In this document: positions 1-64,000 of the stretch, piece after piece | How the letters are laid out: the number at the start of each line of letters is the position of its first letter | Numbering within the stretch: position 1 is the stretch's first letter | NCBI GenBank assembly: GCA_025999155.1 | Contig: AP026679.1 | Span: forward strand, 400,699 to 464,698 | From: Candidatus Dojkabacteria bacterium | GTDB lineage: Bacteria; Patescibacteriota; Dojkabacteria; JAOAGR01 | DNA: 64,000 bases | Reading direction: 5' to 3' | Notes under the pieces: generated by a model | Told to the model about the DNA's origin: nothing | The model's database searches: none | The model's input: the letters and a program-made list of their open reading frames with translations, nothing else | Translations under genes and position numbers: made by a program

Positions 1-1
1 G

Positions 2-523
2 ATGTCAAATAATGGATTGCAAGAGGTAAATAATTTAGAATGGTTTTTTATTGACAACTTAAAGTGTGAAGAAGGTCTTGCTTACAGTATTTACAATGAA
101 GGATCCGTCTATTTTATCATCGAAGTTCAAGCTTTATGTATAAAGACATCTTTTACTTATCCTAAAAGAATCTCAAACGGATACGATGCAAAAAGATTAG
201 AAATGTTGATAGCGATATTAAGTAAAAAATTAGGCCTTCCTTTAGAAAATTGTGATATTTACGTAAACATTGTAGGAGGCATTAAAATCACAGATACAAG
301 TGCCGATTTAGCTGTTGCTGCAGCAATAATTTCTTCTTTTCAAAACAAACCATTAGCTGATAAACCATGTTTTATTGGGGAAATAAGTCTTACTGGCGAA
401 GTAAGAAAAATTCACAAACAAACAGAAAAAATTAAAAAAGCGAAAGAATACGGCTTCAAAAAAATATACTATGATAAAGTAATGCCAAATATCAAACTCT
501 TATTAGAACACAACACGTTATAA
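2..523 (+). CDS. radA: DNA repair protein RadA/Sms, C-terminal Lon-like domain (5'-truncated by window edge)
   Basis: The translation carries the RadA C-terminal Lon-protease-like domain motifs 'DLAVAAAIISS' and 'IGEISLTGEVR'. The ORF runs from the first base of the window, so the N-terminal zinc-finger and RecA-like domains lie outside it. Confidence 0.7.
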   Translation: MSNNGLQEVNNLEWFFIDNLKCEEGLAYSIYNEGSVYFIIEVQALCIKTSFTYPKRISNGYDAKRLEMLIAILSKKLGLPLENCDIYVNIVGGIKITDTSADLAVAAAIISSFQNKPLADKPCFIGEISLTGEVRKIHKQTEKIKKAKEYGFKKIYYDKVMPNIKLLLEHNTL

Positions 524-571
524 ATTGACCAGATGACTCAGTATTTTTGATAAACAATTTTACTAAAATCG

Positions 572-1270
572 TTAGTAATTATTAGTATGGCATATATTTT
601 CTGGTCGTGTTTCAGAAGGATTAAATAATCTAAAATCACGGACTGGCCATATTACAACAACCACACGTCCCTTAATGGTATTAACACTAGGATCTATCGA
701 TAGAAAGAATCTCGAATCGGCGCTCTGTCTCCTATTATCGCCTAATACAAATAAGTGTCCAGAAGGAACTATATATTCTTCTCCTTCTACCATTTTTGCT
801 CCGGAAGGCAACTCCGTAAGACGATTGACCGGTAAATAACTTTCATTCAATAATTCTCCGTTTCTGTATACTTTTCCCTCCTCAATCTTTATTCGATCTC
901 CTCCTAGTCCTATGACTCTTTTAATATAATCCTCATTATCATTTTTCTTGAATATAATTACATCACCATAAGTATAACCACGAAATAATGGAGTCAATTT
1001 ATCAGCTAATATGACATCTCCTCTACAAAAATTAGGTTCCATAGAAGGTCCTTCAATAGTATGAGGGGATACAATAAATAAATGAAACACAATAAATATT
1101 GCCAATGAAACAATCAAAACCTGAACAGAATCCAAAAACCACATAACTATACTTCCGATAAAAGCCACAAAAGGGCCCTTCCCAACAAAAAAATTAGCTA
1201 AACTAGTCTCATTTTCATCTGAAAGCAATAACCTTTTTAATCTTTCAGTGTCAACCCTGTGAATATTCAT
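572..1270 (-). CDS. lepB: signal peptidase I (S26 family)
   Basis: The N-terminal TM anchor is followed by the catalytic Ser box 'GPSMEPNF' and the conserved 'GDNRRQSADSR' box. Confidence 0.85.
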   Translation of the reverse strand: MNIHRVDTERLKRLLLSDENETSLANFFVGKGPFVAFIGSIVMWFLDSVQVLIVSLAIFIVFHLFIVSPHTIEGPSMEPNFCRGDVILADKLTPLFRGYTYGDVIIFKKNDNEDYIKRVIGLGGDRIKIEEGKVYRNGELLNESYLPVNRLTELPSGAKMVEGEEYIVPSGHLFVLGDNRRQSADSRFFLSIDPSVNTIKGRVVVVIWPVRDFRLFNPSETRPENICHTNNY

Positions 1271-1422
1271 GAATAACTAGAATTTAACATGAAAATCAAA
1301 AAAAAAGAAACATCGTGCGCTATAACTAGCTATTTTCTATAAATTACTTCTAAATCGAAAAAAGAATTTAGAAGGCAACTTTACTATAAATTTGGATAGA
1401 TCAGAGAGAGATGCTCAACACA

Positions 1423-2658
1423 TCATAAACTTTGCTCGATCTGCAACAACCGATTGAGCTTAGAATTATATTCTGATCCTTTATAGTACCCTGTTCTAAT
1501 GTATTCTGCTCCTAACCCTACACTTAAGTCAACTATAAAAGTATCTTCAGTCTCTCCATATCTATATGAACCAGTTAAATTCAGTCCATGTTTTCGAGCA
1601 CGTAAAGCGAAATATATAATTTCCGTAACAGTACCTATTTGCGTAGGTTTGAAAACGATATTATTTGCAGACTCAAGTAAAGCAACTTTTTCAAGCCTCT
1701 CTAAATTTGTAGCTGTAAGATCATCTGAAACTATTTGCATATTTTGTCTAATATCAGATGTCTGATCAATCAGCTCTTTCCATGCATAATAATCATCTTC
1801 TGCATAAAAATCTTCCAAAAAACTTAAACGAGTATTTCTAATAATATCCAAATACTTAGACAATAAAGCATGAGGTTCGCCATTGAAATTAGTATGATTT
1901 CTTGTCAAATTAGGAATTACATAATTATTATTATCGGATCTTTTGTACCGTGAAGCAGCCATATCTACACCTAAATCTAACTTTACTTTTGATCGAGTAA
2001 TCTGTTTAGTAAGATCCTCTAAGAACGTTTTTAAATTATGACGAGTATCATCTAGATCGAGTGTTTGAATAAATTTGAAAATCTGTATGAGATGCTTTTG
2101 ATAATCAAAACCATTCTTAGGAAAAATCAGCACTTCTTGTGCAGGGAGAATGTTTTGAGTACTATGTGAAGCAGATCTGTATATTGTAATGACAGGTATA
2201 GGTAAGCGATATTCAGAGTGAAGTTTGAAATTCGAACGATCGGAATAGTCGTGTAATACACGAATATATTTAAATAGAGGCAAATCTGACTCTAAAGCAC
2301 CCAATTTAGCGATAGTTTGGGATATAGCTGTAATTGTGTATATGCCTAAGCGATTACGCTCTATTGAATCATCAATTTTCAACAGAAGTTCATCCAAATG
2401 CTCCTGATCCATCGCATTTTGTCCTACTAACTCAGGAGCCACAATACGATGAATACTATCAATAATCATCGTTAAATTCTCTTCTTTAAGCCTTTTGATA
2501 TCGTGATCATATACATCCCTAAATTCATATTTGCTTTTGGTTGCAGCTATGGGAACCGAAGAAACAGCAGTATTACGATGAGTTGATATTTCTACTTCAA
2601 GAGTTGGTATACCTTGTGAATTAATAATTTGTCTTGCTTTAACAGATTTTATTCTCAT
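1423..2658 (-). CDS. enolase-family protein (divergent; several canonical catalytic residues not conserved)
   Basis: It aligns end to end with enolase. The N-terminus 'ARQIINSQGIPTLEVEI' matches enolase 'GREIIDSRGNPTVEAEV' and the C-terminus 'GSYRYGETEDTFIVDLSVGLGAEYIRTGYYKGSEYNSKLNRLLQIEQSL' matches '[27 protein letters not shown]...YNQLIRIEEAL'. The metal ligands in 'VDMAAS', 'LED' and 'SDDL' and the Lys of 'FKPTQIG' are present. No 'GDEGG' motif is found, and the His/Lys of 'SHRSGETED' and 'QIKTG' are replaced by Tyr/Arg. Confidence 0.6.
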   Translation of the reverse strand: MRIKSVKARQIINSQGIPTLEVEISTHRNTAVSSVPIAATKSKYEFRDVYDHDIKRLKEENLTMIIDSIHRIVAPELVGQNAMDQEHLDELLLKIDDSIERNRLGIYTITAISQTIAKLGALESDLPLFKYIRVLHDYSDRSNFKLHSEYRLPIPVITIYRSASHSTQNILPAQEVLIFPKNGFDYQKHLIQIFKFIQTLDLDDTRHNLKTFLEDLTKQITRSKVKLDLGVDMAASRYKRSDNNNYVIPNLTRNHTNFNGEPHALLSKYLDIIRNTRLSFLEDFYAEDDYYAWKELIDQTSDIRQNMQIVSDDLTATNLERLEKVALLESANNIVFKPTQIGTVTEIIYFALRARKHGLNLTGSYRYGETEDTFIVDLSVGLGAEYIRTGYYKGSEYNSKLNRLLQIEQSL

Positions 2659-3032
2659 TTTTCGTTATTTTCATAATAACGAATGAAGAAAATAATTCAA
2701 CTTTTTCTTATAGTATCTTATATAAAGATACCATTCTATACAATGTTGCACACAACGAGAATGATAGTGCTAAATCAAATATGCACTCAAGATTTTCAAA
2801 CTAATCATGTTAAAAAATCAACAAGTATGGGTGAATTTCAATGAATTAATAACAAACCGTATGTAAGAGTTATGGCAGAGATACGAATAGCGTTTACTAT
2901 GTATTAATTTCTTTAAATCAATTTTAGATAAACATAAATAAAAAATTCTCTTTTAAAATAAAAGAAAAACAAAAGACTCTAAAACACGTGAGATATACAA
3001 AATAATTCGAAGATAGAAACTACGAAAATAGC

Positions 3033-3329
3033 TCACTCAGGATAAACTCTTTTCCACTCACCATTTTCTTCGATCTCAACAATGATGGCGAGAACAGGAC
3101 ATACTTTTGCGGAATCAAGAACTCTCTCATAAATTTGTTCTTCACTCTCAACGACTACCCAATCACCATCCCTCGCTAATTCTCTTAAAGTTTCCAAAGT
3201 TACTTCTTTTTTTACTACAGCTTTACCCGATTCATCTAATTCGTAAATATTTGGCTCAGCTAATATACACGCCATTGCCGGGATGCACAAATCGCGATCT
3301 ACTTTGAATCTGTACTTTATCTTTGCCAT
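3033..3329 (-). CDS. small ferredoxin (single Fe-S cluster, Pyrococcus-type Cys spacing)
   Basis: 'DRDLCIPAMACI' is followed by 'AKVCPVLAIIVEIEE', giving C-x5-C...CP spacing like the Pyrococcus furiosus ferredoxin fold. Ala occupies the usual Asp/Cys second-ligand position, consistent with a 3-Cys cluster. Confidence 0.5.
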   Translation of the reverse strand: MAKIKYRFKVDRDLCIPAMACILAEPNIYELDESGKAVVKKEVTLETLRELARDGDWVVVESEEQIYERVLDSAKVCPVLAIIVEIEENGEWKRVYPE

Positions 3330-3651
3330 CGGATGAAATTATACACTAATTGGTTAAAATTCACAGACTGCGAATGCATACAACTGCCTAAAAAAGAGTG
3401 AATTATCATAATCGCCTATTAGTATATAAAAAATGGTATTAATAAAAGGACACAAGAGAAATTAATCATTGACATTTTAGTCATAAAATTAGCGTTATTT
3501 AATTCATGCTATGTAACTCGTCAATTTTTATAATTATTTGTTAGCGATACGAATCGAAACATATAAAACAAAAAACTTTAATTCAGTACAGTCAATTAGA
3601 TACATGAATCCATAGTGAAATTTATTCTGATTCAAATTATTAAGCTGAATC

Positions 3652-4452
3652 TTAAAATGTTAACAAATACAATAATTCTTCAAACATCACGCTAATTGGA
3701 TCAAATATGTCTTTCAATTCATGAGGAAAAACTATGCCAAATGCAAGGACTGGCAAAAGAAAAACTCCTAGAGGTACTGCTGTTTTCGTACTTAATTTTC
3801 TAGTAATTAGAAGAGGAAGTAAAACAACAGTAGCAAGCATATATGAAAACATAATAGAGTACAAAGCATGAGGCCATCCAAAATATATTCCTATAATCAC
3901 ACCCAATCGTAAATCTCCCTCCCCGATACCTTTACCTTTGGTAAGTAGGTATTGTATTGCAAAAAATGAAAACCCGAACACAACTCCTATCAACATATTT
4001 ACAAAATCAAAGGATCCACTAAAAACTAAATAAATGACTCCAAGGATCATCAACACAAAATTAAATAATTCAGGTAATTCCATATATAACAAATCACTAA
4101 TAAAATCACCCAAAATAAACCATAAAATAAAAAATATTAGCAGTGCGTAAACACTGTACCCAAATAATAAAACAGAAAAAACAGCAACAATACCGCACAA
4201 TAATTCAACAATTGGATATTGAATAGATATTTTAGATCCACAATGTCTACACATTCCTTTTTGCAGGATAAAGCTCAAAATAGGGATTAGTTCGATGGGG
4301 GATAATGTTTTATTGCAACTCATACAATGACTACGTCCTATCCACCAAGGCATATCTAGATGAATACGAATTATTAAAACATTCAAAAAACTACCCATTA
4401 TTGATCCGAAAATAAAAACAAAGCTGTAAAAAAATATATCTAGAAGTGTCAT
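3652..4452 (-). CDS. pilD: type IV prepilin leader peptidase (A24 family)
   Basis: It has an N-terminal Cys tetrad ('CMSCNKTL...CRHCGSKI'), a polytopic membrane body, and A24 peptidase family motifs ('GSFLNV', 'YPIVELL'). Confidence 0.75.
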   Translation of the reverse strand: MTLLDIFFYSFVFIFGSIMGSFLNVLIIRIHLDMPWWIGRSHCMSCNKTLSPIELIPILSFILQKGMCRHCGSKISIQYPIVELLCGIVAVFSVLLFGYSVYALLIFFILWFILGDFISDLLYMELPELFNFVLMILGVIYLVFSGSFDFVNMLIGVVFGFSFFAIQYLLTKGKGIGEGDLRLGVIIGIYFGWPHALYSIMFSYMLATVVLLPLLITRKLSTKTAVPLGVFLLPVLAFGIVFPHELKDIFDPISVMFEELLYLLTF

Positions 4453-4664
4453 ATATTTTTGATATTAAATAAATTTATAGTTATACTAAGCTAAATGGTA
4501 AATTCGCTCAACCCAGACTAACACAATTTTAAAAAAATTAATATTTTAATATACATTTAACGACAAAAATCTTATTTCCGACCATTCCACAACAAACAAG
4601 AAATACTTTTATCAAGTTAGTATTATATGACAAAATGAAGTTGTTACAGTATTATTTGATAGTA

Positions 4665-7184
4665 TTATTTTATAAGAATATTATTTCTTATTTTGTCAAT
4701 CTCCTGCTCTAAAAGTCTAATGTAAAGCTCATATCCCACAGCATTAATATGACCACTTTGTTCAGAGCCTAGAATATTACCCGATCCTCTTATTTCCAAA
4801 TCTCTTGATGCAATTTTAAACCCAGCCCCCAACTCTTGATTCTGTATAATAGCCTCAATACGAGAAACAGCATCTGGAGTGATCCATTCATCTTCGATTT
4901 TATTTTCTTCCAGAAGATTCTTTAATTGTAACAACTCTTTTGTAGGATTTTTGTGTAATTTAATAAACTCTTTTGTTTTTGGCAATACTAAATAGCAATG
5001 TGACTGTGTAGAACTTCTGCCTACACGACCCCGCAATTGATAAAGCTGCGCAAGCCCAAATTGATGAGCTTCATCAATAATAATTGTATTAACAGTCGGT
5101 ATATCTAAACCATTTTCGATAATAGTTGTGGCGATCATTACGTCATATTTTTTATTCATAAAAGCTAACATGATTTTTTCAAGTTTGTCTGAAATCATTT
5201 GACCATGACCAATACATATCTTAGTACCGGGGGGTAATTGCTGAGTTATCTCATTTGCGAATGTATCAATATCCTCGACTTTATTATGGACTACAAAAAC
5301 TTGTCCCTCTCTATCTAATTCAAACTTGATTTTTTCAGGAATTTCATCTTTAAAGATAATTTCAGTATGCACAGGTAATCTTCCCTTTGGAGGAGTTGCA
5401 ATTATACTTATATCCTTGATACCAGTAAGAGCCATTTGCAAAGTCCTCGGAATAGGTGTAGCAGACATAGATAACACATCCAGACTTGCTCGGAGTTTGC
5501 GAATCTTTTCCTTTTGTCGTACACCAAATCTCTGCTCCTCATCAATAATCAATAAACCTAAATTTGGAACTTCAACGTCTTTTGACAATAATCTATGAGT
5601 ACCTATCAAAATATCAATTTTACCTTCTTTGGCTAGCATCAGATTTTCTTTATTAGCCTTTGCTCCGTCAAAACGGGAGACTCTAGCAACTTTCACAGGA
5701 TAATTTTTAAAACGCTGTGAAAATACATTATAAAGTTGAGATACGAGTACGGTTGTAGGGGCAAGTACCATTACTTGTTTTTTTGATAATACAGCTTTTA
5801 ACGCGGCTCTCAATGCAATTTCTGTCTTCCCGAAACCTACATCTCCAATAATAAGCCTATCCATTGGCTTTGGTGATTCCATGTCTGACTTCACTTCATT
5901 TAAAGTCTTGATCTGATCTTCTGTAAGTTGAAATTCACATTCTGTTTCAAATTTTTCTTGTAATTCGCTATCTTTTTCAAATTCAATACCTTTTTCAATC
6001 GTTTTTTTAGCATAAATTTCAATTAATTCTTTTGCTATTTCTTCTACATTCTTTTTCAATTTTTTACGGATGCTATCCCATTCAGTAGTACCTAATTTTG
6101 TTAATTTTGGTATATGTCCTTCTACAGATACATATTTTGATATTCTGGACAATTGAGACAAAGGTACTAATAAACTATCTCCGTCAAGGTATTCTATGAC
6201 TACATAATCATTTGCATTTCCCAAAACTACTTTTGTCTCAATACCTTTATAAATACCTATTCCATGAGATTCATGGACCACGTAATCATTTATATTTATT
6301 TCATGATCGAAAAATTTATTAAACTTGGAATATTTGGATTGCTTAAATGGTTTTAAATTTAAAGTGCTTAAAGCTTCATAATCCGTCATTACAATAGTCC
6401 GAGATTTCTTTTCAATAAAACCTTTTTCAAGAGTAAAAGGTAATTCAATGTGTTGAATCTGTATACCTAAATCATTTTTGATAAAACTTTCCGGTAAATT
6501 TTTGTATAAACGACCTACATAATATATAGAAAAATCGGAATAATCTTTTAAAAATCTATTAAAAACCTGCCCGTTTCTATGAAAAAGTGGCAAATAACTT
6601 AACTCCAATTCATCAACAGTATTTGGTTTACTAAATCCATGTAATTCAATTTTGTTTTGTGTGAAAATAAAAGGTTTAATTGAAAATTTGTTATATTCTC
6701 CTATGACTTCAGGGATAAAATTAGTTTTATCTGGGTTAATATTCAAAATGATAGCATTATCGAGTAACTTGATAAGTCGTAAATTTACAGGATCTATTAA
6801 AACAATCTTTTCTACTACATCATCAAAAAATTCTATTCTATAAACTAAATCAGCAATATTTGAGAATAGAGTAACAACATCGCCTTTTACAGAGTACTGC
6901 ATTTGATCATATACTCTCTCAACACGTAAATAGTTGAACTCGGATAATTTGCTTATCAGGCTACTTAGGCTAAGTTTTTGATCTTTTGAGATAACGAATA
7001 TATCAAGCTCAGGATGAATAAACTGATCTGGTAGAAGTATTTGATTCTTTTTAGAAAGATTTGCAAGAAAGTACAAATACAACCTTGCAAAATCTACAGC
7101 CTGAAATTCCAATAATGTAGCAACATTAATATCGATACCGAAAGTTTTATGATCAAAAATCCTTGTTAAAAAATCATTCAACAC
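4665..7184 (-). CDS. mfd: transcription-repair coupling factor Mfd (N-terminally shortened, 839 aa)
   Basis: It carries the RNAP-interacting domain motif 'DYVVHESHGIGIYKGIE', the SF2 translocase Walker A 'GDVGFGKTEIALRAA', and the motifs 'DEEQRFGV' and 'QLRGRVGRS'. It is about 300 aa shorter than E. coli Mfd at the N-terminus, where the UvrB-homology module lies. Confidence 0.85.
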   Translation of the reverse strand: MLNDFLTRIFDHKTFGIDINVATLLEFQAVDFARLYLYFLANLSKKNQILLPDQFIHPELDIFVISKDQKLSLSSLISKLSEFNYLRVERVYDQMQYSVKGDVVTLFSNIADLVYRIEFFDDVVEKIVLIDPVNLRLIKLLDNAIILNINPDKTNFIPEVIGEYNKFSIKPFIFTQNKIELHGFSKPNTVDELELSYLPLFHRNGQVFNRFLKDYSDFSIYYVGRLYKNLPESFIKNDLGIQIQHIELPFTLEKGFIEKKSRTIVMTDYEALSTLNLKPFKQSKYSKFNKFFDHEININDYVVHESHGIGIYKGIETKVVLGNANDYVVIEYLDGDSLLVPLSQLSRISKYVSVEGHIPKLTKLGTTEWDSIRKKLKKNVEEIAKELIEIYAKKTIEKGIEFEKDSELQEKFETECEFQLTEDQIKTLNEVKSDMESPKPMDRLIIGDVGFGKTEIALRAALKAVLSKKQVMVLAPTTVLVSQLYNVFSQRFKNYPVKVARVSRFDGAKANKENLMLAKEGKIDILIGTHRLLSKDVEVPNLGLLIIDEEQRFGVRQKEKIRKLRASLDVLSMSATPIPRTLQMALTGIKDISIIATPPKGRLPVHTEIIFKDEIPEKIKFELDREGQVFVVHNKVEDIDTFANEITQQLPPGTKICIGHGQMISDKLEKIMLAFMNKKYDVMIATTIIENGLDIPTVNTIIIDEAHQFGLAQLYQLRGRVGRSSTQSHCYLVLPKTKEFIKLHKNPTKELLQLKNLLEENKIEDEWITPDAVSRIEAIIQNQELGAGFKIASRDLEIRGSGNILGSEQSGHINAVGYELYIRLLEQEIDKIRNNILIK

Positions 7185-7249
7185 GCGCTAATGATAACAT
7201 AAGACAATTTAAAGAGATAAATCTAAACGAATATTAGCAGAGTAAAATA

Positions 7250-7277
7250 TTGACTAAACAAGTACATGTAATACAAT
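7250..7277 (+). promoter_or_regulatory. sigma70-like promoter for the pheST leader (TTGACT-N16-TACAAT)
   Basis: A consensus -35 'ttgact' and a -10 'tacaat' with 16-nt spacing lie about 240 nt upstream of pheS, matching the expected 5' end of a T-box leader. Confidence 0.4.
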
Positions 7278-7283
7278 TATAAG

Positions 7284-7510
7284 TCAAGAGAAAAAGGCAT
7301 TTGGTGCGAGCCTTTTACCTCAGATTCCGAGGCAAAGGAATCGAATTTCAACAACAAAATATTTAAACAAAGGGCCCTGTATATAACACAGGGAATAGGG
7401 GTGGTAACACCGTTGAGTTTTATAATGGATAATGTAGCCGATCATGTTTCAATGGTCCCTAGATTCAGGCTTAATTTATTTAATCCTGAATCTAGGGATT
7501 TTTTATTTTA
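7284..7510 (+). promoter_or_regulatory. probable T-box riboswitch leader (tRNA-Phe responsive) upstream of pheST
   Basis: The T-box-like sequence 'aataggggtggtaacaccg' (7398-7416) fits 'AGGGUGGNACCG' with N=U, complementary to the A73 discriminator of tRNA-Phe. A Stem III-like hairpin 'ccctgtatataacacaggg' precedes it. A UUC-containing candidate specifier region 'cctcagattccgagg' lies about 90 nt upstream. It ends with a strong intrinsic terminator immediately 5' of pheS. Confidence 0.5.
7457..7510 (+). terminator. rho-independent terminator of the pheST leader (13-bp perfect stem + U-run)
   Basis: A 13-bp perfect stem 'ccctagattcagg ... cctgaatctaggg' is followed by 'attttttatttta' and ends 10 nt before the pheS ATG. 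The 5' arm 'cccta' can alternatively pair with 'taggg' of the T-box sequence to form an antiterminator. Confidence 0.65.
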
Positions 7511-7519
7511 TACAAACAA

Positions 7520-8503
7520 ATGCTCGACAAAATAGAAAAAATAAAAAAGAATTTTGAATACGATCTACAATCAGACATAAATGCTACCGAACTAAAACGT
7601 AAATACTTAAGTAAAAACTCTGAGCTTTATGCGATACTTAGTAATATAAAAAATCTACCACCTGAAGAACGAAAACATGTAGGATTACAGGTTAATGAGC
7701 TTAAAGATTATATTACTTCAGTAATAGAGCAACGTAGCGGTCACAATATTACAAAGACTTCGTATTCTCACATAGACGTTACTTTGCCAGGCAAAAGACA
7801 CAAACTTGGTACCTACCATCCCAATACATTAATAGCACGCGAAATGAATAATATTTTTAAGTCATTAGGATTTTCTGTGTATGCTGGACCTGAGATAGAA
7901 ACCGACGAATATGTCTTTGAAAAATTAAACTTGCCAAAGCATCATCCTGCAAGATCTCTCCAAGACACTCTAATTATAGAAGATCCGGAAATCATATTAC
8001 GTTCACACACATCTTCTGTAGAAATTCGTGCAATGGAAAACGAAAAACTTCCATTGCGTATTGTAGTACCAGGTAGAGCTTTTCGATATGAGGATTTGAA
8101 TCAAACAAATCACTTCGCTTTTTATCAGTATGAAGGACTAGCTGTCGGTAAAAATATTACAATGGCTGATCTGAAAGGAACTTTTGAAATTTTTGCGAAA
8201 ATGTTTTGGGGACCAGAAACACAAATTCGCATTAGAGCTAAATACTATCCACAAGTTGAGCCCGGATGTGGACTTGATGTGTTGTGTGGTTTTTGCCATG
8301 GTAAAGGATGCCCTGTGTGTAAAAGAAGAGGTTGGATAGAAATTGCAGGGGGGGGAATGGTCCATCCGAATGCATTAAGATCTGTAGGAATCGATCCAAA
8401 TATATACTCAGGGTTTGCCTTTGGAATAGGATTTGATAGGACAGTTATGCAAAAATATAAAATCGACGATATCAGAAAACTATACGATGGAACCCTTTAT
8501 TGA
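7520..8503 (+). CDS. pheS: phenylalanine--tRNA ligase alpha subunit
   Basis: Class II aaRS motifs are present ('FRYEDLNQTNHFAFYQYEG', 'GFAFGIGFDRTVM'). It contains a Cys-rich insert 'CGLDVLCGFCHGKGCPVCKRRGW'. Confidence 0.9.
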   Translation: MLDKIEKIKKNFEYDLQSDINATELKRKYLSKNSELYAILSNIKNLPPEERKHVGLQVNELKDYITSVIEQRSGHNITKTSYSHIDVTLPGKRHKLGTYHPNTLIAREMNNIFKSLGFSVYAGPEIETDEYVFEKLNLPKHHPARSLQDTLIIEDPEIILRSHTSSVEIRAMENEKLPLRIVVPGRAFRYEDLNQTNHFAFYQYEGLAVGKNITMADLKGTFEIFAKMFWGPETQIRIRAKYYPQVEPGCGLDVLCGFCHGKGCPVCKRRGWIEIAGGGMVHPNALRSVGIDPNIYSGFAFGIGFDRTVMQKYKIDDIRKLYDGTLY

Positions 8504-8536
8504 CCTATTTTTAATTATTTTTGAAATTTACAAATT

Positions 8537-11101
8537 ATGAGAATACCAATTAGTTGGCTAAAAGAATACGTAGATCTACCACAAGATCTCAAGACATTTA
8601 CCGATAAAATGTCCATGATTGGGCATATGTTGGATAAAATAGAAGTTACTGATACAGACACAGTGATCGATCTTGAATTGAGAGGTAATAGAGCAGACTG
8701 TTATGCAATTTTAGGATTAGCAAGAGAATGGTATGCATGTAATGGGGGAAGGTTTGATGTTCCGAATATAACAGCTGATACACAAGCAGCATTGAAATCA
8801 AAACAATACAGCAGCATTAAAGTAGAAATTCATTCATCAGATGTGTACAGATTCTATTCTACAGTCATTCGAGGAGTAAAAGTCAGGCCTAGTCCAGCAT
8901 GGCTACAATCACGTCTAAAAGATTACGGTATTAATCCCATCAATAACATAGTCGATATTACTAATTACGTTATGGTAGAAACAGGCATGCCGATGCATGC
9001 TTTTGATCTAGTAAAAATTGATGGTAACAGATTGATAATAAGAAACTCTCAAAAAGGAGAAAGATTTTTTACATTCGAAGGTACAGAAAAAGAATTGACT
9101 GGCACAGAAACTGTTTTTGCAAGCGAAAATTCTGTACTAGGTTTAGTAGGAATAATAGGATCAAAAGACTCCGGAATAAGTAATAATACACAAGATATAT
9201 TATTAGAATGCGCTGCTTACGACCGAGTAGCTATTCGAAAAACAAAAATAAGACTAAATCTACATACAGAAGCAGCACTTAGGCATTCGCATGATTTATC
9301 TGCATCTTTATGTGACTACGCTCTAGCAAGAGCTACGGATATGATTATTCAATTAGCTTGTGATGGGGACTACTCTTGTATCGAGGGGTACCATGACTAT
9401 TATCCAAACCCAGAAAAACCAAAGCAAATTTTATATAACCCATCAGAAGTAAAAAGACTTGGAGGCATAGATGTAGACGTAGATATTCAAGCAGATATTT
9501 TAAAACGATTAGAATTCAAAGTCGAAAAAAAAGAAAACTCAAATAATTTATTAATTACTGTACCTTTATTCAGAACTGATATATTTGAATCTGCAGATAT
9601 TGTCGAAGAAATTCTGCGTATTTATGGCTATGAGAACATTCCGTCAAGAATCCTTGAGGACACGATACCAGAGCCGATCATACTAAAGGATTTGGAAATT
9701 GAAGACAAGGTACGGGACTTATTAGTTAGCATGGGACTTAATGAAGTGATCACTGTTCCAATGGTGACTTTGGACGAATTAGAAAAAACATTTGATCCTC
9801 TAGCAAGTAGGGCAATACCTTTGATCAATCCGCCAACAAGCTACCATACGCATATGCGTACTAATATGTACACAACGCTATTACAAGTTGCAAAAAGAGT
9901 CATAGACCGTGGTGATAAAAATGTATCAATATTCGAGGTAGGTAAAATATATTTTAAACAAGATCAAAATAATCCGATACCGAATTTTCCTCATAAGCTA
10001 GAATTTCCTTATGTGGAAAAAAGAAAAATAAGCCTACTATTTGCTTCAAAAAAGAATGAATGGGATTTCTATCGAGTAAAAGGCATAATTGAAGAAACTC
10101 TTGATCAGTTAGGTATAAGTAACGTTGAGTACAACAGATATGAAAATCCGCAGTATGCTTTAGCCGCAGAAATTACTCAAAACGGCCTTAAAATTGGTTG
10201 TGTAGGCATAATAAACAATGCTATAAATAGGAACTTTGATATAATTCCAACCGTTTATGTGTCTATTTTAGATGTAGAAGCGCTGGTGAAAGCAGAAAAA
10301 ACCATGAAAAGTTATCTGCCTTATTCTCAATACCCGTCAATTGAACTTGACATGTCGGTGCTTGTGCCATTTGAAGTAGAGGCAGCTTCACTAAAAAAAG
10401 AAATCATCAAAAGTGGAAATAATCTCATCAGATCTGTCGAAATAGTTGATTATATTGAGAAATCAGGGAAAAAATCTATTTTATTCAGAATACACTATCA
10501 ATCTAAAGAGCGCACTCTATCTCTTGATGAAGTGAATGAATTACACATATTGATAGAGAATATTCTTAAATCGAGATTTGGTGTCATTATTCAGGGTAGA
10601 GACGATATACAGGATAAGATTATTCCAATAACAAATAAAAAGGAATTAATTAATAGGTCATCGAAAACATTATCCAATGTTCATCATGAATTAATTGAGT
10701 CAACGAATCGATTTATTGTCATTGGAAGAATATTAGAAGTCACAAAACACCCAAACGCAGATAAATTAGTAATATGTAAAGTAGATGTGGGTAAAGCTAA
10801 ACCAGAAAATACTTTATATCCTGATTACTTACAAATAATAACAGGGGCAGAAAATATCAGGCCTATAGAATCACATGGAAAAATTGTACCTGTCGCACTC
10901 CCAGGAGCAATAGTCAAATCTCATCATACAAGTGAAAAAATTAAAATAAAAATTAGTAAAATAAGAGGTGAAGTTTCGGAAGGCATGTTATGCTCTGCGG
11001 ATGAACTAGAATTAGATTACCCAGGATATGATGGAATTTTGATACTGGACGATGCGTTACGCGATAGGGTAGGTGAAGTGTTTGAACGTAAATCAATATG
11101 A
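8537..11101 (+). CDS. pheT: phenylalanine--tRNA ligase beta subunit with C-terminal tRNA-binding (EMAP/Trbp111-like) OB domain
   Basis: The N-terminus 'MRIPISWLKEYVDL' is followed directly by the B3/B4 motif 'GNRADCYAILGLAREW', then the B5 and catalytic-like core. The canonical tRNA_bind OB signature 'HPNADKLVICKVDVG...EGMLCS' sits at the extreme C-terminus (residues ~735-840) instead of near the N-terminus. Confidence 0.85.
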   Translation: MRIPISWLKEYVDLPQDLKTFTDKMSMIGHMLDKIEVTDTDTVIDLELRGNRADCYAILGLAREWYACNGGRFDVPNITADTQAALKSKQYSSIKVEIHSSDVYRFYSTVIRGVKVRPSPAWLQSRLKDYGINPINNIVDITNYVMVETGMPMHAFDLVKIDGNRLIIRNSQKGERFFTFEGTEKELTGTETVFASENSVLGLVGIIGSKDSGISNNTQDILLECAAYDRVAIRKTKIRLNLHTEAALRHSHDLSASLCDYALARATDMIIQLACDGDYSCIEGYHDYYPNPEKPKQILYNPSEVKRLGGIDVDVDIQADILKRLEFKVEKKENSNNLLITVPLFRTDIFESADIVEEILRIYGYENIPSRILEDTIPEPIILKDLEIEDKVRDLLVSMGLNEVITVPMVTLDELEKTFDPLASRAIPLINPPTSYHTHMRTNMYTTLLQVAKRVIDRGDKNVSIFEVGKIYFKQDQNNPIPNFPHKLEFPYVEKRKISLLFASKKNEWDFYRVKGIIEETLDQLGISNVEYNRYENPQYALAAEITQNGLKIGCVGIINNAINRNFDIIPTVYVSILDVEALVKAEKTMKSYLPYSQYPSIELDMSVLVPFEVEAASLKKEIIKSGNNLIRSVEIVDYIEKSGKKSILFRIHYQSKERTLSLDEVNELHILIENILKSRFGVIIQGRDDIQDKIIPITNKKELINRSSKTLSNVHHELIESTNRFIVIGRILEVTKHPNADKLVICKVDVGKAKPENTLYPDYLQIITGAENIRPIESHGKIVPVALPGAIVKSHHTSEKIKIKISKIRGEVSEGMLCSADELELDYPGYDGILILDDALRDRVGEVFERKSI

Positions 11102-11190
11102 AGTATGTTATTCATGATACGGCTGTAAAGCTGCTAAATAATCAGCGGTAAAAAGCAGAAGGATATACGTATAAAATAAATCGTCTAGAT

Positions 11191-11511
11191 TTAAGAGTTT
11201 TTATTTACAAAATCTTTTAATCGTCTATCAAGTTCCCTCCAATTCGGTAAAAATATGTTCATATAGCTCTTCCATAGAGGTCCATGGTTAGCCACCCTGA
11301 AGTGTAATAACTCATGCACAATCACATATTCTCCTAATTGTTTGTCCATTTCCAGAAGCTCATCATTAAAATTCAGATTCCCTTTTGTAGAACAAGAAGC
11401 CCATTTATTTCTCATAGGACGCAGATAAATAGAGGCTACTTTTACATCTAGTAAAGAAGCCCAAGATAATACGACAGCCTTAAATTCTGCTTTATCTTTC
11501 CAATAGTTCAT
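11191..11511 (-). CDS. DUF45/YgjP-like (M48/WLM-type) zinc metallohydrolase, HExxH
   Basis: The motif 'HELLHF' (HExxH) is present in a ~100-aa protein. Its start overlaps the hsdR stop by 4 nt, the known YgjP-type accessory position downstream of type I hsdR genes. Confidence 0.6.
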   Translation of the reverse strand: MNYWKDKAEFKAVVLSWASLLDVKVASIYLRPMRNKWASCSTKGNLNFNDELLEMDKQLGEYVIVHELLHFRVANHGPLWKSYMNIFLPNWRELDRRLKDFVNKNS

Positions 11512-14429
11512 TTGCTTTGACCAAGCAATAGTCTAAAAATATTGTCTACAATAGAAGTTAAATTATCAAGATCATCAATTGATTTATACAATTCTATAGT
11601 TACGTTTTGCCGTACCTCCCGCATCATATGCCCACTAAAACGCCACTCAGTATTTTCTTCCAAAATAGTTTTTATTCTTTTTGCGATACCTATTGAATTA
11701 TACGTAACTACTGGTTCAATTTCTTTATGCAGAAAAAAAGTTAAATCATCTAATTTCAATCTAGCCTGCTCTTTTTTACGAAGTTCATTCTTCTTGATCT
11801 CATCAAAAAGCATTTGAAGTGCTTCACCTGTTGATAATTGACGGTTTTCATACTGTTCCTGTATTTGCTTAGCACGTTCTGCCATCACAAACAAAAACGG
11901 GTCACCACTGTGTTCTTCAGCAACTTTTTGAATACTTTTGATCAAATTGATTACTTTTATATTGTCACTGTATCCTTTTTGTTTGATTATATCGATCGTT
12001 TTTTCATTTATCTCAATAATATCGTTAACAGGAATAAACCCATAAGCAACGATATGTTCTCTGACAAGCTCATAAGTCTTATTTAGTAATTCTTTATCAA
12101 TATATGTCTTTTTCGAATAAGCATTACGCACTATTTGATACATGGATGCAAATAATTTATAAGAATCTAAATAATTCCTCAAAAATGGATCTGGAGAAAT
12201 GATCTCATATAGCATCTCGCATTCTTTGTATTCTTTAAAAAATTCTTTTCTTTTATCTTTATCACGAAAGTATTCAATAAGATTATCCACATCTTTATCA
12301 TTAAAATTATTTTTAATCAGTCTCAGATATTCTGGTACTTTACTCTCCATTTTGCTTTTGAATGAAGCTTTTAAAAGATCAATATCCTTGACAGTAGCAT
12401 TTATCTCATCCGTATCAAAAGAAAGAGCTTGTTCGAGTTTTTCAAATATACCAATAAAATCAAGTACAAAACCATGTGGTTTTACCATTTCGAGTGCTTC
12501 GTTCTCATACGGTCTATTTACACGGGCAATAGTTTGTAGAAGTGTATGGTCACGCATCGGTTTGTCGAGATACATAGCATAGAGAATCGGCGCGTCAAAT
12601 CCTGTCAAAAGTTTTTCCGTAACAATCAGTATTTTAGGAAGTTCTCCGTATTGAGTAAAAGATTTTCTTATTTGTCGCTCTTTATTTTCATCAAGATGGA
12701 ATTCCTTTAGAAGTGGAGAGTCATTATTATTGCCAGTATATACGACAACAGAATATTCCGGTGGTAAATATTTATCTAAAGCCTTTTTATAATAGGCACA
12801 TGCTTCACGATCTACAGCAACCAAAAACGCCTTATAGCCTAATGGTTCGACATTTTTTCGGTAATGTTCTGCAACAAAACATGCAATCTTATCAATACGA
12901 TCCTTTGCCTTCAGGAAACTCTTGAGGTTTACAGCCTTATCTAAAATTTTATTTAATTCGTCTATATCAGAAATACCTTGAGCTTCTGTAAGTGATAAAA
13001 ATTCTTTATCTAATTGTTCATACGGTACACGCATCTCATTAGGTGCAAGATTGTAATATAGAGGCAATGTTGTACCATCAGCTATACTCTCGGAGATCGA
13101 ATATTTATGTAAGTAGCCTTTTTCATCATCCATGCCAAAAGTTTTAAAAGTACCTCTTCCATAAGCTGTTTTGTCAACAGGGGTACCTGTAAAGCCAATA
13201 TAAGTTGCATTGGGAAGGCCAGCCATAAGATAATTACCCAGATCGCCTCCGGTGGTCCGGTGTGCTTCATCAATGAGAACAAAAATATTACTGCGGGTAT
13301 TGATATTAGCCGGCATATCACGAAATTTATGAATCATAGAAACAATAATGCCGCGATAATCGCTTCTTAGAAGTTCGTTTAACCTTGCTATGTTGTAGGC
13401 ATGTTCTACATTATTGATACCGAGAGAACGTAAATTCTTGATCATCTGGTCTTCCAGTTCATTACGGTCAATCAAAAGTATAATGGTAGGTTTCTCATGC
13501 TTTGGTGCCTTAAAAAGCATTTCAGCAGCTTTTATCATAGTGTATGTTTTACCTGATCCTTGAGTGTGCCAGATGAGTCCCCGTTTCTTAACAGGATCGT
13601 GCGAGCGTTCTAGTATTTTTTCTACAGCCTGGACCTGATGCTGCCTCAAAATAAACTTACTGAGTTCTTCGTCCTTTTCGGCAAAGATTATGAAATTTTT
13701 TATAAATGCCAAAACCTGCGGGATAGAGAAAAAAGTTTTTACCTTTTTTTCAAGGTTTCCTGTCTCCTCTGCTTTCCAATTAAAAATATTTCTACGGACG
13801 GTATTCCATGTAACGCCATAATAAAAACCAATAGCTTCGGTGACCGTAAATATTTGTTCTGGAACAAAAAATTCTGGAGTTTCGTTATGATATCGACGAA
13901 TTTGATCAATTCCCAAGGCAATAGCTTCATCTTTAGTAGCATTTTTGCATTCTATGACCAAAACCGGGATACCGTTAATCAGAAAGACAATATCTTCCCT
14001 GTTACCGTAGTAGCCATTATACCAATAAAATTCTTCAGTTACTTCAAAGACATTGTTTTTGGGATTTTCGTAATCGATGACTATCAAATTCAGATCGCGA
14101 TTTTCTTCTTTGCAGTAATAGATGCCTTCATTTCGCAGATATTTCAAAAAATCCCGATTTCCGTAAATGTCCGGCTTTATAGAAGTAAATGTCTTGATGA
14201 GAGATGCTTTGTTTTCGGAATATTTTGGATTAAATTCCTTTACCTTAGCAAACAACAAATCTTCAAAATAGAGAGAGGCCGTCCGGCATCGCAGCTGAAT
14301 ATTATTTGATTCATTATTAAACCCCCTCCGTTTTTCTGCTTCGGATCTATCAACGTAAATCCAGCCAATCTCCTGAGCGTATTGTAGGATACGGGATTGA
14401 ACGGTTTTATGTTCGGTTGGTGTGTGCAT
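11508..14429 (-). CDS. hsdR: type I restriction enzyme R subunit
   Basis: It has the SF2 helicase motif I 'HTQGSGKTYTM', motif II 'LIDEAHRT' and 'GFTGTP', in a 973-aa protein with an N-terminal nuclease region. It lies immediately downstream of hsdS on the same strand. Confidence 0.9.
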   Translation of the reverse strand: MHTPTEHKTVQSRILQYAQEIGWIYVDRSEAEKRRGFNNESNNIQLRCRTASLYFEDLLFAKVKEFNPKYSENKASLIKTFTSIKPDIYGNRDFLKYLRNEGIYYCKEENRDLNLIVIDYENPKNNVFEVTEEFYWYNGYYGNREDIVFLINGIPVLVIECKNATKDEAIALGIDQIRRYHNETPEFFVPEQIFTVTEAIGFYYGVTWNTVRRNIFNWKAEETGNLEKKVKTFFSIPQVLAFIKNFIIFAEKDEELSKFILRQHQVQAVEKILERSHDPVKKRGLIWHTQGSGKTYTMIKAAEMLFKAPKHEKPTIILLIDRNELEDQMIKNLRSLGINNVEHAYNIARLNELLRSDYRGIIVSMIHKFRDMPANINTRSNIFVLIDEAHRTTGGDLGNYLMAGLPNATYIGFTGTPVDKTAYGRGTFKTFGMDDEKGYLHKYSISESIADGTTLPLYYNLAPNEMRVPYEQLDKEFLSLTEAQGISDIDELNKILDKAVNLKSFLKAKDRIDKIACFVAEHYRKNVEPLGYKAFLVAVDREACAYYKKALDKYLPPEYSVVVYTGNNNDSPLLKEFHLDENKERQIRKSFTQYGELPKILIVTEKLLTGFDAPILYAMYLDKPMRDHTLLQTIARVNRPYENEALEMVKPHGFVLDFIGIFEKLEQALSFDTDEINATVKDIDLLKASFKSKMESKVPEYLRLIKNNFNDKDVDNLIEYFRDKDKRKEFFKEYKECEMLYEIISPDPFLRNYLDSYKLFASMYQIVRNAYSKKTYIDKELLNKTYELVREHIVAYGFIPVNDIIEINEKTIDIIKQKGYSDNIKVINLIKSIQKVAEEHSGDPFLFVMAERAKQIQEQYENRQLSTGEALQMLFDEIKKNELRKKEQARLKLDDLTFFLHKEIEPVVTYNSIGIAKRIKTILEENTEWRFSGHMMREVRQNVTIELYKSIDDLDNLTSIVDNIFRLLLGQSK

Positions 14430-14556
14430 ATTTGGCCTCCATTAGCATCTGATATTGCATTTGATACAGAATTTTACCTTATTTATGTAAATTTATTTAT
14501 CCATTATGAATTTGGCCAAATATACATTTGTGATCTTTCACGCACGTTGTAATAAA

Positions 14557-14604
14557 ATACGCACCCGGTTGGGAATAATCGTAATCCGGTAGGCGTATTT
14601 TTTT
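14557..14604. terminator. hairpin + T-run between hsdS and hsdR (possible bidirectional terminator/attenuator)
   Basis: An imperfect ~10-bp stem 'atacgcacccgg...ccggtaggcgtat' is followed by 'ttttttt' on the + strand. Read on the minus (coding) strand, the hairpin is followed by the weaker U-rich 'tttatt'. Confidence 0.3.
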
Positions 14605-14624
14605 GCGTTCTGGATGAGACATTT

Positions 14625-15932
14625 TTATTCCTCCATTTTCAAAAAATCCAAATTTATCTTGTCTACCCTCACCCTTGCTGTCATTAATTCATGCAGCAAG
14701 GTACGAAAAAGTTCTTCAAGTTTTTGTTTTTTAGTGGTGTGATGTTCTATTTTTTGGTCGATGGTGGAGAGGATATCGACAATGGCTTGCTGCTCTATTT
14801 TATCAAATGTCACAGGTATTTTGATTTTTGTAAATTGACCTTTACTCAAAATATTTTTAGGTCCAAATGATGAAATATTCTTTATATAGCTTGAATAAAA
14901 AGTCAAAAGATAATAAACAAAGTTAAAGTTATATTTCTCATTACAAATAATGGAATTAATTTGTTGATTTGTGCAAGATATTTCTTTATAAGTTATGCCA
15001 GTTTTTCCTATTGTTGAACCAATACATACAAACATAACTGTGTTTTTAGGTAAAACTCTTGCAACAGATAGACCTTTGGATGATATTTTATTAATTGATT
15101 CATAAACAAATTTTGTTTTACCTAAATCAGAGGGTCCAATAAAATCAAATTCTTCTGGTTGATAATAGTCTTTAATCGATGTTCTTGGTGTTGTTCCTGT
15201 AATACAATTACCTAATTCCCCCAACCTCACCACCTCCCAGCTTTCGGGTATGGGGCCTATTTCGGTTTGTTTTTGGCTGGTTTCGACTCCGCTCAACCAG
15301 CCAATGCCTTCGGTAAAAAGCTTTTGCATCATTGATTTTTTGAGTTCTTTTGTGCGTTCTATGAGTGTTTTTTCCGTTTCAATGGCTTTCTGCACCGTTG
15401 AGAGAATAGCGGCAATCTTGCGCTGCTCGGGAAGTGGGGGAAGGGGGATAGAAAAAGCATTCAGCTCACTCCTATTGAAACCCGCTTGTACTGCTCTTCC
15501 ACCTCCTAATCCTTTAACGAAAATCTGAAAATCACGCTGATGCAAACGATAGTAAAGAAAAGAATTATCGATTTTTTCGGGATTATTTATGACTTTCACA
15601 ATTGCCACGTTTATTGCTCCGTGTTTTCCTCGAAGAATTTTGCCTACTGACCACCCATATCTTGCAATTAAAACGTCTTCCGGAGAAACCATCCTTAACT
15701 TACTGCTTATCGGGACATATGTAGCATAATCATCAGATTCATAATCTCTGATTTGTAAAAGTCTAACATAGCCTTCTTTCGGTTCATAAGTAAAAACTGA
15801 CTTCGGTGGTTGAGATCCTCCTTGAAATATACAAACCTCCCCCAACCTCACCACATCCCACTCCTTTGGCAGATGGCCGAGTTCGGTCATCTTGTAGCCA
15901 TTGGCTATCTCAGTATTTTTTTGTTCTTTCAT
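14625..15932 (-). CDS. hsdS: type I R-M specificity subunit (two TRDs)
   Basis: Two TRD N-boxes ('EWDVVRLGEVC', 'SWEVVRLGELG') and the central and C-terminal conserved HsdS helices ('LPPLPEQRKIAAIL', 'KIEQQAIVDILSTIDQKIE') are present. Confidence 0.9.
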   Translation of the reverse strand: MKEQKNTEIANGYKMTELGHLPKEWDVVRLGEVCIFQGGSQPPKSVFTYEPKEGYVRLLQIRDYESDDYATYVPISSKLRMVSPEDVLIARYGWSVGKILRGKHGAINVAIVKVINNPEKIDNSFLYYRLHQRDFQIFVKGLGGGRAVQAGFNRSELNAFSIPLPPLPEQRKIAAILSTVQKAIETEKTLIERTKELKKSMMQKLFTEGIGWLSGVETSQKQTEIGPIPESWEVVRLGELGNCITGTTPRTSIKDYYQPEEFDFIGPSDLGKTKFVYESINKISSKGLSVARVLPKNTVMFVCIGSTIGKTGITYKEISCTNQQINSIICNEKYNFNFVYYLLTFYSSYIKNISSFGPKNILSKGQFTKIKIPVTFDKIEQQAIVDILSTIDQKIEHHTTKKQKLEELFRTLLHELMTARVRVDKINLDFLKMEE

Positions 15933-15967
15933 ATTTACAATAGTTCAAAGCTCACTTATACATCTAC

Positions 15968-16262
15968 ATCGCTCCCTTCGACTTCGCTCCCTTCGGCTTC
16001 GCTCAGGGAGCGAGGGGACGGTGGTTGAGCGGAGCCGTCGGTGGTTGAGCGGAGCCGTCGGTGGTTGAGCGGAGCCGTCGGTGGTTGAGCGGAGCCGTCG
16101 GTGGTTGAGCGGAGTCGAAACCACCGACACAATTCAAATTCAAAGACTTCATTCCCTTCGATCTTGCTCCCTTCGACTTCGCTCCCTTCGGCTTCGCTCA
16201 GGGAGCGGGAAGACGGTGGTTGAGTGGAGTCGTCGGTGGTTGAGCGGAGCCGAAACCACCGA
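15968..16262. repeat. GC-rich tandem-repeat island: 15-mer x3, 20-mer 'gtcggtggttgagcggagcc' x5, then a second copy of the module with 20-mer x2
   Basis: Read directly from the sequence. The 15-mer 'gctcccttcg(a/g)cttc' occurs in triplicate and ends in a small hairpin 'cgctcagggagcg'. Five perfect or near-perfect 20-bp tandem units follow at ~16018-16117, ending in the stem-loop 'cggtggtt...aaccaccg'. The whole ~125-170-bp module is duplicated at 16141-16262 with only two 20-mers. GC content is ~60% in a ~33% GC background. Confidence 0.9.
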
Positions 16263-16563
16263 CATAATTCACATGACTACTCTCATTCATACACTTAGCC
16301 AGTTCATGCAATTTTTCAGGCATATTCATTATCAGCGCTTTCTTCTTTTTTCGACTCCATCCTTGTACCTGTTTCTCCCTGTAAAATGCTTCATCTATCC
16401 TGCTGTATTCTTCAAAATAAACTAATTTCACCGGCAAGCGCTTTTTTGTGTAATTCGATCCTTGGCCTGCCTGATGCTGTGCTAATCGTAATTCCAAGTT
16501 AGTTGTACTACCAGTGTAATAGCTACCATCTGCGCATTCCAATATATACATGTATCCTTTCAT
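16198..16563 (-). CDS. GIY-YIG nuclease domain protein (UPF0213/YhbQ-like); C-terminus runs into the repeat island
   Basis: The N-terminus 'MKGYMYILECADGSYYTGSTTNLELRLAQH...' has GIY-YIG motifs (Y..Y..GST, R, E, N). The C-terminal ~30 residues ('VGGFGSAQPPTTPLNHRLPAP') are encoded by the GC-rich repeats. It is inserted between hsdM and hsdS. Confidence 0.65.
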   Translation of the reverse strand: MKGYMYILECADGSYYTGSTTNLELRLAQHQAGQGSNYTKKRLPVKLVYFEEYSRIDEAFYREKQVQGWSRKKKKALIMNMPEKLHELAKCMNESSHVNYVGGFGSAQPPTTPLNHRLPAP

Positions 16564-18128
16564 ATTCCCAATCTTTCAATAATATTTTTTAATTTGCTAT
16601 TAATATCTACAGCTTCCATTTCTAACTCTTTTATCTCTTCCCATATCTCCTCGATTGGACGGTACTCTTCCTCCTCGCTAATGTGAATATAACGGCTCGG
16701 TGATATGTTGTAATCGTTTCTAACTATCTCTTCTTTAGCCACTATTTTGCTAAACTTATCAATCTCTTTCCAACCTAAAAATGTAGAAGTAATCTTTTCT
16801 ATTCCTTCATCAGTAATGTAGTTTTTTGGCGTACCTTTCGCAAACTCCTGCGAAGCATTGACTAAAAGCATCTTATTTTTGCGATCAGCAGGTTTATTTT
16901 TATTCAAAAAAATCACTATACCTGGCGCTGTTGTGTTGTAAAACAAATTTTCAGGTAGATACAAAACCCCTTCTATATAATCATTCTCGACAAACCACTT
17001 GCGTACTTGTTTTTCTTTGTTGGTATTTGCATTCCCAGATCCACGGCTTGCTGCACCAGTATCTAAAACAACAGCGGCTTTTCCCTCTTCCTTTAAACTT
17101 GCCAAAATATGCTGCATCCAACCCCAATCAGCACTTTGTTTACCAGGGAATCCAGCGCCATTCGGAAAGCGACCAAAGGTATCTGCATCATAATCCCTTT
17201 CATCAAACATATCCTGATTCCACATCGGATTGGCAACGACTCGATCAAAAGTCACTAAACGATTATTTTCGCGAAACTTGGGATTGCGAAAAGTATCGCC
17301 AATCTCTATGTGCCCCTCCATATCGTGGATAATCATATTCATATTTGCCATTGCCCATGTTTGAGGAACAAATTCCTGTCCATAAAGCTTAAGGGGTTGA
17401 AATTTTTTAATCTTTTTTGCTTTCATTTTCTCATTCAAAACAATTTGGCACTTGATGAGAAGCCCTGCAGAACCACAGCAAGGGTCATAAATCCACATAC
17501 CAGGCTCAGGGTCCATGATTTTTGCCATGATTAAACCAACTTCTTTGGGAGTATAGAATTCTCCAGCACTTTGACCGCCACCTTCGGCAAATTTTCGAAT
17601 CAGGTATTCATAGCTACGGCCAATGATGTCCGGTTCAACATCATCAAGCCCAAGCCTCTTTTGACTTATTTTTTCAATTAAATTAGACAGGCGGTCATCA
17701 TCAATATCCCGCACTCCGTGGGTGGTGGCGTTAAAATCTATGCGATCAATAATGCCCGAAAGTCTAGGATTTTCTCTCGCTATATCACGCAAATGAGATG
17801 TAAGTTTTTCTCCGATTTTATCGGTAAGTTTACGGATAACAGACCAAACAGGTTCTTCGGGATTTTCGGGTCTAAAAGGTATATAAAAACGAACTAGTTT
17901 TTTATCACGATCTACCAGTTCAAAAGCCTTTGCTCGCGAACCAACTTCTTTAGCAAATCTGTCGATTTCATCGTCAAATACATCACAAAGCCTTTTTACA
18001 AAGATTAAAGGTAAAATAAAATCTTTATACTTGCTAGCATCCTGAGCGCCTCGAATGCTACAAGCAGCATCCCATATCCATGATTCCATTGATTTGTTTA
18101 ATTCATTGTTTTTAGATTCTTTTGTCAT
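16560..18128 (-). CDS. hsdM: type I R-M N6-adenine DNA methyltransferase subunit
   Basis: It has the HsdM N-terminal helical domain, the SAM motif 'DPCCGSAGLL' and the catalytic motif 'ANPMW' (an NPPF/W variant). Its stop overlaps the GIY-YIG ORF start by 4 nt. Confidence 0.85.
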   Translation of the reverse strand: MTKESKNNELNKSMESWIWDAACSIRGAQDASKYKDFILPLIFVKRLCDVFDDEIDRFAKEVGSRAKAFELVDRDKKLVRFYIPFRPENPEEPVWSVIRKLTDKIGEKLTSHLRDIARENPRLSGIIDRIDFNATTHGVRDIDDDRLSNLIEKISQKRLGLDDVEPDIIGRSYEYLIRKFAEGGGQSAGEFYTPKEVGLIMAKIMDPEPGMWIYDPCCGSAGLLIKCQIVLNEKMKAKKIKKFQPLKLYGQEFVPQTWAMANMNMIIHDMEGHIEIGDTFRNPKFRENNRLVTFDRVVANPMWNQDMFDERDYDADTFGRFPNGAGFPGKQSADWGWMQHILASLKEEGKAAVVLDTGAASRGSGNANTNKEKQVRKWFVENDYIEGVLYLPENLFYNTTAPGIVIFLNKNKPADRKNKMLLVNASQEFAKGTPKNYITDEGIEKITSTFLGWKEIDKFSKIVAKEEIVRNDYNISPSRYIHISEEEEYRPIEEIWEEIKELEMEAVDINSKLKNIIERLGI

Positions 18129-18512
18129 AGTACAAGCAAGATTAAGCTTATTTTATGATATTTTCTATTTATCAAGATAATTACCATCAAATATATTTCG
18201 AATCCTGCTACACACCGTAGGTTATGTTATCTGCGCCTCAATTTTTTACTGTATTTCAATTGATATTTTAATTAATATCACAATTTAATTTGTTTAACTT
18301 TGTGAGGTAGAATTTACCATAAATCAAACCAATACCCCTATTATTTTATTACAAATATAGCAACTAAATACATCAATAACTTATCTACTATGTATAAAAC
18401 AATTAGAAAACATTTAATTTTTCTATCATATGTGAGACACAGTTGGATTTAGTTTCACCAAATCAAAAAAGCACATATGTACAGATATTGTACAAATATA
18501 GTATAATACTCC

Positions 18513-18743
18513 ATGGGAAAAGGTATGAATGGAGAACCAAAATTAAGCAAAGGCGCAGCTCATAGCAGTCTTGAAATAAAACCCCAAGAAGGTCATGAAC
18601 TCCGTGAAAAGGTATTCAGGGCTTTATTCTTTGGAGCAGGTTTAGGGTTAGGTCTAGGACTAGGAGGTATACTGGCACGAATTCATGCTGCATTTAGCTT
18701 AGAAACTGCTGGAGAGTTGTTCAAATGGATAACAGCCCCATAA
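18513..18743 (+). CDS. hypothetical small protein with (GL)n repeat
   Basis: This 76-aa ORF contains 'GAGLGLGLGLGG' and has a higher GC content than its surroundings. It sits alone in a 1.2-kb low-coding region. No recognisable domain was found. Confidence 0.3.
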   Translation: MGKGMNGEPKLSKGAAHSSLEIKPQEGHELREKVFRALFFGAGLGLGLGLGGILARIHAAFSLETAGELFKWITAP

Positions 18744-19330
18744 AGCTATCTGTTATTAGATGGTAAGAAGAGTCCTAGCAGTCTCTTACCTGTGATAATA
18801 TCTTAGAATGACTTATAGTTTTTAGTCACTGTCATTTGTTAAGTTGTTAGTTTACAAGCTACTCATAATATGATTTGGTTCTGCTGAATTGTCGGGTTGG
18901 AAGTGGATATAAAGCATGACAAATTTTTGGCCATTTCTACCTGTTTATAAGCATTTAACCATTGTACATTCTCTTTTCAGATATACCCGCAAGTTTATAC
19001 AAAAACGATAAAACCGGTCGATAGAGATCAATGTTAAAATCATATCTTTATACTGAGCATCCTGGGCTTCACGCATGCTACTGATAATTATCCAAAGGAC
19101 AGATTATCATATGATTTTTTTACCTCATCTCTCACACTATTAAAACTTTAACTTACCAGTAACTGTACGGTGTAGAACAATATTCTCAACATGATACCTT
19201 ATTTTTATTGTCTCTACGGATAAACTGACGAGACATTAGTATATATAAATTTGTTGAATATATAGCAATTCTTTTTATTTACCTATAAAATTACTATTGC
19301 TAAAAAACACATTATGAAGTAAAATTAACC

Positions 19331-19867
19331 ATGAGCAAAGGAAAAAAACCACAAGATCTGGAATTATTAGAAGGTCTGTTTTCTACAGATCCGAAGCATG
19401 AAGATCCTCAAGAAACTGCTAAATATGAACCACGACGAAGACCAAGTATAGCGTGGGGACTTTCAGAAGCCTTTAGGCAAACAGGAGCAGATGTACAAAT
19501 AATCGTGAGAGGGGTAATGGGTCTTTGCAAGTCATGTGGAAAAATTGCTGGAGGTATAGTGGGATCTGTTGGTAGATTTGCTTGTCTCGGTTTTGCAATC
19601 CCTACTGCTGCTCTTCTATCATTGTTTTCTAGAGGCAATAATTTTGCCGATGCTTACGCTGTTACCTTAGCTGAAGTTAATAGATCTCCTATTTTTCAAA
19701 AGCTGATTGGTGGTTTGGTTATCTTAGCTTGGTATGGTCGGTTGGTTCGTGAAGAGATACTACCGCACCCTCTAGAAGTTGCCAATGGTATCTACATAGA
19801 TTTCTCCGCGCGATGGGATGCTGCTCAAGCTTGGCTACAAATGTTGGGAAATATGTGGCAAAGATAA
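19331..19867 (+). CDS. hypothetical protein
   Basis: This 178-aa ORF is relatively GC-rich and has no recognisable motif. It contains a 'CKSCGK' dyad and a hydrophobic segment. Confidence 0.4.
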   Translation: MSKGKKPQDLELLEGLFSTDPKHEDPQETAKYEPRRRPSIAWGLSEAFRQTGADVQIIVRGVMGLCKSCGKIAGGIVGSVGRFACLGFAIPTAALLSLFSRGNNFADAYAVTLAEVNRSPIFQKLIGGLVILAWYGRLVREEILPHPLEVANGIYIDFSARWDAAQAWLQMLGNMWQR

Positions 19868-20042
19868 CACATTGAAGAATTGTGTTTCATATAATACTTA
19901 TGCGAAAGTATTTCTATTGAATCAAAAAGCCCATCTAGCAAGTGCATAATAGAGTCACGATTTGTTATGTTTGCTCCTTTGGGTACAAATCTCTAGACCA
20001 AACAAAAAAAAAACTATATAATCCGTACACAGAAATTCATAT

Positions 20043-20231
20043 ATGGCAGCTACACCTAAAAAAAGACATAGCAAGTCAAGACGTAATAACCGAAGGTCGC
20101 ATCATATGAGGATAGCTCGAGAATTAGTTGCTATATCCAAGTGTCCAAATTGTGGTGTGTTAAAGACGCCTCATCAAGTATGTTGGAATTGTGGTCACTA
20201 TAAAGGACAATTAATCAAGAAAGCGTTATAA
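20043..20231 (+). CDS. rpmF: 50S ribosomal protein L32 (bL32), zinc-ribbon type
   Basis: It has a basic N-terminus 'KKRHSKSRRNNRRSH' and CPNC...CWNC zinc-ribbon spacing typical of bL32. Confidence 0.85.
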   Translation: MAATPKKRHSKSRRNNRRSHHMRIARELVAISKCPNCGVLKTPHQVCWNCGHYKGQLIKKAL

Positions 20232-20268
20232 GTTTTACTTATTTTATAGTGGTGATAATCTTACTTGT

Positions 20269-20718
20269 ATGAGGAGTATTAGAGACCCTAGACACATAGC
20301 ACGAGTCCTTGCAGTTATTCATTTATATAATAATTTCTTTGGTCAAAGCTATCCCGTAGAGAAATGGAATGTTGATGACCTAGAAATCGGTAATTATTCA
20401 ACTAGGTTAAAAAATGCTATAGTCCAAGGAGTACAGGAAAAGCATAACGAAATTGATGAATTAATTAACAAATACTCCCATCCTGTAAAAACTACAGATC
20501 TAGACCTTGTGCAATTAACTATTTTGAGAGTTGCAGTATGTGAAGGTTTTTTACTGCAGTTAGTTCCTCCAAAGGTCGCAATAGATGAAGCAATTGAACT
20601 AACAAGAGACTTTGGCATGGAATATTCCGTAGATAAAATAGCAGGAATACTAGGCAATATTTATAATCATATTGTAACAAACACTACTGACAAACATAAT
20701 ACGTGCTTTGTTTTATAA
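20269..20718 (+). CDS. nusB: transcription antitermination factor NusB
   Basis: The all-helical protein has the NusB signature 'VAIDEAIELTRDFG' (compare E. coli 'VAINEAIELAKSFG') and 'RVLAVIHLY'. Confidence 0.75.
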   Translation: MRSIRDPRHIARVLAVIHLYNNFFGQSYPVEKWNVDDLEIGNYSTRLKNAIVQGVQEKHNEIDELINKYSHPVKTTDLDLVQLTILRVAVCEGFLLQLVPPKVAIDEAIELTRDFGMEYSVDKIAGILGNIYNHIVTNTTDKHNTCFVL

Positions 20719-20914
20719 AGATTTCGATTTTTGTACGCGTACCAGACACCAGCATATCTAAGTTATAAATCTAAAAAACCTAACATACTATTTTTCTAGT
20801 TAAATACAGCTTTTACTTCTAAAGGATTTCTTCTTAATTTATTACGGTAATATAGTATAAATAACATGACTTAGTTTGATATTTTATATATAGTATAATA
20901 TTATACAAATTTAA

Positions 20915-21694
20915 ATGGAGGGAAGTCACGACAGAGAAGGAAGCACTCATATTTATAGAAAATCTGCATGGATTTTGACAGGTACCGATGAAGTCGTAAC
21001 AGCATCAAGGTTACAAATTCTATTTTATCAAGCACTTAGAGAAGAACACGAAACAACTTTCACTTATGAAATACGACCATTTTGTTGGGTTACAGGCGAA
21101 GGATTGATAGGCAGCTCCCGTAAACATAGAGGTAGAAGTAGCGGTATTAGTAACACAGGAAAATTAGACGCTCATCATATCGTACCTGTCGATTGGGTAT
21201 TAGAAGAGATGCGAAAAAACTGTACAAATGAGCAAATTCATAAATACATACATAATGAATATCGAAATAACCCAACAGATCCAGTCTTTCTGTTATTGCA
21301 GAAAATAATTAAAATTACGTACAGTAGCGAGAATGGAGTACTGATAGATCCTGATTACCATGAAAAGCTACACAGTAAATGTGGAAATAATCCTGAAACA
21401 TTAATAGAATTTATGCGTATTCGGTGTCTGGTAACTTATCGACAGTTACAGAACGACACAGGTGATAAAATACCTCGTGAAGTAGTAGTTGACGGAACTG
21501 TTAGACCCGGCAAACCGTTTATTTTAAAGAGGTGGACTTCATTAATGGCTGATAGAGGACTATTTCCTGTAAATATAGATACAGCTAATCAAAAATCAAA
21601 CTACGTGTACAAGCCCACGTTTCTAGACAAACTCAAAACAGAATTTAACCAATTTCGATCCGACAGCACAAATATCAGTTTAAGAAGAAGTTAA
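20915..21694 (+). CDS. hypothetical protein with HNH-nuclease-like motif
   Basis: 'LDAHHIVPV...' is followed by 'NGVLIDPDYHEKLH', giving HH...N...H...H spacing reminiscent of the HNH beta-beta-alpha-Me core. It has no other recognisable domain and abuts tRNA-Ser. Confidence 0.35.
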   Translation: MEGSHDREGSTHIYRKSAWILTGTDEVVTASRLQILFYQALREEHETTFTYEIRPFCWVTGEGLIGSSRKHRGRSSGISNTGKLDAHHIVPVDWVLEEMRKNCTNEQIHKYIHNEYRNNPTDPVFLLLQKIIKITYSSENGVLIDPDYHEKLHSKCGNNPETLIEFMRIRCLVTYRQLQNDTGDKIPREVVVDGTVRPGKPFILKRWTSLMADRGLFPVNIDTANQKSNYVYKPTFLDKLKTEFNQFRSDSTNISLRRS

Positions 21695-21832
21695 TCTAAA
21701 AATATTAAGGCTAGTCATGTATCGGTCTACTTTTTATTTACTAATCCAAACTGCTTTTTATACATCCATTAAATCATACTAAAACAATGGCTTATTCTTT
21801 ACTCGACTATTTTAAAATAGTAATTTAGCTCC

Positions 21833-21925
21833 TGGCGGAGAGGGCGAGATTCGAACTCGCGGCAGCCTATGAAAGACCGCACCGCTTTTCGAGAGCGGCT
21901 CCTTAAACCACTCGGACACCTCTCC
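21833..21925 (-). tRNA. tRNA-Ser(CGA): tRNA-Ser (anticodon CGA), long variable arm, encoded CCA
   Basis: The reverse complement folds as 'GGAGAGG...GTGG...' with anticodon stem CCGCT/AGCGG and loop CTCGAAA, a long variable arm, the T-loop 'GTTCGAATC' and a 3' 'GCCA' end. Confidence 0.8.
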
Positions 21926-21959
21926 AAAAACACAAAATATTAAATCAAAGTTTTAAGAA

Positions 21960-23516
21960 CTATTTTATAAGCCTATAACAAACAACTTTATCTCCTGTCT
22001 GCAATTCTACATTTGGGTCCAACATTATGCCACATTCCATTCCCGTATTAATTTCTTTGACATTATCTTTATTATGTCTGAGAGAAACAATCTTACCCGA
22101 AGCAACCTTCTCATTTTTTCTCATCACATATACATTATAACCTTTGATTATCTTTCCTTTATTCACTCTAACCCCTAGCACAAACTTACCGTTACTGAGC
22201 TGGAATACCTGCAAAACATTGCCTTCCCCTACAATTTCTTCACTAGAATCTGCATCTACAAGTCCTAACATAGCTAATTCAATTTCTTCTAACATTTCAT
22301 AGATTACATTGTACTCACGTAGGATAACACCTGAATTCTCAGCAAATTTAGAAACTTTGTAGTCTACTTTTACATTAAAAGTCAGTATTATAGCTCCACG
22401 AATTTTAGCTACATCTACATCATTTATAGTGACATTTCCTGTACGTTTCTCGACAATGTTCAATCGGACACCTTCTACTTCAAGTTTATTTAATCCATGA
22501 GTAATAGCCTCTATAGATCCTTGAGTATCAGCAACTAGTATGATGTTTAACTTCTTGATATTTTCCTCTTCTTCATCGACAGCTAACATGGATAAAATAT
22601 CAGCTTTACTGAATTTGTTGTGATTTTCTTGTCTTTGCTCATTAAATGATTTTTGCTTAGAAATTTCCCGGGCGACATTTTCTTTGACATAGGTTCTGAC
22701 AATTTCCCCCAGCTCTAAGACTTTTGGAATACCAACAATTTTTACGGGCATTGATTCAATTGCAGAATCAATAGTTTTATTTTGATCGTTGATTATTGCT
22801 CTAATCCGACCGTATATACATCCACCTACGGCATATTCACCTCTTTTTACTTCACCTGCTTTTACAATTACAGTAGCAATGGGACCTAAAGACTTATCTA
22901 CGGACGACTCAAGTACTATACACTCCGAAGTAAATTCAGCATTAGATATGTCAGTAAACTTATATAATTCATTTATTTCAGCTACTAAATTAATCAAATC
23001 TAGTAGCTTATCTACATTAGTACCAAGCTTCGCAGATATTTCTACATAGGGAATGTCTCCTCCATAACCTTCTAGCATAATCTCTTCCATAGCCAGCTCC
23101 CTTTTGACTTTTTCCACGTTTGCACCTGAGACGTCAATTTTATTTATAGCCACAATGACATGTGTTCGTATTTTTTTCAAAAGCCCAATAACCTCCTTCG
23201 TTTGCGGCATGACACCATCATCAGCAGCGACAACTAATATCACAATATCCGTTATTTTTGCTCCCCTTTCACGCATTGCAAAAAATGCCTCATGCCCTGG
23301 AGTATCAATAAAAGTTATAGGTTTATTATCATATCGAATTTGATAAGCCCTAACTTGCTGTGTAATACCTCCATATTCGCGTTCTGCTATATTTGTCTTA
23401 AGAATGTAGTCGAGTAGAGTAGTCTTTCCATGATCTACATGACCCATGATAGTGACAACAGGTGCCCGATACTGCCTATTTACAGACATGAAATTGTTTT
23501 TATCGTTTTTACTCAT
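21960..23516 (-). CDS. infB: translation initiation factor IF-2 (short form)
   Basis: The G-domain motifs '[12 protein letters not shown]', 'DTPGH' and 'NKID' are followed by IF-2 domains II-IV, in a 518-aa protein. Confidence 0.9.
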
Positions 23517-23732
23517 AATGCTACAAGATTTTAAACTAAAAAAACTATTTATACCAAATTTTTCGTAAGTTTGAATAAATCTAACACAAATACCGCCGAA
23601 ATATTGCTATCAGAAATAAACAAAGAAATACAGGTCTAAGATCTTAAGATAAAAAGACCTACCACAGTCCACCAAGTAAAATTATTATCAACTTCAAAAT
23701 AGAATTTAAAACCAAAAGTAATTTAAATCCTA

Positions 23733-25292
23733 TTACTTAGCCGTAGCCGTCGCTCGTATTTCTCTTATTACAGTAACCTTTACAATACCGGGATAAGTCT
23801 GGGTAGACTCTATCTCTTTTGCTATATCATTTGATAGGATAATTATAGCATCATCGTTCATTATTACAGGGTCTACGAAAACTCTTACCTCTCGTCCTGC
23901 TTCGACAGCATAAGCTTCTTTTACTCCTTCATATTTTTTCGCGATTTCCTCTAATGCTTTGATACGTTTGACATAATCCTCTACATTACCATAACGAGCT
24001 CCCGGCCGTGCTGCAGAATTAGCATCAGCTATGTATACGAGTGCTGATTCCATACATACTGGATCTTTTGCCATATGATGAGCATACATAGCATTAATGA
24101 CTTCAGGTCTTAACTTTAACTTAATTCCAATCTCTTCTCCTAATTGCATATGATCTCCCTCTTTTTCGTGTGTTATGACTTTACCGATATCATGCCACAA
24201 TGCACATTCTTTTGCTAACTGTACATCTAATCCCAATTCACTGGCGGCACGCTCTACAAAACTGACAACCTCAAGGACATGTGTTGCAAGACATTGACCA
24301 TAACTAAATCGGTACTTCATACGACCAAGATATTTGAGATGCTCCAAAGACAAATTTGGAAATCCTGCTTTATAAGCAATTTCTTCTCCATCCTTGATAA
24401 TTTGCTTCGCTATTTCTAAACGGGCCTTTTGTACATATTCTTCTATACGGGCAGGATTTATGCGACCGTCTTTGATCAATTTAGTCAGGGCAATCTTCGC
24501 TAATTCTCTTCTAAGTGGATCAAAACACGATATCACTATGTAATCATCTGATTCATCGAGTATTAGATTGACACCAGTAATTTTCTCGAATGTTTTGATG
24601 TTTCTACCTTCTTTGCCAATGATCTTTCCTTTTACTTCTTCACCATCCACAGGAAATACAGATGTCGTATATTCTGCAACATAATCTGTAGCTGATGATG
24701 TCATAGCATCAATTATTATTTCTCTTGCTAGTGTTTCAGATTCTTTAGTTAGTTTTTCTCTATAAGTTCGTATTTGATTAGCAAAATCTTTTTCTAGAAA
24801 ACTTTTCATGTCTTCCATCAATTTTTCCCTAGCCATATCAGGCGTCATACCAGCAATTTCAGCCAATTTTTCAGCTATGGAGTTTCTTTCTTTTTTCAAG
24901 TTTTGCTTTTCTTGCTCGAGGATTTCTTCTTCTTTATCTAATTTTTTCTCTTTTTCTAATAAAAAGTTTGTTTTTTGTTCAAGAATTTTTTCTCGTTCTA
25001 GTAAAGATTTTTCTAGCTCTACAGCAGACTTTTTAATTTCTATAGCATCTTTTTGGGCTTGTTGGCGAATCTTTTCTGCTTCTTGTTTAGCATCTTCAAT
25101 TTTTTTTGCGGATAATTCATCCAATAGTTTGATTTTTTCCTCATCACTGAGGAATTGAGTTTTATTAAGAGCATCATCTTTTTCTTTTTGAAGAATGCGA
25201 TTTTTATTATATAGATAAACTGATGCTACTATACCAACAATAGCTAAAACAAAAGCAAATATAGTTATTCCTGTCATAATATTTTTTCTCAA
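23733..25292 (-). CDS. rny: ribonuclease Y
   Basis: An N-terminal TM helix and coiled-coil are followed by the KH domain motif 'GKIIGKEGRNIKTFEKITGVNLILDE' and the HD domain motif 'HDIGKV'. Confidence 0.9.
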   Translation of the reverse strand: MRKNIMTGITIFAFVLAIVGIVASVYLYNKNRILQKEKDDALNKTQFLSDEEKIKLLDELSAKKIEDAKQEAEKIRQQAQKDAIEIKKSAVELEKSLLEREKILEQKTNFLLEKEKKLDKEEEILEQEKQNLKKERNSIAEKLAEIAGMTPDMAREKLMEDMKSFLEKDFANQIRTYREKLTKESETLAREIIIDAMTSSATDYVAEYTTSVFPVDGEEVKGKIIGKEGRNIKTFEKITGVNLILDESDDYIVISCFDPLRRELAKIALTKLIKDGRINPARIEEYVQKARLEIAKQIIKDGEEIAYKAGFPNLSLEHLKYLGRMKYRFSYGQCLATHVLEVVSFVERAASELGLDVQLAKECALWHDIGKVITHEKEGDHMQLGEEIGIKLKLRPEVINAMYAHHMAKDPVCMESALVYIADANSAARPGARYGNVEDYVKRIKALEEIAKKYEGVKEAYAVEAGREVRVFVDPVIMNDDAIIILSNDIAKEIESTQTYPGIVKVTVIREIRATATAK

Positions 25293-25447
25293 ATATAAAA
25301 CTAACCTGATAATTCATCGATATAATAGTCTCTTTTTAAATTAATTTTTAATCCAAAGTCCATAATTATATTAAGGCTTACGAGAATTAACAGGTCAGAA
25401 TATTATAAATCAATTTGAGTAAATCTACCAAAAACAAATCAATCCTC

Positions 25448-25987
25448 TTACGGAGTATTTACTTGAAATATTGATAGTAATGCAGGCAATTCTATAATTC
25501 TAAGGATTAAACTCAAAGCCAATATACTTAGAGCAATATGTACAAACATACCCCAAAAAGTATCGTCTCTATATTCTAAATAATTTTTCACAGTCAATAT
25601 TTTATTTAGGAAATCATTTTTAGGTTTGGTTATATTTAAATATAAAAAGACAAAATAAACTATTGCATTAGCCAAAGCCGCTATAAAAGTAGATAAATCA
25701 AAAGTTATATCATTCTTCCTGTAAGAAATAGTTATTTCGTGCGTACTGGAATAAATCGGCATAATCAAAAATGCAAGTAATGCAAAACCAAACGAAATAT
25801 CCAAAATACCTAGAAAATGGACAAAACCTAATTTACTTCTATCCACAACCATATGAGGAATCAGATTCAATACAAAGTATACCAATAGACCAACAAAAAA
25901 CGCAGGTAATACACCGAGTTTATATTGCATCACTATAAAAACAGATACAAGTATATTTGCAGTCAAAAACATAATCGATTTTAACAA
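25448..25987 (-). CDS. hypothetical polytopic membrane protein
   Basis: It has 5-6 predicted TM helices and no recognisable motif. Confidence 0.4.
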   Translation of the reverse strand: MLKSIMFLTANILVSVFIVMQYKLGVLPAFFVGLLVYFVLNLIPHMVVDRSKLGFVHFLGILDISFGFALLAFLIMPIYSSTHEITISYRKNDITFDLSTFIAALANAIVYFVFLYLNITKPKNDFLNKILTVKNYLEYRDDTFWGMFVHIALSILALSLILRIIELPALLSIFQVNTP

Positions 25988-26160
25988 TAAATCAGAATAA
26001 AGACTAATGTGATAATAAAAACAAGATCATTAAATCACTATTTCATCCAAATCATTTATAGTGACATACGAACTTTATAACAAGTAAATTCCGAGCCAAT
26101 GTACTAGTTATTAACTAGAGAATTTAACGATAAAAATAGAGATAGAGAATGTACCGTAAA

Positions 26161-26236
26161 TGGAGCGAAAGACGGGATTCGAACCCGCGACCTTCTCCTT
26201 GGGAAGGAGACATTCTACCACTGAACTACTTTCGCT
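26161..26236 (-). tRNA. tRNA-Gly(CCC): tRNA-Gly (anticodon CCC), encoded CCA
   Basis: The reverse complement is 'AGCGAAAGTAGTTCAGTGGTAGAAT...GGTTCGAATCC...CGCTCCA', with anticodon stem TCTCC/GGAGA and loop TTCCCAA. Confidence 0.8.
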
Positions 26237-26311
26237 TACGTAATATTTTAACACAGGGCCCCAAACTTACATCAAATTATTAATCAATAAATACTTACTC
26301 AAAATACTTTA

Positions 26312-26692
26312 TCAAATAGACATCCGCAAAATTGTCAAAAGAAAGGCTGCTAAGACATTTACTACACCGGCAAAAAGCATACTAAGCAATATCAAATTAA
26401 ATATTTGATTTAAATCTTGTAGCGAATTTTTAGGATCTTTTAAAACCTGTTTTATACCAATAGCAACACAATAAGAAGTGTAATACTGCACAAAAGCTAA
26501 TGATGCGATAAATAGAGTAGGGTATAAAATAAAAGGATTTGATTTCGTAAATAAAACATAGAAGAATAGCAATAAAGAGACCCCCAAACTGGCAAAGCCA
26601 ATATTTCTACGTAGTATTAAATCTTTGCCGGATATATTACATATTTTTGTTGTTTGAGAGTCTTGGTTTTGTGAATTCTGATCTTTTTCCAT
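26312..26692 (-). CDS. hypothetical small membrane protein
   Basis: This 126-aa protein has 3 TM helices and no motif. Confidence 0.35.
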   Translation of the reverse strand: MEKDQNSQNQDSQTTKICNISGKDLILRRNIGFASLGVSLLLFFYVLFTKSNPFILYPTLFIASLAFVQYYTSYCVAIGIKQVLKDPKNSLQDLNQIFNLILLSMLFAGVVNVLAAFLLTILRMSI

Positions 26693-26788
26693 TTCCGTTT
26701 ATCTCAGAATTAAGAACTGATGCCTGTAAATAAACACGGCAAGGAACAATAAAAAACTAGTTATGTTATTTTATTCAGGCAACTAAAC

Positions 26789-28048
26789 TTATACTCCTAG
26801 ACCTACAAACTCACCGTTTTCATAAATGACTAATTCCCTTCCATCTTTTAATTTCGCTGTCACTCTACGATTCGAAGTACTAATAATATCCGTATGTATA
26901 GCAGAATCATTAAACCCCATGGCTTTCAATTCCTCATCCGAATATTTTTCTTGATTTGCTATGGCATCTCGATAACTTTGTCCGAGAGCTATGTGAGTAT
27001 TACCATATTCGCCACCGAAATTCTCATCAAACAAAGTATTAGCCATAATCCTATCTATACGTGAGAATCTCTTGTCTGTCAGACTAAACTCTCCTACACG
27101 CCTTGCGCCTTCATCTGTTTCTAACATAGCTTTCAATGCTTCATAATTTTCATCTGCTGAATAATTGACAACATTACCATCTTTAAACTCCAACCTAATA
27201 CCTCTAATTATCTGTCCGTTGCGATATAGAGGCTGATTAAACTTTATCCAGCCATTTGTATATCGAGCATCCGGTGAAGTGAATACTTCAAAACTAGGAA
27301 TATTTCGGCCAGTACCTCCGCAAAATACTCTTTCTGATCCCATAACTATGTGTAAATCAACATCTTCACCTTTGACATGCAAAGATTCAATTCCTAAAGA
27401 ATTTAACTTATCGATAATTTGTTGAGTTTTGCGCATTGTATCCCTATGTCTAGCGATTGGATCCTCTTCATCAAGATAGCAAGCTTTTATTACTTGATCC
27501 CAATATTCTTCTATCGTCATAGAAGCGGCTTCTGCCATAGCAGGTGATGGATAGTCTGTCAGTACCCAAGTAAGTTTGCCCTCGTACTCTTTTTTAAACC
27601 GCATATCCATATATTTCTTCCAGACTCTGTTTCTCTGTGCTATACGACTCTGATCTATACCTTGATAATAATTATGATCATATGTAGAAAGTAGCAATAC
27701 CACATGATCAATTGCATCAACTCTTGCTTTAATATAATCCTCCGGGAAGAAATTTAATTGTTCTTCATTTGCTAATTCATAAAAAAGTCTCGTTTCATCT
27801 CTATCTCTTTCAAGTTCAGCCGGCAAATAACATAAGATCATATGAGCGCCAGATTTTAAAATTGCCTCTTGTAAAGGCAGTAACATTGGCTTTGCAATCT
27901 CATTTAACATTACATATACAACTTCGCCCTTTTTCACTCCTTCGCCAGAATTTAAAGCAAAATTAATTAAAACATTTGCTAAGTTTTTTAATATTTTTTC
28001 TTCTGGAATGTAAATGTTATTTATATATACGTTTTTTGACATAGGCAT
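26789..28048 (-). CDS. M29-family aminopeptidase (AmpS/PepS-like)
   Basis: The overall length and its motif pattern resemble thermophilic aminopeptidase T/S ('NIYIPEEKILKNLANVLINFALN', the C-terminal metal-ligand region 'GEYGNTHIALG'). Confidence 0.55.
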   Translation of the reverse strand: MPMSKNVYINNIYIPEEKILKNLANVLINFALNSGEGVKKGEVVYVMLNEIAKPMLLPLQEAILKSGAHMILCYLPAELERDRDETRLFYELANEEQLNFFPEDYIKARVDAIDHVVLLLSTYDHNYYQGIDQSRIAQRNRVWKKYMDMRFKKEYEGKLTWVLTDYPSPAMAEAASMTIEEYWDQVIKACYLDEEDPIARHRDTMRKTQQIIDKLNSLGIESLHVKGEDVDLHIVMGSERVFCGGTGRNIPSFEVFTSPDARYTNGWIKFNQPLYRNGQIIRGIRLEFKDGNVVNYSADENYEALKAMLETDEGARRVGEFSLTDKRFSRIDRIMANTLFDENFGGEYGNTHIALGQSYRDAIANQEKYSDEELKAMGFNDSAIHTDIISTSNRRVTAKLKDGRELVIYENGEFVGLGV

Positions 28049-28055
28049 TTTTTAA

Positions 28056-29375
28056 TTATTTTTTTGATAAAAATTTATTACTTAAGTATAGACCTTTTTT
28101 AATTAATTCAACATCATAATTCTCATTTACTCCATGCATGTTACAATCCTCATTTCCAAGCCCTAATGAAATTACAGGCACTTTCAGAATAGATTGAAAT
28201 GTACCTGCAACAGGCACTATAGCCCCACATAACTTGAAATAGCAATCTTTCCCGTACACTTCATGAGCTATTGATTTGAGTTCGGTTGCATAAGCATTAT
28301 TCACGTCAATTAATATAGGCTCACAAGCTTCGCTAAATTCTAACGAATAATCGGCATAACTTGGTATATGTGTTTGTAGATAATTTTTAAAAGCATTCAA
28401 AACTTCTTTTGAGTTATGTTTTGGTGAAATTCTAAAATTTATTTTCGCAACTGCACTGCCAGGAATTGCATTTCTAAATCCTTCCCCCAGATACCCGGCA
28501 CTGAGAGTAGTAACCTCCGCAGAAGTCAAATAACCATTCTGTAAATAAAAATTCATTGTATTATTAAACCTCACTTTAGCTCCAGTATTATTAAGGAAAG
28601 TAGCCTCATCAAATGGCATACTTTCACTATCTTTTACTAAATTCTCATCTATACCTGTCAGAGTGTTGTCAAGCCCAGGTAAGATCAAAACTCCACTAGC
28701 ATCATGCATACCAGCTATTAATTGTGATAGCACATGAGCAGCGTTCGGTATGGTACCGCCATATAAGCCTGAATGGTTATCTTTTTGTGAAGTTGTAACT
28801 TTGAGAATCACATTAACTATACCTCTAAAACCCGTCTCGATCACTGGATGAGACATAGTCAATTCACCATCCGAAAAAAACACAAAATCACACTTCAGCT
28901 CATCTGCATAATCTTGTACAAACTTGTCGAGTAGGGGAGAACCAGTCTCTTCATTTCCCTCGATCATAAAAATTACATTGTATCTTAATTGACTTGTTTG
29001 GATTAATTCGATTACTGTGAAAAGATGTATCAAGATTTGTCCTTTATTATCAACGACCCCTCGAGCGTATAATTTATCATTATCTTCATATAGTTCGAAA
29101 GGATCATTTTTCCAACCTTCATCTTGCGAAGCCGGCTGTACATCATAATGACCGTAAATCAATACCGTATTAGCATCTGGTGAGACTACATATTTACCAA
29201 GCACTATATCATTACCATAACCTGAAACTAACTTAACATCAAAACCAAAACGACTCATCAATTCATACAGCCATCTTGCGGCGGCAGCAACATCGGATTT
29301 GTACTTTTCATCTGTAGAAATGCTTTTAAAACTTACAAATTCTTTTAGTAAGTTTTTGTAATTTTCGTAATTCAT
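28056..29375 (-). CDS. M20-family metallopeptidase/dipeptidase
   Basis: It has the M20 motifs 'GHYDVQPA', 'DNKG' and 'EGNEETGS' and dimerisation-domain-like regions. Confidence 0.7.
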   Translation of the reverse strand: MNYENYKNLLKEFVSFKSISTDEKYKSDVAAAARWLYELMSRFGFDVKLVSGYGNDIVLGKYVVSPDANTVLIYGHYDVQPASQDEGWKNDPFELYEDNDKLYARGVVDNKGQILIHLFTVIELIQTSQLRYNVIFMIEGNEETGSPLLDKFVQDYADELKCDFVFFSDGELTMSHPVIETGFRGIVNVILKVTTSQKDNHSGLYGGTIPNAAHVLSQLIAGMHDASGVLILPGLDNTLTGIDENLVKDSESMPFDEATFLNNTGAKVRFNNTMNFYLQNGYLTSAEVTTLSAGYLGEGFRNAIPGSAVAKINFRISPKHNSKEVLNAFKNYLQTHIPSYADYSLEFSEACEPILIDVNNAYATELKSIAHEVYGKDCYFKLCGAIVPVAGTFQSILKVPVISLGLGNEDCNMHGVNENYDVELIKKGLYLSNKFLSKK

Positions 29376-29515
29376 AATTAATAGCTAAGATTTAGATCTA
29401 TATTCTATCAATATTTTAATTCTTTGTAATAAAATATAAAGTATTTGAATAAATATCAGAGTCAAGATATTACGGATTTAGCTATTTTGTGCTAAGATTA
29501 AGTCAAATCATTATA

Positions 29516-29592
29516 CGGGGAGTAGTTAAGTTGGCTATAACGCTTGGTTTGGGACCAAGAGGGCGGAGGTTCGAGTCCTCTCTCCCCGACCA
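29516..29592 (+). tRNA. tRNA-Pro(UGG): tRNA-Pro (anticodon UGG), encoded CCA
   Basis: The sequence 'CGGGGAG...CTTGGTTTGGGACCAAG...GGTTCGAGTCC...CTCCCCGACCA' gives a perfectly paired 7-bp acceptor stem and the anticodon loop TTTGGGA. Confidence 0.8.
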
Positions 29593-29706
29593 TTGATGCA
29601 ACAATTTCCTTTGAAATAAACAGTTAATACAAGCAGAACATATTTTCAGCATAGATGAGTTTATTCAATACTTTGTTTATAATTTACGCGAGCTATATAA
29701 ATTGAC

Positions 29707-29826
29707 ATGAGTGAAGATAATGGATTATTAAAAGGAGTATGGTGTTGTTGCTCTTGTGGATGTGTCTTACTTGTGTTGGTAGCTCTCATGCTGTTGTGTT
29801 CTCTTCTTAATCTAATCTTTGCTTGA
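29707..29826 (+). CDS. possible 39-aa Cys-rich hydrophobic peptide (MSEDNGLLKGVWCCCSCGCVLLVLVALMLLCSLLNLIFA)
   Basis: This ORF was read manually and falls below the ORF-track size cutoff. A 'tataaat' element lies just upstream of the ATG, so it may be leaderless. It combines a CCCSCGC cluster with a single TM helix. Confidence 0.25.
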   Translation: MSEDNGLLKGVWCCCSCGCVLLVLVALMLLCSLLNLIFA

Positions 29827-29930
29827 TTGATTCAAGGTTTAATTACAGTTTTATGATCGTAAAAATCTAACATATTAAAAGTTTAAATCTATTTGATAAT
29901 AATTGTTTTAGTATTTGTCTAGAATTATTC

Positions 29931-30176
29931 ATGGATAATACCAATCAAAAACCTAACAATATTTCTTCGCTATCAATGCAGTCATATCAAGCTGGTGGAT
30001 TAGAGCCAAGCACCGTATTACTCAACCCTACAACAGCGACAAAGCTTACGGATACAACCGAATCTAAATTTAAAAAATTTATAGTTATTGCAGCAGCTTT
30101 AATTGTAGAATTAATCGTTCCAATGTTATGTGTTTTACTTGCATGTGCGGTATCTATACTGTATAGACTAATTTAA
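29931..30176 (+). CDS. hypothetical small C-tail-anchored membrane protein
   Basis: This 81-aa protein has a polar N-terminus and a C-terminal TM helix 'IVIAAALIVELIVPMLCVLLACAVSILY'. Confidence 0.35.
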   Translation: MDNTNQKPNNISSLSMQSYQAGGLEPSTVLLNPTTATKLTDTTESKFKKFIVIAAALIVELIVPMLCVLLACAVSILYRLI

Positions 30177-30356
30177 AATGTATTTTTATCAAAAATTAAA
30201 TGTCTCAATCTTATTCATTCTTTGTTTATACGAATCTTAAAACATGCAAGAAGATGAGAATATATTTCTTTTAGTACAGATGATTCTACATTTTAAATAA
30301 ATACACATTTACAGTGTTCAACTAAAATCAATATTAGGTTAAACTTTATCGTATCT

Positions 30357-31238
30357 ATGTCTCATGATTCACACAATACACAAAACAATGCAGGCATCAA
30401 TAGTCTGCACATAAACTCCACACAAAATAGTCAATACCATCCAACAAATGTACACACTGTATCAATAGGAAATACAGTATATTCCCAACAGGCACATCCA
30501 TCGACATATCAAGGTCCCCAGAATCCTCAAGTAGCCCAAATGCCTCAGTCAACTCCACAAATGCCAGGAACTACTAATTCTCCTAATTATGTCTACAATC
30601 CTGCTTATGTGATAAGACAAGCCGAAAACAATGATTCAAAAGTACTTATAAAAATATTTGCTATTACATGCGGTATAATATTGATAATATGTTTATGTTC
30701 TGTGGTTTGTTTTGTTATTTATGCCCTATCTCTCGAGACACCGAGCACAGTAGGATCAACTAATACATCAATTACACAAACTACACCTACACCAAAATCT
30801 ACAAATCAGGCGGGTTCAGTGTCTGTCACTCCTACACCAAAAAGCCAACCTCCAGTGCAATCAACATATAAAGTCGGGGAAAAAATACTAATAGATGACT
30901 TAGAAATCACTGTCGAAGAAGTAAAAGATGACGTAATAGCAAAATTCCCAGTAGAAGGGAAAAAATATATAGCAGTCTTCATATATGCCAAAAATAATGG
31001 CACAAAATCTGTGAGTGTAAACTCAAGCGATTTCAAATTAAAGACATCGGACAATACTCAATACAGCCCATCTGTTGTAGAAAAGACAGAGCCAAATTTT
31101 GGTTACGCTAGTATAGATCCTAATACCGCAGTCAGAGGATGGGTAACTTATGAAATACCACAAGAAGCTAAGGGACTGTCGTTGATTTACACCTCAAATA
31201 AAGGATCTACAAAAATTACGGTTGATTTGGGATTATGA
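30357..31238 (+). CDS. membrane-anchored DUF4352-domain protein (paralogue 1)
   Basis: A Q/N/P-rich N-terminus, one TM helix and an S/T/P-rich linker are followed by a C-terminal DUF4352-like Ig-type domain ('YKVGEKILIDDLEITVEEVKD...KKYIAVFIYAKNNGTKSVSV...AVRGWVTYEIPQEAKGLSL'). Confidence 0.6.
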   Translation: MSHDSHNTQNNAGINSLHINSTQNSQYHPTNVHTVSIGNTVYSQQAHPSTYQGPQNPQVAQMPQSTPQMPGTTNSPNYVYNPAYVIRQAENNDSKVLIKIFAITCGIILIICLCSVVCFVIYALSLETPSTVGSTNTSITQTTPTPKSTNQAGSVSVTPTPKSQPPVQSTYKVGEKILIDDLEITVEEVKDDVIAKFPVEGKKYIAVFIYAKNNGTKSVSVNSSDFKLKTSDNTQYSPSVVEKTEPNFGYASIDPNTAVRGWVTYEIPQEAKGLSLIYTSNKGSTKITVDLGL

Positions 31239-31350
31239 GATTGATTGAAAGGGTGTATAGGCATTTTATCGACAATTACATACCATTATTATCACATGCG
31301 ATGATGAGTATTAACTGTTCTTCGACCGTCATTATAAACTCAATACTGAG

Positions 31351-32220
31351 TTGAACTTTATCATATCTATGTCTCAGGATTCACAGAATAAAAAAACTGA
31401 AATCGGCATCGGCAGTGAAAACATAAACACTGAACAAAATAAACAGGATGAAATATACTTCGTTGAGAAAAAGTTAGAAGATATGTTCAGAGACAATACT
31501 GCATCATCTGAGCATGCCAGTCAGACAACATCTCGACCACCTGATTATCTCGTCAATATTGCAAATGAGACAAAACAGCCTGAAATAGGTATTTTTTCCT
31601 TTTTTAAAAGCATATTTAATGGGATAATGTGGATCCTCAAACACAGATTATTAGATATCTTTTTAAAGATGTCTATTTTTGTTCTTCTGACTTTCTTGTA
31701 TCTTAGTGTAAAGAGCATGAACAACTCAAAGAATGATTCTACCACGTCCACATCAACATCATCATCGACATCAACACCAACGCCCCAGGGAAGCTATCTC
31801 TATATTACTCCTACACCGACAAACCGACCTCCAGTGCAATCAACATATAAAGTTGGGGAAAAAGTAATTGTAAATGACTTAGAAATCACTGTAGAAAAAG
31901 TAAAAGATGTAGTAGCCAAATACCCTACAGAAGGCAAGAAATATATAGCAGTATTACTGTACATAAAAAATAATAAAACAAAATCTGTCAGCATAAGCGA
32001 GCGATATGATTTCATATTAAAAGCATCGGATGATAGTCAATATAGTCCATCCATCGTAGAAAAAACAGATCCGGCCTTAGGTTTTGCAACTGTTTTTCCG
32101 GACAATGCAGTGAGAGGATGGATCACTTATGAAATACCAAAAGAAGCTAAAGGTCTATCGTTGGTTTTTGATTCGTCAATTACTGGAGGGAGTTTAATCA
32201 AAGTAGAACTAGGATTGTGA
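31351..32220 (+). CDS. membrane-anchored DUF4352-domain protein (paralogue 2, tandem duplicate)
   Basis: Its C-terminal ~150 aa are ~70% identical to the upstream paralogue ('PPVQSTYKVGEKVIVNDLEITVEKVKD...AVRGWITYEIPKEAKGLSL'). The upstream leader and 'MS(H/Q)DS' start are also duplicated. The N-terminal regions diverge. Confidence 0.6.
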   Translation: MNFIISMSQDSQNKKTEIGIGSENINTEQNKQDEIYFVEKKLEDMFRDNTASSEHASQTTSRPPDYLVNIANETKQPEIGIFSFFKSIFNGIMWILKHRLLDIFLKMSIFVLLTFLYLSVKSMNNSKNDSTTSTSTSSSTSTPTPQGSYLYITPTPTNRPPVQSTYKVGEKVIVNDLEITVEKVKDVVAKYPTEGKKYIAVLLYIKNNKTKSVSISERYDFILKASDDSQYSPSIVEKTDPALGFATVFPDNAVRGWITYEIPKEAKGLSLVFDSSITGGSLIKVELGL

Positions 32221-32452
32221 GATTGATCGAGAGAGTGTAGGCGGGAGTAGAATATTGTTGATCTCTAAGTTCAATATTCTTTATTATTTGTCTTATTAAT
32301 CAATTCTAGGAATATTACCAATATAAGTTTACCGTATTTTTTATTCATATTTGAAGCTAGCAGCATCTTGTAACCTTAATGAATAAAATTCGACAATTTA
32401 ATTTTTTTATAGTAAAATTCTATAAACATTATATATTTAATCGATTAACATC

Positions 32453-32830
32453 ATGCCTAAAATTAGAAACGTAGGGACAAAAACAATTGAAAGAGATGGG
32501 AAGACAGTTGGCAGAGTTGATTATTATGAATCAGCAGGTCAAGAAGGCACATGTATTTGTAATTTATACGTAGAAGAAGCTTATCGACGTCAGGGAATAG
32601 GGTCTGCACTTGTGGAAGAAGTACTAAGAGATTCAAAAACACAACCACCTTTTTTTGCTTATATACGAGCGAATAGAAGGGGAGTACTTAATCAAGGATC
32701 TTACCAGCTTTTCCTAAAATTAGGTTTTAAGCCAATAAATAAACTTGGCCTACAGATAGGCGATGATGGAGAGAGGTATAAGGTAATGGAAGAGACACAA
32801 AGCTATAAAATATCGAAAATAATTCTATAA
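32453..32830 (+). CDS. GNAT-family N-acetyltransferase
   Basis: It has the acetyl-CoA motif A 'RRQGIGSALVEEVL' in a 125-aa protein. Confidence 0.65.
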   Translation: MPKIRNVGTKTIERDGKTVGRVDYYESAGQEGTCICNLYVEEAYRRQGIGSALVEEVLRDSKTQPPFFAYIRANRRGVLNQGSYQLFLKLGFKPINKLGLQIGDDGERYKVMEETQSYKISKIIL

Positions 32831-32859
32831 ATCAAAACTTCTTTCTTAAACAAGCAAAA

Positions 32860-35418
32860 TCAGCACTCCCCCCACACCCTATCAATTACTTTTTTGATTT
32901 TTTCTTCGTAGGTTTTGATCATTTCTCGAAGGCTGTCTATCACCCTCCGCTCGGCTTCGATTTTTTCGACAATACACTGCTGGATGTCAAGTGGCGGAAG
33001 GGGGATTTGATATTCCTGTATAAAAAAAGCTGGTACTCTCTGTAATCCACCTGTACCTGTCATCATTTTAGCCCCTTCTTTTATGAATCTATTAGACGAA
33101 ATATACGGATAAATGTATTCAGAAACAATTTTTTCTTTAATTGGTCTTAAAACATGAAGTTCACTTGAACCAAAGCCTATTCCATTTTTTAAATTACGTG
33201 CAATTCCGGACTTACCATTTTCAAAACAAGGAGTAACTTTGGCAACTAAAACGTCGTTTTCTTTGAAATTTGTATAACCTTTGTATACTTCTGAAAGTTT
33301 TTTTTCTTTTTTAGGTATAATATCCTGTACTGTACCAATATCTTCCATAGGTAAAAATGAAACGGTTATGTCGTCATTAAGGTTGGCAACCTCAGATTTT
33401 TTTGGATTTATCTCACACACCTCCCCCAACCTCACCATGGGCCAGCCGTTGGCTAATTCTTCTTTTTTTTCGGGATGTTGGGCAAGGTAGTTTTTTAATT
33501 CTTCTTCGAGATAGGTTTCTATATCAGGCTTCCAGGCATCTATCACCTGCCTGCAGCCGTCGATAAGCTTCTGATAGCCTTCTATCTCTGCCACTATCTC
33601 CTGCTGCACTTCAAGGGGTGGGAGGGGGATTTGAATTTCAATAAAATCTGATGTTGGTATAGTTCTTCTGCGGTTGGCTGTCCCTATCATTTTTGACTTA
33701 TAAATTTTTCGTGCTTGTTTAGAACGAAATATTATTTCCAAATAAGGGATGTAACTATCAGTTTCTTTTTTTAACTTCCAAATGTTGTATGCAGGACTTA
33801 CAGCTGCAACTTCATATTTTGTTTGAAAACCAAGGACACCTTCATCAATAGGAAAGCCAACCACTAATTCATTTTTAAAAACTTTTTTATAGTTCTGAGT
33901 GTTTTTGCTTGCTATACGTTTTTTAAACTTTTCTTCTTGATCGATCAGCCCTTTGTACATAGTAATAGACATAATTGGCAAATTCTCATTGCCAGCTCTG
34001 TCCTTTCCAGATAATTCTATAACTTCCCCCAGCTTCACCATCGGCCATTTTTGGTGTTTGCGTTTTTCTACCACTCTATATCTATCGCCGGTGAGGTTGT
34101 ATTCGCCGTTTTCGGCAAGTGTTGATTTTTTGACGAGTAGGGGACTACATGGCTTATTTTCTAGCGTGAATTCGTCTACTTTATTCTTTCTAACAGCATT
34201 TTTATACTCCAAAATGACTTGTAAAGCATCAGGTAAATCATTCTTATCGATAGGACGGCGTTGTGCTCCTAAATCATAACCATCATTCTCAACCTTGATA
34301 AATAATATGCTGTCAGTTTTCCTCGCCAAATCCTTATCTATCAATAAAATCGAAGTCTTGACCCCCGAATAAGGCAAAAAAACCCCAGCCGGTAACGAAA
34401 CTACCGCATATAGATTAGCATCCTCTACTAATCTTTTTCTAAGTTGCTTGTATGCTTTAGCACTTTGGAAAATAATCCCTTCCGGTACTACTATTCCTGC
34501 CCTGCCATTGTAAATGCTCAAATGATCAATTATATAATCAACAAACAAAACCTCTGCTCGTTTTGACTGAATAGAAAAACGACTATGTGGCATTATGCCC
34601 CCTTTAGGAGTCATAAATGGTGGATTAGCCAAAATAACGTTAAAATTATCATCCCATCTGTCAGTACTACTCAGAGTGTCATACTCGTATATGTGAGGTT
34701 CACGAATATCATGCAAAAACATGTTCACAAGCGATATTCTCACCATATCAGGCGAAATATCATAACCAACAAGATTATCAGTCAATCTATCCCTTTCCGA
34801 AGGACTAAGAGGAGTATCCTTATTTTGATCCAAAATATATTTATACGCAGAAATCAAAAAACCAGCAGTACCACAAGCAGGATCGCAGATCTTATCGTTT
34901 TTAGTTGGTTCTACAGCATGTACTATAAAATCAATAATATGCCTCGGCGTACGAAATTGCCCAGCTCCACCTTGTGCAGCCATCACCGACAAAAGGTATT
35001 CATAAGCATCTCCCAGGTCTTCACTATGCTCGTATTCGAATTCATCAATGACCTTTAGGAATAAATTCAAAGTCTCAGGACTATTAAATGACAAAAAAGC
35101 ACCTCTAAAAATATCCCTAAAAATTTGTTCAATATTGGGATTTAATGACATTTTCTCCAGGGCTTCCTTGTATAATTTCAGCCTGTTTTCACCTCCTAGA
35201 CCCGGATCCATAAGCTTACTCCATGCATATTTCTCGTACTCCCCACGAAAAAACGTCCTTTGACCACCCATTGCCTCAGACTTGCTGTCCATATAATCCA
35301 TAAATTTATAAATCAAAGCTAGCGTGATCTGCTCCACTTGGGCCTTTGGATCAGGTATTTTGCCTACTAGAATATCACGGGCAGTATCTATTCTTCGTTT
35401 TGTCTCTGCATTTAACAT
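32860..35418 (-). CDS. fused type I-like R-M methyltransferase-specificity protein (HsdM domain + two TRDs)
   Basis: The N-terminal ~420 aa carry the HsdM helical N-domain 'IDTARDILVGKIPDP...ALIYKFMD', the SAM motif 'DPACGTAGFLI' and the catalytic motif 'LANPPFMTPKGG'. The C-terminal ~430 aa carry two TRDs, each with an N-box ('WPMVKLGEVIEL', 'WPMVRLGEVCEI') and a conserved HsdS helix ('LPPLEVQQEIVAEIEG', 'LPPLDIQQCIVEKIEAE'). Confidence 0.8.
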   Translation of the reverse strand: MLNAETKRRIDTARDILVGKIPDPKAQVEQITLALIYKFMDYMDSKSEAMGGQRTFFRGEYEKYAWSKLMDPGLGGENRLKLYKEALEKMSLNPNIEQIFRDIFRGAFLSFNSPETLNLFLKVIDEFEYEHSEDLGDAYEYLLSVMAAQGGAGQFRTPRHIIDFIVHAVEPTKNDKICDPACGTAGFLISAYKYILDQNKDTPLSPSERDRLTDNLVGYDISPDMVRISLVNMFLHDIREPHIYEYDTLSSTDRWDDNFNVILANPPFMTPKGGIMPHSRFSIQSKRAEVLFVDYIIDHLSIYNGRAGIVVPEGIIFQSAKAYKQLRKRLVEDANLYAVVSLPAGVFLPYSGVKTSILLIDKDLARKTDSILFIKVENDGYDLGAQRRPIDKNDLPDALQVILEYKNAVRKNKVDEFTLENKPCSPLLVKKSTLAENGEYNLTGDRYRVVEKRKHQKWPMVKLGEVIELSGKDRAGNENLPIMSITMYKGLIDQEEKFKKRIASKNTQNYKKVFKNELVVGFPIDEGVLGFQTKYEVAAVSPAYNIWKLKKETDSYIPYLEIIFRSKQARKIYKSKMIGTANRRRTIPTSDFIEIQIPLPPLEVQQEIVAEIEGYQKLIDGCRQVIDAWKPDIETYLEEELKNYLAQHPEKKEELANGWPMVRLGEVCEINPKKSEVANLNDDITVSFLPMEDIGTVQDIIPKKEKKLSEVYKGYTNFKENDVLVAKVTPCFENGKSGIARNLKNGIGFGSSELHVLRPIKEKIVSEYIYPYISSNRFIKEGAKMMTGTGGLQRVPAFFIQEYQIPLPPLDIQQCIVEKIEAERRVIDSLREMIKTYEEKIKKVIDRVWGEC

Positions 35419-35430
35419 AGATTCATAAAT

Positions 35431-37911
35431 CTACACAAAAGCATTCAGATCAATATTTTTACGGATAAAATCAACAACCAAGTCCAAAATTGTTTGTAGA
35501 TTTTCGATATCTTCAAGAGATAATTTAGGATTGGTACAAAGCCTGGAATACTGCTTACTATCGATAATATCACGAATATCTCCATCAGTAACATATATCT
35601 CAATAAAATCCCTCAATAGTTTCCTATCGACATCAGGATTATGAGCATTTAAAAATTTAGTAAAAACCTCGTCTATCAAATCATCCTTTGTCTTAATCTT
35701 AGGAATACGACCGAGAATATAGCCAATTATTTCCTTCACCGAAACCTTTCTATTCACATCTAAAGCCTTAGCTAATTTATCCAAATTAAAGTAATATTCT
35801 GGTTTATTAAATAAATTCTGATCTACATACTCTTCTAACTTATCATACTCCTGATCCTCATAAAGCCTATTGATAATAGGATCAATCTTCACATCATCAG
35901 CAAATCTATCAAAAAACTTCCTATCTATCTTCATACCTTCGGCACCAATATGCGTTTTGGTAATAGTTTTGATTGGATCAGGAATAGATATGGTTACCTC
36001 ATCGATACTTATAGATTTAGTCTCGTCCGGTGAGTCTATCCTCTCACTTGATATCGGTAATTTCAAAACCCGATCATAATCAAATTTCTCCTCAAAATAC
36101 TCACAATTAGCAAAGAAATCAAAAAGATAAAATTCTTTCTTGTCTATCTTGATTTCTTGGCCATTTTCATCGGTATAGGAAAAAGTATGTGTACGCGTAC
36201 CACGCCCTTTGATCTGAATAAAATCAGTAGGTGAAAAAATCGGCCTCATCAGACAAATATTCAAAATATCCTGACAATCATATCCCGTCGTCATCATATT
36301 GACTGTCACACATACGCGTGTCTTGCTTGATTTGTAGCCTTCTTTGAATTTTGTCACACCATTGAGATTATTATTAGCAAATTTCTGTGCATAGCTTTGT
36401 GCATCATGAATATTCGATGTTACTTGTACCGCAAAATCAGAATTATACATTCCTGGCCAATATTGATCAGCTAAGTGATTGAGAATAGCTGTAATCTTTG
36501 ATGCATGATTTTGACTCACACAAAATACCAGAGTCTTGCCAATTTCCCCGCTTATCGGATCTCTCAAAGCATTATCCAAAAAAGCCTTACAAAAAGCGTT
36601 ATTTGTCTCTCTTGAGAAAAATCTTTTCTCAAAATCCTTTGAAAAAAAGACTTTTTCACTTTCATCTCCTTCCTCAGTACGTACTACCGTAGCATAGCCC
36701 TGATCAGAGAGTAATTGTGTAGTGATATGAGTTCTAGCATCATATACGACTGGATTGATTAGGTAGCCATCTTTGACTCCATCTATCAAACTATAGCGAA
36801 ATGTAGGTTCGCCCGATGGACATCCAAATGTATTATAAGTATCCAATAATTGACGACGTTCAAAAGCCCTAGGATCTTCTTGACTTAATTTCTCAATGTC
36901 TACATTCCTTAGATAATCTCTAGGTGTAGCAGTAAGTCCTAACTTATACCCAATGAAATATTCAAATACATCACGACTATTGCCCGAAATCGATCTATGC
37001 GCCTCATCCGAAATCACTAATTGAAAATCATGGGGAAGAAATAATCTACGATACCTATTATCCTTCAATAAACTCTGAACCGTAGTGACCACAATATCAG
37101 CGCTATTCCAAACATCACGATTCTCTTTATAAATCACTACCCTGAAATCTTTTTTGAGTAATTGAACAAAACTTTGATATGCCTGATTTTCTAATTCTAT
37201 CCTGTCCACTAAAAAAAGTACCCTTATGGCATTTCTAGTTTTTAAAAATAGTTTAATGATAGCCGCAGATAATAGAGTCTTACCTGTACCCGTCGCCATC
37301 TCCAATAAAAACCTTGTCTTACCTTCTTTTACAGCTTGTTGGATAGCATGGATAGCCTTGAGTTGGTAATGTCTGAGAAATTTTAGTTGATTATCTTTGA
37401 TAAATTTTTGCCTTGTAGATTCATCTAGCCACTCAGGATGACTCTTATAATCACTTATCTGAGTCAAGACTACAAAATCACTTTCGACTTTTTCACTAGC
37501 TAAGGCATCAAAATCAAATTTGTACTCTTTGACTCCTTCTATTGATTTTAAAGAAGGAAATTTCTCGATCTGTACAGGATTACCATGGTTCAAATCCCAG
37601 AAATAATGAGTTTCACCATTGGACAAAATTACATAATTTACACCCATGGCCCATGCATATTCACGGGCTTGTTCTTTAGCATCCAAAGGATCTTTATGAG
37701 CAGCCTTCGCCTCAATAACTATGATTGGAGATTGATTATCATCAAGAAGTACATAATCTATAAACCGTACTCCTGATCCATCTCCAGTATTTATATGTAC
37801 TGTAACTTCAGTTCTGACATTTGCTCTCTTGCCATTGGTATTTTCTAGCATCCAACCGGCCTCTTCCAGTAATTTGTTGATTTTCAACCTGGCATCAGAT
37901 TCTTTTGGCAT
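35431..37911 (-). CDS. type I-like restriction subunit: N-terminal PD-(D/E)xK (HSDR_N/Mrr-like) nuclease + SF2 DEAH helicase
   Basis: The N-terminus 'RFIDYVLLDD...IIVIEAKAAHKD' is a D...EAK nuclease core. Helicase motif I 'LEMATGTGKTL', motif II 'VISDEAHRS' and motif VI-like 'QIKGRGTR' follow. It lies 12 nt upstream of the fused MS gene on the same strand. Confidence 0.75.
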   Translation of the reverse strand: MPKESDARLKINKLLEEAGWMLENTNGKRANVRTEVTVHINTGDGSGVRFIDYVLLDDNQSPIIVIEAKAAHKDPLDAKEQAREYAWAMGVNYVILSNGETHYFWDLNHGNPVQIEKFPSLKSIEGVKEYKFDFDALASEKVESDFVVLTQISDYKSHPEWLDESTRQKFIKDNQLKFLRHYQLKAIHAIQQAVKEGKTRFLLEMATGTGKTLLSAAIIKLFLKTRNAIRVLFLVDRIELENQAYQSFVQLLKKDFRVVIYKENRDVWNSADIVVTTVQSLLKDNRYRRLFLPHDFQLVISDEAHRSISGNSRDVFEYFIGYKLGLTATPRDYLRNVDIEKLSQEDPRAFERRQLLDTYNTFGCPSGEPTFRYSLIDGVKDGYLINPVVYDARTHITTQLLSDQGYATVVRTEEGDESEKVFFSKDFEKRFFSRETNNAFCKAFLDNALRDPISGEIGKTLVFCVSQNHASKITAILNHLADQYWPGMYNSDFAVQVTSNIHDAQSYAQKFANNNLNGVTKFKEGYKSSKTRVCVTVNMMTTGYDCQDILNICLMRPIFSPTDFIQIKGRGTRTHTFSYTDENGQEIKIDKKEFYLFDFFANCEYFEEKFDYDRVLKLPISSERIDSPDETKSISIDEVTISIPDPIKTITKTHIGAEGMKIDRKFFDRFADDVKIDPIINRLYEDQEYDKLEEYVDQNLFNKPEYYFNLDKLAKALDVNRKVSVKEIIGYILGRIPKIKTKDDLIDEVFTKFLNAHNPDVDRKLLRDFIEIYVTDGDIRDIIDSKQYSRLCTNPKLSLEDIENLQTILDLVVDFIRKNIDLNAFV

Positions 37912-38063
37912 TATTTTCTACACAGACTAAATAAAAATGTAAATCTCTCGATAATTATAATATTTATTCATTAGTTTTTGTTGAAAAGCTTTTATTCATG
38001 AGTAATAAAAAATAGGGAAGTACAGAGACTTCCCTTGATTATAGATTAGCTTATACTTGGCTA

Positions 38064-38537
38064 TTATTCGGATTTGATAGTTATTTGCTTTGGCTTATTC
38101 TGGGCAACCTTTGGTAGTTTCAATTCTAAAACACCGTTTTTCATCTTAGCTTCAATCTTTTCTACGTCTACATCTCCCGGCAATGTAAATGTCTGCTCAA
38201 AATAAGTCTCTAATCTATTCAAATAATATTGTCTGCCTTCTTCAGACTTTTCTTCCTCTTTCTTACCGCCTTTGATTCTGACTACATTGCCCTCGACTTG
38301 TACATCTACATTATCTTTATCAACTCCAGGTAATGCCATTTTGATGAAATAATTTTCATCTTCTTCCCAGACATCAGCCATCGCCATATTGTAATTAAAA
38401 CTAGGCATCAGTGATCTATTAAATACATCATCAAACCATGACTGCATGGATAATAATTCATCCAACATATTCCTTAGAGGTGAATATGCTGGGTTTGTTA
38501 ATGATCTTTTATTATTGTTTATTCTCATTATTCTCAT
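38064..38537 (-). CDS. Hsp20/alpha-crystallin small heat-shock protein (start reassigned to SD-proximal ATG)
   Basis: The alpha-crystallin domain reads '...FIKMALPGVDKDNVDVQVEGNVVRIKG...GVLELKLPK'. A strong RBS 'AAGGAGGG' sits 7 nt upstream of the ATG at 38537 (protein MRIMRINNN...). The ORF-track start at 38654 adds an unlikely hydrophobic leader. Confidence 0.75.
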   Translation of the reverse strand: MRIMRINNNKRSLTNPAYSPLRNMLDELLSMQSWFDDVFNRSLMPSFNYNMAMADVWEEDENYFIKMALPGVDKDNVDVQVEGNVVRIKGGKKEEEKSEEGRQYYLNRLETYFEQTFTLPGDVDVEKIEAKMKNGVLELKLPKVAQNKPKQITIKSE

Positions 38538-38632
38538 AGTTCCCTCCTTTTTAAATAAAGATAAAATTTTTATAAATAAACCAAAAACTAATTTAAATAC
38601 ACTAAAAATATTAATATAAAGGCCAGATGGCC

Positions 38633-38677
38633 ATGCTGGATAGTAATCCAGCATACTAGATCATTTATGCAATGATC
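38633..38677. promoter_or_regulatory. two adjacent palindromes in the Hsp20 / 617-aa-ORF divergent region (candidate operator)
   Basis: 'ATGCTGGAT-AGTA-ATCCAGCAT' (perfect 9-bp arms, 38633-38654) is followed by 'GATCATttatgcaATGATC' (38659-38677), ~95 nt upstream of the Hsp20 start. It matches neither CIRCE nor HAIR consensus. Confidence 0.3.
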
Positions 38678-38878
38678 TATTCAGTTATTTACTTTTAGAG
38701 ATATTTGTGTGCTAGATGAATCCTAAAACCTTCAACATTTTTCGTATTAGGATCATCGTGCATTAGCAGTCTAACACTATGCCTGCTAATTGTCAATACC
38801 CTCTACCATCTGCTAATTATTTTAATTGATAGTCCAGATTTAATTAGAAGTTTATGAAAATTTTGTGTATGCTTAAAC

Positions 38879-40732
38879 GTGGAAAATTTCGTATATGCTG
38901 AAGAACTAGAACTCAGTGTTGTAGAACATAGACTCATTACATTATTTGAATTAATGGAAAAACACGGAGTGAAGGTTTTTTATCCTGCACTAATCTTTAA
39001 TGAGACTTTCTGGCTACTTCCCATCCAAAAGCGCATAAACATAATCGAACACAATCAAAAAGAGTGGCTAGATGATTATCCGATACATGATGCATTGTTT
39101 TATTTCGATCCTTTTTACATCGATCTACTAAAGTCTATCCGACTAACATACTTTTCTTACACCCGGATCAGATTCGAACAACTTATTGAGATATTCAAAA
39201 TCAAAAATAAGTACACTATCAATTCTTTCGTAAGCTTCAGCGACTCCAATAATGCACAAAATATCCTAAATGAATTAACCCTAAGAAGCGAAGATTTCAA
39301 ATACTTACCATCACATTCGAAAACATTACTTGGAAAAATATTTGCAATAGATTTTTATGCCCATTACAGAAATAAGAAAAATTACAAATACCTTATTCTT
39401 ACATACAATTTTAGCTTTGATATATGGGAGAGTTTCTTTGAATCGCTTAACAAAATAGCTAGCTCAAAAGATGAAAATATCACAGAAAATGTTGAATTTC
39501 TAATAATTTTTCTATCAAAATTCGGCTATCAACAATTCCATAAAAATCTAGAAAATTACAAAGCCTTATCTAAAGCTATCGAAGCAGGTATTATCAATCA
39601 CGACTATCTGTCAATCGAAGATATTAGTCCAACAAAAAAATATGATTATATTATCTTCGATGAAATACTATCTATAGCGCCAACAGAAATACTCATCAAA
39701 TACGAACGCGAATATTATCATCGTTTTGGCCGTCTGGTATATACTGATAGACAAGACGAAAAAACAGCATTAGATAAAATAACAATAATTCAATCTCAAA
39801 TAACTTCGGAAATAGAACCACAACTAATAAATAATTTGTATTATGAACTTATTTGGCAAAGATATACAAATACTCAACTAACAGATTTCATAGAGAAATG
39901 TATAACGGTATTTGAAAGAGACATGTTTTCCCTCTCTATAATCGGACTACATCTCATAACGGTGATGATCAAACATCTCAAGCATGATGGAAAATTACAA
40001 ATCCTAGATTATTACAATGACAAACCAAAAAACTTACTCTACAACGACAAATACGGATTACTAAGATTTATTGTGAATAGTAACCATTACATAAGTATTC
40101 TATCATCATTTAGTGATATTCAAGCTAACTACCAATTAAAATCGATTGATGATCTATTAAAGGAAGAAGTACTCGAAAATAAAGAAAAAGTATTTTATTT
40201 AGGTGATTTGCTTCATTTCCTACTAGAAGATCATAAACTCTTCAAAGAATTTTTTGATGAAAAAAAATTCACTTTTTACGATAAAATCACTGCTATATCG
40301 AAAAAGTACAAACCTTATTACTTTTTACGTTCAAAGAAGATTTTAACATTTGGATTAGGTACTTTGCTTTACCATATAGGCTACAAAAAGTTTTATAGAG
40401 AATTCAAAACAACAGCTAAATTAGACTTATTGTCTAATGTACCAGAAGCAAAAATATATGAGTCTTATAGCAAAGAAATCATTGTAGATATGGTACCCGT
40501 ATGCATAACAAAATTTAAAGATAATGAAGATTTAATCATATCATTCGATAAGGATTCAAAAATCAACGAGCACATCAAAAAAATTCTACAAGAATCTTAC
40601 ATGAAGATAGACGAATTTTTCGATTTTCTAAATAAATATCAAGACAAAATACTAGAAACTATCAAACAAACTCAATCGCAGCCATATCGCAATTATAAAA
40701 TTCTCATCACTACCAATGTACAAACTCAGTAA
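38879..40732 (+). CDS. large hypothetical cytoplasmic protein (617 aa), GTG start, no recognisable domain
   Basis: The uninterrupted 1.85-kb ORF is K/N/I/Y/F-rich, with no TM segments and no NTP-binding or catalytic motifs I can recognise. Confidence 0.5.
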   Translation: MENFVYAEELELSVVEHRLITLFELMEKHGVKVFYPALIFNETFWLLPIQKRINIIEHNQKEWLDDYPIHDALFYFDPFYIDLLKSIRLTYFSYTRIRFEQLIEIFKIKNKYTINSFVSFSDSNNAQNILNELTLRSEDFKYLPSHSKTLLGKIFAIDFYAHYRNKKNYKYLILTYNFSFDIWESFFESLNKIASSKDENITENVEFLIIFLSKFGYQQFHKNLENYKALSKAIEAGIINHDYLSIEDISPTKKYDYIIFDEILSIAPTEILIKYEREYYHRFGRLVYTDRQDEKTALDKITIIQSQITSEIEPQLINNLYYELIWQRYTNTQLTDFIEKCITVFERDMFSLSIIGLHLITVMIKHLKHDGKLQILDYYNDKPKNLLYNDKYGLLRFIVNSNHYISILSSFSDIQANYQLKSIDDLLKEEVLENKEKVFYLGDLLHFLLEDHKLFKEFFDEKKFTFYDKITAISKKYKPYYFLRSKKILTFGLGTLLYHIGYKKFYREFKTTAKLDLLSNVPEAKIYESYSKEIIVDMVPVCITKFKDNEDLIISFDKDSKINEHIKKILQESYMKIDEFFDFLNKYQDKILETIKQTQSQPYRNYKILITTNVQTQ

Positions 40733-42522
40733 TAACTGATACCAGAAAATGGTCTGAGTGAAACCATAGAGATGAATAAGAAAACACAAACGCCGATTAA
40801 CACAGATGTGTACACAAAGACTAGATACCTCGAAATATTAGTTGTAATTTCTAACTGTTTTTTAACTGTAGCTGTGTCAACTAAATTAAACGAAGATGTA
40901 TATTGAGCAGAGACATTTATATCAGCATTTCGTTTCGTGATAGAAATATCACTCTCAAGCTTGATCGGATATCTTATTTTAGACTCTGGTGGTATCAGAA
41001 ATGATGAAATTTCGTCAAAATCAGACCGTAAAGAATCTATGTTAGTTGATATATCTATTTTTGATACTTGAATAATTTGAGATGTATGATTGTGGAATTC
41101 TAATGTCAAATTTTGGTTAAGACTTGAATACGAATCTATTTTTAATTCTAATTTTTTATCGATATCTAACGGTTTATAGACTTGAGTCAATGGTTTAACG
41201 ATAAAGTACGCTTCTTGTTTGAAAAAATCACTTATCTCGCTTTCATCATAATAATGACCAAATTTGATGTGATGATAATTATTATTATCAAAATATATTG
41301 TTCCACCTGAGGATAAATACCAGGCAGGATCAACAACTACCCATTTAGACCCGTCCCAAAATTCCGTCCACACGTGTTGATATGTAATAAAAGTATCTCT
41401 TTTTAAAGGCTGTATAGGAAAGACATAGCCAAAAACCCCCCTAGATTCGATGTCGAATTTCTCCAAAATATTACGATATATATAGTTTAGCTCCACAACA
41501 TTCACATCAAATTTATTTTCGGTGATACTATTAGTTGTAAATGAATTTACTTTGTAATCATTGATTTTAAATCTTTTTAAGACCTGTATATAGATATCTT
41601 TGGCTATATCATATGCTTTCTTATTTTCCTTGTTAATTGTTTTTGCAATCTCATCTAAATAAGTATAATGTCTGTATTTATAAGTATTTTGCTGATGATA
41701 GACATCTTCATCAGAATCGGTAGTTTTAATATAACCTTTTAAGGCAGTATCTTGTTTATTATTTATATAAATGAAATTATTTTCGAATTTGAGAGACTCA
41801 ATGTCTGATCGAAAATTTTCATAATAAACACTCTGATACTTAGTATGATAAGGCAAAAAGATTTTATCAATTTGACTGCCATCTTTTAGTTCAAACTCAT
41901 AATCTGCGTCTCGTCCAATAAGAAATACAATACTAGACTCTAAATTATTTTTTGAATAAAAGTGATAGACATCATATTCTCCATCAGACTCTACATCAGC
42001 ATTACCATATACATAGGCTACATCACCAATACTCTTAGGATATCTGACGGATATATCAAAAGTTATAGAAGGATCATTTTCAGAGAATGTCGGTATAAGA
42101 ATAGCCTTTTGTATGCCGTGATTGATCAATATATCTTTGATTCGAAATGATATTTGCCATTGAAACGTTTTGTTTTGACCAATGACAGGCTCTACAAATT
42201 CAACTACTAATTTATAAATACCAGTATTCGATGACTTATTTAATTGAACTACTTCGATACGTGTAGGAGATTTTGATACGTCAAGCCCCTCAGGTTCGAA
42301 AGGTAAAAGAAACTCGAATTTCTTTAAATAATTATTAGCTACCTGATTACTTGTTACAAATTCATATTTTACATTCGTTGATCCGTTCTCATTGATTTCA
42401 TAAATTGCTTTAATATCATGCTTGAAGTCTACAGCGAAAACCTTGTTATCCTGCAACAAAAAATATACAAAAAGAAATAAAAATAATCCTACAAGCTTGT
42501 ACAAAGAAGAGAAATCTCTCAT
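40726..42522 (-). CDS. secreted/C-terminally anchored protein with transglutaminase-like core (catalytic Cys not apparent)
   Basis: An N-terminal signal/TM helix and a C-terminal TM helix flank a central 'GVFGY...TYQHVWTEFWDGSKWVVVDPAWY' region. That region resembles the His/Asp half of the transglutaminase-like fold, but the usual G-x-C motif is absent. Confidence 0.35.
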   Translation of the reverse strand: MRDFSSLYKLVGLFLFLFVYFLLQDNKVFAVDFKHDIKAIYEINENGSTNVKYEFVTSNQVANNYLKKFEFLLPFEPEGLDVSKSPTRIEVVQLNKSSNTGIYKLVVEFVEPVIGQNKTFQWQISFRIKDILINHGIQKAILIPTFSENDPSITFDISVRYPKSIGDVAYVYGNADVESDGEYDVYHFYSKNNLESSIVFLIGRDADYEFELKDGSQIDKIFLPYHTKYQSVYYENFRSDIESLKFENNFIYINNKQDTALKGYIKTTDSDEDVYHQQNTYKYRHYTYLDEIAKTINKENKKAYDIAKDIYIQVLKRFKINDYKVNSFTTNSITENKFDVNVVELNYIYRNILEKFDIESRGVFGYVFPIQPLKRDTFITYQHVWTEFWDGSKWVVVDPAWYLSSGGTIYFDNNNYHHIKFGHYYDESEISDFFKQEAYFIVKPLTQVYKPLDIDKKLELKIDSYSSLNQNLTLEFHNHTSQIIQVSKIDISTNIDSLRSDFDEISSFLIPPESKIRYPIKLESDISITKRNADINVSAQYTSSFNLVDTATVKKQLEITTNISRYLVFVYTSVLIGVCVFLFISMVSLRPFSGISYY

Positions 42523-43412
42523 ATATACGCTATGAAAATACTTAAAATAACAACAATCGCAATATATTCTAACAAAATCTTGTATGAAAAAGTTCCCTCT
42601 AATTTATGATAAAAAACAGCTGATGCCAGGTAAAAATAAACTACATTTAAAACAGCATTATTATTAACTCCGAAAAAAGGAATCACCATCCCAAAAAAAC
42701 TAACAAATATTGCAAATAACATTGCTATAAACATATTTAGACTGGTAACAAGCCCTTTTTTATATAAATAAAATAACAAGTAAATAAAACTAATTAATGC
42801 ACAAACAAAAAATAGTACTTCTGTCGTAATAAGATTATTCGATTTATAGGATAGAAGAGTCAAATTAACAGTAAAATACGAAAACAATTTAAAAATATGC
42901 ATGACAGTCTCACTTCTGATATAAAATTTTTTATACTTTTTCTGCCTATCATAAACATAAGTAAATTCCAATGGTAAATAGTAAAAATAGAGTAAATGCA
43001 AAATAGATGTAGATATTATCATCACAACAGAAACAAATGGATCTCGATTTATAATCCAATAAAATATCAAAGAAAATAAAGTGAACATAGGATAGCATAA
43101 ATGATTAATTAATAAATCAGAGAGGATATGCTTATAAAAAGATGCAACGTGATTACTTATATATTTGTAAGTAAAATATCCTTCAAATATAAAAACAATT
43201 ACAAAAAAACCTGAAATAACCTGATAATATAACTCATAGAGAGTATAATCTATATTCGCTAATACACTTAATATGATGACAATTACGAGAGTATAAACAA
43301 TAGACCTGAGCAACAACGCTGTAGGTGAGATTTTATCAACGAACTGTTTAGCCCAAGCGGTTTTCAAGTTATTAAAATCGACTAAATGCATAAAAAAAGA
43401 GGGCGACTTCAT
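42519..43412 (-). CDS. hypothetical polytopic membrane protein (translationally coupled to downstream TGase-like gene)
   Basis: It has 8-9 TM helices and its stop overlaps the downstream gene start by 4 nt. Confidence 0.45.
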   Translation of the reverse strand: MKSPSFFMHLVDFNNLKTAWAKQFVDKISPTALLLRSIVYTLVIVIILSVLANIDYTLYELYYQVISGFFVIVFIFEGYFTYKYISNHVASFYKHILSDLLINHLCYPMFTLFSLIFYWIINRDPFVSVVMIISTSILHLLYFYYLPLEFTYVYDRQKKYKKFYIRSETVMHIFKLFSYFTVNLTLLSYKSNNLITTEVLFFVCALISFIYLLFYLYKKGLVTSLNMFIAMLFAIFVSFFGMVIPFFGVNNNAVLNVVYFYLASAVFYHKLEGTFSYKILLEYIAIVVILSIFIAYI

Positions 43413-43920
43413 ATTTCTTAATCAATTTAACATATCTGTAGATTTTATCTATTTTCTATATAAGTATAAAAGTTATCAGTATATTTAGTAGACACTGTGG
43501 AAATTTGTAAAACTGTATTTTAACTCTAATTCTTCAATAATTTGAATGTGTAAAAATCGTAGGATTTATTTTACTCTTTCGTCTGACTTATTACTAGTTT
43601 TACAAGATTTGATAATAAAATTTCCTTTGTATAATAATACGATACTGGGTCTTTTAATAGTAAAACTTTAATTACCTTTCTACATTTTGTTTTACTTGTA
43701 TACATGGTATTTATACGTTCTTATGCTGAATAGAATAAGAAGAACTCATCGTTAATTAATGTCATCTTTTTTACGTACTTTATACACACTCTATCCAAAC
43801 AAAAATTATTGTCTAATAGACTTCTCCACATAAGTGTGTAGTACAAAAATAAATAATTTTTTTTATAGGAAAAAATGGAAATTTATAAATGATAAGATTT
43901 GTGTTACCATAACATTAATT

Positions 43921-45066
43921 ATGCAACTCAATGTCACTAAAACTAACTTACAAAAAACATTATCTGCCGTAAGTAGGGCTGTAAGTTCTAAACCTACCAT
44001 TGATGTACTACGAAATATAGCTTTGGAAGCAAAAAAAGGGTCTTTGAGGGTAACTGCGACTGATTTAGAATTATCTATCAGTACCTATGTGGGTGTTGAC
44101 CTGATTGTACCAGGAGCTACAACTGTTCTAGCTAAGACATTTATTGAATTTGTATCGCTTCTACCAGAAGGAAATATTTCTCTGACTCTAGAAAATAACG
44201 AATTAAAAGTAGAAACTGACAAAATCAAATCTAAATTTGCTACTATTCCGTATGAGGAGTTCCCAGAATTGCCTCAAGTAAACGAAACCTGTGAATTAAT
44301 TTTCAAGGTTGAAAAGAATGTGTTCATTCAAGCTATCGATAAAACAACTTTTGCTGCTGATAGAAGTGGTATCAGTCAACCAGTATTTTCAGGTATATTA
44401 TTTGAGAAAAGTCACGGGAATATCAATTTAGTTTCGACAGATAGATATAGATTATCCAGATACTCATTACATTTGGATCAGCCGTCAAAATTCGAGACTT
44501 TACCGGTTATTCCATATATTGCACTAGAACATGTTGCAAGGTTGTGTGCTGACTCAGAAGATGATTATGTTGAAGCTTTTCTTATAAATAAAAACAATCA
44601 AGTACTATTCAAAAGTGGTCGTATTGAGATTACCACTAGTCTTATTGATGGTGAGTTTCCTAACTATCAGGCATTTATGCCCCAAAATACAGTATGCACT
44701 TATAAAATCCTTGTGAGAGACTTTGTAGACGCTGTGAAATTATCAAATGTTTTTGCGAAAACGGAAGATTCTATAAAAGTTGTAATAAAGAAAAATTTGA
44801 GTACAGATCACATCTTATTAAGTTCAAAAGTATCTGAAGTTGGCGAATATCAAAGTGAGTTAAAAGTTGAAATTATCAAGGAGGAAGAAAATATAGAGGT
44901 TAACTTCAGCCCGAAGAAAATTCTTGATGTTTTAGCTAGAGTGTCTACTGAGTATGTATATCTCGATATAGTAGTGCATCCTAGAACTGAACACAGAATG
45001 GCTATTTTCCGTGAAGAAGGTAATGATAACTTCTTACATCTACTTACGCCATTAGTAGGAGCATAA
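43921..45066 (+). CDS. dnaN: DNA polymerase III beta sliding clamp
   Basis: 'MQLNVTKTNLQKTLSAVSRAVSSKPTIDVLRNIALEA...' shows the three-domain clamp pattern. The start is placed at the ATG at 43921, giving 381 aa, rather than the longer ORF-track start. Confidence 0.85.
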   Translation: MQLNVTKTNLQKTLSAVSRAVSSKPTIDVLRNIALEAKKGSLRVTATDLELSISTYVGVDLIVPGATTVLAKTFIEFVSLLPEGNISLTLENNELKVETDKIKSKFATIPYEEFPELPQVNETCELIFKVEKNVFIQAIDKTTFAADRSGISQPVFSGILFEKSHGNINLVSTDRYRLSRYSLHLDQPSKFETLPVIPYIALEHVARLCADSEDDYVEAFLINKNNQVLFKSGRIEITTSLIDGEFPNYQAFMPQNTVCTYKILVRDFVDAVKLSNVFAKTEDSIKVVIKKNLSTDHILLSSKVSEVGEYQSELKVEIIKEEENIEVNFSPKKILDVLARVSTEYVYLDIVVHPRTEHRMAIFREEGNDNFLHLLTPLVGA

Positions 45067-45105
45067 TTGTAATCAGGATTAATTTAATCTTAAATAAACA
45101 GGTAT

Positions 45106-46605
45106 TTATTTTAAATTCCAGTACTTTTCTAGTGCTTTGAGTGCTACCTTCTCGTCGCTCCATTCTATGTCTTTTCCTCCAATATCTATCGTTTTTTCAT
45201 GACCTTTACCTAGTATTAATACAGTGTCATCTGCGTCTGCATTTTTAATAGCAAAATGTATAGCATTTATACGACAGTTTTCATTTGGTTCGTCAAAACG
45301 AACTATAAACTTTTGTTGAGTATTATCGTACTCTAAACCATCATAATAACTGTGTATTACAAAATCCACATCCTGATTTTTAAAGCCTTGAATAATTTGG
45401 TTATTAATTTCAAAAAGACTTTCTCTTCGAGAGTCGTCTGCTGTAATAAGGATATTATCCGCATAATTAAAAGCTATTTTACCCATAACAGGCCTTTTGG
45501 ACTTATCTCTTTCACCTGTACACCCGAATATAACCCATAATCTCCCTTTAGTTTTAACTGATTTTAAGACATTTTCCATTCCATTGGATGTATGGGCGAA
45601 GTCTATTATCACTTGCGGTTTTTGGTGAATTACTTGCATACGACCAGGGATATTTTTCAGATTTTTTATGCCTCTTGCACACGCTTCAGGATTAGAATCA
45701 TTAAATCCATAAAATATACTAAAAGCAGCAAGTGCATTAAATAAGTTATATTGACCTAAAAGCCTCACGGAAGTCTGATATTGCTTACAATCTTTACAAA
45801 CATTATTTACTGATTTTGCTGTAATTTGTTGAATATTACCTTTTTCTTGTACTTCAATAATGAAATTTTCGAGTTTTATTTTTTCGATATCTTCGATTCC
45901 GTACTCTAGAAGACGATAATTATTATATTTATATTTCCTGTCTAATATTTCCTTTAAAAAGGTATATGATTTATTATCGTTTTTATTTAAAGCTATGGCA
46001 CCACCTTCCTTCAGTAAGCCTATTAACTTTGATTTAGCTAATGCATAATTTTCCCAATTCCCATGATAGTCTAGATGTTCATTGGTGATGTTTGTGAATC
46101 CTATAGCATCAAATTGTATGTTATGTACTCTATACTGGTCTAGAGCATGGGAAGTACATTCCAAGATAAATAGATTTGCTCCTTTTTCTTCATATTCGAT
46201 TATTAGTTTACGAATTTCTGATGCTAAAGGAGTGGTACGATGAGTTTCCTTGTAAGTTTTTTCATATCCTTCTTTATCATGTAATAAAAGTGCTTTTATT
46301 GCTTTTAGATAATTTTTTTGTTTGAGATTGGATAAAAATGTTTTTATAGAATAAGCTAAGAATGAGCCTGACTTCATTTCAAAGTCAATATATTCATCCT
46401 GAAATTTAGCTCCAACTGTAGTTATCAGTAAAGGAGTGTAGCCATGTTCTTTGGCTATTTCATATAGGTAATGGCATGTTGTTGTTTTTCCATCAGTACC
46501 GGTGATGCCTAAGTAAGGTAAAGATTGATTGAGAGGGTATCTTTTTGAGGCCAGCCAACTATCTAAGTACCAATATATTTTTTTTAATTTTCGTAACAGA
46601 TTCAT
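45106..46605 (-). CDS. Mur ligase family protein (MurE-like central + C-terminal domains; short N-terminus)
   Basis: The P-loop 'GITGTDGKTTT' lies ~33 aa from the N-terminus, followed by 'IDFAHTSNGMENVL' (compare MurE 'VDYAHTPDALE'). The N-terminal UDP-binding domain of MurC/D/E/F is largely missing. Confidence 0.5.
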   Translation of the reverse strand: MNLLRKLKKIYWYLDSWLASKRYPLNQSLPYLGITGTDGKTTTCHYLYEIAKEHGYTPLLITTVGAKFQDEYIDFEMKSGSFLAYSIKTFLSNLKQKNYLKAIKALLLHDKEGYEKTYKETHRTTPLASEIRKLIIEYEEKGANLFILECTSHALDQYRVHNIQFDAIGFTNITNEHLDYHGNWENYALAKSKLIGLLKEGGAIALNKNDNKSYTFLKEILDRKYKYNNYRLLEYGIEDIEKIKLENFIIEVQEKGNIQQITAKSVNNVCKDCKQYQTSVRLLGQYNLFNALAAFSIFYGFNDSNPEACARGIKNLKNIPGRMQVIHQKPQVIIDFAHTSNGMENVLKSVKTKGRLWVIFGCTGERDKSKRPVMGKIAFNYADNILITADDSRRESLFEINNQIIQGFKNQDVDFVIHSYYDGLEYDNTQQKFIVRFDEPNENCRINAIHFAIKNADADDTVLILGKGHEKTIDIGGKDIEWSDEKVALKALEKYWNLK

Positions 46606-46610
46606 TTTTT

Positions 46611-47552
46611 TTATTTTAAACCTAATATTCTTTTTGCTTCTTCTTCCTGTTGTTTTTGGATCTCATCTAGTAATTTCAAGTTTCTTATGGTTTCGGCTTG
46701 TCTTATATCTTCTATTGTTATATCTGCTGGAATTACACCTTGTTTTTTAAGTTGATCTATAATTTCTGAATATTTTATATCATAATATCTATCTATTTTC
46801 TCTTGTAAAGCCTTAAAATCGTGTAAGGGAATATATATACCTTCCGCCCATCTCATAAACCAATTTTGTTTTTTAGGTGGGGGTTTATAAGGTAGGTGAG
46901 CCTCCATGATCATTTGGATATTTTTTCTGTCTTCTTGAGAGAATAAAATTTGAATTCTTTGGGGTGAAGCCAATATGGTCTCGACATACATCACTTCCTG
47001 ATTTTCTTTGTAGTAATATGCATACTCTAATAATTGTCCCCACGCGTATATCTCTATACTTTCTCCTTCACCTATTTCAATTCCTTGTTTAGTTAACCGA
47101 TAAACAGTATCTTTTGCAGGAACGGAAGCACTCACATATATGGCAAAGAAAAAAGCTAGTACTACAGCGATAAGCATGAATTGTTTTGCAAGTACTCCAA
47201 TAAAAATAATAAACATGATTATGAGCCCTACTGTCCAATACCATTGTTTATCACGTTTTATGCTAAGTCTTGATGGTGCTACCCACTGATAGTAAATATC
47301 CTCTGGCGGGGAAGGGTATAATTCAGGGAATATTAATGCTTTTTTTTCTTGAAAGGTTAGGTTACGATTCTTGATTTGTTTAATAATTGGATTAATGTCC
47401 TTTGGTTTAGGACTACCGGCCATTAAACTATTTGCTTTTTGAAGGCTTGTTCTGTATTGATCTGGATTAATCAATTGTGATTCTATTAGATTCTTAGAGT
47501 AATTATTTACTTCTTCTTCTAATTTCTTTAATTGCTCTTGATAATTTGTCAT
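46611..47552 (-). CDS. hypothetical membrane protein
   Basis: It has a coiled N-terminus, two central TM helices and no motif. Confidence 0.4.
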   Translation of the reverse strand: MTNYQEQLKKLEEEVNNYSKNLIESQLINPDQYRTSLQKANSLMAGSPKPKDINPIIKQIKNRNLTFQEKKALIFPELYPSPPEDIYYQWVAPSRLSIKRDKQWYWTVGLIIMFIIFIGVLAKQFMLIAVVLAFFFAIYVSASVPAKDTVYRLTKQGIEIGEGESIEIYAWGQLLEYAYYYKENQEVMYVETILASPQRIQILFSQEDRKNIQMIMEAHLPYKPPPKKQNWFMRWAEGIYIPLHDFKALQEKIDRYYDIKYSEIIDQLKKQGVIPADITIEDIRQAETIRNLKLLDEIQKQQEEEAKRILGLK

Positions 47553-47561
47553 GATTGATTG

Positions 47562-48968
47562 TTACAGATTAGTTGGGCGTGGTATACTACTATTTAACAT
47601 TTGTTCTAATTCTTCAGATTTGAATTTTAATTCAATTTTCCCACTTTTTTGAGCCAGATCTTTATAATACCCATCATATACGCCTCTAAGGTATTTATCT
47701 ATTATTTCATCAACAGTTTCCTGATTATGAGTTTTTATTCTTTGTGCTGTTGGATTGATATCGGCAAATACAGCGAAGTACGATCCTTTAGGTATTTTGT
47801 TTAATGCTGTAATTTGCGCTGGTATAAAAGTATCACTCCCTTTTGCTTCGAATAACTTTATACTATTTTCTGGTCTTGTTAAAAATTCTAAAAATTTGAC
47901 TGATTGTTCATAGTAAGGCAGATAAGATGGTATGACTAAGGACTGAGAAAGAGATAAGTTTCTGATAGTAGAAATTTGTGGAGGTATTGCTGTAGCAAAG
48001 TTTAGATTTGGATTAAGTCGTATTATTTCATCAATATCTTTACTATTTACTATGACAATTGAGGTTTTACCTTCTGCAAATGTTTTTATGTCATTACCTA
48101 AAGAATCATCCCAAATTTTTTGTGTAGTGAATTCTGTGTAAAATTTCAAAGCTTCTTCAAATTTACTATCAAGAGCATATTTCTTTGTTTTAGAGTCATA
48201 AAAACTAGCATTATTCTGCATAATTAATAGTTTTAATATGTCTTTCGCATTAGTAACATTTTTGGGTGATCCTATTGCTGCTCCCGATCGGATGATTTTC
48301 TCTATTTGTTTTTTGTCACTGTTTATAGTCTTTTCAGTCTTTGTTATTGATTTTGCTTTGATAGCTAATCCTGTCCAGTCTAGCTTATTAAAATCTTCCT
48401 CGGTAAAGTTTATTTCAGCTAGATGATCACGATTATATGCTATTACTAGACTATTAAATCGAAATGGGACACCATACACAAGAGTATTTAAAGTATTATT
48501 ATCAAGAATCGTTTTTGTGTACCGACTCAGAATAGTGTTAGAAGTAATAGGTAGCAATTGTGTGTATACTTCATCTATCCAGGATTCGTCAATTTCGACA
48601 ATGTCACCCATATTTGGGGATGACGAAGTGAGTCTTGTGATAATTCTATTTTTGTAGTCTGTATCAGATTGGACTTCAAGTTTAACCTTGATTAGAGGAT
48701 TCTCAGCTTCAAAATCTCTTATAATGTTTTCCATCACTTCCTGATTGATCGATCGAGTCCAGAATTTTATTGTCACTGGTGTTTCTACAACAGTTTGTTG
48801 CTTTGGTAAAAACACTAAAATTATGCCAATGATCAATGCTGTAATTATTAACCCTAATAATGTAAAAACTATAAACTTGTTTTGTATAATTAAATCTTTT
48901 AACAGCTGTCCCTTTCGACTTGTAGTAGAGGAATTATTTGGTATATTTTGATTTTGTGGTATCGGCAT
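47562..48968 (-). CDS. membrane-anchored extracellular solute-binding protein family 1-like
   Basis: An N-terminal TM anchor is followed by 'IKFWTRSINQEVMENIIRDFEAENPLIKVKLEVQSD...GDIVEIDESWIDE', the typical N-lobe pattern of sugar-type ABC substrate-binding proteins. Confidence 0.45.
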   Translation of the reverse strand: MPIPQNQNIPNNSSTTSRKGQLLKDLIIQNKFIVFTLLGLIITALIIGIILVFLPKQQTVVETPVTIKFWTRSINQEVMENIIRDFEAENPLIKVKLEVQSDTDYKNRIITRLTSSSPNMGDIVEIDESWIDEVYTQLLPITSNTILSRYTKTILDNNTLNTLVYGVPFRFNSLVIAYNRDHLAEINFTEEDFNKLDWTGLAIKAKSITKTEKTINSDKKQIEKIIRSGAAIGSPKNVTNAKDILKLLIMQNNASFYDSKTKKYALDSKFEEALKFYTEFTTQKIWDDSLGNDIKTFAEGKTSIVIVNSKDIDEIIRLNPNLNFATAIPPQISTIRNLSLSQSLVIPSYLPYYEQSVKFLEFLTRPENSIKLFEAKGSDTFIPAQITALNKIPKGSYFAVFADINPTAQRIKTHNQETVDEIIDKYLRGVYDGYYKDLAQKSGKIELKFKSEELEQMLNSSIPRPTNL

Positions 48969-49056
48969 ATTAAATTTTAGAATTACATACTTAGTGTGTA
49001 AATAAAAACCTAGTCATTTTATCAGAATTCGTATATTCTTTTTTATAGTATATAGA

Positions 49057-50136
49057 ATGAGCCCGCAATTTGCACAAAGTGTTCATGATGATATAGCTTT
49101 TTTATTACAACAGTTGCGCTCATCGAATTGCCCTGAAGAATTACGTTCGGAAGTAGAGCGCAAATTAGGAATAATCATCAAAACAGCGCAATTTGGCGGA
49201 TTTTCTACTGAATTTGAGAAAATTACTAAATATGTAGAATGGATTTCCCGTATACCATGGGGAAAATATACAGTTGATAATCTTTCTCTAGCTAATGTAA
49301 AAAAGACTTTAGATAAGCATCATTATGGAATTGAGAAAGTAAAAGAAAGAATACTTGAGTACATATCCATCATGAAATTAAAGATGGATCAAGAAAAGAC
49401 TAACGTTGTGAGAGCTCCAGTGATGTGTTTTGTCGGGCTTCAGGGAATCGGCAAAACTAGTCTTGCAAAAGCTATTGGTGAGGCGATGGGACGATCAACA
49501 GTCAGAATTGCTATGGGAGGTCTGGGTTCTACTTATGAGTTACGAGGTAAGCCAAAAACAGAACCAGATGCAGAGCCTGGACAAATTATCAAAGCTTTAA
49601 TTAATGCTGGTAGTATGAATCCACTAATTATACTTGATGAGATGGATAAAGTCTCGGGGAATATAGCGCTAAGAAAAGATTTTATGGCAATACTACTTGA
49701 AATATTGGATCCAGAACAGAACTATGCTTTTCGCGACCATTATATTGATTACCCTGTAGATTTATCTAAGGTGTTTTTCATTGCTACCGCGAATAATCTA
49801 GGAAATGTATCCGCTGCTTTATTGGATCGCTTGGAGGTGGTTCGATTCTATTCATATTCAGATGAAGAAAAAGAAGTCATTGGTAAGTTATATCTACTAC
49901 CTAATATTATGCAGGAAGTTGGATTAACATCTGAACAATTAGAGTTCACTGATGATGCTTGGCCTACTATTGTGAGACCTTTAGGATTTGATGCCGGTAT
50001 TCGCCAATTAAAACGCAATCTGTATTCTATTTGCAGAAAAGTCGCAAAAATTATAGTCCTTGGTAAAGCTAAAAAAGTGATTATTAATTCAAACAATGCA
50101 AAATCTTTTATAGACGAAAGTTTTGCCGTGATGTAA
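49057..50136 (+). CDS. Lon-like AAA+ ATPase module lacking the Lon N domain and the S16 protease domain (359 aa)
   Basis: It is collinear with E. coli Lon residues ~240-590: 'WISRIPWGKY...HYGIEKVKERILEYI', Walker A 'GLQGIGKTS', Walker B 'ILDEMDK', 'LLEILDPEQNYAF', 'FIATANN' and 'LDRLEVV'. It ends at the linker where the protease domain should begin. Confidence 0.7.
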   Translation: MSPQFAQSVHDDIAFLLQQLRSSNCPEELRSEVERKLGIIIKTAQFGGFSTEFEKITKYVEWISRIPWGKYTVDNLSLANVKKTLDKHHYGIEKVKERILEYISIMKLKMDQEKTNVVRAPVMCFVGLQGIGKTSLAKAIGEAMGRSTVRIAMGGLGSTYELRGKPKTEPDAEPGQIIKALINAGSMNPLIILDEMDKVSGNIALRKDFMAILLEILDPEQNYAFRDHYIDYPVDLSKVFFIATANNLGNVSAALLDRLEVVRFYSYSDEEKEVIGKLYLLPNIMQEVGLTSEQLEFTDDAWPTIVRPLGFDAGIRQLKRNLYSICRKVAKIIVLGKAKKVIINSNNAKSFIDESFAVM

Positions 50137-50323
50137 GCATTATAAGTTTTTTACTTGCAATAACTATAGCTTAACACAACGTCCCCGATGTATACTACAA
50201 ATATAAAGGGATTTAAAAAGCCTCTCTGATGGATACTCCTAATTGTACTAAATTGGAGTATTTTTCAGATACGAAAAATAAACATAATATAATCTACATT
50301 ACTCTAGATTATTTTAGATTACC

Positions 50324-50929
50324 TTATCTATTCTCTTCCCATTCGGTAGAGTAGAGAATATCTTCAATAGCTAGTCTATAATCATAAATTTCATCTTCCT
50401 TGAACCAAACAGCTAATTCTCTTTCGGCTTCTTCAACGGAGCTTGATGCGTGAATCAAATTACGTGCTGCTCGGTCGGCTTCATCTGCAAGTACATATGA
50501 ATCTATCGTGTAATCACCTCGTATTGTACCAACATCAGCATCAAGCGGACTACCATGTCCTACAAGTTTTCTTACATGATCGATAGCATGGGCCCCTTCG
50601 ATTACCATGACTAATACTGGTCCAGCGAGCATAAATCTAACTAGTCTTCTTTGTACATCTTCTGCAATTTTTATTGGATCCATGTTTAATTCTATGCCTC
50701 TCTTTTTATATGACTCCAATGTACGTGTGCCGCTTTTCAATTTTTCTTCATCTGACCAATAATAATGTGCTTTTGCTTGTTCTTCTGTAGCCTTGAGAAA
50801 TTTCATAGCTACAATTTTTAGGCCTTTTTTTTCGAAGCGTGAAATTATTTCGCCCATTAGCCCTCTTTGTACAGTATCTGGTTTTAGTAGTACTAATGTT
50901 CTTTGGTATGATAATGGTTTATTTTGCAT
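50324..50929 (-). CDS. ndk: nucleoside diphosphate kinase (with ~50-aa C-terminal extension)
   Basis: It has the NDK motifs 'RTLVLLKPDTVQRGLMGEIISRFE' and 'NLIHASSS'. Confidence 0.85.
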   Translation of the reverse strand: MQNKPLSYQRTLVLLKPDTVQRGLMGEIISRFEKKGLKIVAMKFLKATEEQAKAHYYWSDEEKLKSGTRTLESYKKRGIELNMDPIKIAEDVQRRLVRFMLAGPVLVMVIEGAHAIDHVRKLVGHGSPLDADVGTIRGDYTIDSYVLADEADRAARNLIHASSSVEEAERELAVWFKEDEIYDYRLAIEDILYSTEWEENR

Positions 50930-51109
50930 AGCGATTTATTTTAGCATTAATCAATGCCCAATTACTAATGTACTATAAATTTATTTAAAATCCATTAAAT
51001 AATATTGAGATATTTGTGTTGTTATATTATTTAACACTTTGTAAACGTTCAAAACCAATTTATACATTGTTGATTAGATCACAATTCAGTTGTAATATTT
51101 GAGTCTAAA

Positions 51110-52321
51110 ATGAATGTTTACTTATTAGGATTAATTACTTTCTTAAATGCTTCTTGTATCGGACTGGTAATCCCGGTAATGTTTAATTATGCTTCTAGTT
51201 TAGGTCTTGATAATGTCTTAGTAGGTTTACTCTTTGCTACTTTTCCTTTTGCCCAGTTCTTGGCAACCCCAGTAATTGGAAGATTGTCGGATAGATATGG
51301 GCGCAAAACTTTACTTGTAATTTCGTTATTGGGAACTTTTTTTGCTTCGTTGATTCAAGCTTTGGCTACTAATGGATGGATGTTATTTTTGGGAAGATTT
51401 TTGGACGGGATTACAGGAGGCAACACTTCGGTAGTACAAGCAGCGATTGCTGATTCTGCAAAAAATAAAGATAAGACTTTTGAATTTGCTTTATCTGGAG
51501 CGGCACATGGTTTGGGATTTCTTTTTGGTACTCTTTTAGCTTTATTTATTTCTAGAATTGGCAATTTTTACGTTTATATGAGTGCGGCTTTCCTTGCACT
51601 CATTGCAACAGCGATTACATTATTTTTTCTTCCAGAAACTAATTTGTACAGAGAAACAAAACCTTTAAATGTAGTAGAGTTAGTATTTTTACAAATATTT
51701 AGAGCTTTCAAATTACCTGTGATAAGAGATATTTTGATAATAAGCTTGGTAACTGGTATATCTCTTATGCTTTTCCAAGTTACTTTTCAGCCTTATATAA
51801 CAATGAATTTCGGATACGGTCAGGATGAAATTACACAAGTTATGATATTAAATGGATTGATGAGTATAGCTTTTTTAGGGTTAAAGTGGATTGTTGATAG
51901 GTTTGGTTTGATTCGTTTATTAAAGTTGACGTTTTTACTAAGATTGTTAGTCTTTTTAATTCTCGCACTAATTATTGATAGATATGTTTTTTGGGGGGCT
52001 ATGCTGATTCTTGCAGTTACTAATTTAGTTGGTAGACCTGTGATTTCTAATATGATTAGTAATTATGCAAGAAAAGAGGATCAGGGTGCTGCAATGGGTG
52101 TTGCTGAGAGCATGTATTCTATAGGATTAATTATCGGACCGTCGATATTTTCAATCGCTACAATTCCCCTAAATAATGGCTTTACTCTGGGATTCGAAAT
52201 GCTAAATAATGCTCTAATTACTACAGCAAGTAATTACACACTCCCTTTTTATTTTATGGCATTAATTAGTTTGATTACTTATGTTCATGTCATTAAATTT
52301 ACTAAGCAAATTGAGTCATAA
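51110..52321 (+). CDS. MFS transporter (paralogue 1)
   Basis: A 12-TM pattern with the MFS motif A-like 'GRLSDRYGRK'. It is ~65% identical to the MFS at 55575-56834. Confidence 0.7.
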   Translation: MNVYLLGLITFLNASCIGLVIPVMFNYASSLGLDNVLVGLLFATFPFAQFLATPVIGRLSDRYGRKTLLVISLLGTFFASLIQALATNGWMLFLGRFLDGITGGNTSVVQAAIADSAKNKDKTFEFALSGAAHGLGFLFGTLLALFISRIGNFYVYMSAAFLALIATAITLFFLPETNLYRETKPLNVVELVFLQIFRAFKLPVIRDILIISLVTGISLMLFQVTFQPYITMNFGYGQDEITQVMILNGLMSIAFLGLKWIVDRFGLIRLLKLTFLLRLLVFLILALIIDRYVFWGAMLILAVTNLVGRPVISNMISNYARKEDQGAAMGVAESMYSIGLIIGPSIFSIATIPLNNGFTLGFEMLNNALITTASNYTLPFYFMALISLITYVHVIKFTKQIES

Positions 52322-52468
52322 TCTGCCTCCGCTTGTTTCTCTGTCGCCTTGAGAAACTTAATAGCTACGATTTTAGGATCCTTTTGTTTATACCATTAAG
52401 TCTCTTTGAACGGCATCTGGTTTTAATATGACTACAGTTCTTTGATAAGAAGATGCTTTCTTAGACAT
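52322..52468 (-). pseudogene. ndk 5' fragment (duplicated, truncated remnant)
   Basis: The minus strand translates to 'MSKKASSYQRTVVILKPDAVQRDLMV*', compared with ndk 'MQNKPLSYQRTLVLLKPDTVQRGLMGEI'. The DNA is ~80% identical to 50775-50929. Homology continues out of frame ('PKIVAIKFLKATEKQAEA') up to the MFS1 stop codon. Confidence 0.75.
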
Positions 52469-52565
52469 AATCTGCCATTTTTAACATTCAAAATAAATAA
52501 GTATATAATGCGACTCATTTGCATTATTTATATTTTACTATATAATCGGCAGGTGTATCTCGTTA

Positions 52566-52945
52566 TGGTAAGAAAATATTCGGTCAAAAGGCAAAGAATA
52601 CTACAACTTTTTGAAGATCATCATATATTGACTGCTAATGAGATTGTACGATTATTACCAGATATTGATCGCGCTACGATTTATCGTAATTTAAAGTATT
52701 TTGTTGAAACTGGTGAAATTCGCCAATTGCAAATACAAAAAAATGTTATGAGTTACGAGCGTTTTAATCCAGATGATATGCATCAGCATTTCTTATGTCG
52801 TAATTGTAATAAAGTCTTAAAAATATATGGAATAGACAAAAACTATATTCAAAGTAAATTGCCACATGATGTGAATGTAGAGTTTATAGATTTAAATGTA
52901 ATAGGTGTATGTGATGAATGTAGCTCCGTTTTAAAACCTTGTTGA
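52566..52945 (+). CDS. Fur-family metalloregulator (Fur/Zur/PerR-like)
   Basis: 'SVKRQRILQLF...LTANEI...IDRATIYRNLKYF' forms the wHTH. The C-terminus carries metal-site residues 'HQHFLCRNCNKV...CDEC'. The start is moved to the ATG at 52566 because the longer ORF overlaps the ndk remnant. Confidence 0.7.
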
Positions 52946-52991
52946 AATATAGTTATTCAAAATATCACATTACCAAATTATTAAAAGTCTT

Positions 52992-53948
52992 ATGAGAGTA
53001 GCTTTCGTAGGTAAAGGTGGCAGTGGGAAGACCACTATTGCATCATTATTTGCATCATTTTTAGCATACAAAAAGCAGAAAAATATATATGTGGTTGATG
53101 CTGATCTTAATAGGAATATAGCAACACAATTAGGAATTGATACTAGTTCTGTACCAAAATTAAGTGATCCCGAAAATCAAACAAAGATACGTTTGTGGTT
53201 AATGGGCATTCGTCACGATATACCTGAAAATAATTTAAAGTACTTCAAAAAAACGACTCCTCCGCGTATTGGTTCAAATATAATAAAAATATCTGACATT
53301 GATTCCTATCCTGTATTAAGAGAATATTTTATAGGAGATTCTATTAAGCTTGCAGAGATAGGTGAATATGACAAAAGCCTAGTTGCAAAAAATTGCTATC
53401 ACGGGTCATTGAGTATTTTAGAAAATATTTTGAGTCATCTAGATGATAGAGAAGGCTGGTTTGTTGTTGATATGGTAGCAGGGACAGATGCCTTTGTGGG
53501 ATCTTTGTTTGTACAGTTCGATTATATCTTTGTTGTTGCAGAACCTACACGCAATTCACGAGAAGTAGTTCGTCAGTTTGATGAATTAGCAATGCATACG
53601 GGCACTCAACATATATTCAAAATTATTGGTAATAAGGTTGAAAGTTTTGACGATGTCGATTTTATAAAATCTTTTAGTAAAAACTTAGAGTTCCTATATG
53701 CTTTCAAAAAGTCTGACTACATAAAAAGGGTTGAAATAACTGATTCGAAATTTGAAATTCAAAAACTTGAAAAAGATAATCTAAATGTATTGGAATCTCT
53801 TTTTACATATGTAGCAAAGAAGACAATTGACCCTAATGCAAGATTGGAATTATTGCGCAAATGGCACTATAAGGTAGCTATGGATCATTCTGGAGAAGAC
53901 AGAGATATTTTACTTAATCAAATAGCTAACGAGATATTATTTAATTGA
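52992..53948 (+). CDS. CooC/MinD-family P-loop ATPase (putative metallocentre-assembly ATPase)
   Basis: It has the deviant Walker A 'VGKGGSGKTT', 'VVDADLNRNIA' (compare CooC 'DADPDANLA') and 'DMVAGTDAF...VVAEPT...IGNKV'. The CooC 'CxC' Ni motif is replaced by 'NCYHG'. Confidence 0.55.
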   Translation: MRVAFVGKGGSGKTTIASLFASFLAYKKQKNIYVVDADLNRNIATQLGIDTSSVPKLSDPENQTKIRLWLMGIRHDIPENNLKYFKKTTPPRIGSNIIKISDIDSYPVLREYFIGDSIKLAEIGEYDKSLVAKNCYHGSLSILENILSHLDDREGWFVVDMVAGTDAFVGSLFVQFDYIFVVAEPTRNSREVVRQFDELAMHTGTQHIFKIIGNKVESFDDVDFIKSFSKNLEFLYAFKKSDYIKRVEITDSKFEIQKLEKDNLNVLESLFTYVAKKTIDPNARLELLRKWHYKVAMDHSGEDRDILLNQIANEILFN

Positions 53949-53958
53949 ATTTAGTAAT

Positions 53959-55323
53959 ATGAATGTTTTTATTGGAGAAAATTCATTGCAGGATTTTTTA
54001 AACCCTTCTAATATATTTACCCCACTGGTCGAACTACCATCTTCATTAAATACATTTATTGATAGAAACGTCAGAATTTTCATTAAATTAATGTCACATA
54101 CTTCGCTTTTTAATATAAAACACGTAACAGTTTATTCGATGCTAGCACGCACACGAATAGCTGGTAAGCGCTTTCTTGTAGAGAGTTCTTCGGGGAATAC
54201 TGCACTAACATTAAGTATTCTAGCTAAGTACTTTGGATATAAAAAAACAAAATTCTTTTTTTCCCATAGGGTACCTATCGGAAAATTGAATTTGATTAAA
54301 CTTCTTGCTGATGAAATAGAGGTAAATAAAGAGCCTTTATGTCCTGATAAGAAAGATCCAAATTCTTCTATAAACAAAGCAAAATCAATTGCACAAGAGT
54401 CTGATTTTTTAAATCTAGATCAGTATTCTAATCCAGCAAACCCACAGGGGCATTTTGAAGTCACAGGACAACAAATTTTAGAACAATTTGAGTATGCCAA
54501 TTTGCATGTTGATTATCTTTTTGCTGCTGTAGGAACAACCGGAACTATTGTAGGTACTTCGTTGAAACTTAGGGAAAGATTTCCAAGTTTAAAGACAATA
54601 GGAGTAGCGTCTGCCGATGATATGGTTCGGCTTGGTGCTAGATCAAAAAATTTACTTGAAGAGATAGATTTTGAATGGAAATCTCATGTCGACGACTTAG
54701 TGGAGGTAGACGTACAGACAGCTTTTGTCAATTCTATCAATCTTGTGAAATCAGGAATATTAGTTGGACCGTCTACCGGTCATATATTTGGTGGAATCCT
54801 AAAATATGTAGGTGAGAATAATGTCAACAATGCGAACATTGTATTTGTCTCATGTGATACATTTTTACCGTACGTAGAAGAATATATCAAATATTTACCG
54901 TCTGAATATATGGCAAGTGTCATAAATGAAGATCTAGCTTTGAATTACGCTAAAGTACAAGCTAAATTAGCAGGAAGGAATTATATGGACTATAGAATTG
55001 AAGCAGATGTTTTTATAGAGAGGTATCGAAATCTTGACAATAACAGTATTTGTATTGATATAAGAAAAGATAGTGAGTATTCAGCATTTAGGTTACAAAA
55101 TGTCGAAAGGATTCATGAGCAAGATTTAGAGGACGAAACAGTCCAGTCCAGTATAATTAATAATCTGAAGAGTTACAATTCGGTATATGTAATAGATTGT
55201 GGTATGTCAGACATGGCGAAATTACTTAGTCTCATCTTGAGACAAACAGAGGTAAATGCGTATTGGGTAGATGGAGGTATGGACTACATTTCTAAAAACT
55301 GGCCTGAATTAATTGTTCGTTAG
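53959..55323 (+). CDS. CysK-like PLP-dependent beta-replacement enzyme fused to C-terminal rhodanese domain
   Basis: The N-terminal ~320 aa align with O-acetylserine sulfhydrylase: 'TPLVEL', PLP-Lys region 'LFNIKHV', 'LVESSSGNTA', 'QYSNPANPQGHFEVTG' (compare CysK 'QFSNPANPEIHEKTTG') and 'AAVGTTGTIVG'. The C-terminal ~110 aa are rhodanese-like with active-site Cys in 'YVIDCGMSDMA'. Confidence 0.7.
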   Translation: MNVFIGENSLQDFLNPSNIFTPLVELPSSLNTFIDRNVRIFIKLMSHTSLFNIKHVTVYSMLARTRIAGKRFLVESSSGNTALTLSILAKYFGYKKTKFFFSHRVPIGKLNLIKLLADEIEVNKEPLCPDKKDPNSSINKAKSIAQESDFLNLDQYSNPANPQGHFEVTGQQILEQFEYANLHVDYLFAAVGTTGTIVGTSLKLRERFPSLKTIGVASADDMVRLGARSKNLLEEIDFEWKSHVDDLVEVDVQTAFVNSINLVKSGILVGPSTGHIFGGILKYVGENNVNNANIVFVSCDTFLPYVEEYIKYLPSEYMASVINEDLALNYAKVQAKLAGRNYMDYRIEADVFIERYRNLDNNSICIDIRKDSEYSAFRLQNVERIHEQDLEDETVQSSIINNLKSYNSVYVIDCGMSDMAKLLSLILRQTEVNAYWVDGGMDYISKNWPELIVR

Positions 55324-55574
55324 TATTTAAGAGTTGATTTTGTAATTATAAATTTACTCAGAATGAATTTCAGTGTAATTTCATCATTCGTATATTGCGT
55401 GATATTTCAACCATCCTGATACTGTTGTTTAATTGATCATGTCCTTGTGAATCGGAGAATTAATAGTTCATCTTTGGCTCAGTCAAAGTCATTTATTTTT
55501 ATATGTTTTTACTTGCATAATGTTTATTCTAGGTTAACATTGTGTTAGAATCGCGAGCATATTTTTTTAGGGAT

Positions 55575-56834
55575 ATGGGATCAAAGAGACTGATATTTAT
55601 AGTGGGGTTAATTTCTTTTTTAAATGCCCTTACTTTAGGTGCTATTATTCCAGTAATTTATACTTATGCTTCAAGCTTTGATTTAAACGATGCTTCAATA
55701 GGTGTACTTTTTGCTACTTTTTCTCTTGCTCAATTTTTTGCGACTCCAGTTATAGGTAGATTATCAGATAAATATGGACGTAAACCTCTATTAGTCATTT
55801 CACTATCTGGTACATTTGTTGCTTCACTAATTCAAGCTTTTGCTACTAGCGGATGGATGTTATTTTTGGGAAGGTTTTTGGACGGAATTACAGGAGGGAA
55901 CAATTCGGTCGCTCAGGCTGTGATAGTAGATTCTGTTGAAGAAAAAGATAGACCATTTGGGTTTGCTGTATTTGGAGCTGGTTTTGGTTTAGGTTTTCTT
56001 GTCGGCCCAGTGATTTCTCTATTTATCTCTAAAATAGGAAACTCTTACGTATTTTCATTTTCAGCTTTACTTGCTTTAGTGACAACATTGATAGCATTAT
56101 TTGTCCTTCCCGAAACAAATTTGAATAGAGAAACTAAACCACTAAATTTTGTAGAGGTACTTTTTTTAGAAATATTTCGAGCTATGAAAATGCCGATAAT
56201 AAGGGATATTTTGTTAATTAATTTTATTACAGCTCTTTCTACCGCTATTTTTCAAATAGCATTTCAGCCTTACATAACCGTAAATTTCGGTTATGGTCAA
56301 GATCACATTTCATATGTATTGATACTAAATGGAGTTATTAGTATAGCATTTTTGGGGTTTGTTAAACGTCTAAGCGATAAATTTGGATTAAATAATCTAC
56401 TTAGATTAACATTTTTAATTAGATTTTTAACGTTTTTGGTTCTTGCAGTAATTGTTAACAAATTAATTTTTTGGATTGTCATGGTAGTCTTAGGTTTTAT
56501 AAATTTATTTAGTAGACCAGTTATTTCTACTATGATTAGTAATTATTCCAGAAAAGAGGACCAGGGGACCGTTATAGGTGTAGCAGAGAGCATGTTTTCA
56601 CTTGGATTAATCATTGGACCATCATTATTCTCATTAACTTCACTTCCCAAAAATTCGGGATTTAGTCTAGGAAGCCAAACATTAACAAATTTATTAATAA
56701 ATTCTGCTAATAATTATACGCTTGCATTTTATCTAATGGCAGTAATAAGTTTGTGTGCTTTTGTCTATGTATTAAGGTTTACAGCTATCGTTGAGAAAAT
56801 GTTTTCTACCCATAAGAAGGAAATAGACTTTTAA
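55575..56834 (+). CDS. MFS transporter (paralogue 2)
   Basis: It has the same family and motif ('GRLSDKYGRK') as paralogue 1. The start is taken at the ATG at 55575 (MGSKRL...) by alignment with paralogue 1. Confidence 0.7.
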   Translation: MGSKRLIFIVGLISFLNALTLGAIIPVIYTYASSFDLNDASIGVLFATFSLAQFFATPVIGRLSDKYGRKPLLVISLSGTFVASLIQAFATSGWMLFLGRFLDGITGGNNSVAQAVIVDSVEEKDRPFGFAVFGAGFGLGFLVGPVISLFISKIGNSYVFSFSALLALVTTLIALFVLPETNLNRETKPLNFVEVLFLEIFRAMKMPIIRDILLINFITALSTAIFQIAFQPYITVNFGYGQDHISYVLILNGVISIAFLGFVKRLSDKFGLNNLLRLTFLIRFLTFLVLAVIVNKLIFWIVMVVLGFINLFSRPVISTMISNYSRKEDQGTVIGVAESMFSLGLIIGPSLFSLTSLPKNSGFSLGSQTLTNLLINSANNYTLAFYLMAVISLCAFVYVLRFTAIVEKMFSTHKKEIDF

Positions 56835-56898
56835 TCAACGTATACAAAAGCAATTGATTTCAATCATTTATATCACATCTTCATGTAGTTTTTTGTGA

Positions 56899-56974
56899 TG
56901 GAGCCACTTGTGGGATTTGAACCCACGACCTGCGGTTTACGATACCGACGCTCTACCAGCTGAGCTAAAGTGGC
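56899..56974 (-). tRNA. tRNA-Thr(CGU): tRNA-Thr (anticodon CGU), encoded CCA
   Basis: The reverse complement is 'GCCACTTTAGCTCAGCTGGTAGAGC...ATCGTAA...GGTTCAAATCC...AAGTGGCTCCA', with anticodon loop ATCGTAA. Confidence 0.8.
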
Positions 56975-57036
56975 ATGTTAATTTGTTTATCGATTATAAT
57001 ACAAATAGATTACAAAATTCCATTTAATAATCTAGG

Positions 57037-58122
57037 ATGCAAATAGTACAACAAAACGAAATATCTCTAGCTGACATTGTCGCTGTGCTAAGACGAAATG
57101 GGCTTATTATATATCCGTTTGACACTTGTTATGGATTAGTATGTGATCCTACCAATCAAGTTGCCGTTGATAAATTGTTAAAATACAAGGCCCGAAGAGA
57201 AGGTAAGGCTATTTCTGTGACTGTAAAGGATATTGCAATGATAGAAGAGTATGCTGTAATTAATGATACAGCTCGTAATTTTATTCAAAACTTCTTGCCG
57301 GGACCTTTTACTGTCGTTTTACAATCCAGACATAAATTTGCTGATGGAATAGAAGCAGAAAATGGCACAATAGGTATTCGTATCCCCAATTATAGACCTA
57401 TTGTAGATCTGGTTGGTTTGTATGGGTCACCTTTGACATCTACTTCAGCCAATCAAAGCTATCAAAAAACTCCTTACAAAATTTCTGATATTTTGGATTA
57501 TGCAAATAGACGCGATTTAGATTATATAGATCTAATAGTAGATGCTGGTGATCTTCCTAAAAACCCTCCTTCCACGGTTATTGATTTTTCTAACGATAAT
57601 ATTCATGTATTGCGAAAAGGATCAATAATCCCAGAGGGAGCAGACTTTAGTCAACGGGTCTCAAATTCGGTCGCTGACACTATAGCGATCGGCAAAGAAT
57701 TGATGCAAAAATATAGAACAAATCTCCAATATAGACCTGTGATATTTGCCTTACAAGGAGATATGGGAGCAGGGAAAACTCATTTTACTAAAGGATTAGG
57801 ACTAAGCTTAGGAGTCAAAGAAGAAATCAATTCACCAACATTTGTTATTGTAAACGAATATAATTTAGATACAGGAAATAAGTTATATCATATTGATACT
57901 TGGCGGTTAGACATATCTGCTGACTTTCACGAACTAGATGAAATCCAATTTGTTAATATGCTAAGAAAGGAAGGAGATTCATATAATGCCATCTCAATTG
58001 AATGGTCTGATAAAATTGTTGATTATTTGAATAAAATAGATAGCAATATCAAGCTTATATGGGTTGAGATTGTCATCGATTATCAAAGTCCTAATAAACG
58101 AATTATTAAATGGAGTGAGTAA
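57037..58122 (+). CDS. TsaC (YrdC-domain) :: TsaE fusion protein for t6A37 tRNA modification
   Basis: The N-terminal ~200 aa form the YrdC/TsaC domain ('IYPFDTCYGLVCDP', 'LTSTSANQS'). The C-terminal ~150 aa form TsaE ('ALQGDMGAGKTHFTKGLGLSLGV...SPTFVIVNEY...YHIDTWRL'). Confidence 0.7.
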   Translation: MQIVQQNEISLADIVAVLRRNGLIIYPFDTCYGLVCDPTNQVAVDKLLKYKARREGKAISVTVKDIAMIEEYAVINDTARNFIQNFLPGPFTVVLQSRHKFADGIEAENGTIGIRIPNYRPIVDLVGLYGSPLTSTSANQSYQKTPYKISDILDYANRRDLDYIDLIVDAGDLPKNPPSTVIDFSNDNIHVLRKGSIIPEGADFSQRVSNSVADTIAIGKELMQKYRTNLQYRPVIFALQGDMGAGKTHFTKGLGLSLGVKEEINSPTFVIVNEYNLDTGNKLYHIDTWRLDISADFHELDEIQFVNMLRKEGDSYNAISIEWSDKIVDYLNKIDSNIKLIWVEIVIDYQSPNKRIIKWSE

Positions 58123-58139
58123 TTATGTTATAGTGCGAT

Positions 58140-58844
58140 ATGTCGATTGGTAATTTTGAATTTGAGGTTGTAGAGAACCAGTTAATAGTTGAGAAAATCC
58201 GTCTATTAAGAGTAAAGCCAAATATTCCAGTTGATTTTCAAGCAGGTCAGTATTTTTCTTTTAAAATAGCTGATAAAGTAAATAGATCTTATTCTGTTGC
58301 TTCTCCTCCTAATCGCCAAACTATAGAATTTCTTGTAGAGATAATAGAAGGTGGTTTAGGATCGACTTTCATTGATAATCTTAGAGTGGGGGATAAATTT
58401 GATGCCATTGGTCCTTTAGGTTTTTTTACTTTAGAAAAAACGGGTGCATTGGAAGATGATAATCCTATTATTTTTGTAGCTACAGGTAGTGGCATATCAC
58501 CAATTAGATCTATGTTATACGATTTATTGGAGAATAAAAAAACTTCTCGCGAGATATACTTATATTTTGGCTTAAGATATGATGAAAGAGCTTATTTTTT
58601 TGAAGAATTTGGTAATCTAGTATCAATCTATCCTAATTTGAAGTTTTATCCTGTTATTTCACGACCCAGTGCTAAATGGAATGGATTTGTTGGTTATTGT
58701 CAAGATGTAATTCGGCAACGCCCATTGATACATAATGCACGGATATATGTCTGTGGTAGCAATAAAAACGTCGAAAGTATTATAAATAATTTAGTTTCTT
58801 TTGGTTATGATAAAAATAAAATTTTTCATGAAAAGTTTGGTTGA
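58140..58844 (+). CDS. ferredoxin-NADP reductase-family FAD/NAD(P)-binding oxidoreductase
   Basis: It has the FAD motif 'RSYSVAS', 'GGLGSTFI' and the NAD motif 'FVATGSGISPIRSM'. Confidence 0.65.
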   Translation: MSIGNFEFEVVENQLIVEKIRLLRVKPNIPVDFQAGQYFSFKIADKVNRSYSVASPPNRQTIEFLVEIIEGGLGSTFIDNLRVGDKFDAIGPLGFFTLEKTGALEDDNPIIFVATGSGISPIRSMLYDLLENKKTSREIYLYFGLRYDERAYFFEEFGNLVSIYPNLKFYPVISRPSAKWNGFVGYCQDVIRQRPLIHNARIYVCGSNKNVESIINNLVSFGYDKNKIFHEKFG

Positions 58845-58857
58845 TGATTTAGTTTTG

Positions 58858-60669
58858 TTAAAGACGGGTTCGTCTGAGTGACAGTCGAATTTCCTCTCCT
58901 TTTCCCTGTGGTGCTGGTGGATCAACTTCTTCTCGGGCAACTGGTAAATCATTTTGAATTAACCATAGAGCAAAAGTATCTGCGATGTTGAGTTGATTAA
59001 GTACGATATAGTGTAACATAGCTTGTACAAATCGGTATTTTCCTATCTTGATAACATTCTCTATGTCCTCACCTAAGGTCCATTTACATCTTTGCCAGTG
59101 ATAAGTGATTTCATTTGGTGCTTTTTCGTCGAAGCCATTTTCTTTCCCATACAAAGAATGCATAAATCTATTTAGAGAATAACCTATAGGAGATACAATA
59201 GCATATTTTAACAACGGGTGCATATCTACAAACATCGTCCAGTCTGGGAGTGCTATGTTATATTGGTTTTCCGCTCTTTTCAGAACATACCTATCCGCGG
59301 GTGTGTAATGTGCGAGGAAGGGGAATTTTTTGAAACCCTGAGTAATAAGTTCTATAAATACAAAAAACTTCAACAAATTTTCCCGTATATCCCTATCACT
59401 AGTACTGTTCGCTGTAAACGTCATCACACGTAATTTCTTTCCTTTTTCTCCTAATTTATTTAGTAATGGGGCAAAAGTATTTTGAAAAATTCCGTGAGGG
59501 GACAGTGTTTGATAAAGTATCGGTAAAGCCATTTTGATCAATTTAAGTCGGTTTACCGTCGCACGCATTGTTTCAAGAGTATTCTTATCCAGTGGGGCAT
59601 GCCTTTGTTTGGTATTTTCGTATAAAATTGCTATGTTTTCGATAATAAAGTTATAAATAACCTGAAGATTTTTTTCTGGTTCGTATGCAATAGATGATAT
59701 TAGGTTTAATTGTCTAGTAATTCTGTGTAACTTCCTTAAATGTTTTTGATGTAGATGAGGGTCAAGATCTTCGTTATATGCGTCCTCAAGTTGTACTAAT
59801 ATGTATTCAAAATATTCTATAAGGGGAGCTCTGTAATTATGATCAAGGTCTTGAAAGTCCACCTTGTCTTTGTCAAGATTATGAGAAGCTATGGATGTTA
59901 TTGTTCGATGTATTTCGCTTATAAAATAGTTAAAAGAGAAAGTAGATGATGAAAGTTTACGTTGTTTTCCATTCTTTGATTGCGAGTCTATTTTATATGG
60001 TACATGTGAATCATTTACAGAGTCTTGTGAAGCATGCGATGAGTTTGATGTAATACCGTACACTTTCTCTAATTGTCCTAATAATACTTTTAATTTTTGT
60101 GATACATCGGTGATGCGACTACTAGGCATTTGCATACTGTTAATTTGAGTCAAATAGTTACTGCCAAGACTATGTATCTCCTTGATTTGGTGTTGGATTT
60201 GGGGGTGAATTGTTTTGTATACAGTCAAATAATTACCTACAATCTGTTCAAAACGTGATGCTAAGGCCTGTATTCTTTGGTCTAAAGGTTCACCTGATCC
60301 CAATGTAGATTCATGCAGTATACCTATATGATAAGGAGGTTGATTAGGTATAAATTCGGTGTCGAAAAATATTATTTCTATTTCATTAGGATCAATACCT
60401 TCTTCATTTGCTATTCGCTCGAGAGCTTCAAATGCGGATGTAACACTGTCTGTTTGTGTCGCAGCTTGTCCCAGAAATAATTCGGCATAATTTATTATCT
60501 GTTGTCCTCTATTTGGTCCTAAAATACTTTTAATCTTCTTTTGTCCTGAAGGTACGGCTTGGATGCCACCAATGCCTACACTTTCTAATCTTTCTGCTGT
60601 AGATTGCCCAACCGAATGAAGTACCGTTAGTGGTGTGTTGCTTTGCCTTGTTAGATTAAGACTGTGCAT
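58858..60669 (-). CDS. hypothetical protein (603 aa) with N-terminal HhH-like segment
   Basis: The N-terminal 'LTVLHSVGQSTAERLESVGIGG' looks helix-hairpin-helix-like. Nothing else is recognisable. Confidence 0.4.
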   Translation of the reverse strand: MHSLNLTRQSNTPLTVLHSVGQSTAERLESVGIGGIQAVPSGQKKIKSILGPNRGQQIINYAELFLGQAATQTDSVTSAFEALERIANEEGIDPNEIEIIFFDTEFIPNQPPYHIGILHESTLGSGEPLDQRIQALASRFEQIVGNYLTVYKTIHPQIQHQIKEIHSLGSNYLTQINSMQMPSSRITDVSQKLKVLLGQLEKVYGITSNSSHASQDSVNDSHVPYKIDSQSKNGKQRKLSSSTFSFNYFISEIHRTITSIASHNLDKDKVDFQDLDHNYRAPLIEYFEYILVQLEDAYNEDLDPHLHQKHLRKLHRITRQLNLISSIAYEPEKNLQVIYNFIIENIAILYENTKQRHAPLDKNTLETMRATVNRLKLIKMALPILYQTLSPHGIFQNTFAPLLNKLGEKGKKLRVMTFTANSTSDRDIRENLLKFFVFIELITQGFKKFPFLAHYTPADRYVLKRAENQYNIALPDWTMFVDMHPLLKYAIVSPIGYSLNRFMHSLYGKENGFDEKAPNEITYHWQRCKWTLGEDIENVIKIGKYRFVQAMLHYIVLNQLNIADTFALWLIQNDLPVAREEVDPPAPQGKGEEIRLSLRRTRL

Positions 60670-60804
60670 AACAGCAAACTTTCGTGAGGGATATATACCA
60701 ATAATATAATTATACTATATAGTAATACTATCGAAAAAGTACAACAGACTCTTATGTTTTCAACGAATCACGCAGAGTTATAATACTAAATGTAGGAGAC
60801 TGGT

Positions 60805-61092
60805 TTATCTAATATGGCTTCTTAGTGTTTCGGATAACTTGGGTTTGTGTACGTAATAATATACAGCGGACGCTATCACAGCCCAGACAAATCCCGGTAA
60901 AAAGAAACTTACCAACAAAATAGTGATCCACAAACCCCTGTCTTTGATATCATTTCTAAAGGCGTGGATGAGACATAGACACCAGAAAGCAAATATGCAA
61001 ATTACTACAATCAGTAGGATACAGACTACGGAACAAGATATTATAGGACCAATCTGTAAAAATAAATCTGCCGTATTTTGATATTCTGACAT
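60805..61092 (-). CDS. small membrane protein, PLD-nuclease N-terminal (PLDc_N)-like
   Basis: 'FRNDIKDRGLWITILLVSFFLPGFVWAVIASAVYYYV' matches the PLDc_N pattern F(R/K)xD...W.L.LLxxP..GxxxY. Confidence 0.35.
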   Translation of the reverse strand: MSEYQNTADLFLQIGPIISCSVVCILLIVVICIFAFWCLCLIHAFRNDIKDRGLWITILLVSFFLPGFVWAVIASAVYYYVHKPKLSETLRSHIR

Positions 61093-61105
61093 ACAAGTAA
61101 TTTAC

Positions 61106-62566
61106 TTAGAATTTATGATTATCTGTTCTATTACGAAAATTTTTTACAATAGAAATTAGATTTTCATCATCTCCTTTGTTGCCCATAATCTGCATACCTA
61201 TTGGCATACTATTTTCATCTTTTCCGGCAGGAAATGCTAGAGCTGGTATACCAGCAAGATTAGCAGTGACTGTATATACATCTTCTAAATACATTTCGAG
61301 AGGATTTGTAAGTGTACTGCCTATCTTTAATGCAGATGAAGGAGTTACTGGACTCAAAATAAAGTCTACATTAGTTAAAATATCTTGTAGGTAGTGAAGT
61401 ATATAATTTCGTATGATTTGGGCTTTTTTATAGTATGCATCCACATATCCTTCCGATAAAATAAACGCTCCTAAGAAAACTCTTTTTTTTGCTTCATTAG
61501 TAAACCCTTCTGTTCTAGATTTTGTGAATAGATCTTCCCAGCTATTTACACCAAAGCTAGCAAAATCATAATTAGAAATTTTTATTTTATTTGCTAAATG
61601 ACCATATCTTGTGCCATGATAACGAGCTAGATTTGTACTGGCTTCTGCCATTGCCGTTATGTAATATGTTGGGATGGTATAGTCAAATACAGGAAATTTT
61701 ACTTCTATAGCTTCATAACCTAAATCTGTGAACTGTTGCACTGTGTGTAAATAAAGATTTCTTGTATTTTCATTAATACCGTCAGGAACGAGATCTAGTG
61801 AAAAAGCAAATTTTTTTAGTAGTGGGCGTCTATTCTTATATTCTACGTATGTCATATCATATCCGTCACCACCCTCTAATATAGGGAAGAGTATTTCAAT
61901 ATCTTCTGGTGTTTTGGCAAAGGGTCCAACCGAATCCAATGATGATGCGTACGCTATGCATCCAAACCTTGAAATTCTACCATAAGTAGGTTTTAAACCG
62001 TAAACACCGCAAAAACTTGCAGGATTACGTATAGATCCTCCAGTATCTTCACCTATCGCAAATGCGCACATATCAAGAGCTAAAGCTGCAGCTGAACCTC
62101 CTGATGAGCCTCCCGCAACTCTAGTTTGATCAAATGGATTTTTAGTCACTCCATATGCTGAATTCTCCGTAGATCCTCCAAATCCCCATGAATCCATATT
62201 TGTTTTACCCAATAAAATAGCCCCTTCATCGAGTAGTTTTTTTACTACGGTTGCATCATATACACTATCCGTTTGTTCGAGGTATTTATCTCCAGCTGTG
62301 GTAGGAGTTCCTCTAGCTAAAAAAGAGTCTTTTATAGCAAAAGGTACACCAAGAAGTTTTTTCGTAGATCCCTGTTGACGCATTTCATCTGCTGCACGAG
62401 CTTCTTCTAAAATTTGATCTCTATTACGTACAAATATGTATGCGTTATAAATATGGTTTATTTTTTCAATTCTGTTTAAATAGAATTCACATAATTCAAC
62501 AGCAGTTAATTCTCCAGATTGATATTTGTCAAGAATTTTTTTTACACTTAAACCAATAAGCTCCAT
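61106..62566 (-). CDS. gatA: Glu-tRNA(Gln) amidotransferase subunit A (amidase signature family)
   Basis: The amidase signature 'GGSSGGSAAALA' and the Ser-cisSer-Lys context are present, with GatA-like termini. Confidence 0.85.
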   Translation of the reverse strand: MELIGLSVKKILDKYQSGELTAVELCEFYLNRIEKINHIYNAYIFVRNRDQILEEARAADEMRQQGSTKKLLGVPFAIKDSFLARGTPTTAGDKYLEQTDSVYDATVVKKLLDEGAILLGKTNMDSWGFGGSTENSAYGVTKNPFDQTRVAGGSSGGSAAALALDMCAFAIGEDTGGSIRNPASFCGVYGLKPTYGRISRFGCIAYASSLDSVGPFAKTPEDIEILFPILEGGDGYDMTYVEYKNRRPLLKKFAFSLDLVPDGINENTRNLYLHTVQQFTDLGYEAIEVKFPVFDYTIPTYYITAMAEASTNLARYHGTRYGHLANKIKISNYDFASFGVNSWEDLFTKSRTEGFTNEAKKRVFLGAFILSEGYVDAYYKKAQIIRNYILHYLQDILTNVDFILSPVTPSSALKIGSTLTNPLEMYLEDVYTVTANLAGIPALAFPAGKDENSMPIGMQIMGNKGDDENLISIVKNFRNRTDNHKF

Positions 62567-62617
62567 AAATTGATTTAGAGAATAAATATACTTACGCTTA
62601 TTGTAACATCGTTTTTA

Positions 62618-63994
62618 TCATTTAGATAGAATGTAAAACATTCCAAATATTAAAATTATAAAGCCTGAAATTATCGGTGATAAAAATTCTGCTTGTTTCC
62701 CAAATTTTTCATCGACTCGTATTTTTGTTTTCCCTTTAAGTATTAGGGATCCAAGTAATATGATGGAACTAGCAAGTCCTAAACTAAACGTAAACACAGT
62801 TATCAGTCCAAGATCAATACGCCCTAAACTCGTAAATGCGAATAATAATGATAATGCATCTATACAAGGTATCATTCCTCCAGATATGCCAGCATAAAAT
62901 AAACTCCATTTATTTGTAATATCAATTAATTTATTATTTTTTAAAATATTTCTAGAAGATTGAGCTTTCTTTCCGTACAGATATAAATATTTGTAATTTT
63001 TATATGCTTTATAACCATTATAAAAAAGGATTAAGCCTAGACCGATAAATAAAAACGCACTAATTCGTTCTATCATACTAATTACTACTTGTGCTTCTGA
63101 AGTACGATTCAAGAGTAATAACATAAAGCCTAGTATAAATATAACTAAAGTATGAGCTAATGTGACAGATAACCCTATTATCATAATATCATAGACGTTT
63201 GCGCCTTTTTTACTTACTAATACTGTAGCCATAATACTTTTTCCATGTCCTGGTGTTGCAGCGTGTAAAGCTCCTGCAATAAATGCAAAAAATAATGCAG
63301 GAAATAGCGCTAATGGATTACTAAAATCATAGTATCGAATATTGTTAATTAATTGCGTTGATAAGTTTCTGATATTATCCATTAAATTAATATTAGATAG
63401 TGAATTTTGTTCTTTTTCGTTTATATTATCTGTAAATTTAAACGTTGTTATATATGTACCAAATTCCAGATTCTCCTGAGGTGTTTCAATTTTTTGAAGT
63501 TTATTTCTTTCTGAAATATTGTCTTCATAAAGGATAGAGTCACCATAGAAGTCGTTTGGTAGATGTCTTTTACTATATACCGCGTGTACTGTGTTAATTT
63601 CCTGTATAGATGGATTTTGAGCTTTAAGATTTATCGAGATATAGTCATTCAAACTTCTAAAATCTCTTTTATTAATTGGTTCAGATGAGATATATTCGAA
63701 TCTTATATTTTGGTTATTAAGTTTTACTGATAAATAAGGTGCTATTGAATTTTCATAGTACAACCTCAATTCTTCATTGGTTGTAATGTTATCATTATTA
63801 GCGTCTATTTCAGGATATACTGCATCTATTACGGCGGGGTCTATTCTAAGACGATAATTTAGATATATTTCAGTATTTTTATAGTTAAATATTAATTCTG
63901 TGATCACTAATGGTTGAGGATGTGCTTTGATTTGATAAGTACTAAATAGGATTAGTATAGAAGTAAAGATACATGTGTAAATAAATTTAAGCAT
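62618..63994 (-). CDS. NicO/RcnA-like Ni/Co transporter-family membrane domain fused to ~230-aa N-terminal extracytoplasmic domain
   Basis: An N-terminal signal peptide and a large non-membrane domain are followed by a C-terminal TM domain with 'GALHAATPGHGKS' (compare NicO/RcnA 'HALEPGHGK'). Confidence 0.4.
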   Translation of the reverse strand: MLKFIYTCIFTSILILFSTYQIKAHPQPLVITELIFNYKNTEIYLNYRLRIDPAVIDAVYPEIDANNDNITTNEELRLYYENSIAPYLSVKLNNQNIRFEYISSEPINKRDFRSLNDYISINLKAQNPSIQEINTVHAVYSKRHLPNDFYGDSILYEDNISERNKLQKIETPQENLEFGTYITTFKFTDNINEKEQNSLSNINLMDNIRNLSTQLINNIRYYDFSNPLALFPALFFAFIAGALHAATPGHGKSIMATVLVSKKGANVYDIMIIGLSVTLAHTLVIFILGFMLLLLNRTSEAQVVISMIERISAFLFIGLGLILFYNGYKAYKNYKYLYLYGKKAQSSRNILKNNKLIDITNKWSLFYAGISGGMIPCIDALSLLFAFTSLGRIDLGLITVFTFSLGLASSIILLGSLILKGKTKIRVDEKFGKQAEFLSPIISGFIILIFGMFYILSK

Positions 63995-64000
63995 ATGATT

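Follow-up and report, generated by a model that had tools for sequence, protein, structure and literature searches.

The GIY-YIG open reading frame (ORF) and the repeats that lie between hsdM and hsdS in this type I restriction-modification (R-M) operon are best read, with a probability of roughly 0.6, as a single hairpin-nuclease guest cassette and not as a restriction subunit, with a mechanism analogous to that of the Ssn nucleases. In the window, by which we mean the whole 64,000-nucleotide stretch of DNA analysed, hsdM, the GIY-YIG ORF, the repeats, hsdS, hsdR and the gene for a small HExxH protein follow one another on the minus strand (Table 1). The initial annotation had described this single-strand gene order with 4-nt overlaps at two junctions, and all five ORFs and both overlaps are real at the positions it gave. 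Each overlap reads ATGA: the TGA of hsdM runs into the ATG of the GIY-YIG ORF at 16563-16560, and the end of hsdR into the start of the HExxH gene at 11511-11508.

Table 1. Features of the operon and of the guest cassette (window positions)
Feature	Position	Strand	Evidence or detail
hsdM, type I methyltransferase subunit, 522 aa	16560..18128	-	PF02384 (N6_Mtase) 9.5e-95, PF12161 (HsdM_N) 3.7e-20
Left copy of degenerate duplication, TTGAAAGATTGGGAATATGAAAG	16557..16579	-	hsdM 3' end and first 7 nt of GIY ORF
Minimal GIY-YIG nuclease ORF, 121 aa	16198..16563 (catalytic core 16264-16563)	-	PF01541 7.7e-19
Hairpin module 1	16151..16263	-	Read from sequence, TRF, stem covariation
Module 1 hairpin A, loop TCGGCTCCGCTC	Arms 16263-16254 and 16241-16232		One extra half-unit to 16214
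Module 1 hairpin B, loop GAGCGAAGCCGA	Arms 16206-16200 and 16187-16181		Two extra 15-nt half-units to 16151
Hairpin module 2, without its own gene	15971..16128	-	Similarity to module 1, TRF
Module 2 hairpin A	Arms 16128-16119 and 16106-16097		Four further 20-nt half-units extend to 16019
Module 2 hairpin B	Arms 16011-16005 and 15992-15986		A single extra unit reaches 15971
Right copy of duplication, TTGAACTATTGTAAATATGAAAG	15926..15948	-	Ends in hsdS start codon; aligns with end of L088 spacer
hsdS, specificity subunit, two target-recognition domains, 435 aa	14625..15932	-	PF01420 (Methylase_S) 3.3e-40, two stretches
Solo hairpin, same family, TGGCTGGTT GAGCGGAGTCGA AACCAGCCA	15274..15303	-	In frame, central hsdS linker, translated GWLSGVETSQ
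hsdR, restriction/translocase subunit, 973 aa	11508..14429	-	PF18766 (SWI2_SNF2) 1.1e-61, PF04313 (HSDR_N) 9.7e-27, PF04851 (ResIII), PF22679
Stand-alone HExxH metallopeptidase-like protein, YgjP-like, minigluzincin-sized, 106 aa	11191..11511	-	PF01863 7e-27, profile positions 113-206 only

The host operon has the hallmarks of a type I system. HsdM joins N6-adenine methyltransferase and HsdM N-terminal domains, HsdS contains two target-recognition domains, and HsdR couples an N-terminal nuclease region to an SF2 translocase (PF04313, PF18766, PF04851, PF22679). Orthologues of hsdM are 60-92% identical in 80 metagenome loci (L numbers below) and those of hsdR 61-83% identical, and the N terminus of HsdS is orthologous to those of L088, L082 and L096. 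The genes flanking the operon have no synteny with the related loci, except for the identical short Logan contig L001.

The small protein downstream of hsdR carries an HELLH motif and has the size of a stand-alone HExxH domain (about 105-112 aa); its PDB matches are projannalysin (4jix, 9.1e-07) and proabylysin (4jiu). We regard it as a minigluzincin-like YgjP protein and putative peptidase or hydrolase. It resembles the minigluzincins and DUF45 proteins in length, motif and PF01863 match, and differs from them in its fixed place 3' of a type I hsdR, which it overlaps by 4 nt. A search of the hsdR C terminus for the missing N-terminal half of the YgjP Pfam model found no trace of it. A recurrent partnership with hsdR had been proposed at the outset, and it stands: the gene comes after hsdR in all 8 of the strictly informative orthologues and in about 18 loci overall.

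The repeats between the GIY-YIG gene and hsdS are genuine and not a product of chance. The motifs CCGCTCAACCACCG and GAGCGAAGTCGAAGGGAG have 8 and 4 matches, respectively, where shuffled sequence predicts 0.00 and 0.01, and TRF reports a 20-nt unit repeated 4.8 times with 100% match in module 2, as well as 15-nt units. Modules 1 and 2 are 84% identical over 114 nt at a spacing of 195 nt. The first overlaps the 3' end of the GIY-YIG ORF, encoding its last ~21 codons and TGA stop, and the second is preceded by a relic of this 3' end (TGAATTGTGTCGG compared with TGAATTATGTCGG); L014 and L029 have similar gene-less modules, again with a GIY 3' relic. Hairpins A and B share one conserved 12-nt loop, oppositely oriented in the two, and their stems covary freely. 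The A-then-B order is canonical, being found 3' of 44/75 related GIY genes, and the copy numbers of the arrays differ between close relatives.

These repeats are the cognate hairpins of the GIY-YIG nuclease and not a separate item. Hairpin density reaches 2.36/kb beside GIY genes compared with 0.056/kb elsewhere in the fetched loci, a 42-fold enrichment, with hairpins downstream of 73/86 GIY copies and upstream of 49/90; the window copy has them downstream only. Stems of at least 4 bp accompany 79% of 321 unbiased loop matches, and 47 distinct 7-bp stems were seen. Changes in the stems are double-sided in 231 cases versus 87 in shuffles, and the stem covariation score is 0.51 versus 0.18 in shuffles, with slid controls at or below 0.20. 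The loop variant and the last ~20 residues of the protein change together: a CxNE..H C terminus pairs with the loop GAGCGNAGYCGA in 55/59 cases, AYRD with GAGGNNCTCGA in 11/11, and KNY(T/S)QFP with GAGCYTGTCGA. At L082, which shares the insertion site of the window, protein C terminus and hairpins have been exchanged jointly. The initial annotation had missed this connection; the hairpin-nuclease architecture is that of the Ssn family, described in 2025 (PMC11893778). A reading as integron attC sites, suggested by the fit of GTTGAGC to GTTRRRY, was rejected: the motif sits at the stem-loop border with no partner on the other arm, and hairpin B of the window has CCTGAGC.

The GIY-YIG protein is, as judged from its sequence, a bare UPF0213/Slx1-like catalytic domain without a DNA-binding domain. 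PF01541 spans residues 2-74 of a core of ~100 aa, the remainder being repeat-encoded, and the Tyr, Arg and Glu residues of the motif are present in the alignment (YMYILEC, YYTG, R26, and E62 within REKQ). The nearest sequence relatives are UPF0213 proteins, namely E. coli YhbQ, B. subtilis YazA, BH0048 (1zg2, 5.8e-16) and EF2693 (1ywl, 4.1e-12). No NCBIfam or PADLOC model matched either this protein or the YgjP-like one. Among ~8000 GIY-YIG relatives the tails are likewise repeat-encoded and of variable length. In bacteria, the UPF0213, YhbQ and YazA proteins are the relatives of eukaryotic Slx1; we know of no demonstrated role for them. The present lineage differs from UPF0213 in its extra ~20-residue C-terminal segment that co-varies with hairpins and in its many contexts, whereas the nearest alphaproteobacterial relative lies in a conserved RNA methyltransferase operon with no such repeats annotated. 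[quoted passage not shown]

That the GIY-YIG gene and its repeats are an insertion, as the initial annotation suggested, is borne out by orthologous loci. Among 45 informative loci, picked via hsdM alone, hsdS directly follows hsdM in 25, the GIY gene intervenes in 8-9 and another guest gene in 7; the GIY gene is missing from about 80% of orthologous type I loci. L088 represents the empty site, with an hsdM about 89% identical (tblastn), an orthologous hsdS start and a 47-nt spacer in place of gene and repeats, and L087 retains a truncated GIY gene. Universal presence in orthologous loci, which would mark the gene as integral, was checked and does not hold, because these loci mostly lack it. 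The other guests at the junction include an ORF6N-like gene and a 433-aa gene (L083-L086), marking hsdM|hsdS as a permissive slot.

The same cassette occurs in about 130 unrelated neighbourhoods; HsdM lies upstream in 20/70 loci and HsdS downstream in 15/73. Of the loci retrieved with the GIY protein, almost half have type I genes within 6 kb, and more than half of the cassettes have housekeeping-gene surroundings. At least seven hsdM families (<50% identity) carry the cassette at the hsdM|hsdS junction, with ATGA coupling to hsdM in the window and in L004, L005, L020, L022, L027, L042, L050, L052, L059 and L080. In plasmids and phages, only GIY relatives below 55% identity were found.

The two copies of the duplication that flanks the window cassette agree at 18/23 positions. 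Clean examples are those of L151 (44 nt, 3 mismatches) and L023 (23/23); duplications at L029 (28 nt) and at L016 and L017 (about 50 nt) complete an overall range of 23-52 bp. Both host genes survive insertion because the duplications rebuild the 3' end of hsdM on the left side and the beginning of hsdS on the right, and insertions at this junction are thereby tolerated. Selection at the hsdM|hsdS site may account for some of the duplication pattern, since an unrelated guest gene there in L083 likewise has an hsdM-like tail at its end. An origin of the duplications by cruciform resolution at palindromic targets was considered; it fits L029, where the target is a terminator, but not hsdM 3' ends, and was dropped as a general rule.

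No second cassette was found elsewhere in the 64-kb window, where the sole other hairpin is the solo one within hsdS. This in-frame hairpin is also present in hsdS of L082 and L096. Among orthologous loci, 5/7 with the GIY gene and 1/37 without it have hairpins inside hsdS (Fisher p = 1e-4, for loci that are not phylogenetically independent); these hairpins sit at ~0.4-0.5 and ~1.0 of hsdS length.

The insertion is, on the evidence of sequence divergence, ancient and under strong purifying selection, and not a recent invasion. The GIY gene has a dN/dS of 0.035 against L096, and its dS matches that of hsdM (0.90 vs 1.0). Because it has co-diverged with the operon under purifying selection, the window copy appears to be an old, fixed and still functional resident. 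Recent horizontal transfer was rejected as the cause of the 70-96% identity across phyla, given that synonymous sites are saturated between most copies (median pS 0.88) and GC follows the host (r = 0.58). A gene useful to the host would explain the co-divergence and the low dN/dS no less well than a parasite would.

Ssn proteins are minimal GIY-YIG single-stranded DNA (ssDNA) nucleases flanked by hairpin repeats (SRM; Chenal et al., Nat Commun 2025, PMC11893778), and the Ssn/NTS pairs characterised biochemically in that study show site-specific ssDNA cleavage beside the hairpin and are inactive on dsDNA or RNA. By analogy, the lineage described here would be Ssn-like in its working yet a distinct variant. 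Like Ssn, it consists of single-domain GIY-YIG proteins of ~94-100 aa with no accessory domain, flanked by oriented hairpin repeats, often on both sides in an IS-like repeat-gene-repeat arrangement (downstream only in the window). Solo repeat copies exist, protein and repeat vary together, and conservation across distant taxa is very high in both (75-83% identity for Ssn, 70-87% for the present lineage). Ssn repeats are numerous throughout their genomes; the solo hairpins here have the density of 0.056/kb given above for the fetched loci. The lineage is distinct from Ssn because neither clade membership, judged by proxy, nor the SRM pattern agrees. The window protein is 33% identical to P0125, the presumed N. 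meningitidis SsnA; the window-family profile gives SsnA 40.5 bits, BH0048 78.8 and alphaproteobacterial UPF0213-like proteins 94-106, and in the reverse comparison the window protein reaches 49.7 bits with the SsnA-family profile. The SRM pattern HGTCWYN(0-2)YYVSBRHN(0-5)WNVSBRGN(0-2)RNCYNB matches nowhere in the window, nor in the 120 kb that surround about 90 GIY genes. Here the hairpin has a conserved 12-nt loop and no HGTCWY tag, hairpins form an inverted A/B pair with tandem half-hairpin arrays, and they stand in frame in genes, whereas NTS are rarely in genes. Sphingomonas and Methylobacterium matches were rejected as stand-ins for Ssn; the Sphingomonas gene partners an RNA methyltransferase in an operon.

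Individual features recall other systems. REP/BIME-RAYT and IS200/IS605 elements also combine a small nuclease gene with hairpins of its own, gene-less copies that spread and, presumably, hairpin recognition in ssDNA; the fold here is GIY-YIG rather than HUH, and IS200/IS605 makes no target duplication, compared with 23-52 bp here. Guests of type I operons include the PrrC and RloC anticodon nucleases and the Campylobacter rlo genes. The GIY guest is likewise non-essential, placed between hsd genes and co-transcribed, but it brings its own repeats, is found mostly outside R-M loci and occurs with at least seven hsdM families.

In the mechanism that we favour, the nuclease would bind its own hairpin in ssDNA through the loop and nick nearby, as Ssn/NTS pairs suggest. 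Such nicking could propagate the cassette and its solo hairpins, one now in frame in hsdS, and could expand the half-hairpin arrays. The window GIY gene is probably translationally coupled to hsdM through the ATGA overlap; its left hairpin is absent, presumably lost, and this copy may be immobile. The ssDNA-hairpin mechanism is drawn by analogy, because the lineage falls outside the Ssn clade by proxy and the SRM pattern never matches. A more far-reaching version, which we offer tentatively and hold to be possible rather than probable, makes the UPF0213-type GIY-YIG protein the mobilising enzyme of an unrecognised ~0.45 kb hairpin-ended element, whose 23-52 bp duplications would allow harmless insertion between overlapping genes and whose shed solo hairpins could promote hsdS domain exchange.

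A domesticated host function, with nuclease and hairpins kept because they modulate recombination around marked loci, we consider doubtful. They might restrict or channel incoming ssDNA, as SsnA does in Neisseria, where it modulates transformation (PMC11893778), or promote exchange of hsdS target-recognition domains, given hairpins before hsdS, in its linker and sometimes at its end. Purifying selection, co-divergence with hsdM over a dS of about 1, the link of in-hsdS hairpins to GIY presence, the positions of these hairpins within hsdS, and the frequent nearness of type I genes all argue for such a role. However, most orthologous type I loci manage without the cassette, over half of all cassettes have housekeeping genes as neighbours, the comparison lacks phylogenetic independence between loci, and hsdS is equally divergent where GIY is absent, the hsdS of L088 being only 42% identical beside its closely similar hsdM. 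The initial annotation's 'added effector', in the form of an integral second nuclease working with HsdR, is unlikely because the cassette sits in about 130 different non-R-M neighbourhoods, accompanied by its hairpins there too. The recurrence of ATGA coupling in the window and ten further loci and of the hsdM-hsdS position in seven families would suit an effector, but the gene's absence from most orthologous loci, its truncation in L087 and the failure of PADLOC and NCBIfam models to match it would not.

Very improbable is the initial alternative of a classical free-standing homing endonuclease of the Seg/I-TevI type that cuts the empty hsdM-hsdS junction and is copied by double-strand-break repair. 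The presence/absence polymorphism at a conserved junction is as homing would predict, and one Slx1-like GIY-YIG domain recently inserted in HsdR was noted in 2006 (PMC1564403). Yet I-TevI and Seg enzymes join the catalytic domain to a separate DNA-binding one that reads a long double-stranded target, whereas here the domain search found nothing beyond PF01541, the tail is repeat-derived and of variable length, and the protein groups with UPF0213 rather than with homing enzymes. Homing does not make long target duplications such as those at L151, L023, L029, L016 and L017, the hsdM|hsdS junctions of the seven hsdM families share no recognisable sequence, and many other insertion contexts are unrelated. 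Hardly credible, finally, is that the repeats have nothing to do with the nuclease and are terminators, REP elements moved by a Y1 transposase or slippage-prone simple DNA. Array copy number does vary among close relatives, and the interval from hsdS to hsdR contains a RAYT/IS200-like N-terminal fragment (14500-14622), which L096 and L083 also have. This fragment recurs in only 4 other loci, RAYT-like sequence being present in only 5/162 sequences searched, and the nuclease partner is no HUH Y1 transposase. Intrinsic terminators were rejected as no T-runs follow the hairpins, and an Rfam scan of 15800-16700 with E up to 10 gave chance miRNA/snoRNA-type matches but no family match. The 42-fold enrichment beside GIY genes and the co-variation of loop type with the GIY C terminus also stand against this reading.

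For R-M biology, the guest-cassette reading makes the hsdM|hsdS junction a recurrent landing site and shows that hairpins of a guest element can become translated within HsdS. Searches of the literature found no account of GIY cassettes at this junction, the sole earlier hint being the Slx1-like domain in HsdR (PMC1564403), and the main text of the Ssn study never mentions restriction-modification (PMC11893778); the repeated settlement of hsdM|hsdS, the 23-52 bp target duplications and the in-frame solo hairpins in hsdS are apparently undescribed features. It also bears on annotation: in thousands of database GIY-YIG proteins the variable 'tails' are read-through into repeats and not protein domains. 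The hairpin that co-varies with the C-terminal segment provides a directly testable substrate for a UPF0213-type lineage. It suggests that sequence-specific ssDNA cutting, demonstrated to date only in the Ssn clade, may be wider among minimal GIY-YIG proteins, which would increase the number of candidate programmable ssDNA nucleases. Were the mobile-element version true, the Ssn principle would extend to the Slx1/YhbQ branch and give that branch a function.

All on the minus strand, the five ORFs at window positions 11191-18128 form a type I restriction-modification operon that carries a minimal GIY-YIG nuclease gene at its hsdM|hsdS junction, and the gene order, single strand, two 4-nt overlaps and repeats described in the initial annotation are borne out by the ORFs, domain searches with unambiguous assignments and motif counts. 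An ATGA at 16563-16560 is common to the hsdM stop and the GIY-YIG start, while the 4-nt overlap of hsdR with the YgjP-like ORF lies at 11511-11508. The operon is a probable island, gained by horizontal transfer, in a low-GC and possibly CPR-like genome, and its flanking genes pheST, rpmF, nusB and infB are not syntenic with those of any related type I locus. Within 11000-18200, G+C reaches 0.38-0.43 over hsdS, the GIY-YIG gene and hsdM against about 0.32 around them; an identical Logan contig (L001) ends exactly at the repeats.

Features of the operon and of two further loci in the window
Feature	Position	Strand	Size	Assignment or setting
HsdM		minus	522 aa	N6_Mtase (9.5e-95) and HsdM_N, domain search
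GIY-YIG protein		minus	121 aa	PF01541 (7.7e-19), domain search
HsdS		minus	435 aa	two Methylase_S stretches, domain search
HsdR		minus	973 aa	HSDR_N, SWI2_SNF2, ResIII, T1R_D3-like, domain search
YgjP-like HExxH protein		minus	106 aa	7e-27, domain search
Composite repeat, copy 1 (module 1)	16263-16151	minus		between GIY-YIG core and hsdS
Composite repeat, copy 2 (module 2)	16128-15971	minus		between GIY-YIG core and hsdS
ORF MSHPERKKIRLPDYDYSQPGAYFITTCVKDHKCIFGQIHNG*	14500-14622	minus	41 codons	between hsdS and hsdR
Second restriction system	32860-37911	minus		826-aa HsdR-like helicase/nuclease (HSDR_N, ResIII), then methylase fusion

The status of the nuclease gene was judged from 80 orthologous loci fetched through HsdM alone (60-92% identity), a selection unbiased as to the GIY-YIG gene. 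Of these loci 45 are informative, in that they include the 3' end of hsdM and sufficient sequence beyond it. In 25 of these hsdS follows hsdM directly; the GIY-YIG gene is present in 8-9, a different insert in 7, and five have no hsdS. The gene is therefore far from universal in orthologues and is a guest rather than a restriction-enzyme subunit, as the proposal of an invader had it, although neither the homing-endonuclease nor the added-effector form of that proposal is supported. In the empty locus L088 (hsdM about 89% identical by tblastn match, start of hsdS plainly orthologous) a 47-nt spacer stands where the window's cassette takes up 630 nt, and in L087 (hsdM 92%) the GIY-YIG gene is truncated after about 38 codons. 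Different guest genes occupy the same junction in L083-L086, and insertions of various kinds seem to land there generally. That of L083 (7520-8419) encodes 299 aa, possibly ORF6N/KilA-N-like by eye, and overlaps a GIY-YIG start by ATGA; that of L084 (2798-4099) encodes 433 aa.

The repeats are built from two hairpins. On the coding strand, hairpin A reads GTCGGTGGTT-TCGRCTCCGCTC-AACCACCGAC, followed by one or four additional 20-nt half-hairpin units, and hairpin B reads GCTCCCT-GAGCGAAGCCGA-AGGGAGC, followed by one or two additional 15-nt units; the loop of A is the reverse complement of that of B. The two motifs match 8 and 4 times in the window, against 0.00 and 0.01 expected. The GIY-YIG ORF runs through hairpin A and ends at a TGA that is formed where stem meets loop in hairpin B; the repeats thus supply its last ~21 codons. 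Module 2 carries a relic of the gene's 3' end, as do gene-less modules in L014 and L029, and may be the leftover of an older copy or a product of unequal exchange.

Several lines of evidence tie these hairpins to the nuclease. When all fetched DNA was searched with the loop patterns GAGCGNAGNCGA and GAGGNNCTCGA alone, the density of hairpins having stems of at least 4 bp was 2.36 per kb around GIY-YIG genes versus 0.056 per kb elsewhere, a 42-fold enrichment. Four or more consecutive flanking pairs accompany 79% of the 321 loop matches, which were selected with flanks ignored (chance estimate ~2%), and 47 different 7-bp stems occur among them. For the named structure, the 144 distinct hairpins show double-sided changes in 231 cells versus 87 ± 8 when shuffled, and a stem covariation score of 0.51 versus 0.18, with slid partners at 0.20 or below. 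A downstream hairpin is present at 73 of 86 GIY-YIG copies, most of the copies without the standard one using a third loop, GAGCYTGTCGA; the canonical order, A then B, holds downstream in 44 of 75. Hairpins also lie upstream in 49 of 90 loci, usually again A then B and often as direct repeats of a module including the last GIY-YIG codons. An interpretation as intrinsic terminators was rejected, and no Rfam family matched. The strongest single result for the repeats as the nuclease's own hairpins is the co-variation of protein and DNA: a C-terminal segment L(H/K)xLAxCxNE..H accompanies GAGCGNAGYCGA loops in 55 of 59 cases (the other four lacking a strict match), LLPxLAxAYRD proteins accompany GAGGNNCTCGA loops in 11 of 11, and KNY(T/S)QFP proteins go with GAGCYTGTCGA loops. 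Locus L082 has junctions exactly as in the window, yet bears the AYRD segment and the matching hairpins, indicating that specificity segment and hairpins were here exchanged as one block.

The window locus is one instance of a widespread hairpin-plus-minimal-GIY-YIG cassette. Close relatives of the protein number ~8000, and their C-terminal tails, though variable (GGFGSAQPP..., ...RCLSEVEGSEVEGS), are in every case translations of the same repeats. A scan taking one genome per species gave 80 loci at 68-87% identity, with hosts among Bacteroidota, Calditrichota, Dehalococcoidia, Cloacimonadota, Ignavibacteriales, CPR lineages, Kuenenia, Desulfobacterales and Proteobacteria. The genes next to the cassette are diverse (131 Pfam families upstream, 130 downstream); an HsdM-type methylase lies upstream in 20 of 70 loci, HsdS downstream in 15 of 73, and type I genes within 6 kb in nearly half. 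Pooled with the hsdM-selected loci, the HsdMs directly upstream fall into at least seven families below 50% identity, and ten loci besides the window share the ATGA overlap, from which it follows that the junction has been colonised repeatedly.

Traces of insertion are clearest in L151, where a cassette of ~465 bp (hairpin, GIY-YIG, hairpin A, hairpin B) has on either side a copy of the hsdM 3' end, the two forming a 44-nt duplication with three mismatches; the left copy is the hsdM end, the right copy supplies the ATGA overlap with hsdS, and L105 is the corresponding empty junction. Flanking duplications also occur in L023 (23/23 nt), L029 (28 nt, a host terminator), and L016 and L017 (about 47-52 nt). 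Measured against mismatched-flank controls, nine of 77 loci score above the 99th percentile, but in three of these nine the repeat is a hairpin of the third loop type rather than a target duplication. The window has a degenerate 23-nt pair (18/23 identical; 16579-16557 and 15948-15926). The left hairpin is absent from the window, L096 and L082, and the GIY-YIG start was presumably fused to the hsdM stop when the DNA between two short ATAT(A)ATGA repeats was deleted. Selection may account for part of the duplication pattern at hsdM|hsdS, since the unrelated L083 guest gene also ends in an hsdM-like tail (...IIEKLGL*). We place moderate confidence in present-day mobility.

Solo hairpins lie within genes. 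One of the same family, TGGCTGGTT-GAGCGGAGTCGA-AACCAGCCA, occupies 15274-15303 within the central linker of hsdS, where it is in frame and translated as GWLSGVETSQ, and recurs in L082 and L096. In the hsdM-selected set, hsdS-internal hairpins, mostly at 0.4-0.5 of gene length or at the gene end, occur in 5 of 7 GIY-carrying versus 1 of 37 GIY-free loci (Fisher p = 1e-4, which overstates the evidence because the loci are not phylogenetically independent). L137 has family hairpins within both hsdM and hsdR (6714-6779, 12256-12410), its hsdM match being correspondingly longer (1671 versus 1569 nt), and L115 has one within hsdM at 6702, with no GIY-YIG gene in the ~830 nt available downstream.

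Recent transfer as the cause of the high identity across phyla is rejected by synonymous saturation in most GIY-YIG pairs (median pS 0.88, pN 0.13) and by a GC content that follows the host flanks (r = 0.58). Where measurable, dN/dS is ~0.08. Between the window and L096, dN and dS are 0.032 and 0.90 for the GIY-YIG gene and 0.051 and 1.0 for hsdM; the similar dS values imply that the cassette predates the divergence of these operons, and it has been kept under constraint that equals or exceeds that on the methylase. Ancestral presence under strong constraint is the main fact that a purely parasitic reading has to account for, and for that reason a domesticated role for the nuclease cassette, though unlikely, retains some weight. 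Confidence is high both in the guest status of the cassette and in its hairpins being cognate.

Another guest seems to have left its mark between hsdS and hsdR, where the 41-codon ORF looks like the N terminus of an IS200/RAYT-type Y1 transposase; L096 and L083 have longer homologous sequence in the corresponding place, and the window copy is hence a truncated relic. At the other end of hsdR, the recurrent association with a YgjP-type hydrolase holds in all eight strictly informative orthologous loci, and in ~18 overall in the hit tables; defence-island surveys reportedly list COG1451 as associated with type I HsdR. Although the match of the 106-aa ORF to the YgjP-like model is confined to positions 113-206, a fragment was rejected: it is conserved after hsdR, no trace of the missing half was found in the hsdR C terminus, and it has the size of a minigluzincin, resembling projannalysin (4jix, 9.1e-07) and proabylysin. 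In the second restriction system an 852-aa fusion joins N6_Mtase to two Methylase_S domains, and its specificity domains share a WEVVRLGE-type repeat (family D5) with the operon's hsdS; neither a GIY-YIG gene nor hairpins were found there. Elsewhere in the window are two sets of diverged paralogues (~72-77% DNA identity; repeat families D1, D3, D4, D7 and D8), a tandem pair of ~290-aa genes 979-1012 nt apart (30357-32220) and a 403/430-aa pair 4.5 kb apart (51110-52321 and 55542-56834). Pfam searches at E <= 0.001 matched nothing in three sizeable ORFs, at 19331-19867 (178 aa), 20915-21694 (259 aa) and 38879-40732 (617 aa).

Among known proteins, the window nuclease matches the UPF0213 structures 1zg2 (5.8e-16) and 1ywl, of the bacterial Slx1-like minimal type surveyed by Dunin-Horkawicz et al. 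(2006, PMC1564403), who also mention a domain of this kind as 'very recently inserted' in Methylococcus capsulatus HsdR. The closest system, with the same architecture, is Ssn (Chenal et al. 2025, PMC11893778): ~94-aa single-domain proteins of clade cd10448 that bind oriented NTS/SRM hairpin repeats in ssDNA and cut beside them, their genes being flanked by the repeats in an IS-like layout and modulating transformation in Neisseria. The window family nevertheless differs in both testable marks of Ssn. Its profile scores are 79-106 bits with UPF0213-type proteins versus 40-50 bits with SsnA, and no copy of the SRM pattern, as published, lies close to the ~90 GIY-YIG genes. P0125, a 94-aa N. meningitidis protein that we infer to be SsnA from its length, species and family, is 33% identical to the window protein. 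On these two grounds we file the cassette as a variant in a different superfamily branch, which would work like Ssn yet is not a member; by the same analogy, cutting of ssDNA hairpins by the window nuclease is predicted with moderate confidence. Restriction-modification is absent from the main text of the Ssn paper, and we found no description in the literature of a hairpin-GIY-YIG cassette associated with hsdM|hsdS, so that its marked habit of lodging between these genes is apparently undescribed. The SsnA family (P0121-P0240) retains 75-83% amino acid identity across Neisseria, Xanthomonadales, Nitrosomonas and an actinobacterial MAG, an unusually high conservation like that of the window family, and such extreme conservation may be general to hairpin-linked minimal GIY-YIG nucleases.

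Follow-up and report, generated by a model that had tools for sequence, protein, structure and literature searches.

The window, a 64,000-nt stretch of Candidatus Dojkabacteria DNA, carries a two-gene restriction-modification (R-M) operon on its minus strand, in which an hsdR-like gene is followed 12 nt downstream by an hsdMS gene (Table 1). The list of open reading frames (ORFs) and their spacing agree with an earlier note on this DNA, which had described an 826-aa R protein and an 852-aa protein 12 nt apart. The fused MS protein is 100% identical to NCBI KatS3mg084_0396, which comes from a Candidatus Dojkabacteria metagenome-assembled genome (MAG). A promoter-like site stands upstream of R and after the HSP20 terminator; however, the consensus scan returned 25 such sites against 25.4 expected by chance, and we therefore count this site as weak evidence.

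Table 1. Features of the R-MS operon and its surroundings, in window positions.
Feature	Position	Strand	Details and basis
hsdR-like gene	35431..37911	-	826 aa; restriction/translocase subunit R; ORF
PD-(D/E)xK nuclease domain, R aa 1-120	37552..37911	-	invariant residues in 30 homologues; Pfam HSDR_N_2, HSDR_N
SF2 motor, R aa 176-590	36142..37386	-	Pfam ResIII, DEAD, SWI2_SNF2, Helicase_C; motif conservation
Family-specific C-terminal region, R aa 591-826 + stop	35431..36141	-	conserved in 30-sequence alignment
R-MS spacer, 12 nt	35419..35430	-	R stop TAG, atttatgaatct, MS start ATG; read from sequence
hsdMS gene	32860..35418	-	852 aa; methyltransferase and specificity subunit fused; ORF
HsdM-type N-terminal helical domain, MS aa 1-130	35029..35418	-	PADLOC MTase_I coverage; AF2 helical
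Gamma-class N6-adenine methyltransferase core, MS aa 131-447	34078..35028	-	Pfam, PDB, Foldseek
10-residue linker, MS aa 448-457	34048..34077	-	in place of HsdM C-terminal tail helix
TRD1, MS aa 458-600	33619..34047	-	PADLOC Specificity_I
Central conserved region, MS aa 601-652	33463..33618	-	helices 602-628 and 633-647 (AF2)
TRD2, MS aa 653-806	33001..33462	-	Pfam Methylase_S 658-822
Distal conserved helix (810-849), MS aa 807-852 + stop	32860..33000	-	AF2 blocks pLDDT 89-97
Promoter-like site upstream of R, TCAACA-16-TATTAT	37957..37984	-	consensus scan
HSP20 terminator stem-loop	38014-38035		read in sequence; promoter-like site stands after terminator
Conventional Type I system	hsdM 16560-18128; hsdS 14625-15932; hsdR 11508-14429		about 14.7 kb away
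tRNA-Pro	29516-29592		3.3 kb from MS stop

Pfam divides R into an HSDR_N_2/HSDR_N domain (aa 28-118), a ResIII/DEAD region (aa 179-332) and a Helicase_C domain (aa 456-574), with SWI2_SNF2 also matched. The nuclease residues D52 and E67-A68-K69 (PD-ExK), together with Q81xxxY85, are present and invariant in 30 homologues, which disposes of the concern in the earlier note that R might have no catalytic PD-ExK residues. The motor contains Walker A (204-212), DEAH (302-305), LTATP (326-330), TTGYDC (541-546) and QIKGRGTR (566-573), and Walker A, DEAH and motifs III, V and VI were likewise invariant in 30 homologues. More than 120 homologues of R were found, of about 835 aa and 55-61% identity. 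The best named match to R was the EcoAI/FtnUII HsdR family (NCBIfam NF046051; 237.7 bits, E=2.7e-70, best stretch aa 8-332), a score that falls below the family cut-off of 550 bits and so places R outside Type IB by score. R also matched PADLOC REase_I, and its best PDB match, top both by sequence and by fold, was 3H1T, a fragment of the Vibrio vulnificus HsdR (PMC2777439). An AF2 model of R matched the HsdR structures 3H1T, 4BEB, 7BST and 6H2J, with EcoR124I HsdR among the closest. Because its input alignment was not diverse enough (mean column identity 79%), this model reached an overall pLDDT of 65.6 and is poor in its second RecA domain; the parts that can be used are the nuclease, the first RecA domain and the helical domain at the C-terminus.

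The C-terminus of R had been called short, which proved wrong, as about 235 aa (591-826) are kept across the family and the last ~160 aa are helical. Residues 664-825 are predicted by AF2 to be all-helical, with a block-mean pLDDT of mostly 76-88. Against Pfam EcoEI_R_C this region gave a sub-threshold match (E=0.005, 17.4 bits against a cut-off of 24), and such a sub-threshold match was present in two of 30 family members. By analogy with the known role of the HsdR C-terminal domain, the last ~160 aa presumably make the contact with the methylase.

In MS, Pfam identified N6_Mtase (aa 132-454, 186 bits) and two Methylase_S stretches; together with PADLOC and the AF2 layout this agrees with the earlier description of a methyltransferase plus two target recognition domains (TRDs) and their conserved helices in the 852-aa protein. 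The core motifs are DPACGTAGF (179-187), NPPF (265-268) and a terminal GEYNLTGDRY (438-447). Since DPACGTAGF precedes NPPF and the TRDs are C-terminal, the methylase belongs to the gamma class of N6-adenine methyltransferases, and the class proposed earlier is upheld by the motif order. The first 130 aa are 60-68% identical across homologues, with HsdM_N matching weakly in the E. coli (20.7 bits) and Paracoccus (18.4 bits) relatives, below the Pfam cut-off of 24.5. PADLOC MTase_I (PDLC03021) scored 347 bits over aa 1-470, compared with a total of 96 bits for the Type IIG model, whose best-scoring stretch lies in the TRD2 region. Sequence matches of the core in the PDB were HsdM chains (5YBB_A, 2OKC, EcoKI M), and a Foldseek search with the MS model returned HsdM and HsdS chains, topped by the natural fused methyltransferase 7EEW, to which sequence likeness is confined to the M core (aa 111-368, E=1.5e-26). 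The NCBIfam hsdM equivalog model scored 76.6 bits, under its cut-off of 242.75, and the methylase is therefore HsdM-like but no equivalog. Classical HsdM ends in a tail helix that helps bundle M onto the helices of S, and the 7EEW fusion reportedly carries this helix as well. The AF2 model of MS has no long helix between aa 447 and 458, and the conventional HsdM of the same window continues for about 42 aa beyond NDYNISPSRY, its equivalent of GEYNLTGDRY.

The AF2 model of MS (pLDDT 87) consists of the M core, a 10-aa linker, TRD1 (458-600), a helix (602-628), TRD2 (about 655-806) and a final helix (810-849), with a pTM of 0.58 that makes the placement of the domains relative to one another unreliable. 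PADLOC Specificity_I models scored 165-220 bits on MS, with PDLC03079 covering aa 457-822. TRD1 is 81% identical to TRD1 of homologue P0012 and only 20-30% identical to that of most other homologues. TRD2 is 93-96% identical in homologues P0002-P0011, although the M domains are only 69-71% identical, and the same TRD type occupies position 1 in P0023, P0031, P0041 and others. Identity in the central conserved region is 80-92% among close homologues, and in the distal helix it is 66-86% among the closest (P0002-P0015). Judged by these identities, the TRDs are shuffled between lineages, as they are in classical HsdS, against a constant M domain and constant helices.

Of 65 related loci, spread over about ten phyla, 54 have an R homologue directly upstream of MS and on the same strand, and these R homologues are mostly full length with 39-57% identity; in the 11 loci lacking one, MS stands at a contig edge in six and the matches are partial or distant in four. 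The gap between R and MS is at most 140 nt in about 30 homologous loci, with a few ORF calls overlapping, and the split into two ORFs is conserved across the family. No conserved third gene was found around the pair in the 54 loci, the commonest neighbour family occurring in five of them. Nearly all of the 150 representatives closest to the M domain are fused, 82 having the size of a two-TRD protein and 41 that of a one-TRD protein, and the single-TRD relatives within the family (590-700 aa) have the same R. The MS family amounts to hundreds of 50%-identity clusters. Fusions also occur in complete genomes and on plasmids, among them pPZ02 of Paracoccus zhejiangensis, with two TRDs, and IncF plasmids of E. 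coli, with one TRD, and the R-MS pair has been found alone on plasmids. The Paracoccus pair is WP_232816715.1 / WP_101754820.1, and the E. coli pair is WP_053320758.1 / WP_000887497.1, present for example in NZ_CP116482.1.

The surroundings of the operon were described in the earlier note as a tRNA-linked accessory island with a conventional Type I system 15 kb off. The conventional system is there, with its hsdM, hsdS and hsdR. The island is undemonstrated, because no repeat of the tRNA-Pro 3′ end (att-like) or island boundary was found between 29.4 and 43.5 kb and no integrase was found among the ORFs examined.

Two other origins of the fused gene were considered. A sequencing or assembly error could have joined separate hsdM and hsdS genes, a possibility raised in the earlier note. 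The record is a metagenome-assembled genome, but nothing else was found in favour of an error; more than 120 full-length MS homologues from independent assemblies are all fused, complete genomes and plasmids among them, the 54 syntenic loci repeat the arrangement, and the M tail is absent, which is more than mere read-through, leaving an artefact with practically no chance of being the explanation. To judge from these homologues, the fusion is natural and ancient. The locus had also been read as a single-chain enzyme of Type ISP that was split behind the helicase. The gene order, nuclease-helicase and then methylase-TRD, is indeed the domain order in LlaGI (PMC3874165), and the order of functions (nuclease, motor, methylase, TRD) is shared with the Type ISP enzymes LlaGI and LlaBIII. 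However, Type ISP enzymes are single chains with an Mrr-like nuclease, typically PD-QxK, and one TRD (PMC3874165), whereas here a stop codon and 12 nt stand between two ORFs, and MS has two TRDs. The M part also fits MTase_I far better than the Type IIG model (347 against 96 bits), and R, set against Type ISP as known here by description, has HSDR_N domains with D52..E67-A-K69 and QxxxY, EcoAI/FtnUII HsdR as its best match and 3H1T and EcoR124I HsdR as its structural matches. Since R carries these hallmarks of HsdR, the split Type ISP reading is unsupported and we regard it as very unlikely.

Several known systems resemble parts of the locus. Classical Type I systems (EcoKI, EcoR124I, T. tengcongensis M2S 5YBB) share the PD-ExK/QxxxY/SF2 HsdR, the gamma-class HsdM fold and an S module in which two conserved helices go with two TRDs that are shuffled, but they are R2M2S1 enzymes encoded by three genes, whereas the present system has two genes, a single M for each S module and no tail helix on M. 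Type IB systems (EcoAI/FtnUII) provide the best named HsdR match and the weak EcoEI_R_C-like signal, but their M and S are separate. TstI, a single-chain Type IIB/IIG enzyme, has one methylase domain followed by two TRDs. The same layout is found in the single-chain Type IIB/IIG enzymes AloI and CjeI, and the 1:2 methylase:TRD stoichiometry of such enzymes has been termed 'a mystery' (PMC3874165). AloI and CjeI, however, carry nuclease and methylase in one chain, have no helicase, do not translocate DNA with ATP and cut at fixed distances on both sides of the site; MS, unlike AloI, CjeI and BcgI, has no nuclease domain, the nuclease sitting on the motor protein R.

The name 'Type IMS' was given by Roer et al. 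2012 to an engineered EcoKI M-S fusion (PMC3510504). In this fusion (EcoKI MSFusion, PMC3510504) and in those of S. aureus CC398-1 (MSfus and M1/2Sfus; Bower et al. 2018, PMC6158711), HsdM is N-terminal to HsdS and HsdR is separate, as here, and the fusions carry two TRDs or one. The locus fits the authors' definition literally, with HsdM and HsdS in one polypeptide and, at the gene level, a separate adjoining HsdR. The engineered fusions restrict and modify in vivo with HsdR as the sole addition (PMC3510504, PMC6158711). They were made by removing the hsdM/hsdS frameshift and so have a complete HsdM with its tail, whereas in MS the stretch between the M core and TRD1 is only 10 residues long. 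A natural single-TRD M-S fusion, V. vulnificus YJ016 M1S1/2, has the structure 7EEW (Seo et al. 2022, as cited in PMC12429846). As described in that citation, it is an HsdM-HsdS fusion in a Type I operon, a layout shared by the single-TRD relatives of our family, and it has a single TRD, one CR helix and a dimeric (M1S1/2)2 form, whereas in MS there are two TRDs and a tail helix is not predicted. In the full-text literature we found no description of a natural two-TRD R+MS family, only reviews, the engineered fusions and the V. vulnificus enzyme with its one TRD, and we found no activity, recognition sequence or methylome for this organism or for family members; the 'hsdMS' of Pseudomonas papers refers to separate genes. 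The label 'atypical' in the earlier note was overstated, given that Type IMS has been named (PMC3510504), 7EEW has been crystallised and the family is so large, while the two-gene fused layout itself stands. The locus is a tidy example of a known, very large and poorly annotated family, and not a new kind of system.

At the level of sequence, the locus is confirmed as a real Type I-like R-M module of two genes in which HsdM and HsdS are genuinely fused, and we put at roughly 85% the probability that it is a natural two-gene Type I-like R-M system of the 'Type IMS' arrangement. From this we infer the enzymology, the contact between R and MS and the stoichiometry. MS would bind a bipartite DNA target through its two TRDs, spaced by an antiparallel pair of conserved helices, and its HsdM-type domain would methylate the target adenine at N6 using S-adenosylmethionine. 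R would dock on MS, probably through its helical C-terminal domain, and at an unmethylated target would pull in flanking DNA using ATP and cut at a distance with its PD-ExK nuclease. A fusion without the HsdM tail helix leaves the puzzle of one methylase domain for two TRDs, and the assembly we prefer is R2(MS)2 on DNA, in which the first chain would give both TRDs and one methylase domain and the second chain a methylase domain only, with its own S part idle. The single-TRD relatives would form a symmetric (M-S1/2)2 core instead; M2S1 is reproduced by a pair of natural M1S1/2 chains (Seo 2022, as cited in PMC12429846). The authors of the EcoKI fusion rated R2(MS)2 the less likely option (PMC3510504). 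The lack of a tail in MS also counts against this assembly, as in classical enzymes the tail helps to hold M on the S helices.

Other ways of meeting the shortage of methylase domains can be weighed against R2(MS)2. Roer et al. favoured an R2-M-(MS) complex for the engineered EcoKI fusion, since cleavage in vitro required added free HsdM and traces of HsdM co-purified (PMC3510504). In the present system, free M would have to come from proteolysis of MS, or from premature termination where M meets S, to give R2M2S1 stoichiometry, which seems improbable to us, as the released M would be without the tail helix for binding the S helices and more than 100 homologues keep the 10-aa junction open in frame. 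A single MS chain could also act as a monomeric M1S1 that methylates only the adenine near the TRD reachable by its one methylase domain, marking one strand, with restriction controlled as in Type III or Type ISP and unlike classical Type I. The presence of one methylase domain per two TRDs, the lack of a tail helix to recruit a second M and the lack of a free same-family hsdM in the operon or its flanks are consistent with a monomer. However, R is HsdR-like, unlike that of Type ISP or the Res of Type III, and because the single-TRD relatives have the same R, the ancestral working unit was likely a two-methylase core. Marking of one strand would moreover expose one daughter duplex after replication, barring a site-orientation rule, to which there is no pointer, and on balance we find the monomer unlikely. 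Finally, the conventional Type I system, which shares the window with MS, might lend it a second HsdM, but identity is 23% between the M domains of the two systems and 24% between their R proteins, the R-MS pair also stands alone on plasmids, and Type I families are known not to complement across families. With M domains this distant, borrowing was rejected as extremely unlikely.

It is possible, if rather doubtful, that the tail-less two-TRD MS and its dedicated R make up a distinct and widespread natural Type I subclass whose assembly is unlike R2M2S1, being either R2(MS)2 with an idle S part or a one-strand-marking monomeric M1S1. If so, working out the assembly would also explain the one-methylase/two-TRD puzzle in AloI/CjeI-type enzymes. 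The family spans many phyla, including CPR bacteria such as the Dojkabacteria MAG analysed here. RefSeq and GenBank mostly label its members 'N-6 DNA methylase' and 'DEAD/DEAH box helicase', and because of such generic labels, surveys of defence systems and methylomes can miss or misclassify them. The members on E. coli IncF plasmids, which also bear generic names, are not recognised as restriction systems by current annotation. The R-MS pair is a natural test bed for two questions to which engineered fusions gave rise, namely how a Type I core assembles from covalently linked M and S that lack the M tail helix, and how one methylase domain serves two TRDs. Roer et al. postulated that a fused 'Type IMS' form stood between Type I families in evolution (PMC3510504), and the R-MS pair is its natural counterpart.

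The 826-aa HsdR-like protein (R) and the 852-aa fused methyltransferase and specificity protein (MS) are encoded with a 12-nt spacer between stop and start codon (TAG atttatgaatct ATG). They match, at 100% identity, KatS3mg084_0397 (R) and KatS3mg084_0396 (MS), two hypothetical proteins from a 738-kb contig of a Candidatus Dojkabacteria MAG. A scan, which returned about as many such sites as chance predicts, placed a promoter-like match in an AT-rich stretch between the HSP20 terminator and the R gene. On the 3′ side of the operon, 29 nt separate the MS stop from the end of a convergent gene for a GNAT acetyltransferase.

Features of the R-MS operon, its proteins and its surroundings (nucleotide positions in the window)
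Feature	Position	Strand	Basis or remark
R ORF, 826 aa	35431-37911	-	ORF call
R HSDR_N_2/HSDR_N	aa 28-118		Pfam
R ResIII/DEAD	aa 179-332		Pfam
R Helicase_C	aa 456-574		Pfam
MS ORF, 852 aa	32860-35418	-	ORF call; downstream of R
MS N6_Mtase	aa 132-454		Pfam, 186 bits
MS HsdM N-domain and core	N-terminal to TRD1 (starts 458)		AF2
MS TRD1	aa 458-600		AF2
MS conserved helix	aa 602-628 (plus 633-647)		AF2
MS TRD2	aa about 655-806		AF2
MS distal helix	aa 810-849		AF2
HSP20 gene stem-loop terminator	38014-38035		upstream of R gene
HSP20 ORF	38064-38654	-	start as listed
617-aa ORF	38879-40732	+
598-aa ORF	40726-42522	-
Tandem paralogous gene pair	30357-31238, 31351-32220	+	between tRNA-Pro and operon
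Conventional Type I system	11508-18128	-
Conventional hsdM	16560-18128	-
GIY-YIG nuclease ORF, 121 aa	16198-16563		inserted between conventional hsdM and hsdS
Conventional hsdS	14625-15932	-
Conventional hsdR	11508-14429	-

The earlier note had placed the operon beside a tRNA-linked island. The link is one of position only: a tRNA-Pro does lie 3.3 kb away, and a search around it and the operon found no att-like repeat or integrase. Operon G+C is slightly raised (0.35-0.37 vs 0.29-0.34 in neighbouring windows), which is compatible with horizontal acquisition and no proof of it. The paralogous pair (DNA identity 72-77%, period 976-1012 nt) encodes proteins whose N-terminal half is of low complexity and which also have a hydrophobic segment and end in a DUF4352 domain. 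Very AT-rich DNA beside the operon contains two big ORFs, of 617 and 598 aa, the former with zero Pfam matches. As listed, the HSP20 ORF has a ~40-residue hydrophobic N-terminal extension ahead of an internal Met (MRIMRINNN...), and its true start is probably downstream. The second, conventional Type I system (separate hsdM, hsdS and hsdR) is present as the note had it, 14.7 kb away, and lies where the G+C content of the window is highest (0.41 vs about 0.32).

Among NCBIfam models R scores best with the EcoAI/FtnUII (Type IB) HsdR family, where its 237.7 bits fall short of the cut-off of 550, and PADLOC assigns R as REase_I. Among solved structures 3H1T, an HsdR fragment from V. vulnificus, is nearest in sequence and fold, and EcoR124I HsdR follows; the authors of 3H1T liken it to proteins of subtype IB (PMC2777439). 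In an alignment of R with 29 homologues, the nuclease residues D52, E67-A68-K69 (PD-ExK) and Q81 plus Y85 (QxxxY motif of HsdR) are invariant, as are the motor motifs (Walker A, 204-212; DEAH, 302-305; LTATP, 326-330), TTGYDC (541-546) and QIKGRGTR (566-573). The R C-terminus had been described as short, but residues 591-826 are conserved across the family and residues 664-825 are modelled by AF2 as a helical domain (block-mean pLDDT mostly 76-88); the Pfam EcoEI_R_C signal in this region is sub-threshold only. In classical HsdR the contact with the methylase has been attributed to a helical domain at the C-terminus (PMC2777439), and by analogy that of R may do the same. The R homologue search gave more than 120 clusters (~835 aa, 55-61% identity). 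Two size classes are seen, ~840 aa and about 720-750 aa, the shorter without part of the C-terminal region. This shorter clade (about 720-757 aa, 38-44% identity; Dehalococcoidia/Chloroflexota loci L043-L047, L049, L051, L055) is missing ~100 residues from the middle of the region while keeping the last ~90, and is partnered by one-TRD and two-TRD MS proteins alike (TRD, target-recognition domain).

PADLOC places MTase_I over aa 1-470 of MS (347 bits) and Specificity_I models over 457-822, and Pfam finds two Methylase_S stretches. The methyltransferase is of the gamma class, with motif I (DPACGTAGF, 179-187) ahead of motif IV (NPPF, 265-268) and both TRDs at the C-terminal end. Foldseek with the AF2 model (pLDDT 87.1, pTM 0.58) returned 7EEW, a natural fused methyltransferase, followed by the HsdM chains 2OKC, 3UFB, 5YBB_A, EcoKI and PacII and the S chain 7VRU_C. 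The suggestion of a split Type ISP (LlaGI/LlaBIII-like single-chain) enzyme fails on three points: the type of nuclease, the number of TRDs and the families that R and MS match best. At the junction, 10 residues lead from GEYNLTGDRY (438-447) to WPMVKLGEV, the start of TRD1. The conventional HsdM runs ~42 residues past its NDYNISPSRY motif, where the tail helix would be expected, and simple read-through of an hsdM stop was rejected as the origin of the join on this difference.

The MS search returned at least 8000 matches; among the best 120, nearly all are 810-880 aa and almost all span the full query at 44-68% identity. Their hosts include Ignavibacteria, Spirochaetota, Chloroflexota, Acidithiobacillus, Saprospiraceae, Patescibacteria and others, and NCBI labels some homologues 'restriction endonuclease subunit M/S'. 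Scanning GTDB species genomes yielded 65 loci, of which 54 have an R homologue (39-57% identity, full length in most cases) immediately 5′ of MS on the same strand; in the other 11, MS is at a contig edge (6), the match is partial or distant (4) or R is truly absent (1). With the Pfam and AF2 layout, this synteny bears out the note's two-gene arrangement of R and an MS fusion with two TRDs, and the fusion is genuine, beyond chance. The true absence is L053 (Dehalococcoidia, OZ240222.1), where no R homologue was found across the whole 18-kb locus; its MS homologue (8001-10325, 8 kb of upstream DNA present) may be what is left of a decayed system, or else an orphan methylase.

The R-MS gap is at most 140 nt in about 30 loci, and in most of the rest 0.2-2.5 kb filled with hitchhiker genes; a few large gaps are frameshifted ORF calls. 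In the loci with intervening genes (L002-L006, L011, L022, L025, L029, L033, L038, L040), Pfam identified PDDEXK_3 (GxxExxY-type, recurrent), Fic/DOC, DUF3800, KilA-N and IS200 transposase, an IS21-like transposase was recognised by eye, and the small genes look like typical hitchhikers of restriction operons. No conserved third gene was found on either flank of the pair in the homologous loci.

Across homologues the M region (HsdM-like domain) is 60-71% identical, and the conserved helices about 66-92% among closer homologues. In homologues P0002-P0011, TRD2 shares 93-96% identity with that of MS and the M domain 69-71%, and their TRD1 bears no relation to MS TRD1 (best local match 26-27%). 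MS TRD1 is 81% identical to that of P0012, whose TRD2 is 30% identical, and the TRD type of MS TRD2 is found at position 1 in several other proteins. TRD shuffling is known from HsdS, and these alignments show the same mosaicism here. This argues that both MS TRDs are working, independently exchangeable recognition modules, which in turn argues for a bipartite target.

A search of 1.84 billion representatives with the M part (aa 1-455) produced 1015 matches at E<=1e-30. Among the best 150 of these, 82 are 720-899 aa, read as two TRDs, 41 are 560-719 aa, read as one, 16 are at least 900 aa and 11 are under 560 aa, mostly visibly truncated. No unfused HsdM was seen among these nearest relatives, and the lengths in this set indicate that fusion characterises the whole clade. 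Two of the longest class were scanned (P0284, P0357) and contain N6_Mtase and two Methylase_S stretches only; the extra 100-200 residues of the 900-1053-aa representatives (P0274, P0284, P0287, P0354-P0383) are insertions, partly within the M domain.

The best-supported reading is that R and MS form a Type I-like enzyme. MS would recognise a bipartite site and methylate adenine, and R would bind MS, translocate DNA using ATP and, if the site carries no modification, cut at a distance. An EcoKI hsdM-hsdS fusion made by Roer et al. (2012, PMC3510504) restricted and modified in vivo with only hsdR added, and needed extra free HsdM in vitro. The S. aureus system variants MSfus, M1/2S and M1/2Sfus of Bower et al. 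(2018, PMC6158711) were active, and a natural V. vulnificus M1S1/2 fusion was crystallised (7EEW), and a pair of its chains reproduces M2S1 (Seo et al. 2022, cited by PMC12429846). In single-TRD relatives the natural core would be (M-S1/2)2 and so contain two methylase domains. We favour R2(MS)2 with one S module idle for the two-TRD form, over a monomeric M1S1 core that would mark one strand. Release of a free M domain by processing of MS looks unlikely because such a fragment would be without the tail helix, and borrowing of HsdM from the conventional system is very unlikely because its M domain shares 23% identity with that of MS.

Roer et al. (2012, PMC3510504) used the name Type IMS for systems that combine a separate HsdR and an MS having either one TRD or two, and R with the two-TRD MS fit this definition as natural members. 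Our search of full-text papers found no published account of a natural two-TRD R-MS family or its biochemistry. Cultured Paracoccus zhejiangensis carries R and an 858-aa MS (40% identity) on pPZ02, and E. coli IncF plasmids carry a conserved three-gene module (e.g., L066, NZ_CP116482.1, 4406-11954). Of 5426 complete E. coli genomes, 78 have it, plasmid-borne every time. The module encodes an 849-aa R (52% identical to ours, full length), a 677-aa M with a single TRD (52% identical to MS over aa 1-458) and a 951-aa TrlF-family AAA/ABC-type ATPase that may be an extra defence or abortive-infection partner; its annotation goes no further than the generic 'DEAD/DEAH box helicase family protein' and 'N-6 DNA methylase'. 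The locus is of a known kind, with the assembly of its two-TRD form a question of detail, and it belongs to a family of natural Type IMS Type I systems that is large and conserved but under-annotated.

Follow-up and report, generated by a model that had tools for sequence, protein, structure and literature searches.

A block of three genes in a 64,000-nt stretch of a Candidatus Dojkabacteria genome (the window) was interpreted as two lineage-specific core units lying tail to tail by the probable replication origin. The first unit would be an envelope operon and the second a degenerate methyltransferase-fold protein, and neither would be a defence system. This reading was given approximately even odds (probability about 0.5). 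The source is supported by identical (100%) Dojkabacteria proteins on record (P0005 and P0016). The block is composed as follows.

38879 to 40732, plus strand: gene of the 617-aa protein, with a GTG start and a cytoplasmic product, a member of a small Dojkabacteria-type family
40726 to 40732, both strands: convergent 7-bp overlap of the 617-aa and 598-aa genes, with stop codons TAA (plus-strand gene) and TGA (minus-strand gene), checked on the sequence
40726 to 42522, minus strand: gene of the 598-aa protein, an exported type I membrane protein
42519 to 42522, minus strand: 4-bp ATGA stop/start overlap of the 297-aa and 598-aa genes, checked on the sequence
42519 to 43412, minus strand: gene of the 297-aa protein, a polytopic membrane protein and the first gene of the operon

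The three ORFs, the GTG start and both overlaps described in the first-pass annotation are real, as judged from the sequence and from conservation in homologues. Residues 2-25 of the 617-aa protein are conserved in homologues and GTG is also the start codon in 8 of the 13 homologues examined. The ATGA overlap is kept in L002, L004, L005, L009, and L011 and couples the membrane gene translationally to the transglutaminase-like gene. The junction between the 617-aa and 598-aa genes ranges from a 23-bp overlap to a 307-bp gap across homologous loci, and no terminator-like hairpin was found there in the window. The block is flanked by Hsp20 (PF00011), dnaN, and a type I restriction-modification pair, as had been stated. 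A Mur ligase gene is located near the block. A CIRCE-like repeat was considered as a regulator of the 617-aa gene and rejected; it overlaps a minus-strand TTGACA-17-TAGACT promoter and more likely serves Hsp20.

The position of the block beside the replication origin is probable. No dnaA was found beside dnaN or elsewhere within the window, and DnaA boxes were not enriched in it (25 found compared to 22 expected). A promoter scan was uninformative in such AT-rich DNA. The 617-aa protein was rejected as a stand-in for DnaA: it has no AAA+ or DNA-binding features, two genes lie between its own gene and the origin region, and other lineages carry it next to rRNA.

The membrane, transglutaminase-like and 617-aa genes are part of the lineage core of Dojkabacteria. 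The layout of dnaN followed by the membrane-transglutaminase pair, with the 617-aa gene converging on it, was found in approximately 10 loci, down to 21-25% identity (the window, L002/3, L004, L005/6, L007/8/12, L009, L011, L015, L016, and L017). The earlier statement that the block has no housekeeping signature is not supported, given this conserved place next to dnaN. The dN/dS values of the three genes (0.13-0.30) indicate purifying selection. The three proteins evolve at similar rates, which are faster than those of the neighboring housekeeping genes.

The block had also been put forward as an uncharacterised defence module, here in the sense of a module for anti-phage defence or conflict tied to the neighboring restriction-modification island. 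This reading is disfavoured and was considered very improbable. The type I pair does adjoin the block and the proteins do evolve faster than their housekeeping neighbors, but none of the three had a PADLOC match at E ≤ 1 or contained a nuclease, NTPase, or other effector domain, and dN/dS is well below 1. The place of the block beside dnaN is constant among the lineages compared for it while the presence of the island is not, the island being absent or different in L002-L004.

The 598-aa protein matched PF01841 over residues 292-399 (E 7e-7, 29.9 bits against a gathering cut-off of 23), and most of its homologues bear the same precomputed match. From the N-terminus, a signal peptide (aa 1-30) is followed by beta-sandwich domains (aa 33-270), the Cys-less transglutaminase-like core (aa 287-445), one Ig-like beta-sandwich (aa 458-559), and finally a transmembrane anchor. 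The hydrophobic N-terminal signal has a predicted VFA|V cleavage-like site. Together with the C-terminal transmembrane segment (aa 563-588) it predicts an exported, C-terminally anchored protein, in agreement with the topology proposed earlier. The features of its core and anchor are given below.

40759 to 40836, minus strand: C-terminal transmembrane anchor, aa 563-588, holding the only cysteine, C579
41188 to 41664, minus strand: transglutaminase/papain-like core, placed by hhalign to the 3isr and TgpA cores and by invariant columns
41329 to 41331, minus strand: Asp398, aligned with the catalytic Asp of 3isr and TgpA, invariant in 10 sequences
41374 to 41376, minus strand: His383, aligned with the catalytic His of 3isr and TgpA, invariant in 10 sequences
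41497 to 41499, minus strand: Val342, at the nucleophile position in the hhalign register to 3isr

The transglutaminase/papain-like fold is present in the structure model. The Val342 register was obtained by extending the hhalign alignment to 3isr without gaps along model helix 342-354. Family members have V, P, or I in column 342, and the ectodomain is free of Cys. The claim of a transglutaminase-like fold with His and Asp but without Cys was thus borne out by the PF01841 match, the model, hhalign, and the invariant columns. With the His-Asp pair retained but Val in place of the nucleophile, the protein cannot act as a thiol transglutaminase or protease. N341, E344, N346, R361, H417, and H418 are also invariant in the core, and conservation around the cleft is very strong (RGVFGYVFPIQP...HVWTEFWDG...DP...HH). 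The family profile had no match among PDB sequences and phmmer of the isolated core against the PDB gave chance matches only. Nothing relevant was found in the literature on TglA or on CPR transglutaminase-like proteins.

Bacterial transglutaminase-like putative cysteine proteases (PF01841) are among the closest known systems, for example 3isr of Cytophaga hutchinsonii and the periplasmic domain of Pseudomonas aeruginosa TgpA (6g49/6g4h). The 598-aa protein differs from these in the replacement of the nucleophile Cys by Val342, the Cys-free ectodomain, and the additional N-terminal beta-sandwich and C-terminal Ig-like domains. Its polytopic part is a separate, translationally coupled protein rather than an N-terminal DUF3488-type domain, and the family is confined to Dojkabacteria-type genomes. 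Erythrocyte protein 4.2 (7tvz_E) is a catalytically dead transglutaminase-fold protein with no detectable sequence relationship to the 598-aa protein, which, in contrast, retains His and Asp in a highly conserved cleft and is bacterial, extracytoplasmic, and membrane anchored. Ost1/ribophorin I (6c26_1, 6s7o_E) and PIG-T (7w72_T) are non-catalytic lumenal subunits of membrane enzyme complexes. Their likeness to the 598-aa protein is that of generic beta-sandwiches only, with no sequence relationship, and nothing marks the 9-TM partner as a glycosyltransferase or transamidase. By analogy with protein 4.2, the 598-aa protein is probably a ligand-binding or accessory ectodomain, a pseudo-enzyme.

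The conservation of the cleft exceeds the need of a simple scaffold and could mean a non-thiol catalytic site. The protein would then be an active envelope hydrolase or transferase in which His383 and Asp398 work with activated water or another nucleophile; peptidoglycan stem peptides would be one example of a substrate. The predicted-cleft residues N341, E344, N346, R361, H383, E387, D390, D398, S405, D412, H417, and H418 are near-invariant despite approximately 30% overall identity. The peptidoglycan- and pseudomurein-active PeiW and the protease LapG are among the structural neighbors of the model, and the nearby Mur ligase gene fits such a substrate. Against this, the family has Val, Ile, or Pro at position 342, and to our knowledge all characterised members of the transglutaminase/papain-like fold use a Cys nucleophile. 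An active enzyme was therefore considered unlikely and a pseudo-enzyme ectodomain is preferred.

The partner of this ectodomain, the 297-aa protein, belongs to a lineage-restricted family. Family-averaged hydropathy gave approximately 9 transmembrane segments, the number reported previously, with an N-in/C-out orientation by the positive-inside rule. Conserved polar residues are R36, E77, N103-H104, K175, H269-K270, and E282-Y283. The protein had no match in Pfam, NCBIfam, or PADLOC, and the family profile had none among PDB sequences. The L009 homologue showed a sub-threshold similarity to DUF5656 (PF18900; E 0.0084, 15.9 bits against a cut-off of 23.3) spanning nearly the whole profile; the window protein and the remaining family members did not match DUF5656. 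Nothing relevant was found in the literature on DUF5656. A cell-surface or envelope role for the operon, as first suggested, is reasonable because the 598-aa protein is predicted to be exported and anchored and is coupled to a polytopic membrane protein. Together with this partner, the Cys-less ectodomain would serve attachment or the biogenesis of the cell envelope or surface.

The 617-aa protein, previously described as an orphan without a recognisable domain, is a member of a conserved family whose proteins are uniform in length and form 22 clusters at 50% identity. The absence of a recognisable domain holds at the sequence level, while structure prediction gave a clear COG1565/MidA/NDUFAF7-like class I methyltransferase fold, the family-specific extensions included, with extra N- and C-terminal helical parts. 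COG1565/MidA enzymes were the best structural matches of the model. The protein had no match in Pfam, NCBIfam, or PADLOC. A Pfam search with all 23 family members gave scattered single-member noise only, including a PF02636 match in one of the 23 (E 0.058). The family profile gave only weak methyltransferase hints among PDB sequences (TehB and PMT2, E 0.09), which together with the PF02636 match hint faintly and independently, at the sequence level, at the MidA-like fold. Two features were placed on the gene.

38984 to 39013, plus strand: the most conserved motif of the family, P36-x4-N41-E42-x-F44-W45 (FYPALIFNETFW), from the alignment of 23 sequences
39374 to 40153, plus strand: Rossmann-like methyltransferase-fold core, approximately aa 166-425, from DSSP of the model, alignment columns, and codon positions

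P36, N41, E42, and W45 are invariant in all 23 sequences, and the invariant polar residues of the family are N41, E42, N131, R285, D256, E323, and D377. The first strand of the core, beta1, is formed by residues 169-175 (YKYLILT). It is followed by Y176-N177-F178-S179 at the place expected for GxGxG (T175-YNFS-F180). This loop is variable in sequence across the family with bulky residues, and it is not Gly-rich in any of the 23 members. Nor is an acidic residue kept at the end of beta2 across the 23 members. Other conserved features of the core are D256 and P268 around beta4 and G371-x5-D377-Y378. FNETFW (N41-E42) and G371-x5-D377-Y378 resemble T-x-PE and G-AALII-DYG of COG1565, which belong to its N-terminal GDF-T-x-PE motif and its IDYG strand. 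These residue equivalences (G-x5-DY, the Pro after beta4, NE compared to PE) were drawn by eye, with no superposition or significant alignment behind them.

COG1565/DUF185/MidA/NDUFAF7 proteins (PF02636, Methyltransf_28; 5ztz, 1zkd, 4f3n/4g67) are protein arginine methyltransferases with a fold like that of the 617-aa protein. The latter is approximately 220-250 residues longer due to its additional helical regions. The E-x-G-x-G-x-G SAM loop, in which E73-G75-G77-G79 (motif I) are invariant in COG1565 sequences, is absent throughout the 617-aa family. When the family was aligned by hhalign to three COG1565 PDB sequences, no significant profile similarity was found (probability 0.6%). The 617-aa protein is probably a degenerate methyltransferase whose role is to bind or chaperone a macromolecular substrate, and not a canonical SAM enzyme.

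The invariant polar residues could, judging from the alignment, form a non-canonical cofactor site. An active SAM-dependent methyltransferase would then target a protein arginine, as MidA/NDUFAF7 do, or rRNA or a ribosomal protein. This was considered somewhat unlikely. The structural matches, the invariant polar residues, the methyltransferase-like beta4 with a KYDYI-type motif followed by Pro, and the purifying selection on the gene are consistent with activity, as is the position of the gene next to 23S rRNA and rpmF in three lineages. The loss of the Gly-rich loop in every member, the unconserved beta2 acid, the lack of profile similarity to COG1565, and the lack of a Pfam methyltransferase match for the window protein argue against it. 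Complex I is the known client of NDUFAF7 and is probably not to be expected in this organism. For the degenerate, substrate-binding protein, the ribosome is hinted at as a possible client because in three basal lineages (L001, L010, and L014) the gene lies directly upstream of 23S rRNA with rpmF alongside.

The inclusion of the 617-aa gene in one module with the operon, as proposed earlier, is not secure. The two units may be linked, because they remain convergent neighbors down to 21-25% identity while the outer flank is replaced. A single trans-envelope module was therefore weighed, with the 9-TM protein and the anchored pseudo-transglutaminase as targets of, or receivers of signals from, the cytoplasmic MidA-like protein. 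The latter could, for example, modify a cytoplasmic loop or tail or load an exported substrate. The adjacency in approximately 10 loci includes the deep branches L015, L016, and L017. On its other side the 617-aa gene meanwhile has a variable neighbor (Hsp20, a 330-aa ORF, the p313 family, a 349-aa ORF, or a 319-aa ORF), and the similar, faster-than-housekeeping rates of the three proteins also fit one module. However, convergent genes are not co-transcribed, and in the three basal lineages the 617-aa family gene lies between rpmF and 23S rRNA. As dnaN is equally syntenic, a gene order conserved passively around the origin of a compact genome accounts for the pattern just as well. The 617-aa gene is also cut off from the transglutaminase-like gene by a recombination breakpoint. 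In the comparison of the window with L004 the 617-aa protein has 91% identity compared to 99% for its neighbors. Diversifying selection was rejected as the cause, since dS rises from 0.02 to 0.31 while dN/dS stays at 0.135, which indicates recombination. The breakpoint lies exactly at the 617/transglutaminase junction (dS 0.31-0.43 compared to 0.02). A single module thus falls on the unlikely side, and two separate units are preferred.

A bolder proposal joins all three proteins in a Dojkabacteria-specific trans-envelope machine at the origin. The SAM-loop-less MidA-like protein in the cytoplasm, the 9-TM protein with its conserved charged residues, and the extracellular Cys-less transglutaminase-fold protein would build or remodel the surface for host attachment, and the 617-aa family would be a new, functionally repurposed branch of the NDUFAF7/MidA "assembly-factor methyltransferases". 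This is speculative and was considered decidedly unlikely.

In the tiny genomes of CPR bacteria, a large part of the conserved genes lacks an assigned function. Folds are now assigned to two lineage-core families, a surface-anchored Cys-less transglutaminase fold and a MidA/NDUFAF7-like fold without the SAM loop. These are core genes rather than defence cargo, and with the fold assignments this narrows the set of experiments needed. An envelope pair with a part in surface biogenesis or host contact would provide a handle on the interaction of Dojkabacteria with their hosts. Should the 617-aa protein prove to be an assembly factor of the ribosome or of an envelope complex, the MidA-type fold would gain a non-enzymatic or non-canonical role in bacteria without complex I.

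The block consists of three ORFs. Their map, including the GTG start and the 7-bp convergent overlap, matched the first-pass annotation exactly. The 598-aa and 297-aa proteins match proteins of the Candidatus Dojkabacteria bin KatS3mg084 at 100% identity, so the source is a genome of this group.

38879-40732, plus strand, 617-aa protein, GTG start
40726-42522, minus strand, 598-aa transglutaminase-like (TGase) protein
42519-43412, minus strand, 297-aa membrane protein

The 617-aa and 598-aa genes lie tail to tail, and the sequence places their stop codons at 40730-40732 (TAA) and 40726-40728 (TGA), a 7-bp overlap. The membrane gene and the 598-aa gene share an ATGA, in which the stop codon of the former overlaps the start of the latter. 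The neighbours of the block are the gene for Hsp20, a pair of type I restriction-modification (R-M) genes and dnaN. Two type I R-M systems are present in the window, the first being the one beside Hsp20.

32860-35418, R-M system 1, fused HsdM-HsdS
35431-37911, R-M system 1, HsdR-like helicase
11508-18128, R-M system 2, classical HsdR/HsdS/HsdM set

The order dnaN, membrane gene, TGase gene and convergent 617-family gene was present in the close relatives L002/3 and L004. The same layout was found in the homologous loci L005/6, L007/8/12, L009, L011, L015, L016 and L017, where the proteins are 21-43% identical to those of the window. On the side away from the TGase gene, the neighbour of the 617-family gene changes between lineages. 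R-M system 1 is missing at this site in L002/L003 and replaced by other genes in L004, and is therefore a variable island. As the three-gene layout is kept, the block is lineage-core; what varies is the defence island. A defence role for the block, raised in the first-pass annotation, was corrected on these grounds; the block carries no defence signatures and is very improbable as a defence module. A 313-aa conserved protein, p313 (46611-47552; 59-62% identity across lineages), adjoins the Mur ligase gene and gave weak DUF7088/DUF2207_C hints only. Its homologue is relocated directly upstream of the 617-family gene in L007/L012.

Three lineages that branch basally in the family tree have the 617-family gene away from the TGase pair, directly upstream of a co-oriented and unlinked 23S rRNA gene, with a gap of 150-270 bp.

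L001, 10001-12304, 617-family gene upstream of 23S rRNA
L010, 199-3090, 617-family gene upstream of 23S rRNA
L014, 6001-8761, 617-family gene upstream of 23S rRNA

On its opposite flank, L001 and L014 have a divergent rpmF (L32) gene; the L010 sequence is too short to include this side. The rRNA and rpmF context hints at a ribosome link for the 617-aa protein. The three genes could form one trans-envelope module, as their shared layout would allow. Given the separate location of the 617-family gene in the basal branches, this is considered unlikely.

The 617-aa protein had no match in Pfam, NCBIfam or PADLOC, and has neither a signal peptide nor a TM helix. It had been described as an orphan, which was not borne out: a profile search run exhaustively over 1.84 billion representative proteins returned 22 clusters and no other match. 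Nearly all clusters are full-length (~600-676 aa) and two are 240-aa C-terminal fragments. P36, N41, E42, W45, N131 and R285 are invariant. The AlphaFold2 model, built from 23 sequences, was confident (pLDDT 90.1, pTM 0.86). Independent support for the fold came from Foldseek, where the COG1565/MidA-type methyltransferase family was among the top six (E 6e-9 to 1e-7). Faint sequence matches of the family to TehB and PMT2 methyltransferases (E 0.09), and of one member to PF02636 (E 0.058), agree with this fold. When the profile of the family was compared with that of three COG1565 sequences from PDB alignments, the similarity was not significant. The E-x-G-x-G-x-G SAM loop after beta1 is absent from all 23 members; the loop reads Y176-N177-F178-S179 in the window protein and is variable in the others. 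Conservation of an acidic residue ending beta2 was not found in the 23 members. A G-x5-DY strand, a Pro after beta4 and a KYDYI-type beta4 appear retained by eye and are leads only. The protein thus shares the fold of MidA-type methyltransferases but fails their sequence and cofactor-motif tests, and was therefore not filed as a member of that family. It may be a degenerate MidA-like methyltransferase working as a binding or assembly factor. Activity as a non-canonical methyltransferase would suit the fold but not the lost SAM loop, and is a doubtful alternative.

The 598-aa protein scored above the curated threshold of Pfam Transglut_core (E 7e-7, 29.9 bits, residues 292-399). Its AlphaFold2 model, built from 10 homologues (pLDDT 83, pTM 0.75), had five parts.

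N-terminus, hydrophobic helix, then a VFA|V site
33-270, beta-rich domains
287-445, alpha/beta core
458-559, beta-sandwich
563-588, helix

Structural resemblances are to Ost1/ribophorin I and the M1 aminopeptidase N-domain for the N-terminal sandwich, and to generic Ig-like modules for the C-terminal one. In hhalign comparisons of the family with the actual cores of 3isr and TgpA, H383 and D398 aligned with the catalytic His and Asp. Extending the register ungapped along the core helix placed Val342 at the position of the nucleophile Cys; the family has V, P or I in this column. The sole cysteine, C579, is inside the membrane anchor. The earlier description of an exported, C-terminally anchored protein that keeps the His/Asp half and lacks the catalytic Cys was therefore correct. 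Despite ~30% overall identity, a cleft containing RGVFGYVFPIQP, HVWTEFWDG, DP, YFD and HH is near-invariant, and this conservation clearly points to a functional site. An active non-thiol hydrolase would make use of the retained His and Asp with another nucleophile or an activated water, and is judged rather improbable. The ectodomain would instead serve its polytopic 297-aa partner as a non-thiol subunit with a binding or accessory role.

Family-averaged hydropathy showed nine hydrophobic segments in the 297-aa protein. Its Lys/Arg-rich loops (1-30, 83-103, 151-168 and 219-220) are all on one side, giving an N-in/C-out topology. The family is small; its polar residues R36, E77, N103-H104, K175, H269-K270 and E282-Y283 lie at the membrane boundaries and are invariant. 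No relative was found in Pfam or among PDB sequences, except for one homologue, whose DUF5656 match is nearly full-length but below threshold. The 598-aa/297-aa operon may have a part in the biogenesis of the envelope or cell surface, or in attachment.

Purifying selection acts on all three genes: dN/dS was 0.135 (617 gene), 0.19-0.29 (TGase gene) and 0.21-0.30 (membrane gene), compared to 0.05 for dnaN. Their proteins diverge faster than those of neighbouring housekeeping genes (30-43% versus 50-70% identity in the same genome pairs), and the faster evolution of the 598-aa ectodomain fits surface exposure. Against L004, dS was ~0.02 for the TGase, dnaN, Mur ligase, p313, SBP and AAA genes, 0.09 (intermediate) for the membrane gene, 0.31 for the 617 gene and 0.43 for Hsp20. 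This jump places a recombination breakpoint at the 617/TGase tail-to-tail junction.

The AT-rich intergenic region upstream of dnaN (43413-43920, 508 bp) is the probable oriC because the cumulative GC skew reaches its minimum there (about 44-46 kb). It holds only two DnaA boxes, each with one mismatch (43780 and 43822), and there was no enrichment of boxes across the window. No dnaA was found beside dnaN or among the large ORFs of the window. The longest dnaN ORF starts at GTG 43834 (410 aa) and is probably over-extended (43834-43920); relatives have 380-387 aa and the ATG at 43921 gives 381 aa.

43921-45066, dnaN, probable start at ATG 43921

A CIRCE-like inverted repeat, TTAGCAGTC-N9-GCCTGCTAA, at 38763-38789 is the only one in the window and is kept in L002 and L004. 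It overlaps a minus strand TTGACA-17-TAGACT promoter (38796-38768), which suggests that HrcA-type control applies to the Hsp20 gene and not to the 617-aa gene. The longest Hsp20 ORF (38064-38654) encodes 196 aa compared to 153-160 aa in relatives, and the true start is probably an internal Met near 38534. A perfect inverted repeat, TAGATCATT-N5-AATGATCTA, is located at 38657-38679. Elsewhere, a 361-aa protein (57037-58122) is a fusion of Sua5/YciO/YrdC (TsaC-type) and TsaE domains, both of the t6A tRNA-modification pathway. A 603-aa minus strand ORF (58858-60669) had no Pfam match.

Both the 617-aa and the 598-aa protein have known folds in new, lineage-restricted forms without the hallmark catalytic or cofactor motif; they are not a new kind of system. 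No new mechanism is demonstrated; the gain is a clear correction of the defence idea and fold assignments that are useful for the conserved 'dark matter' of the CPR.
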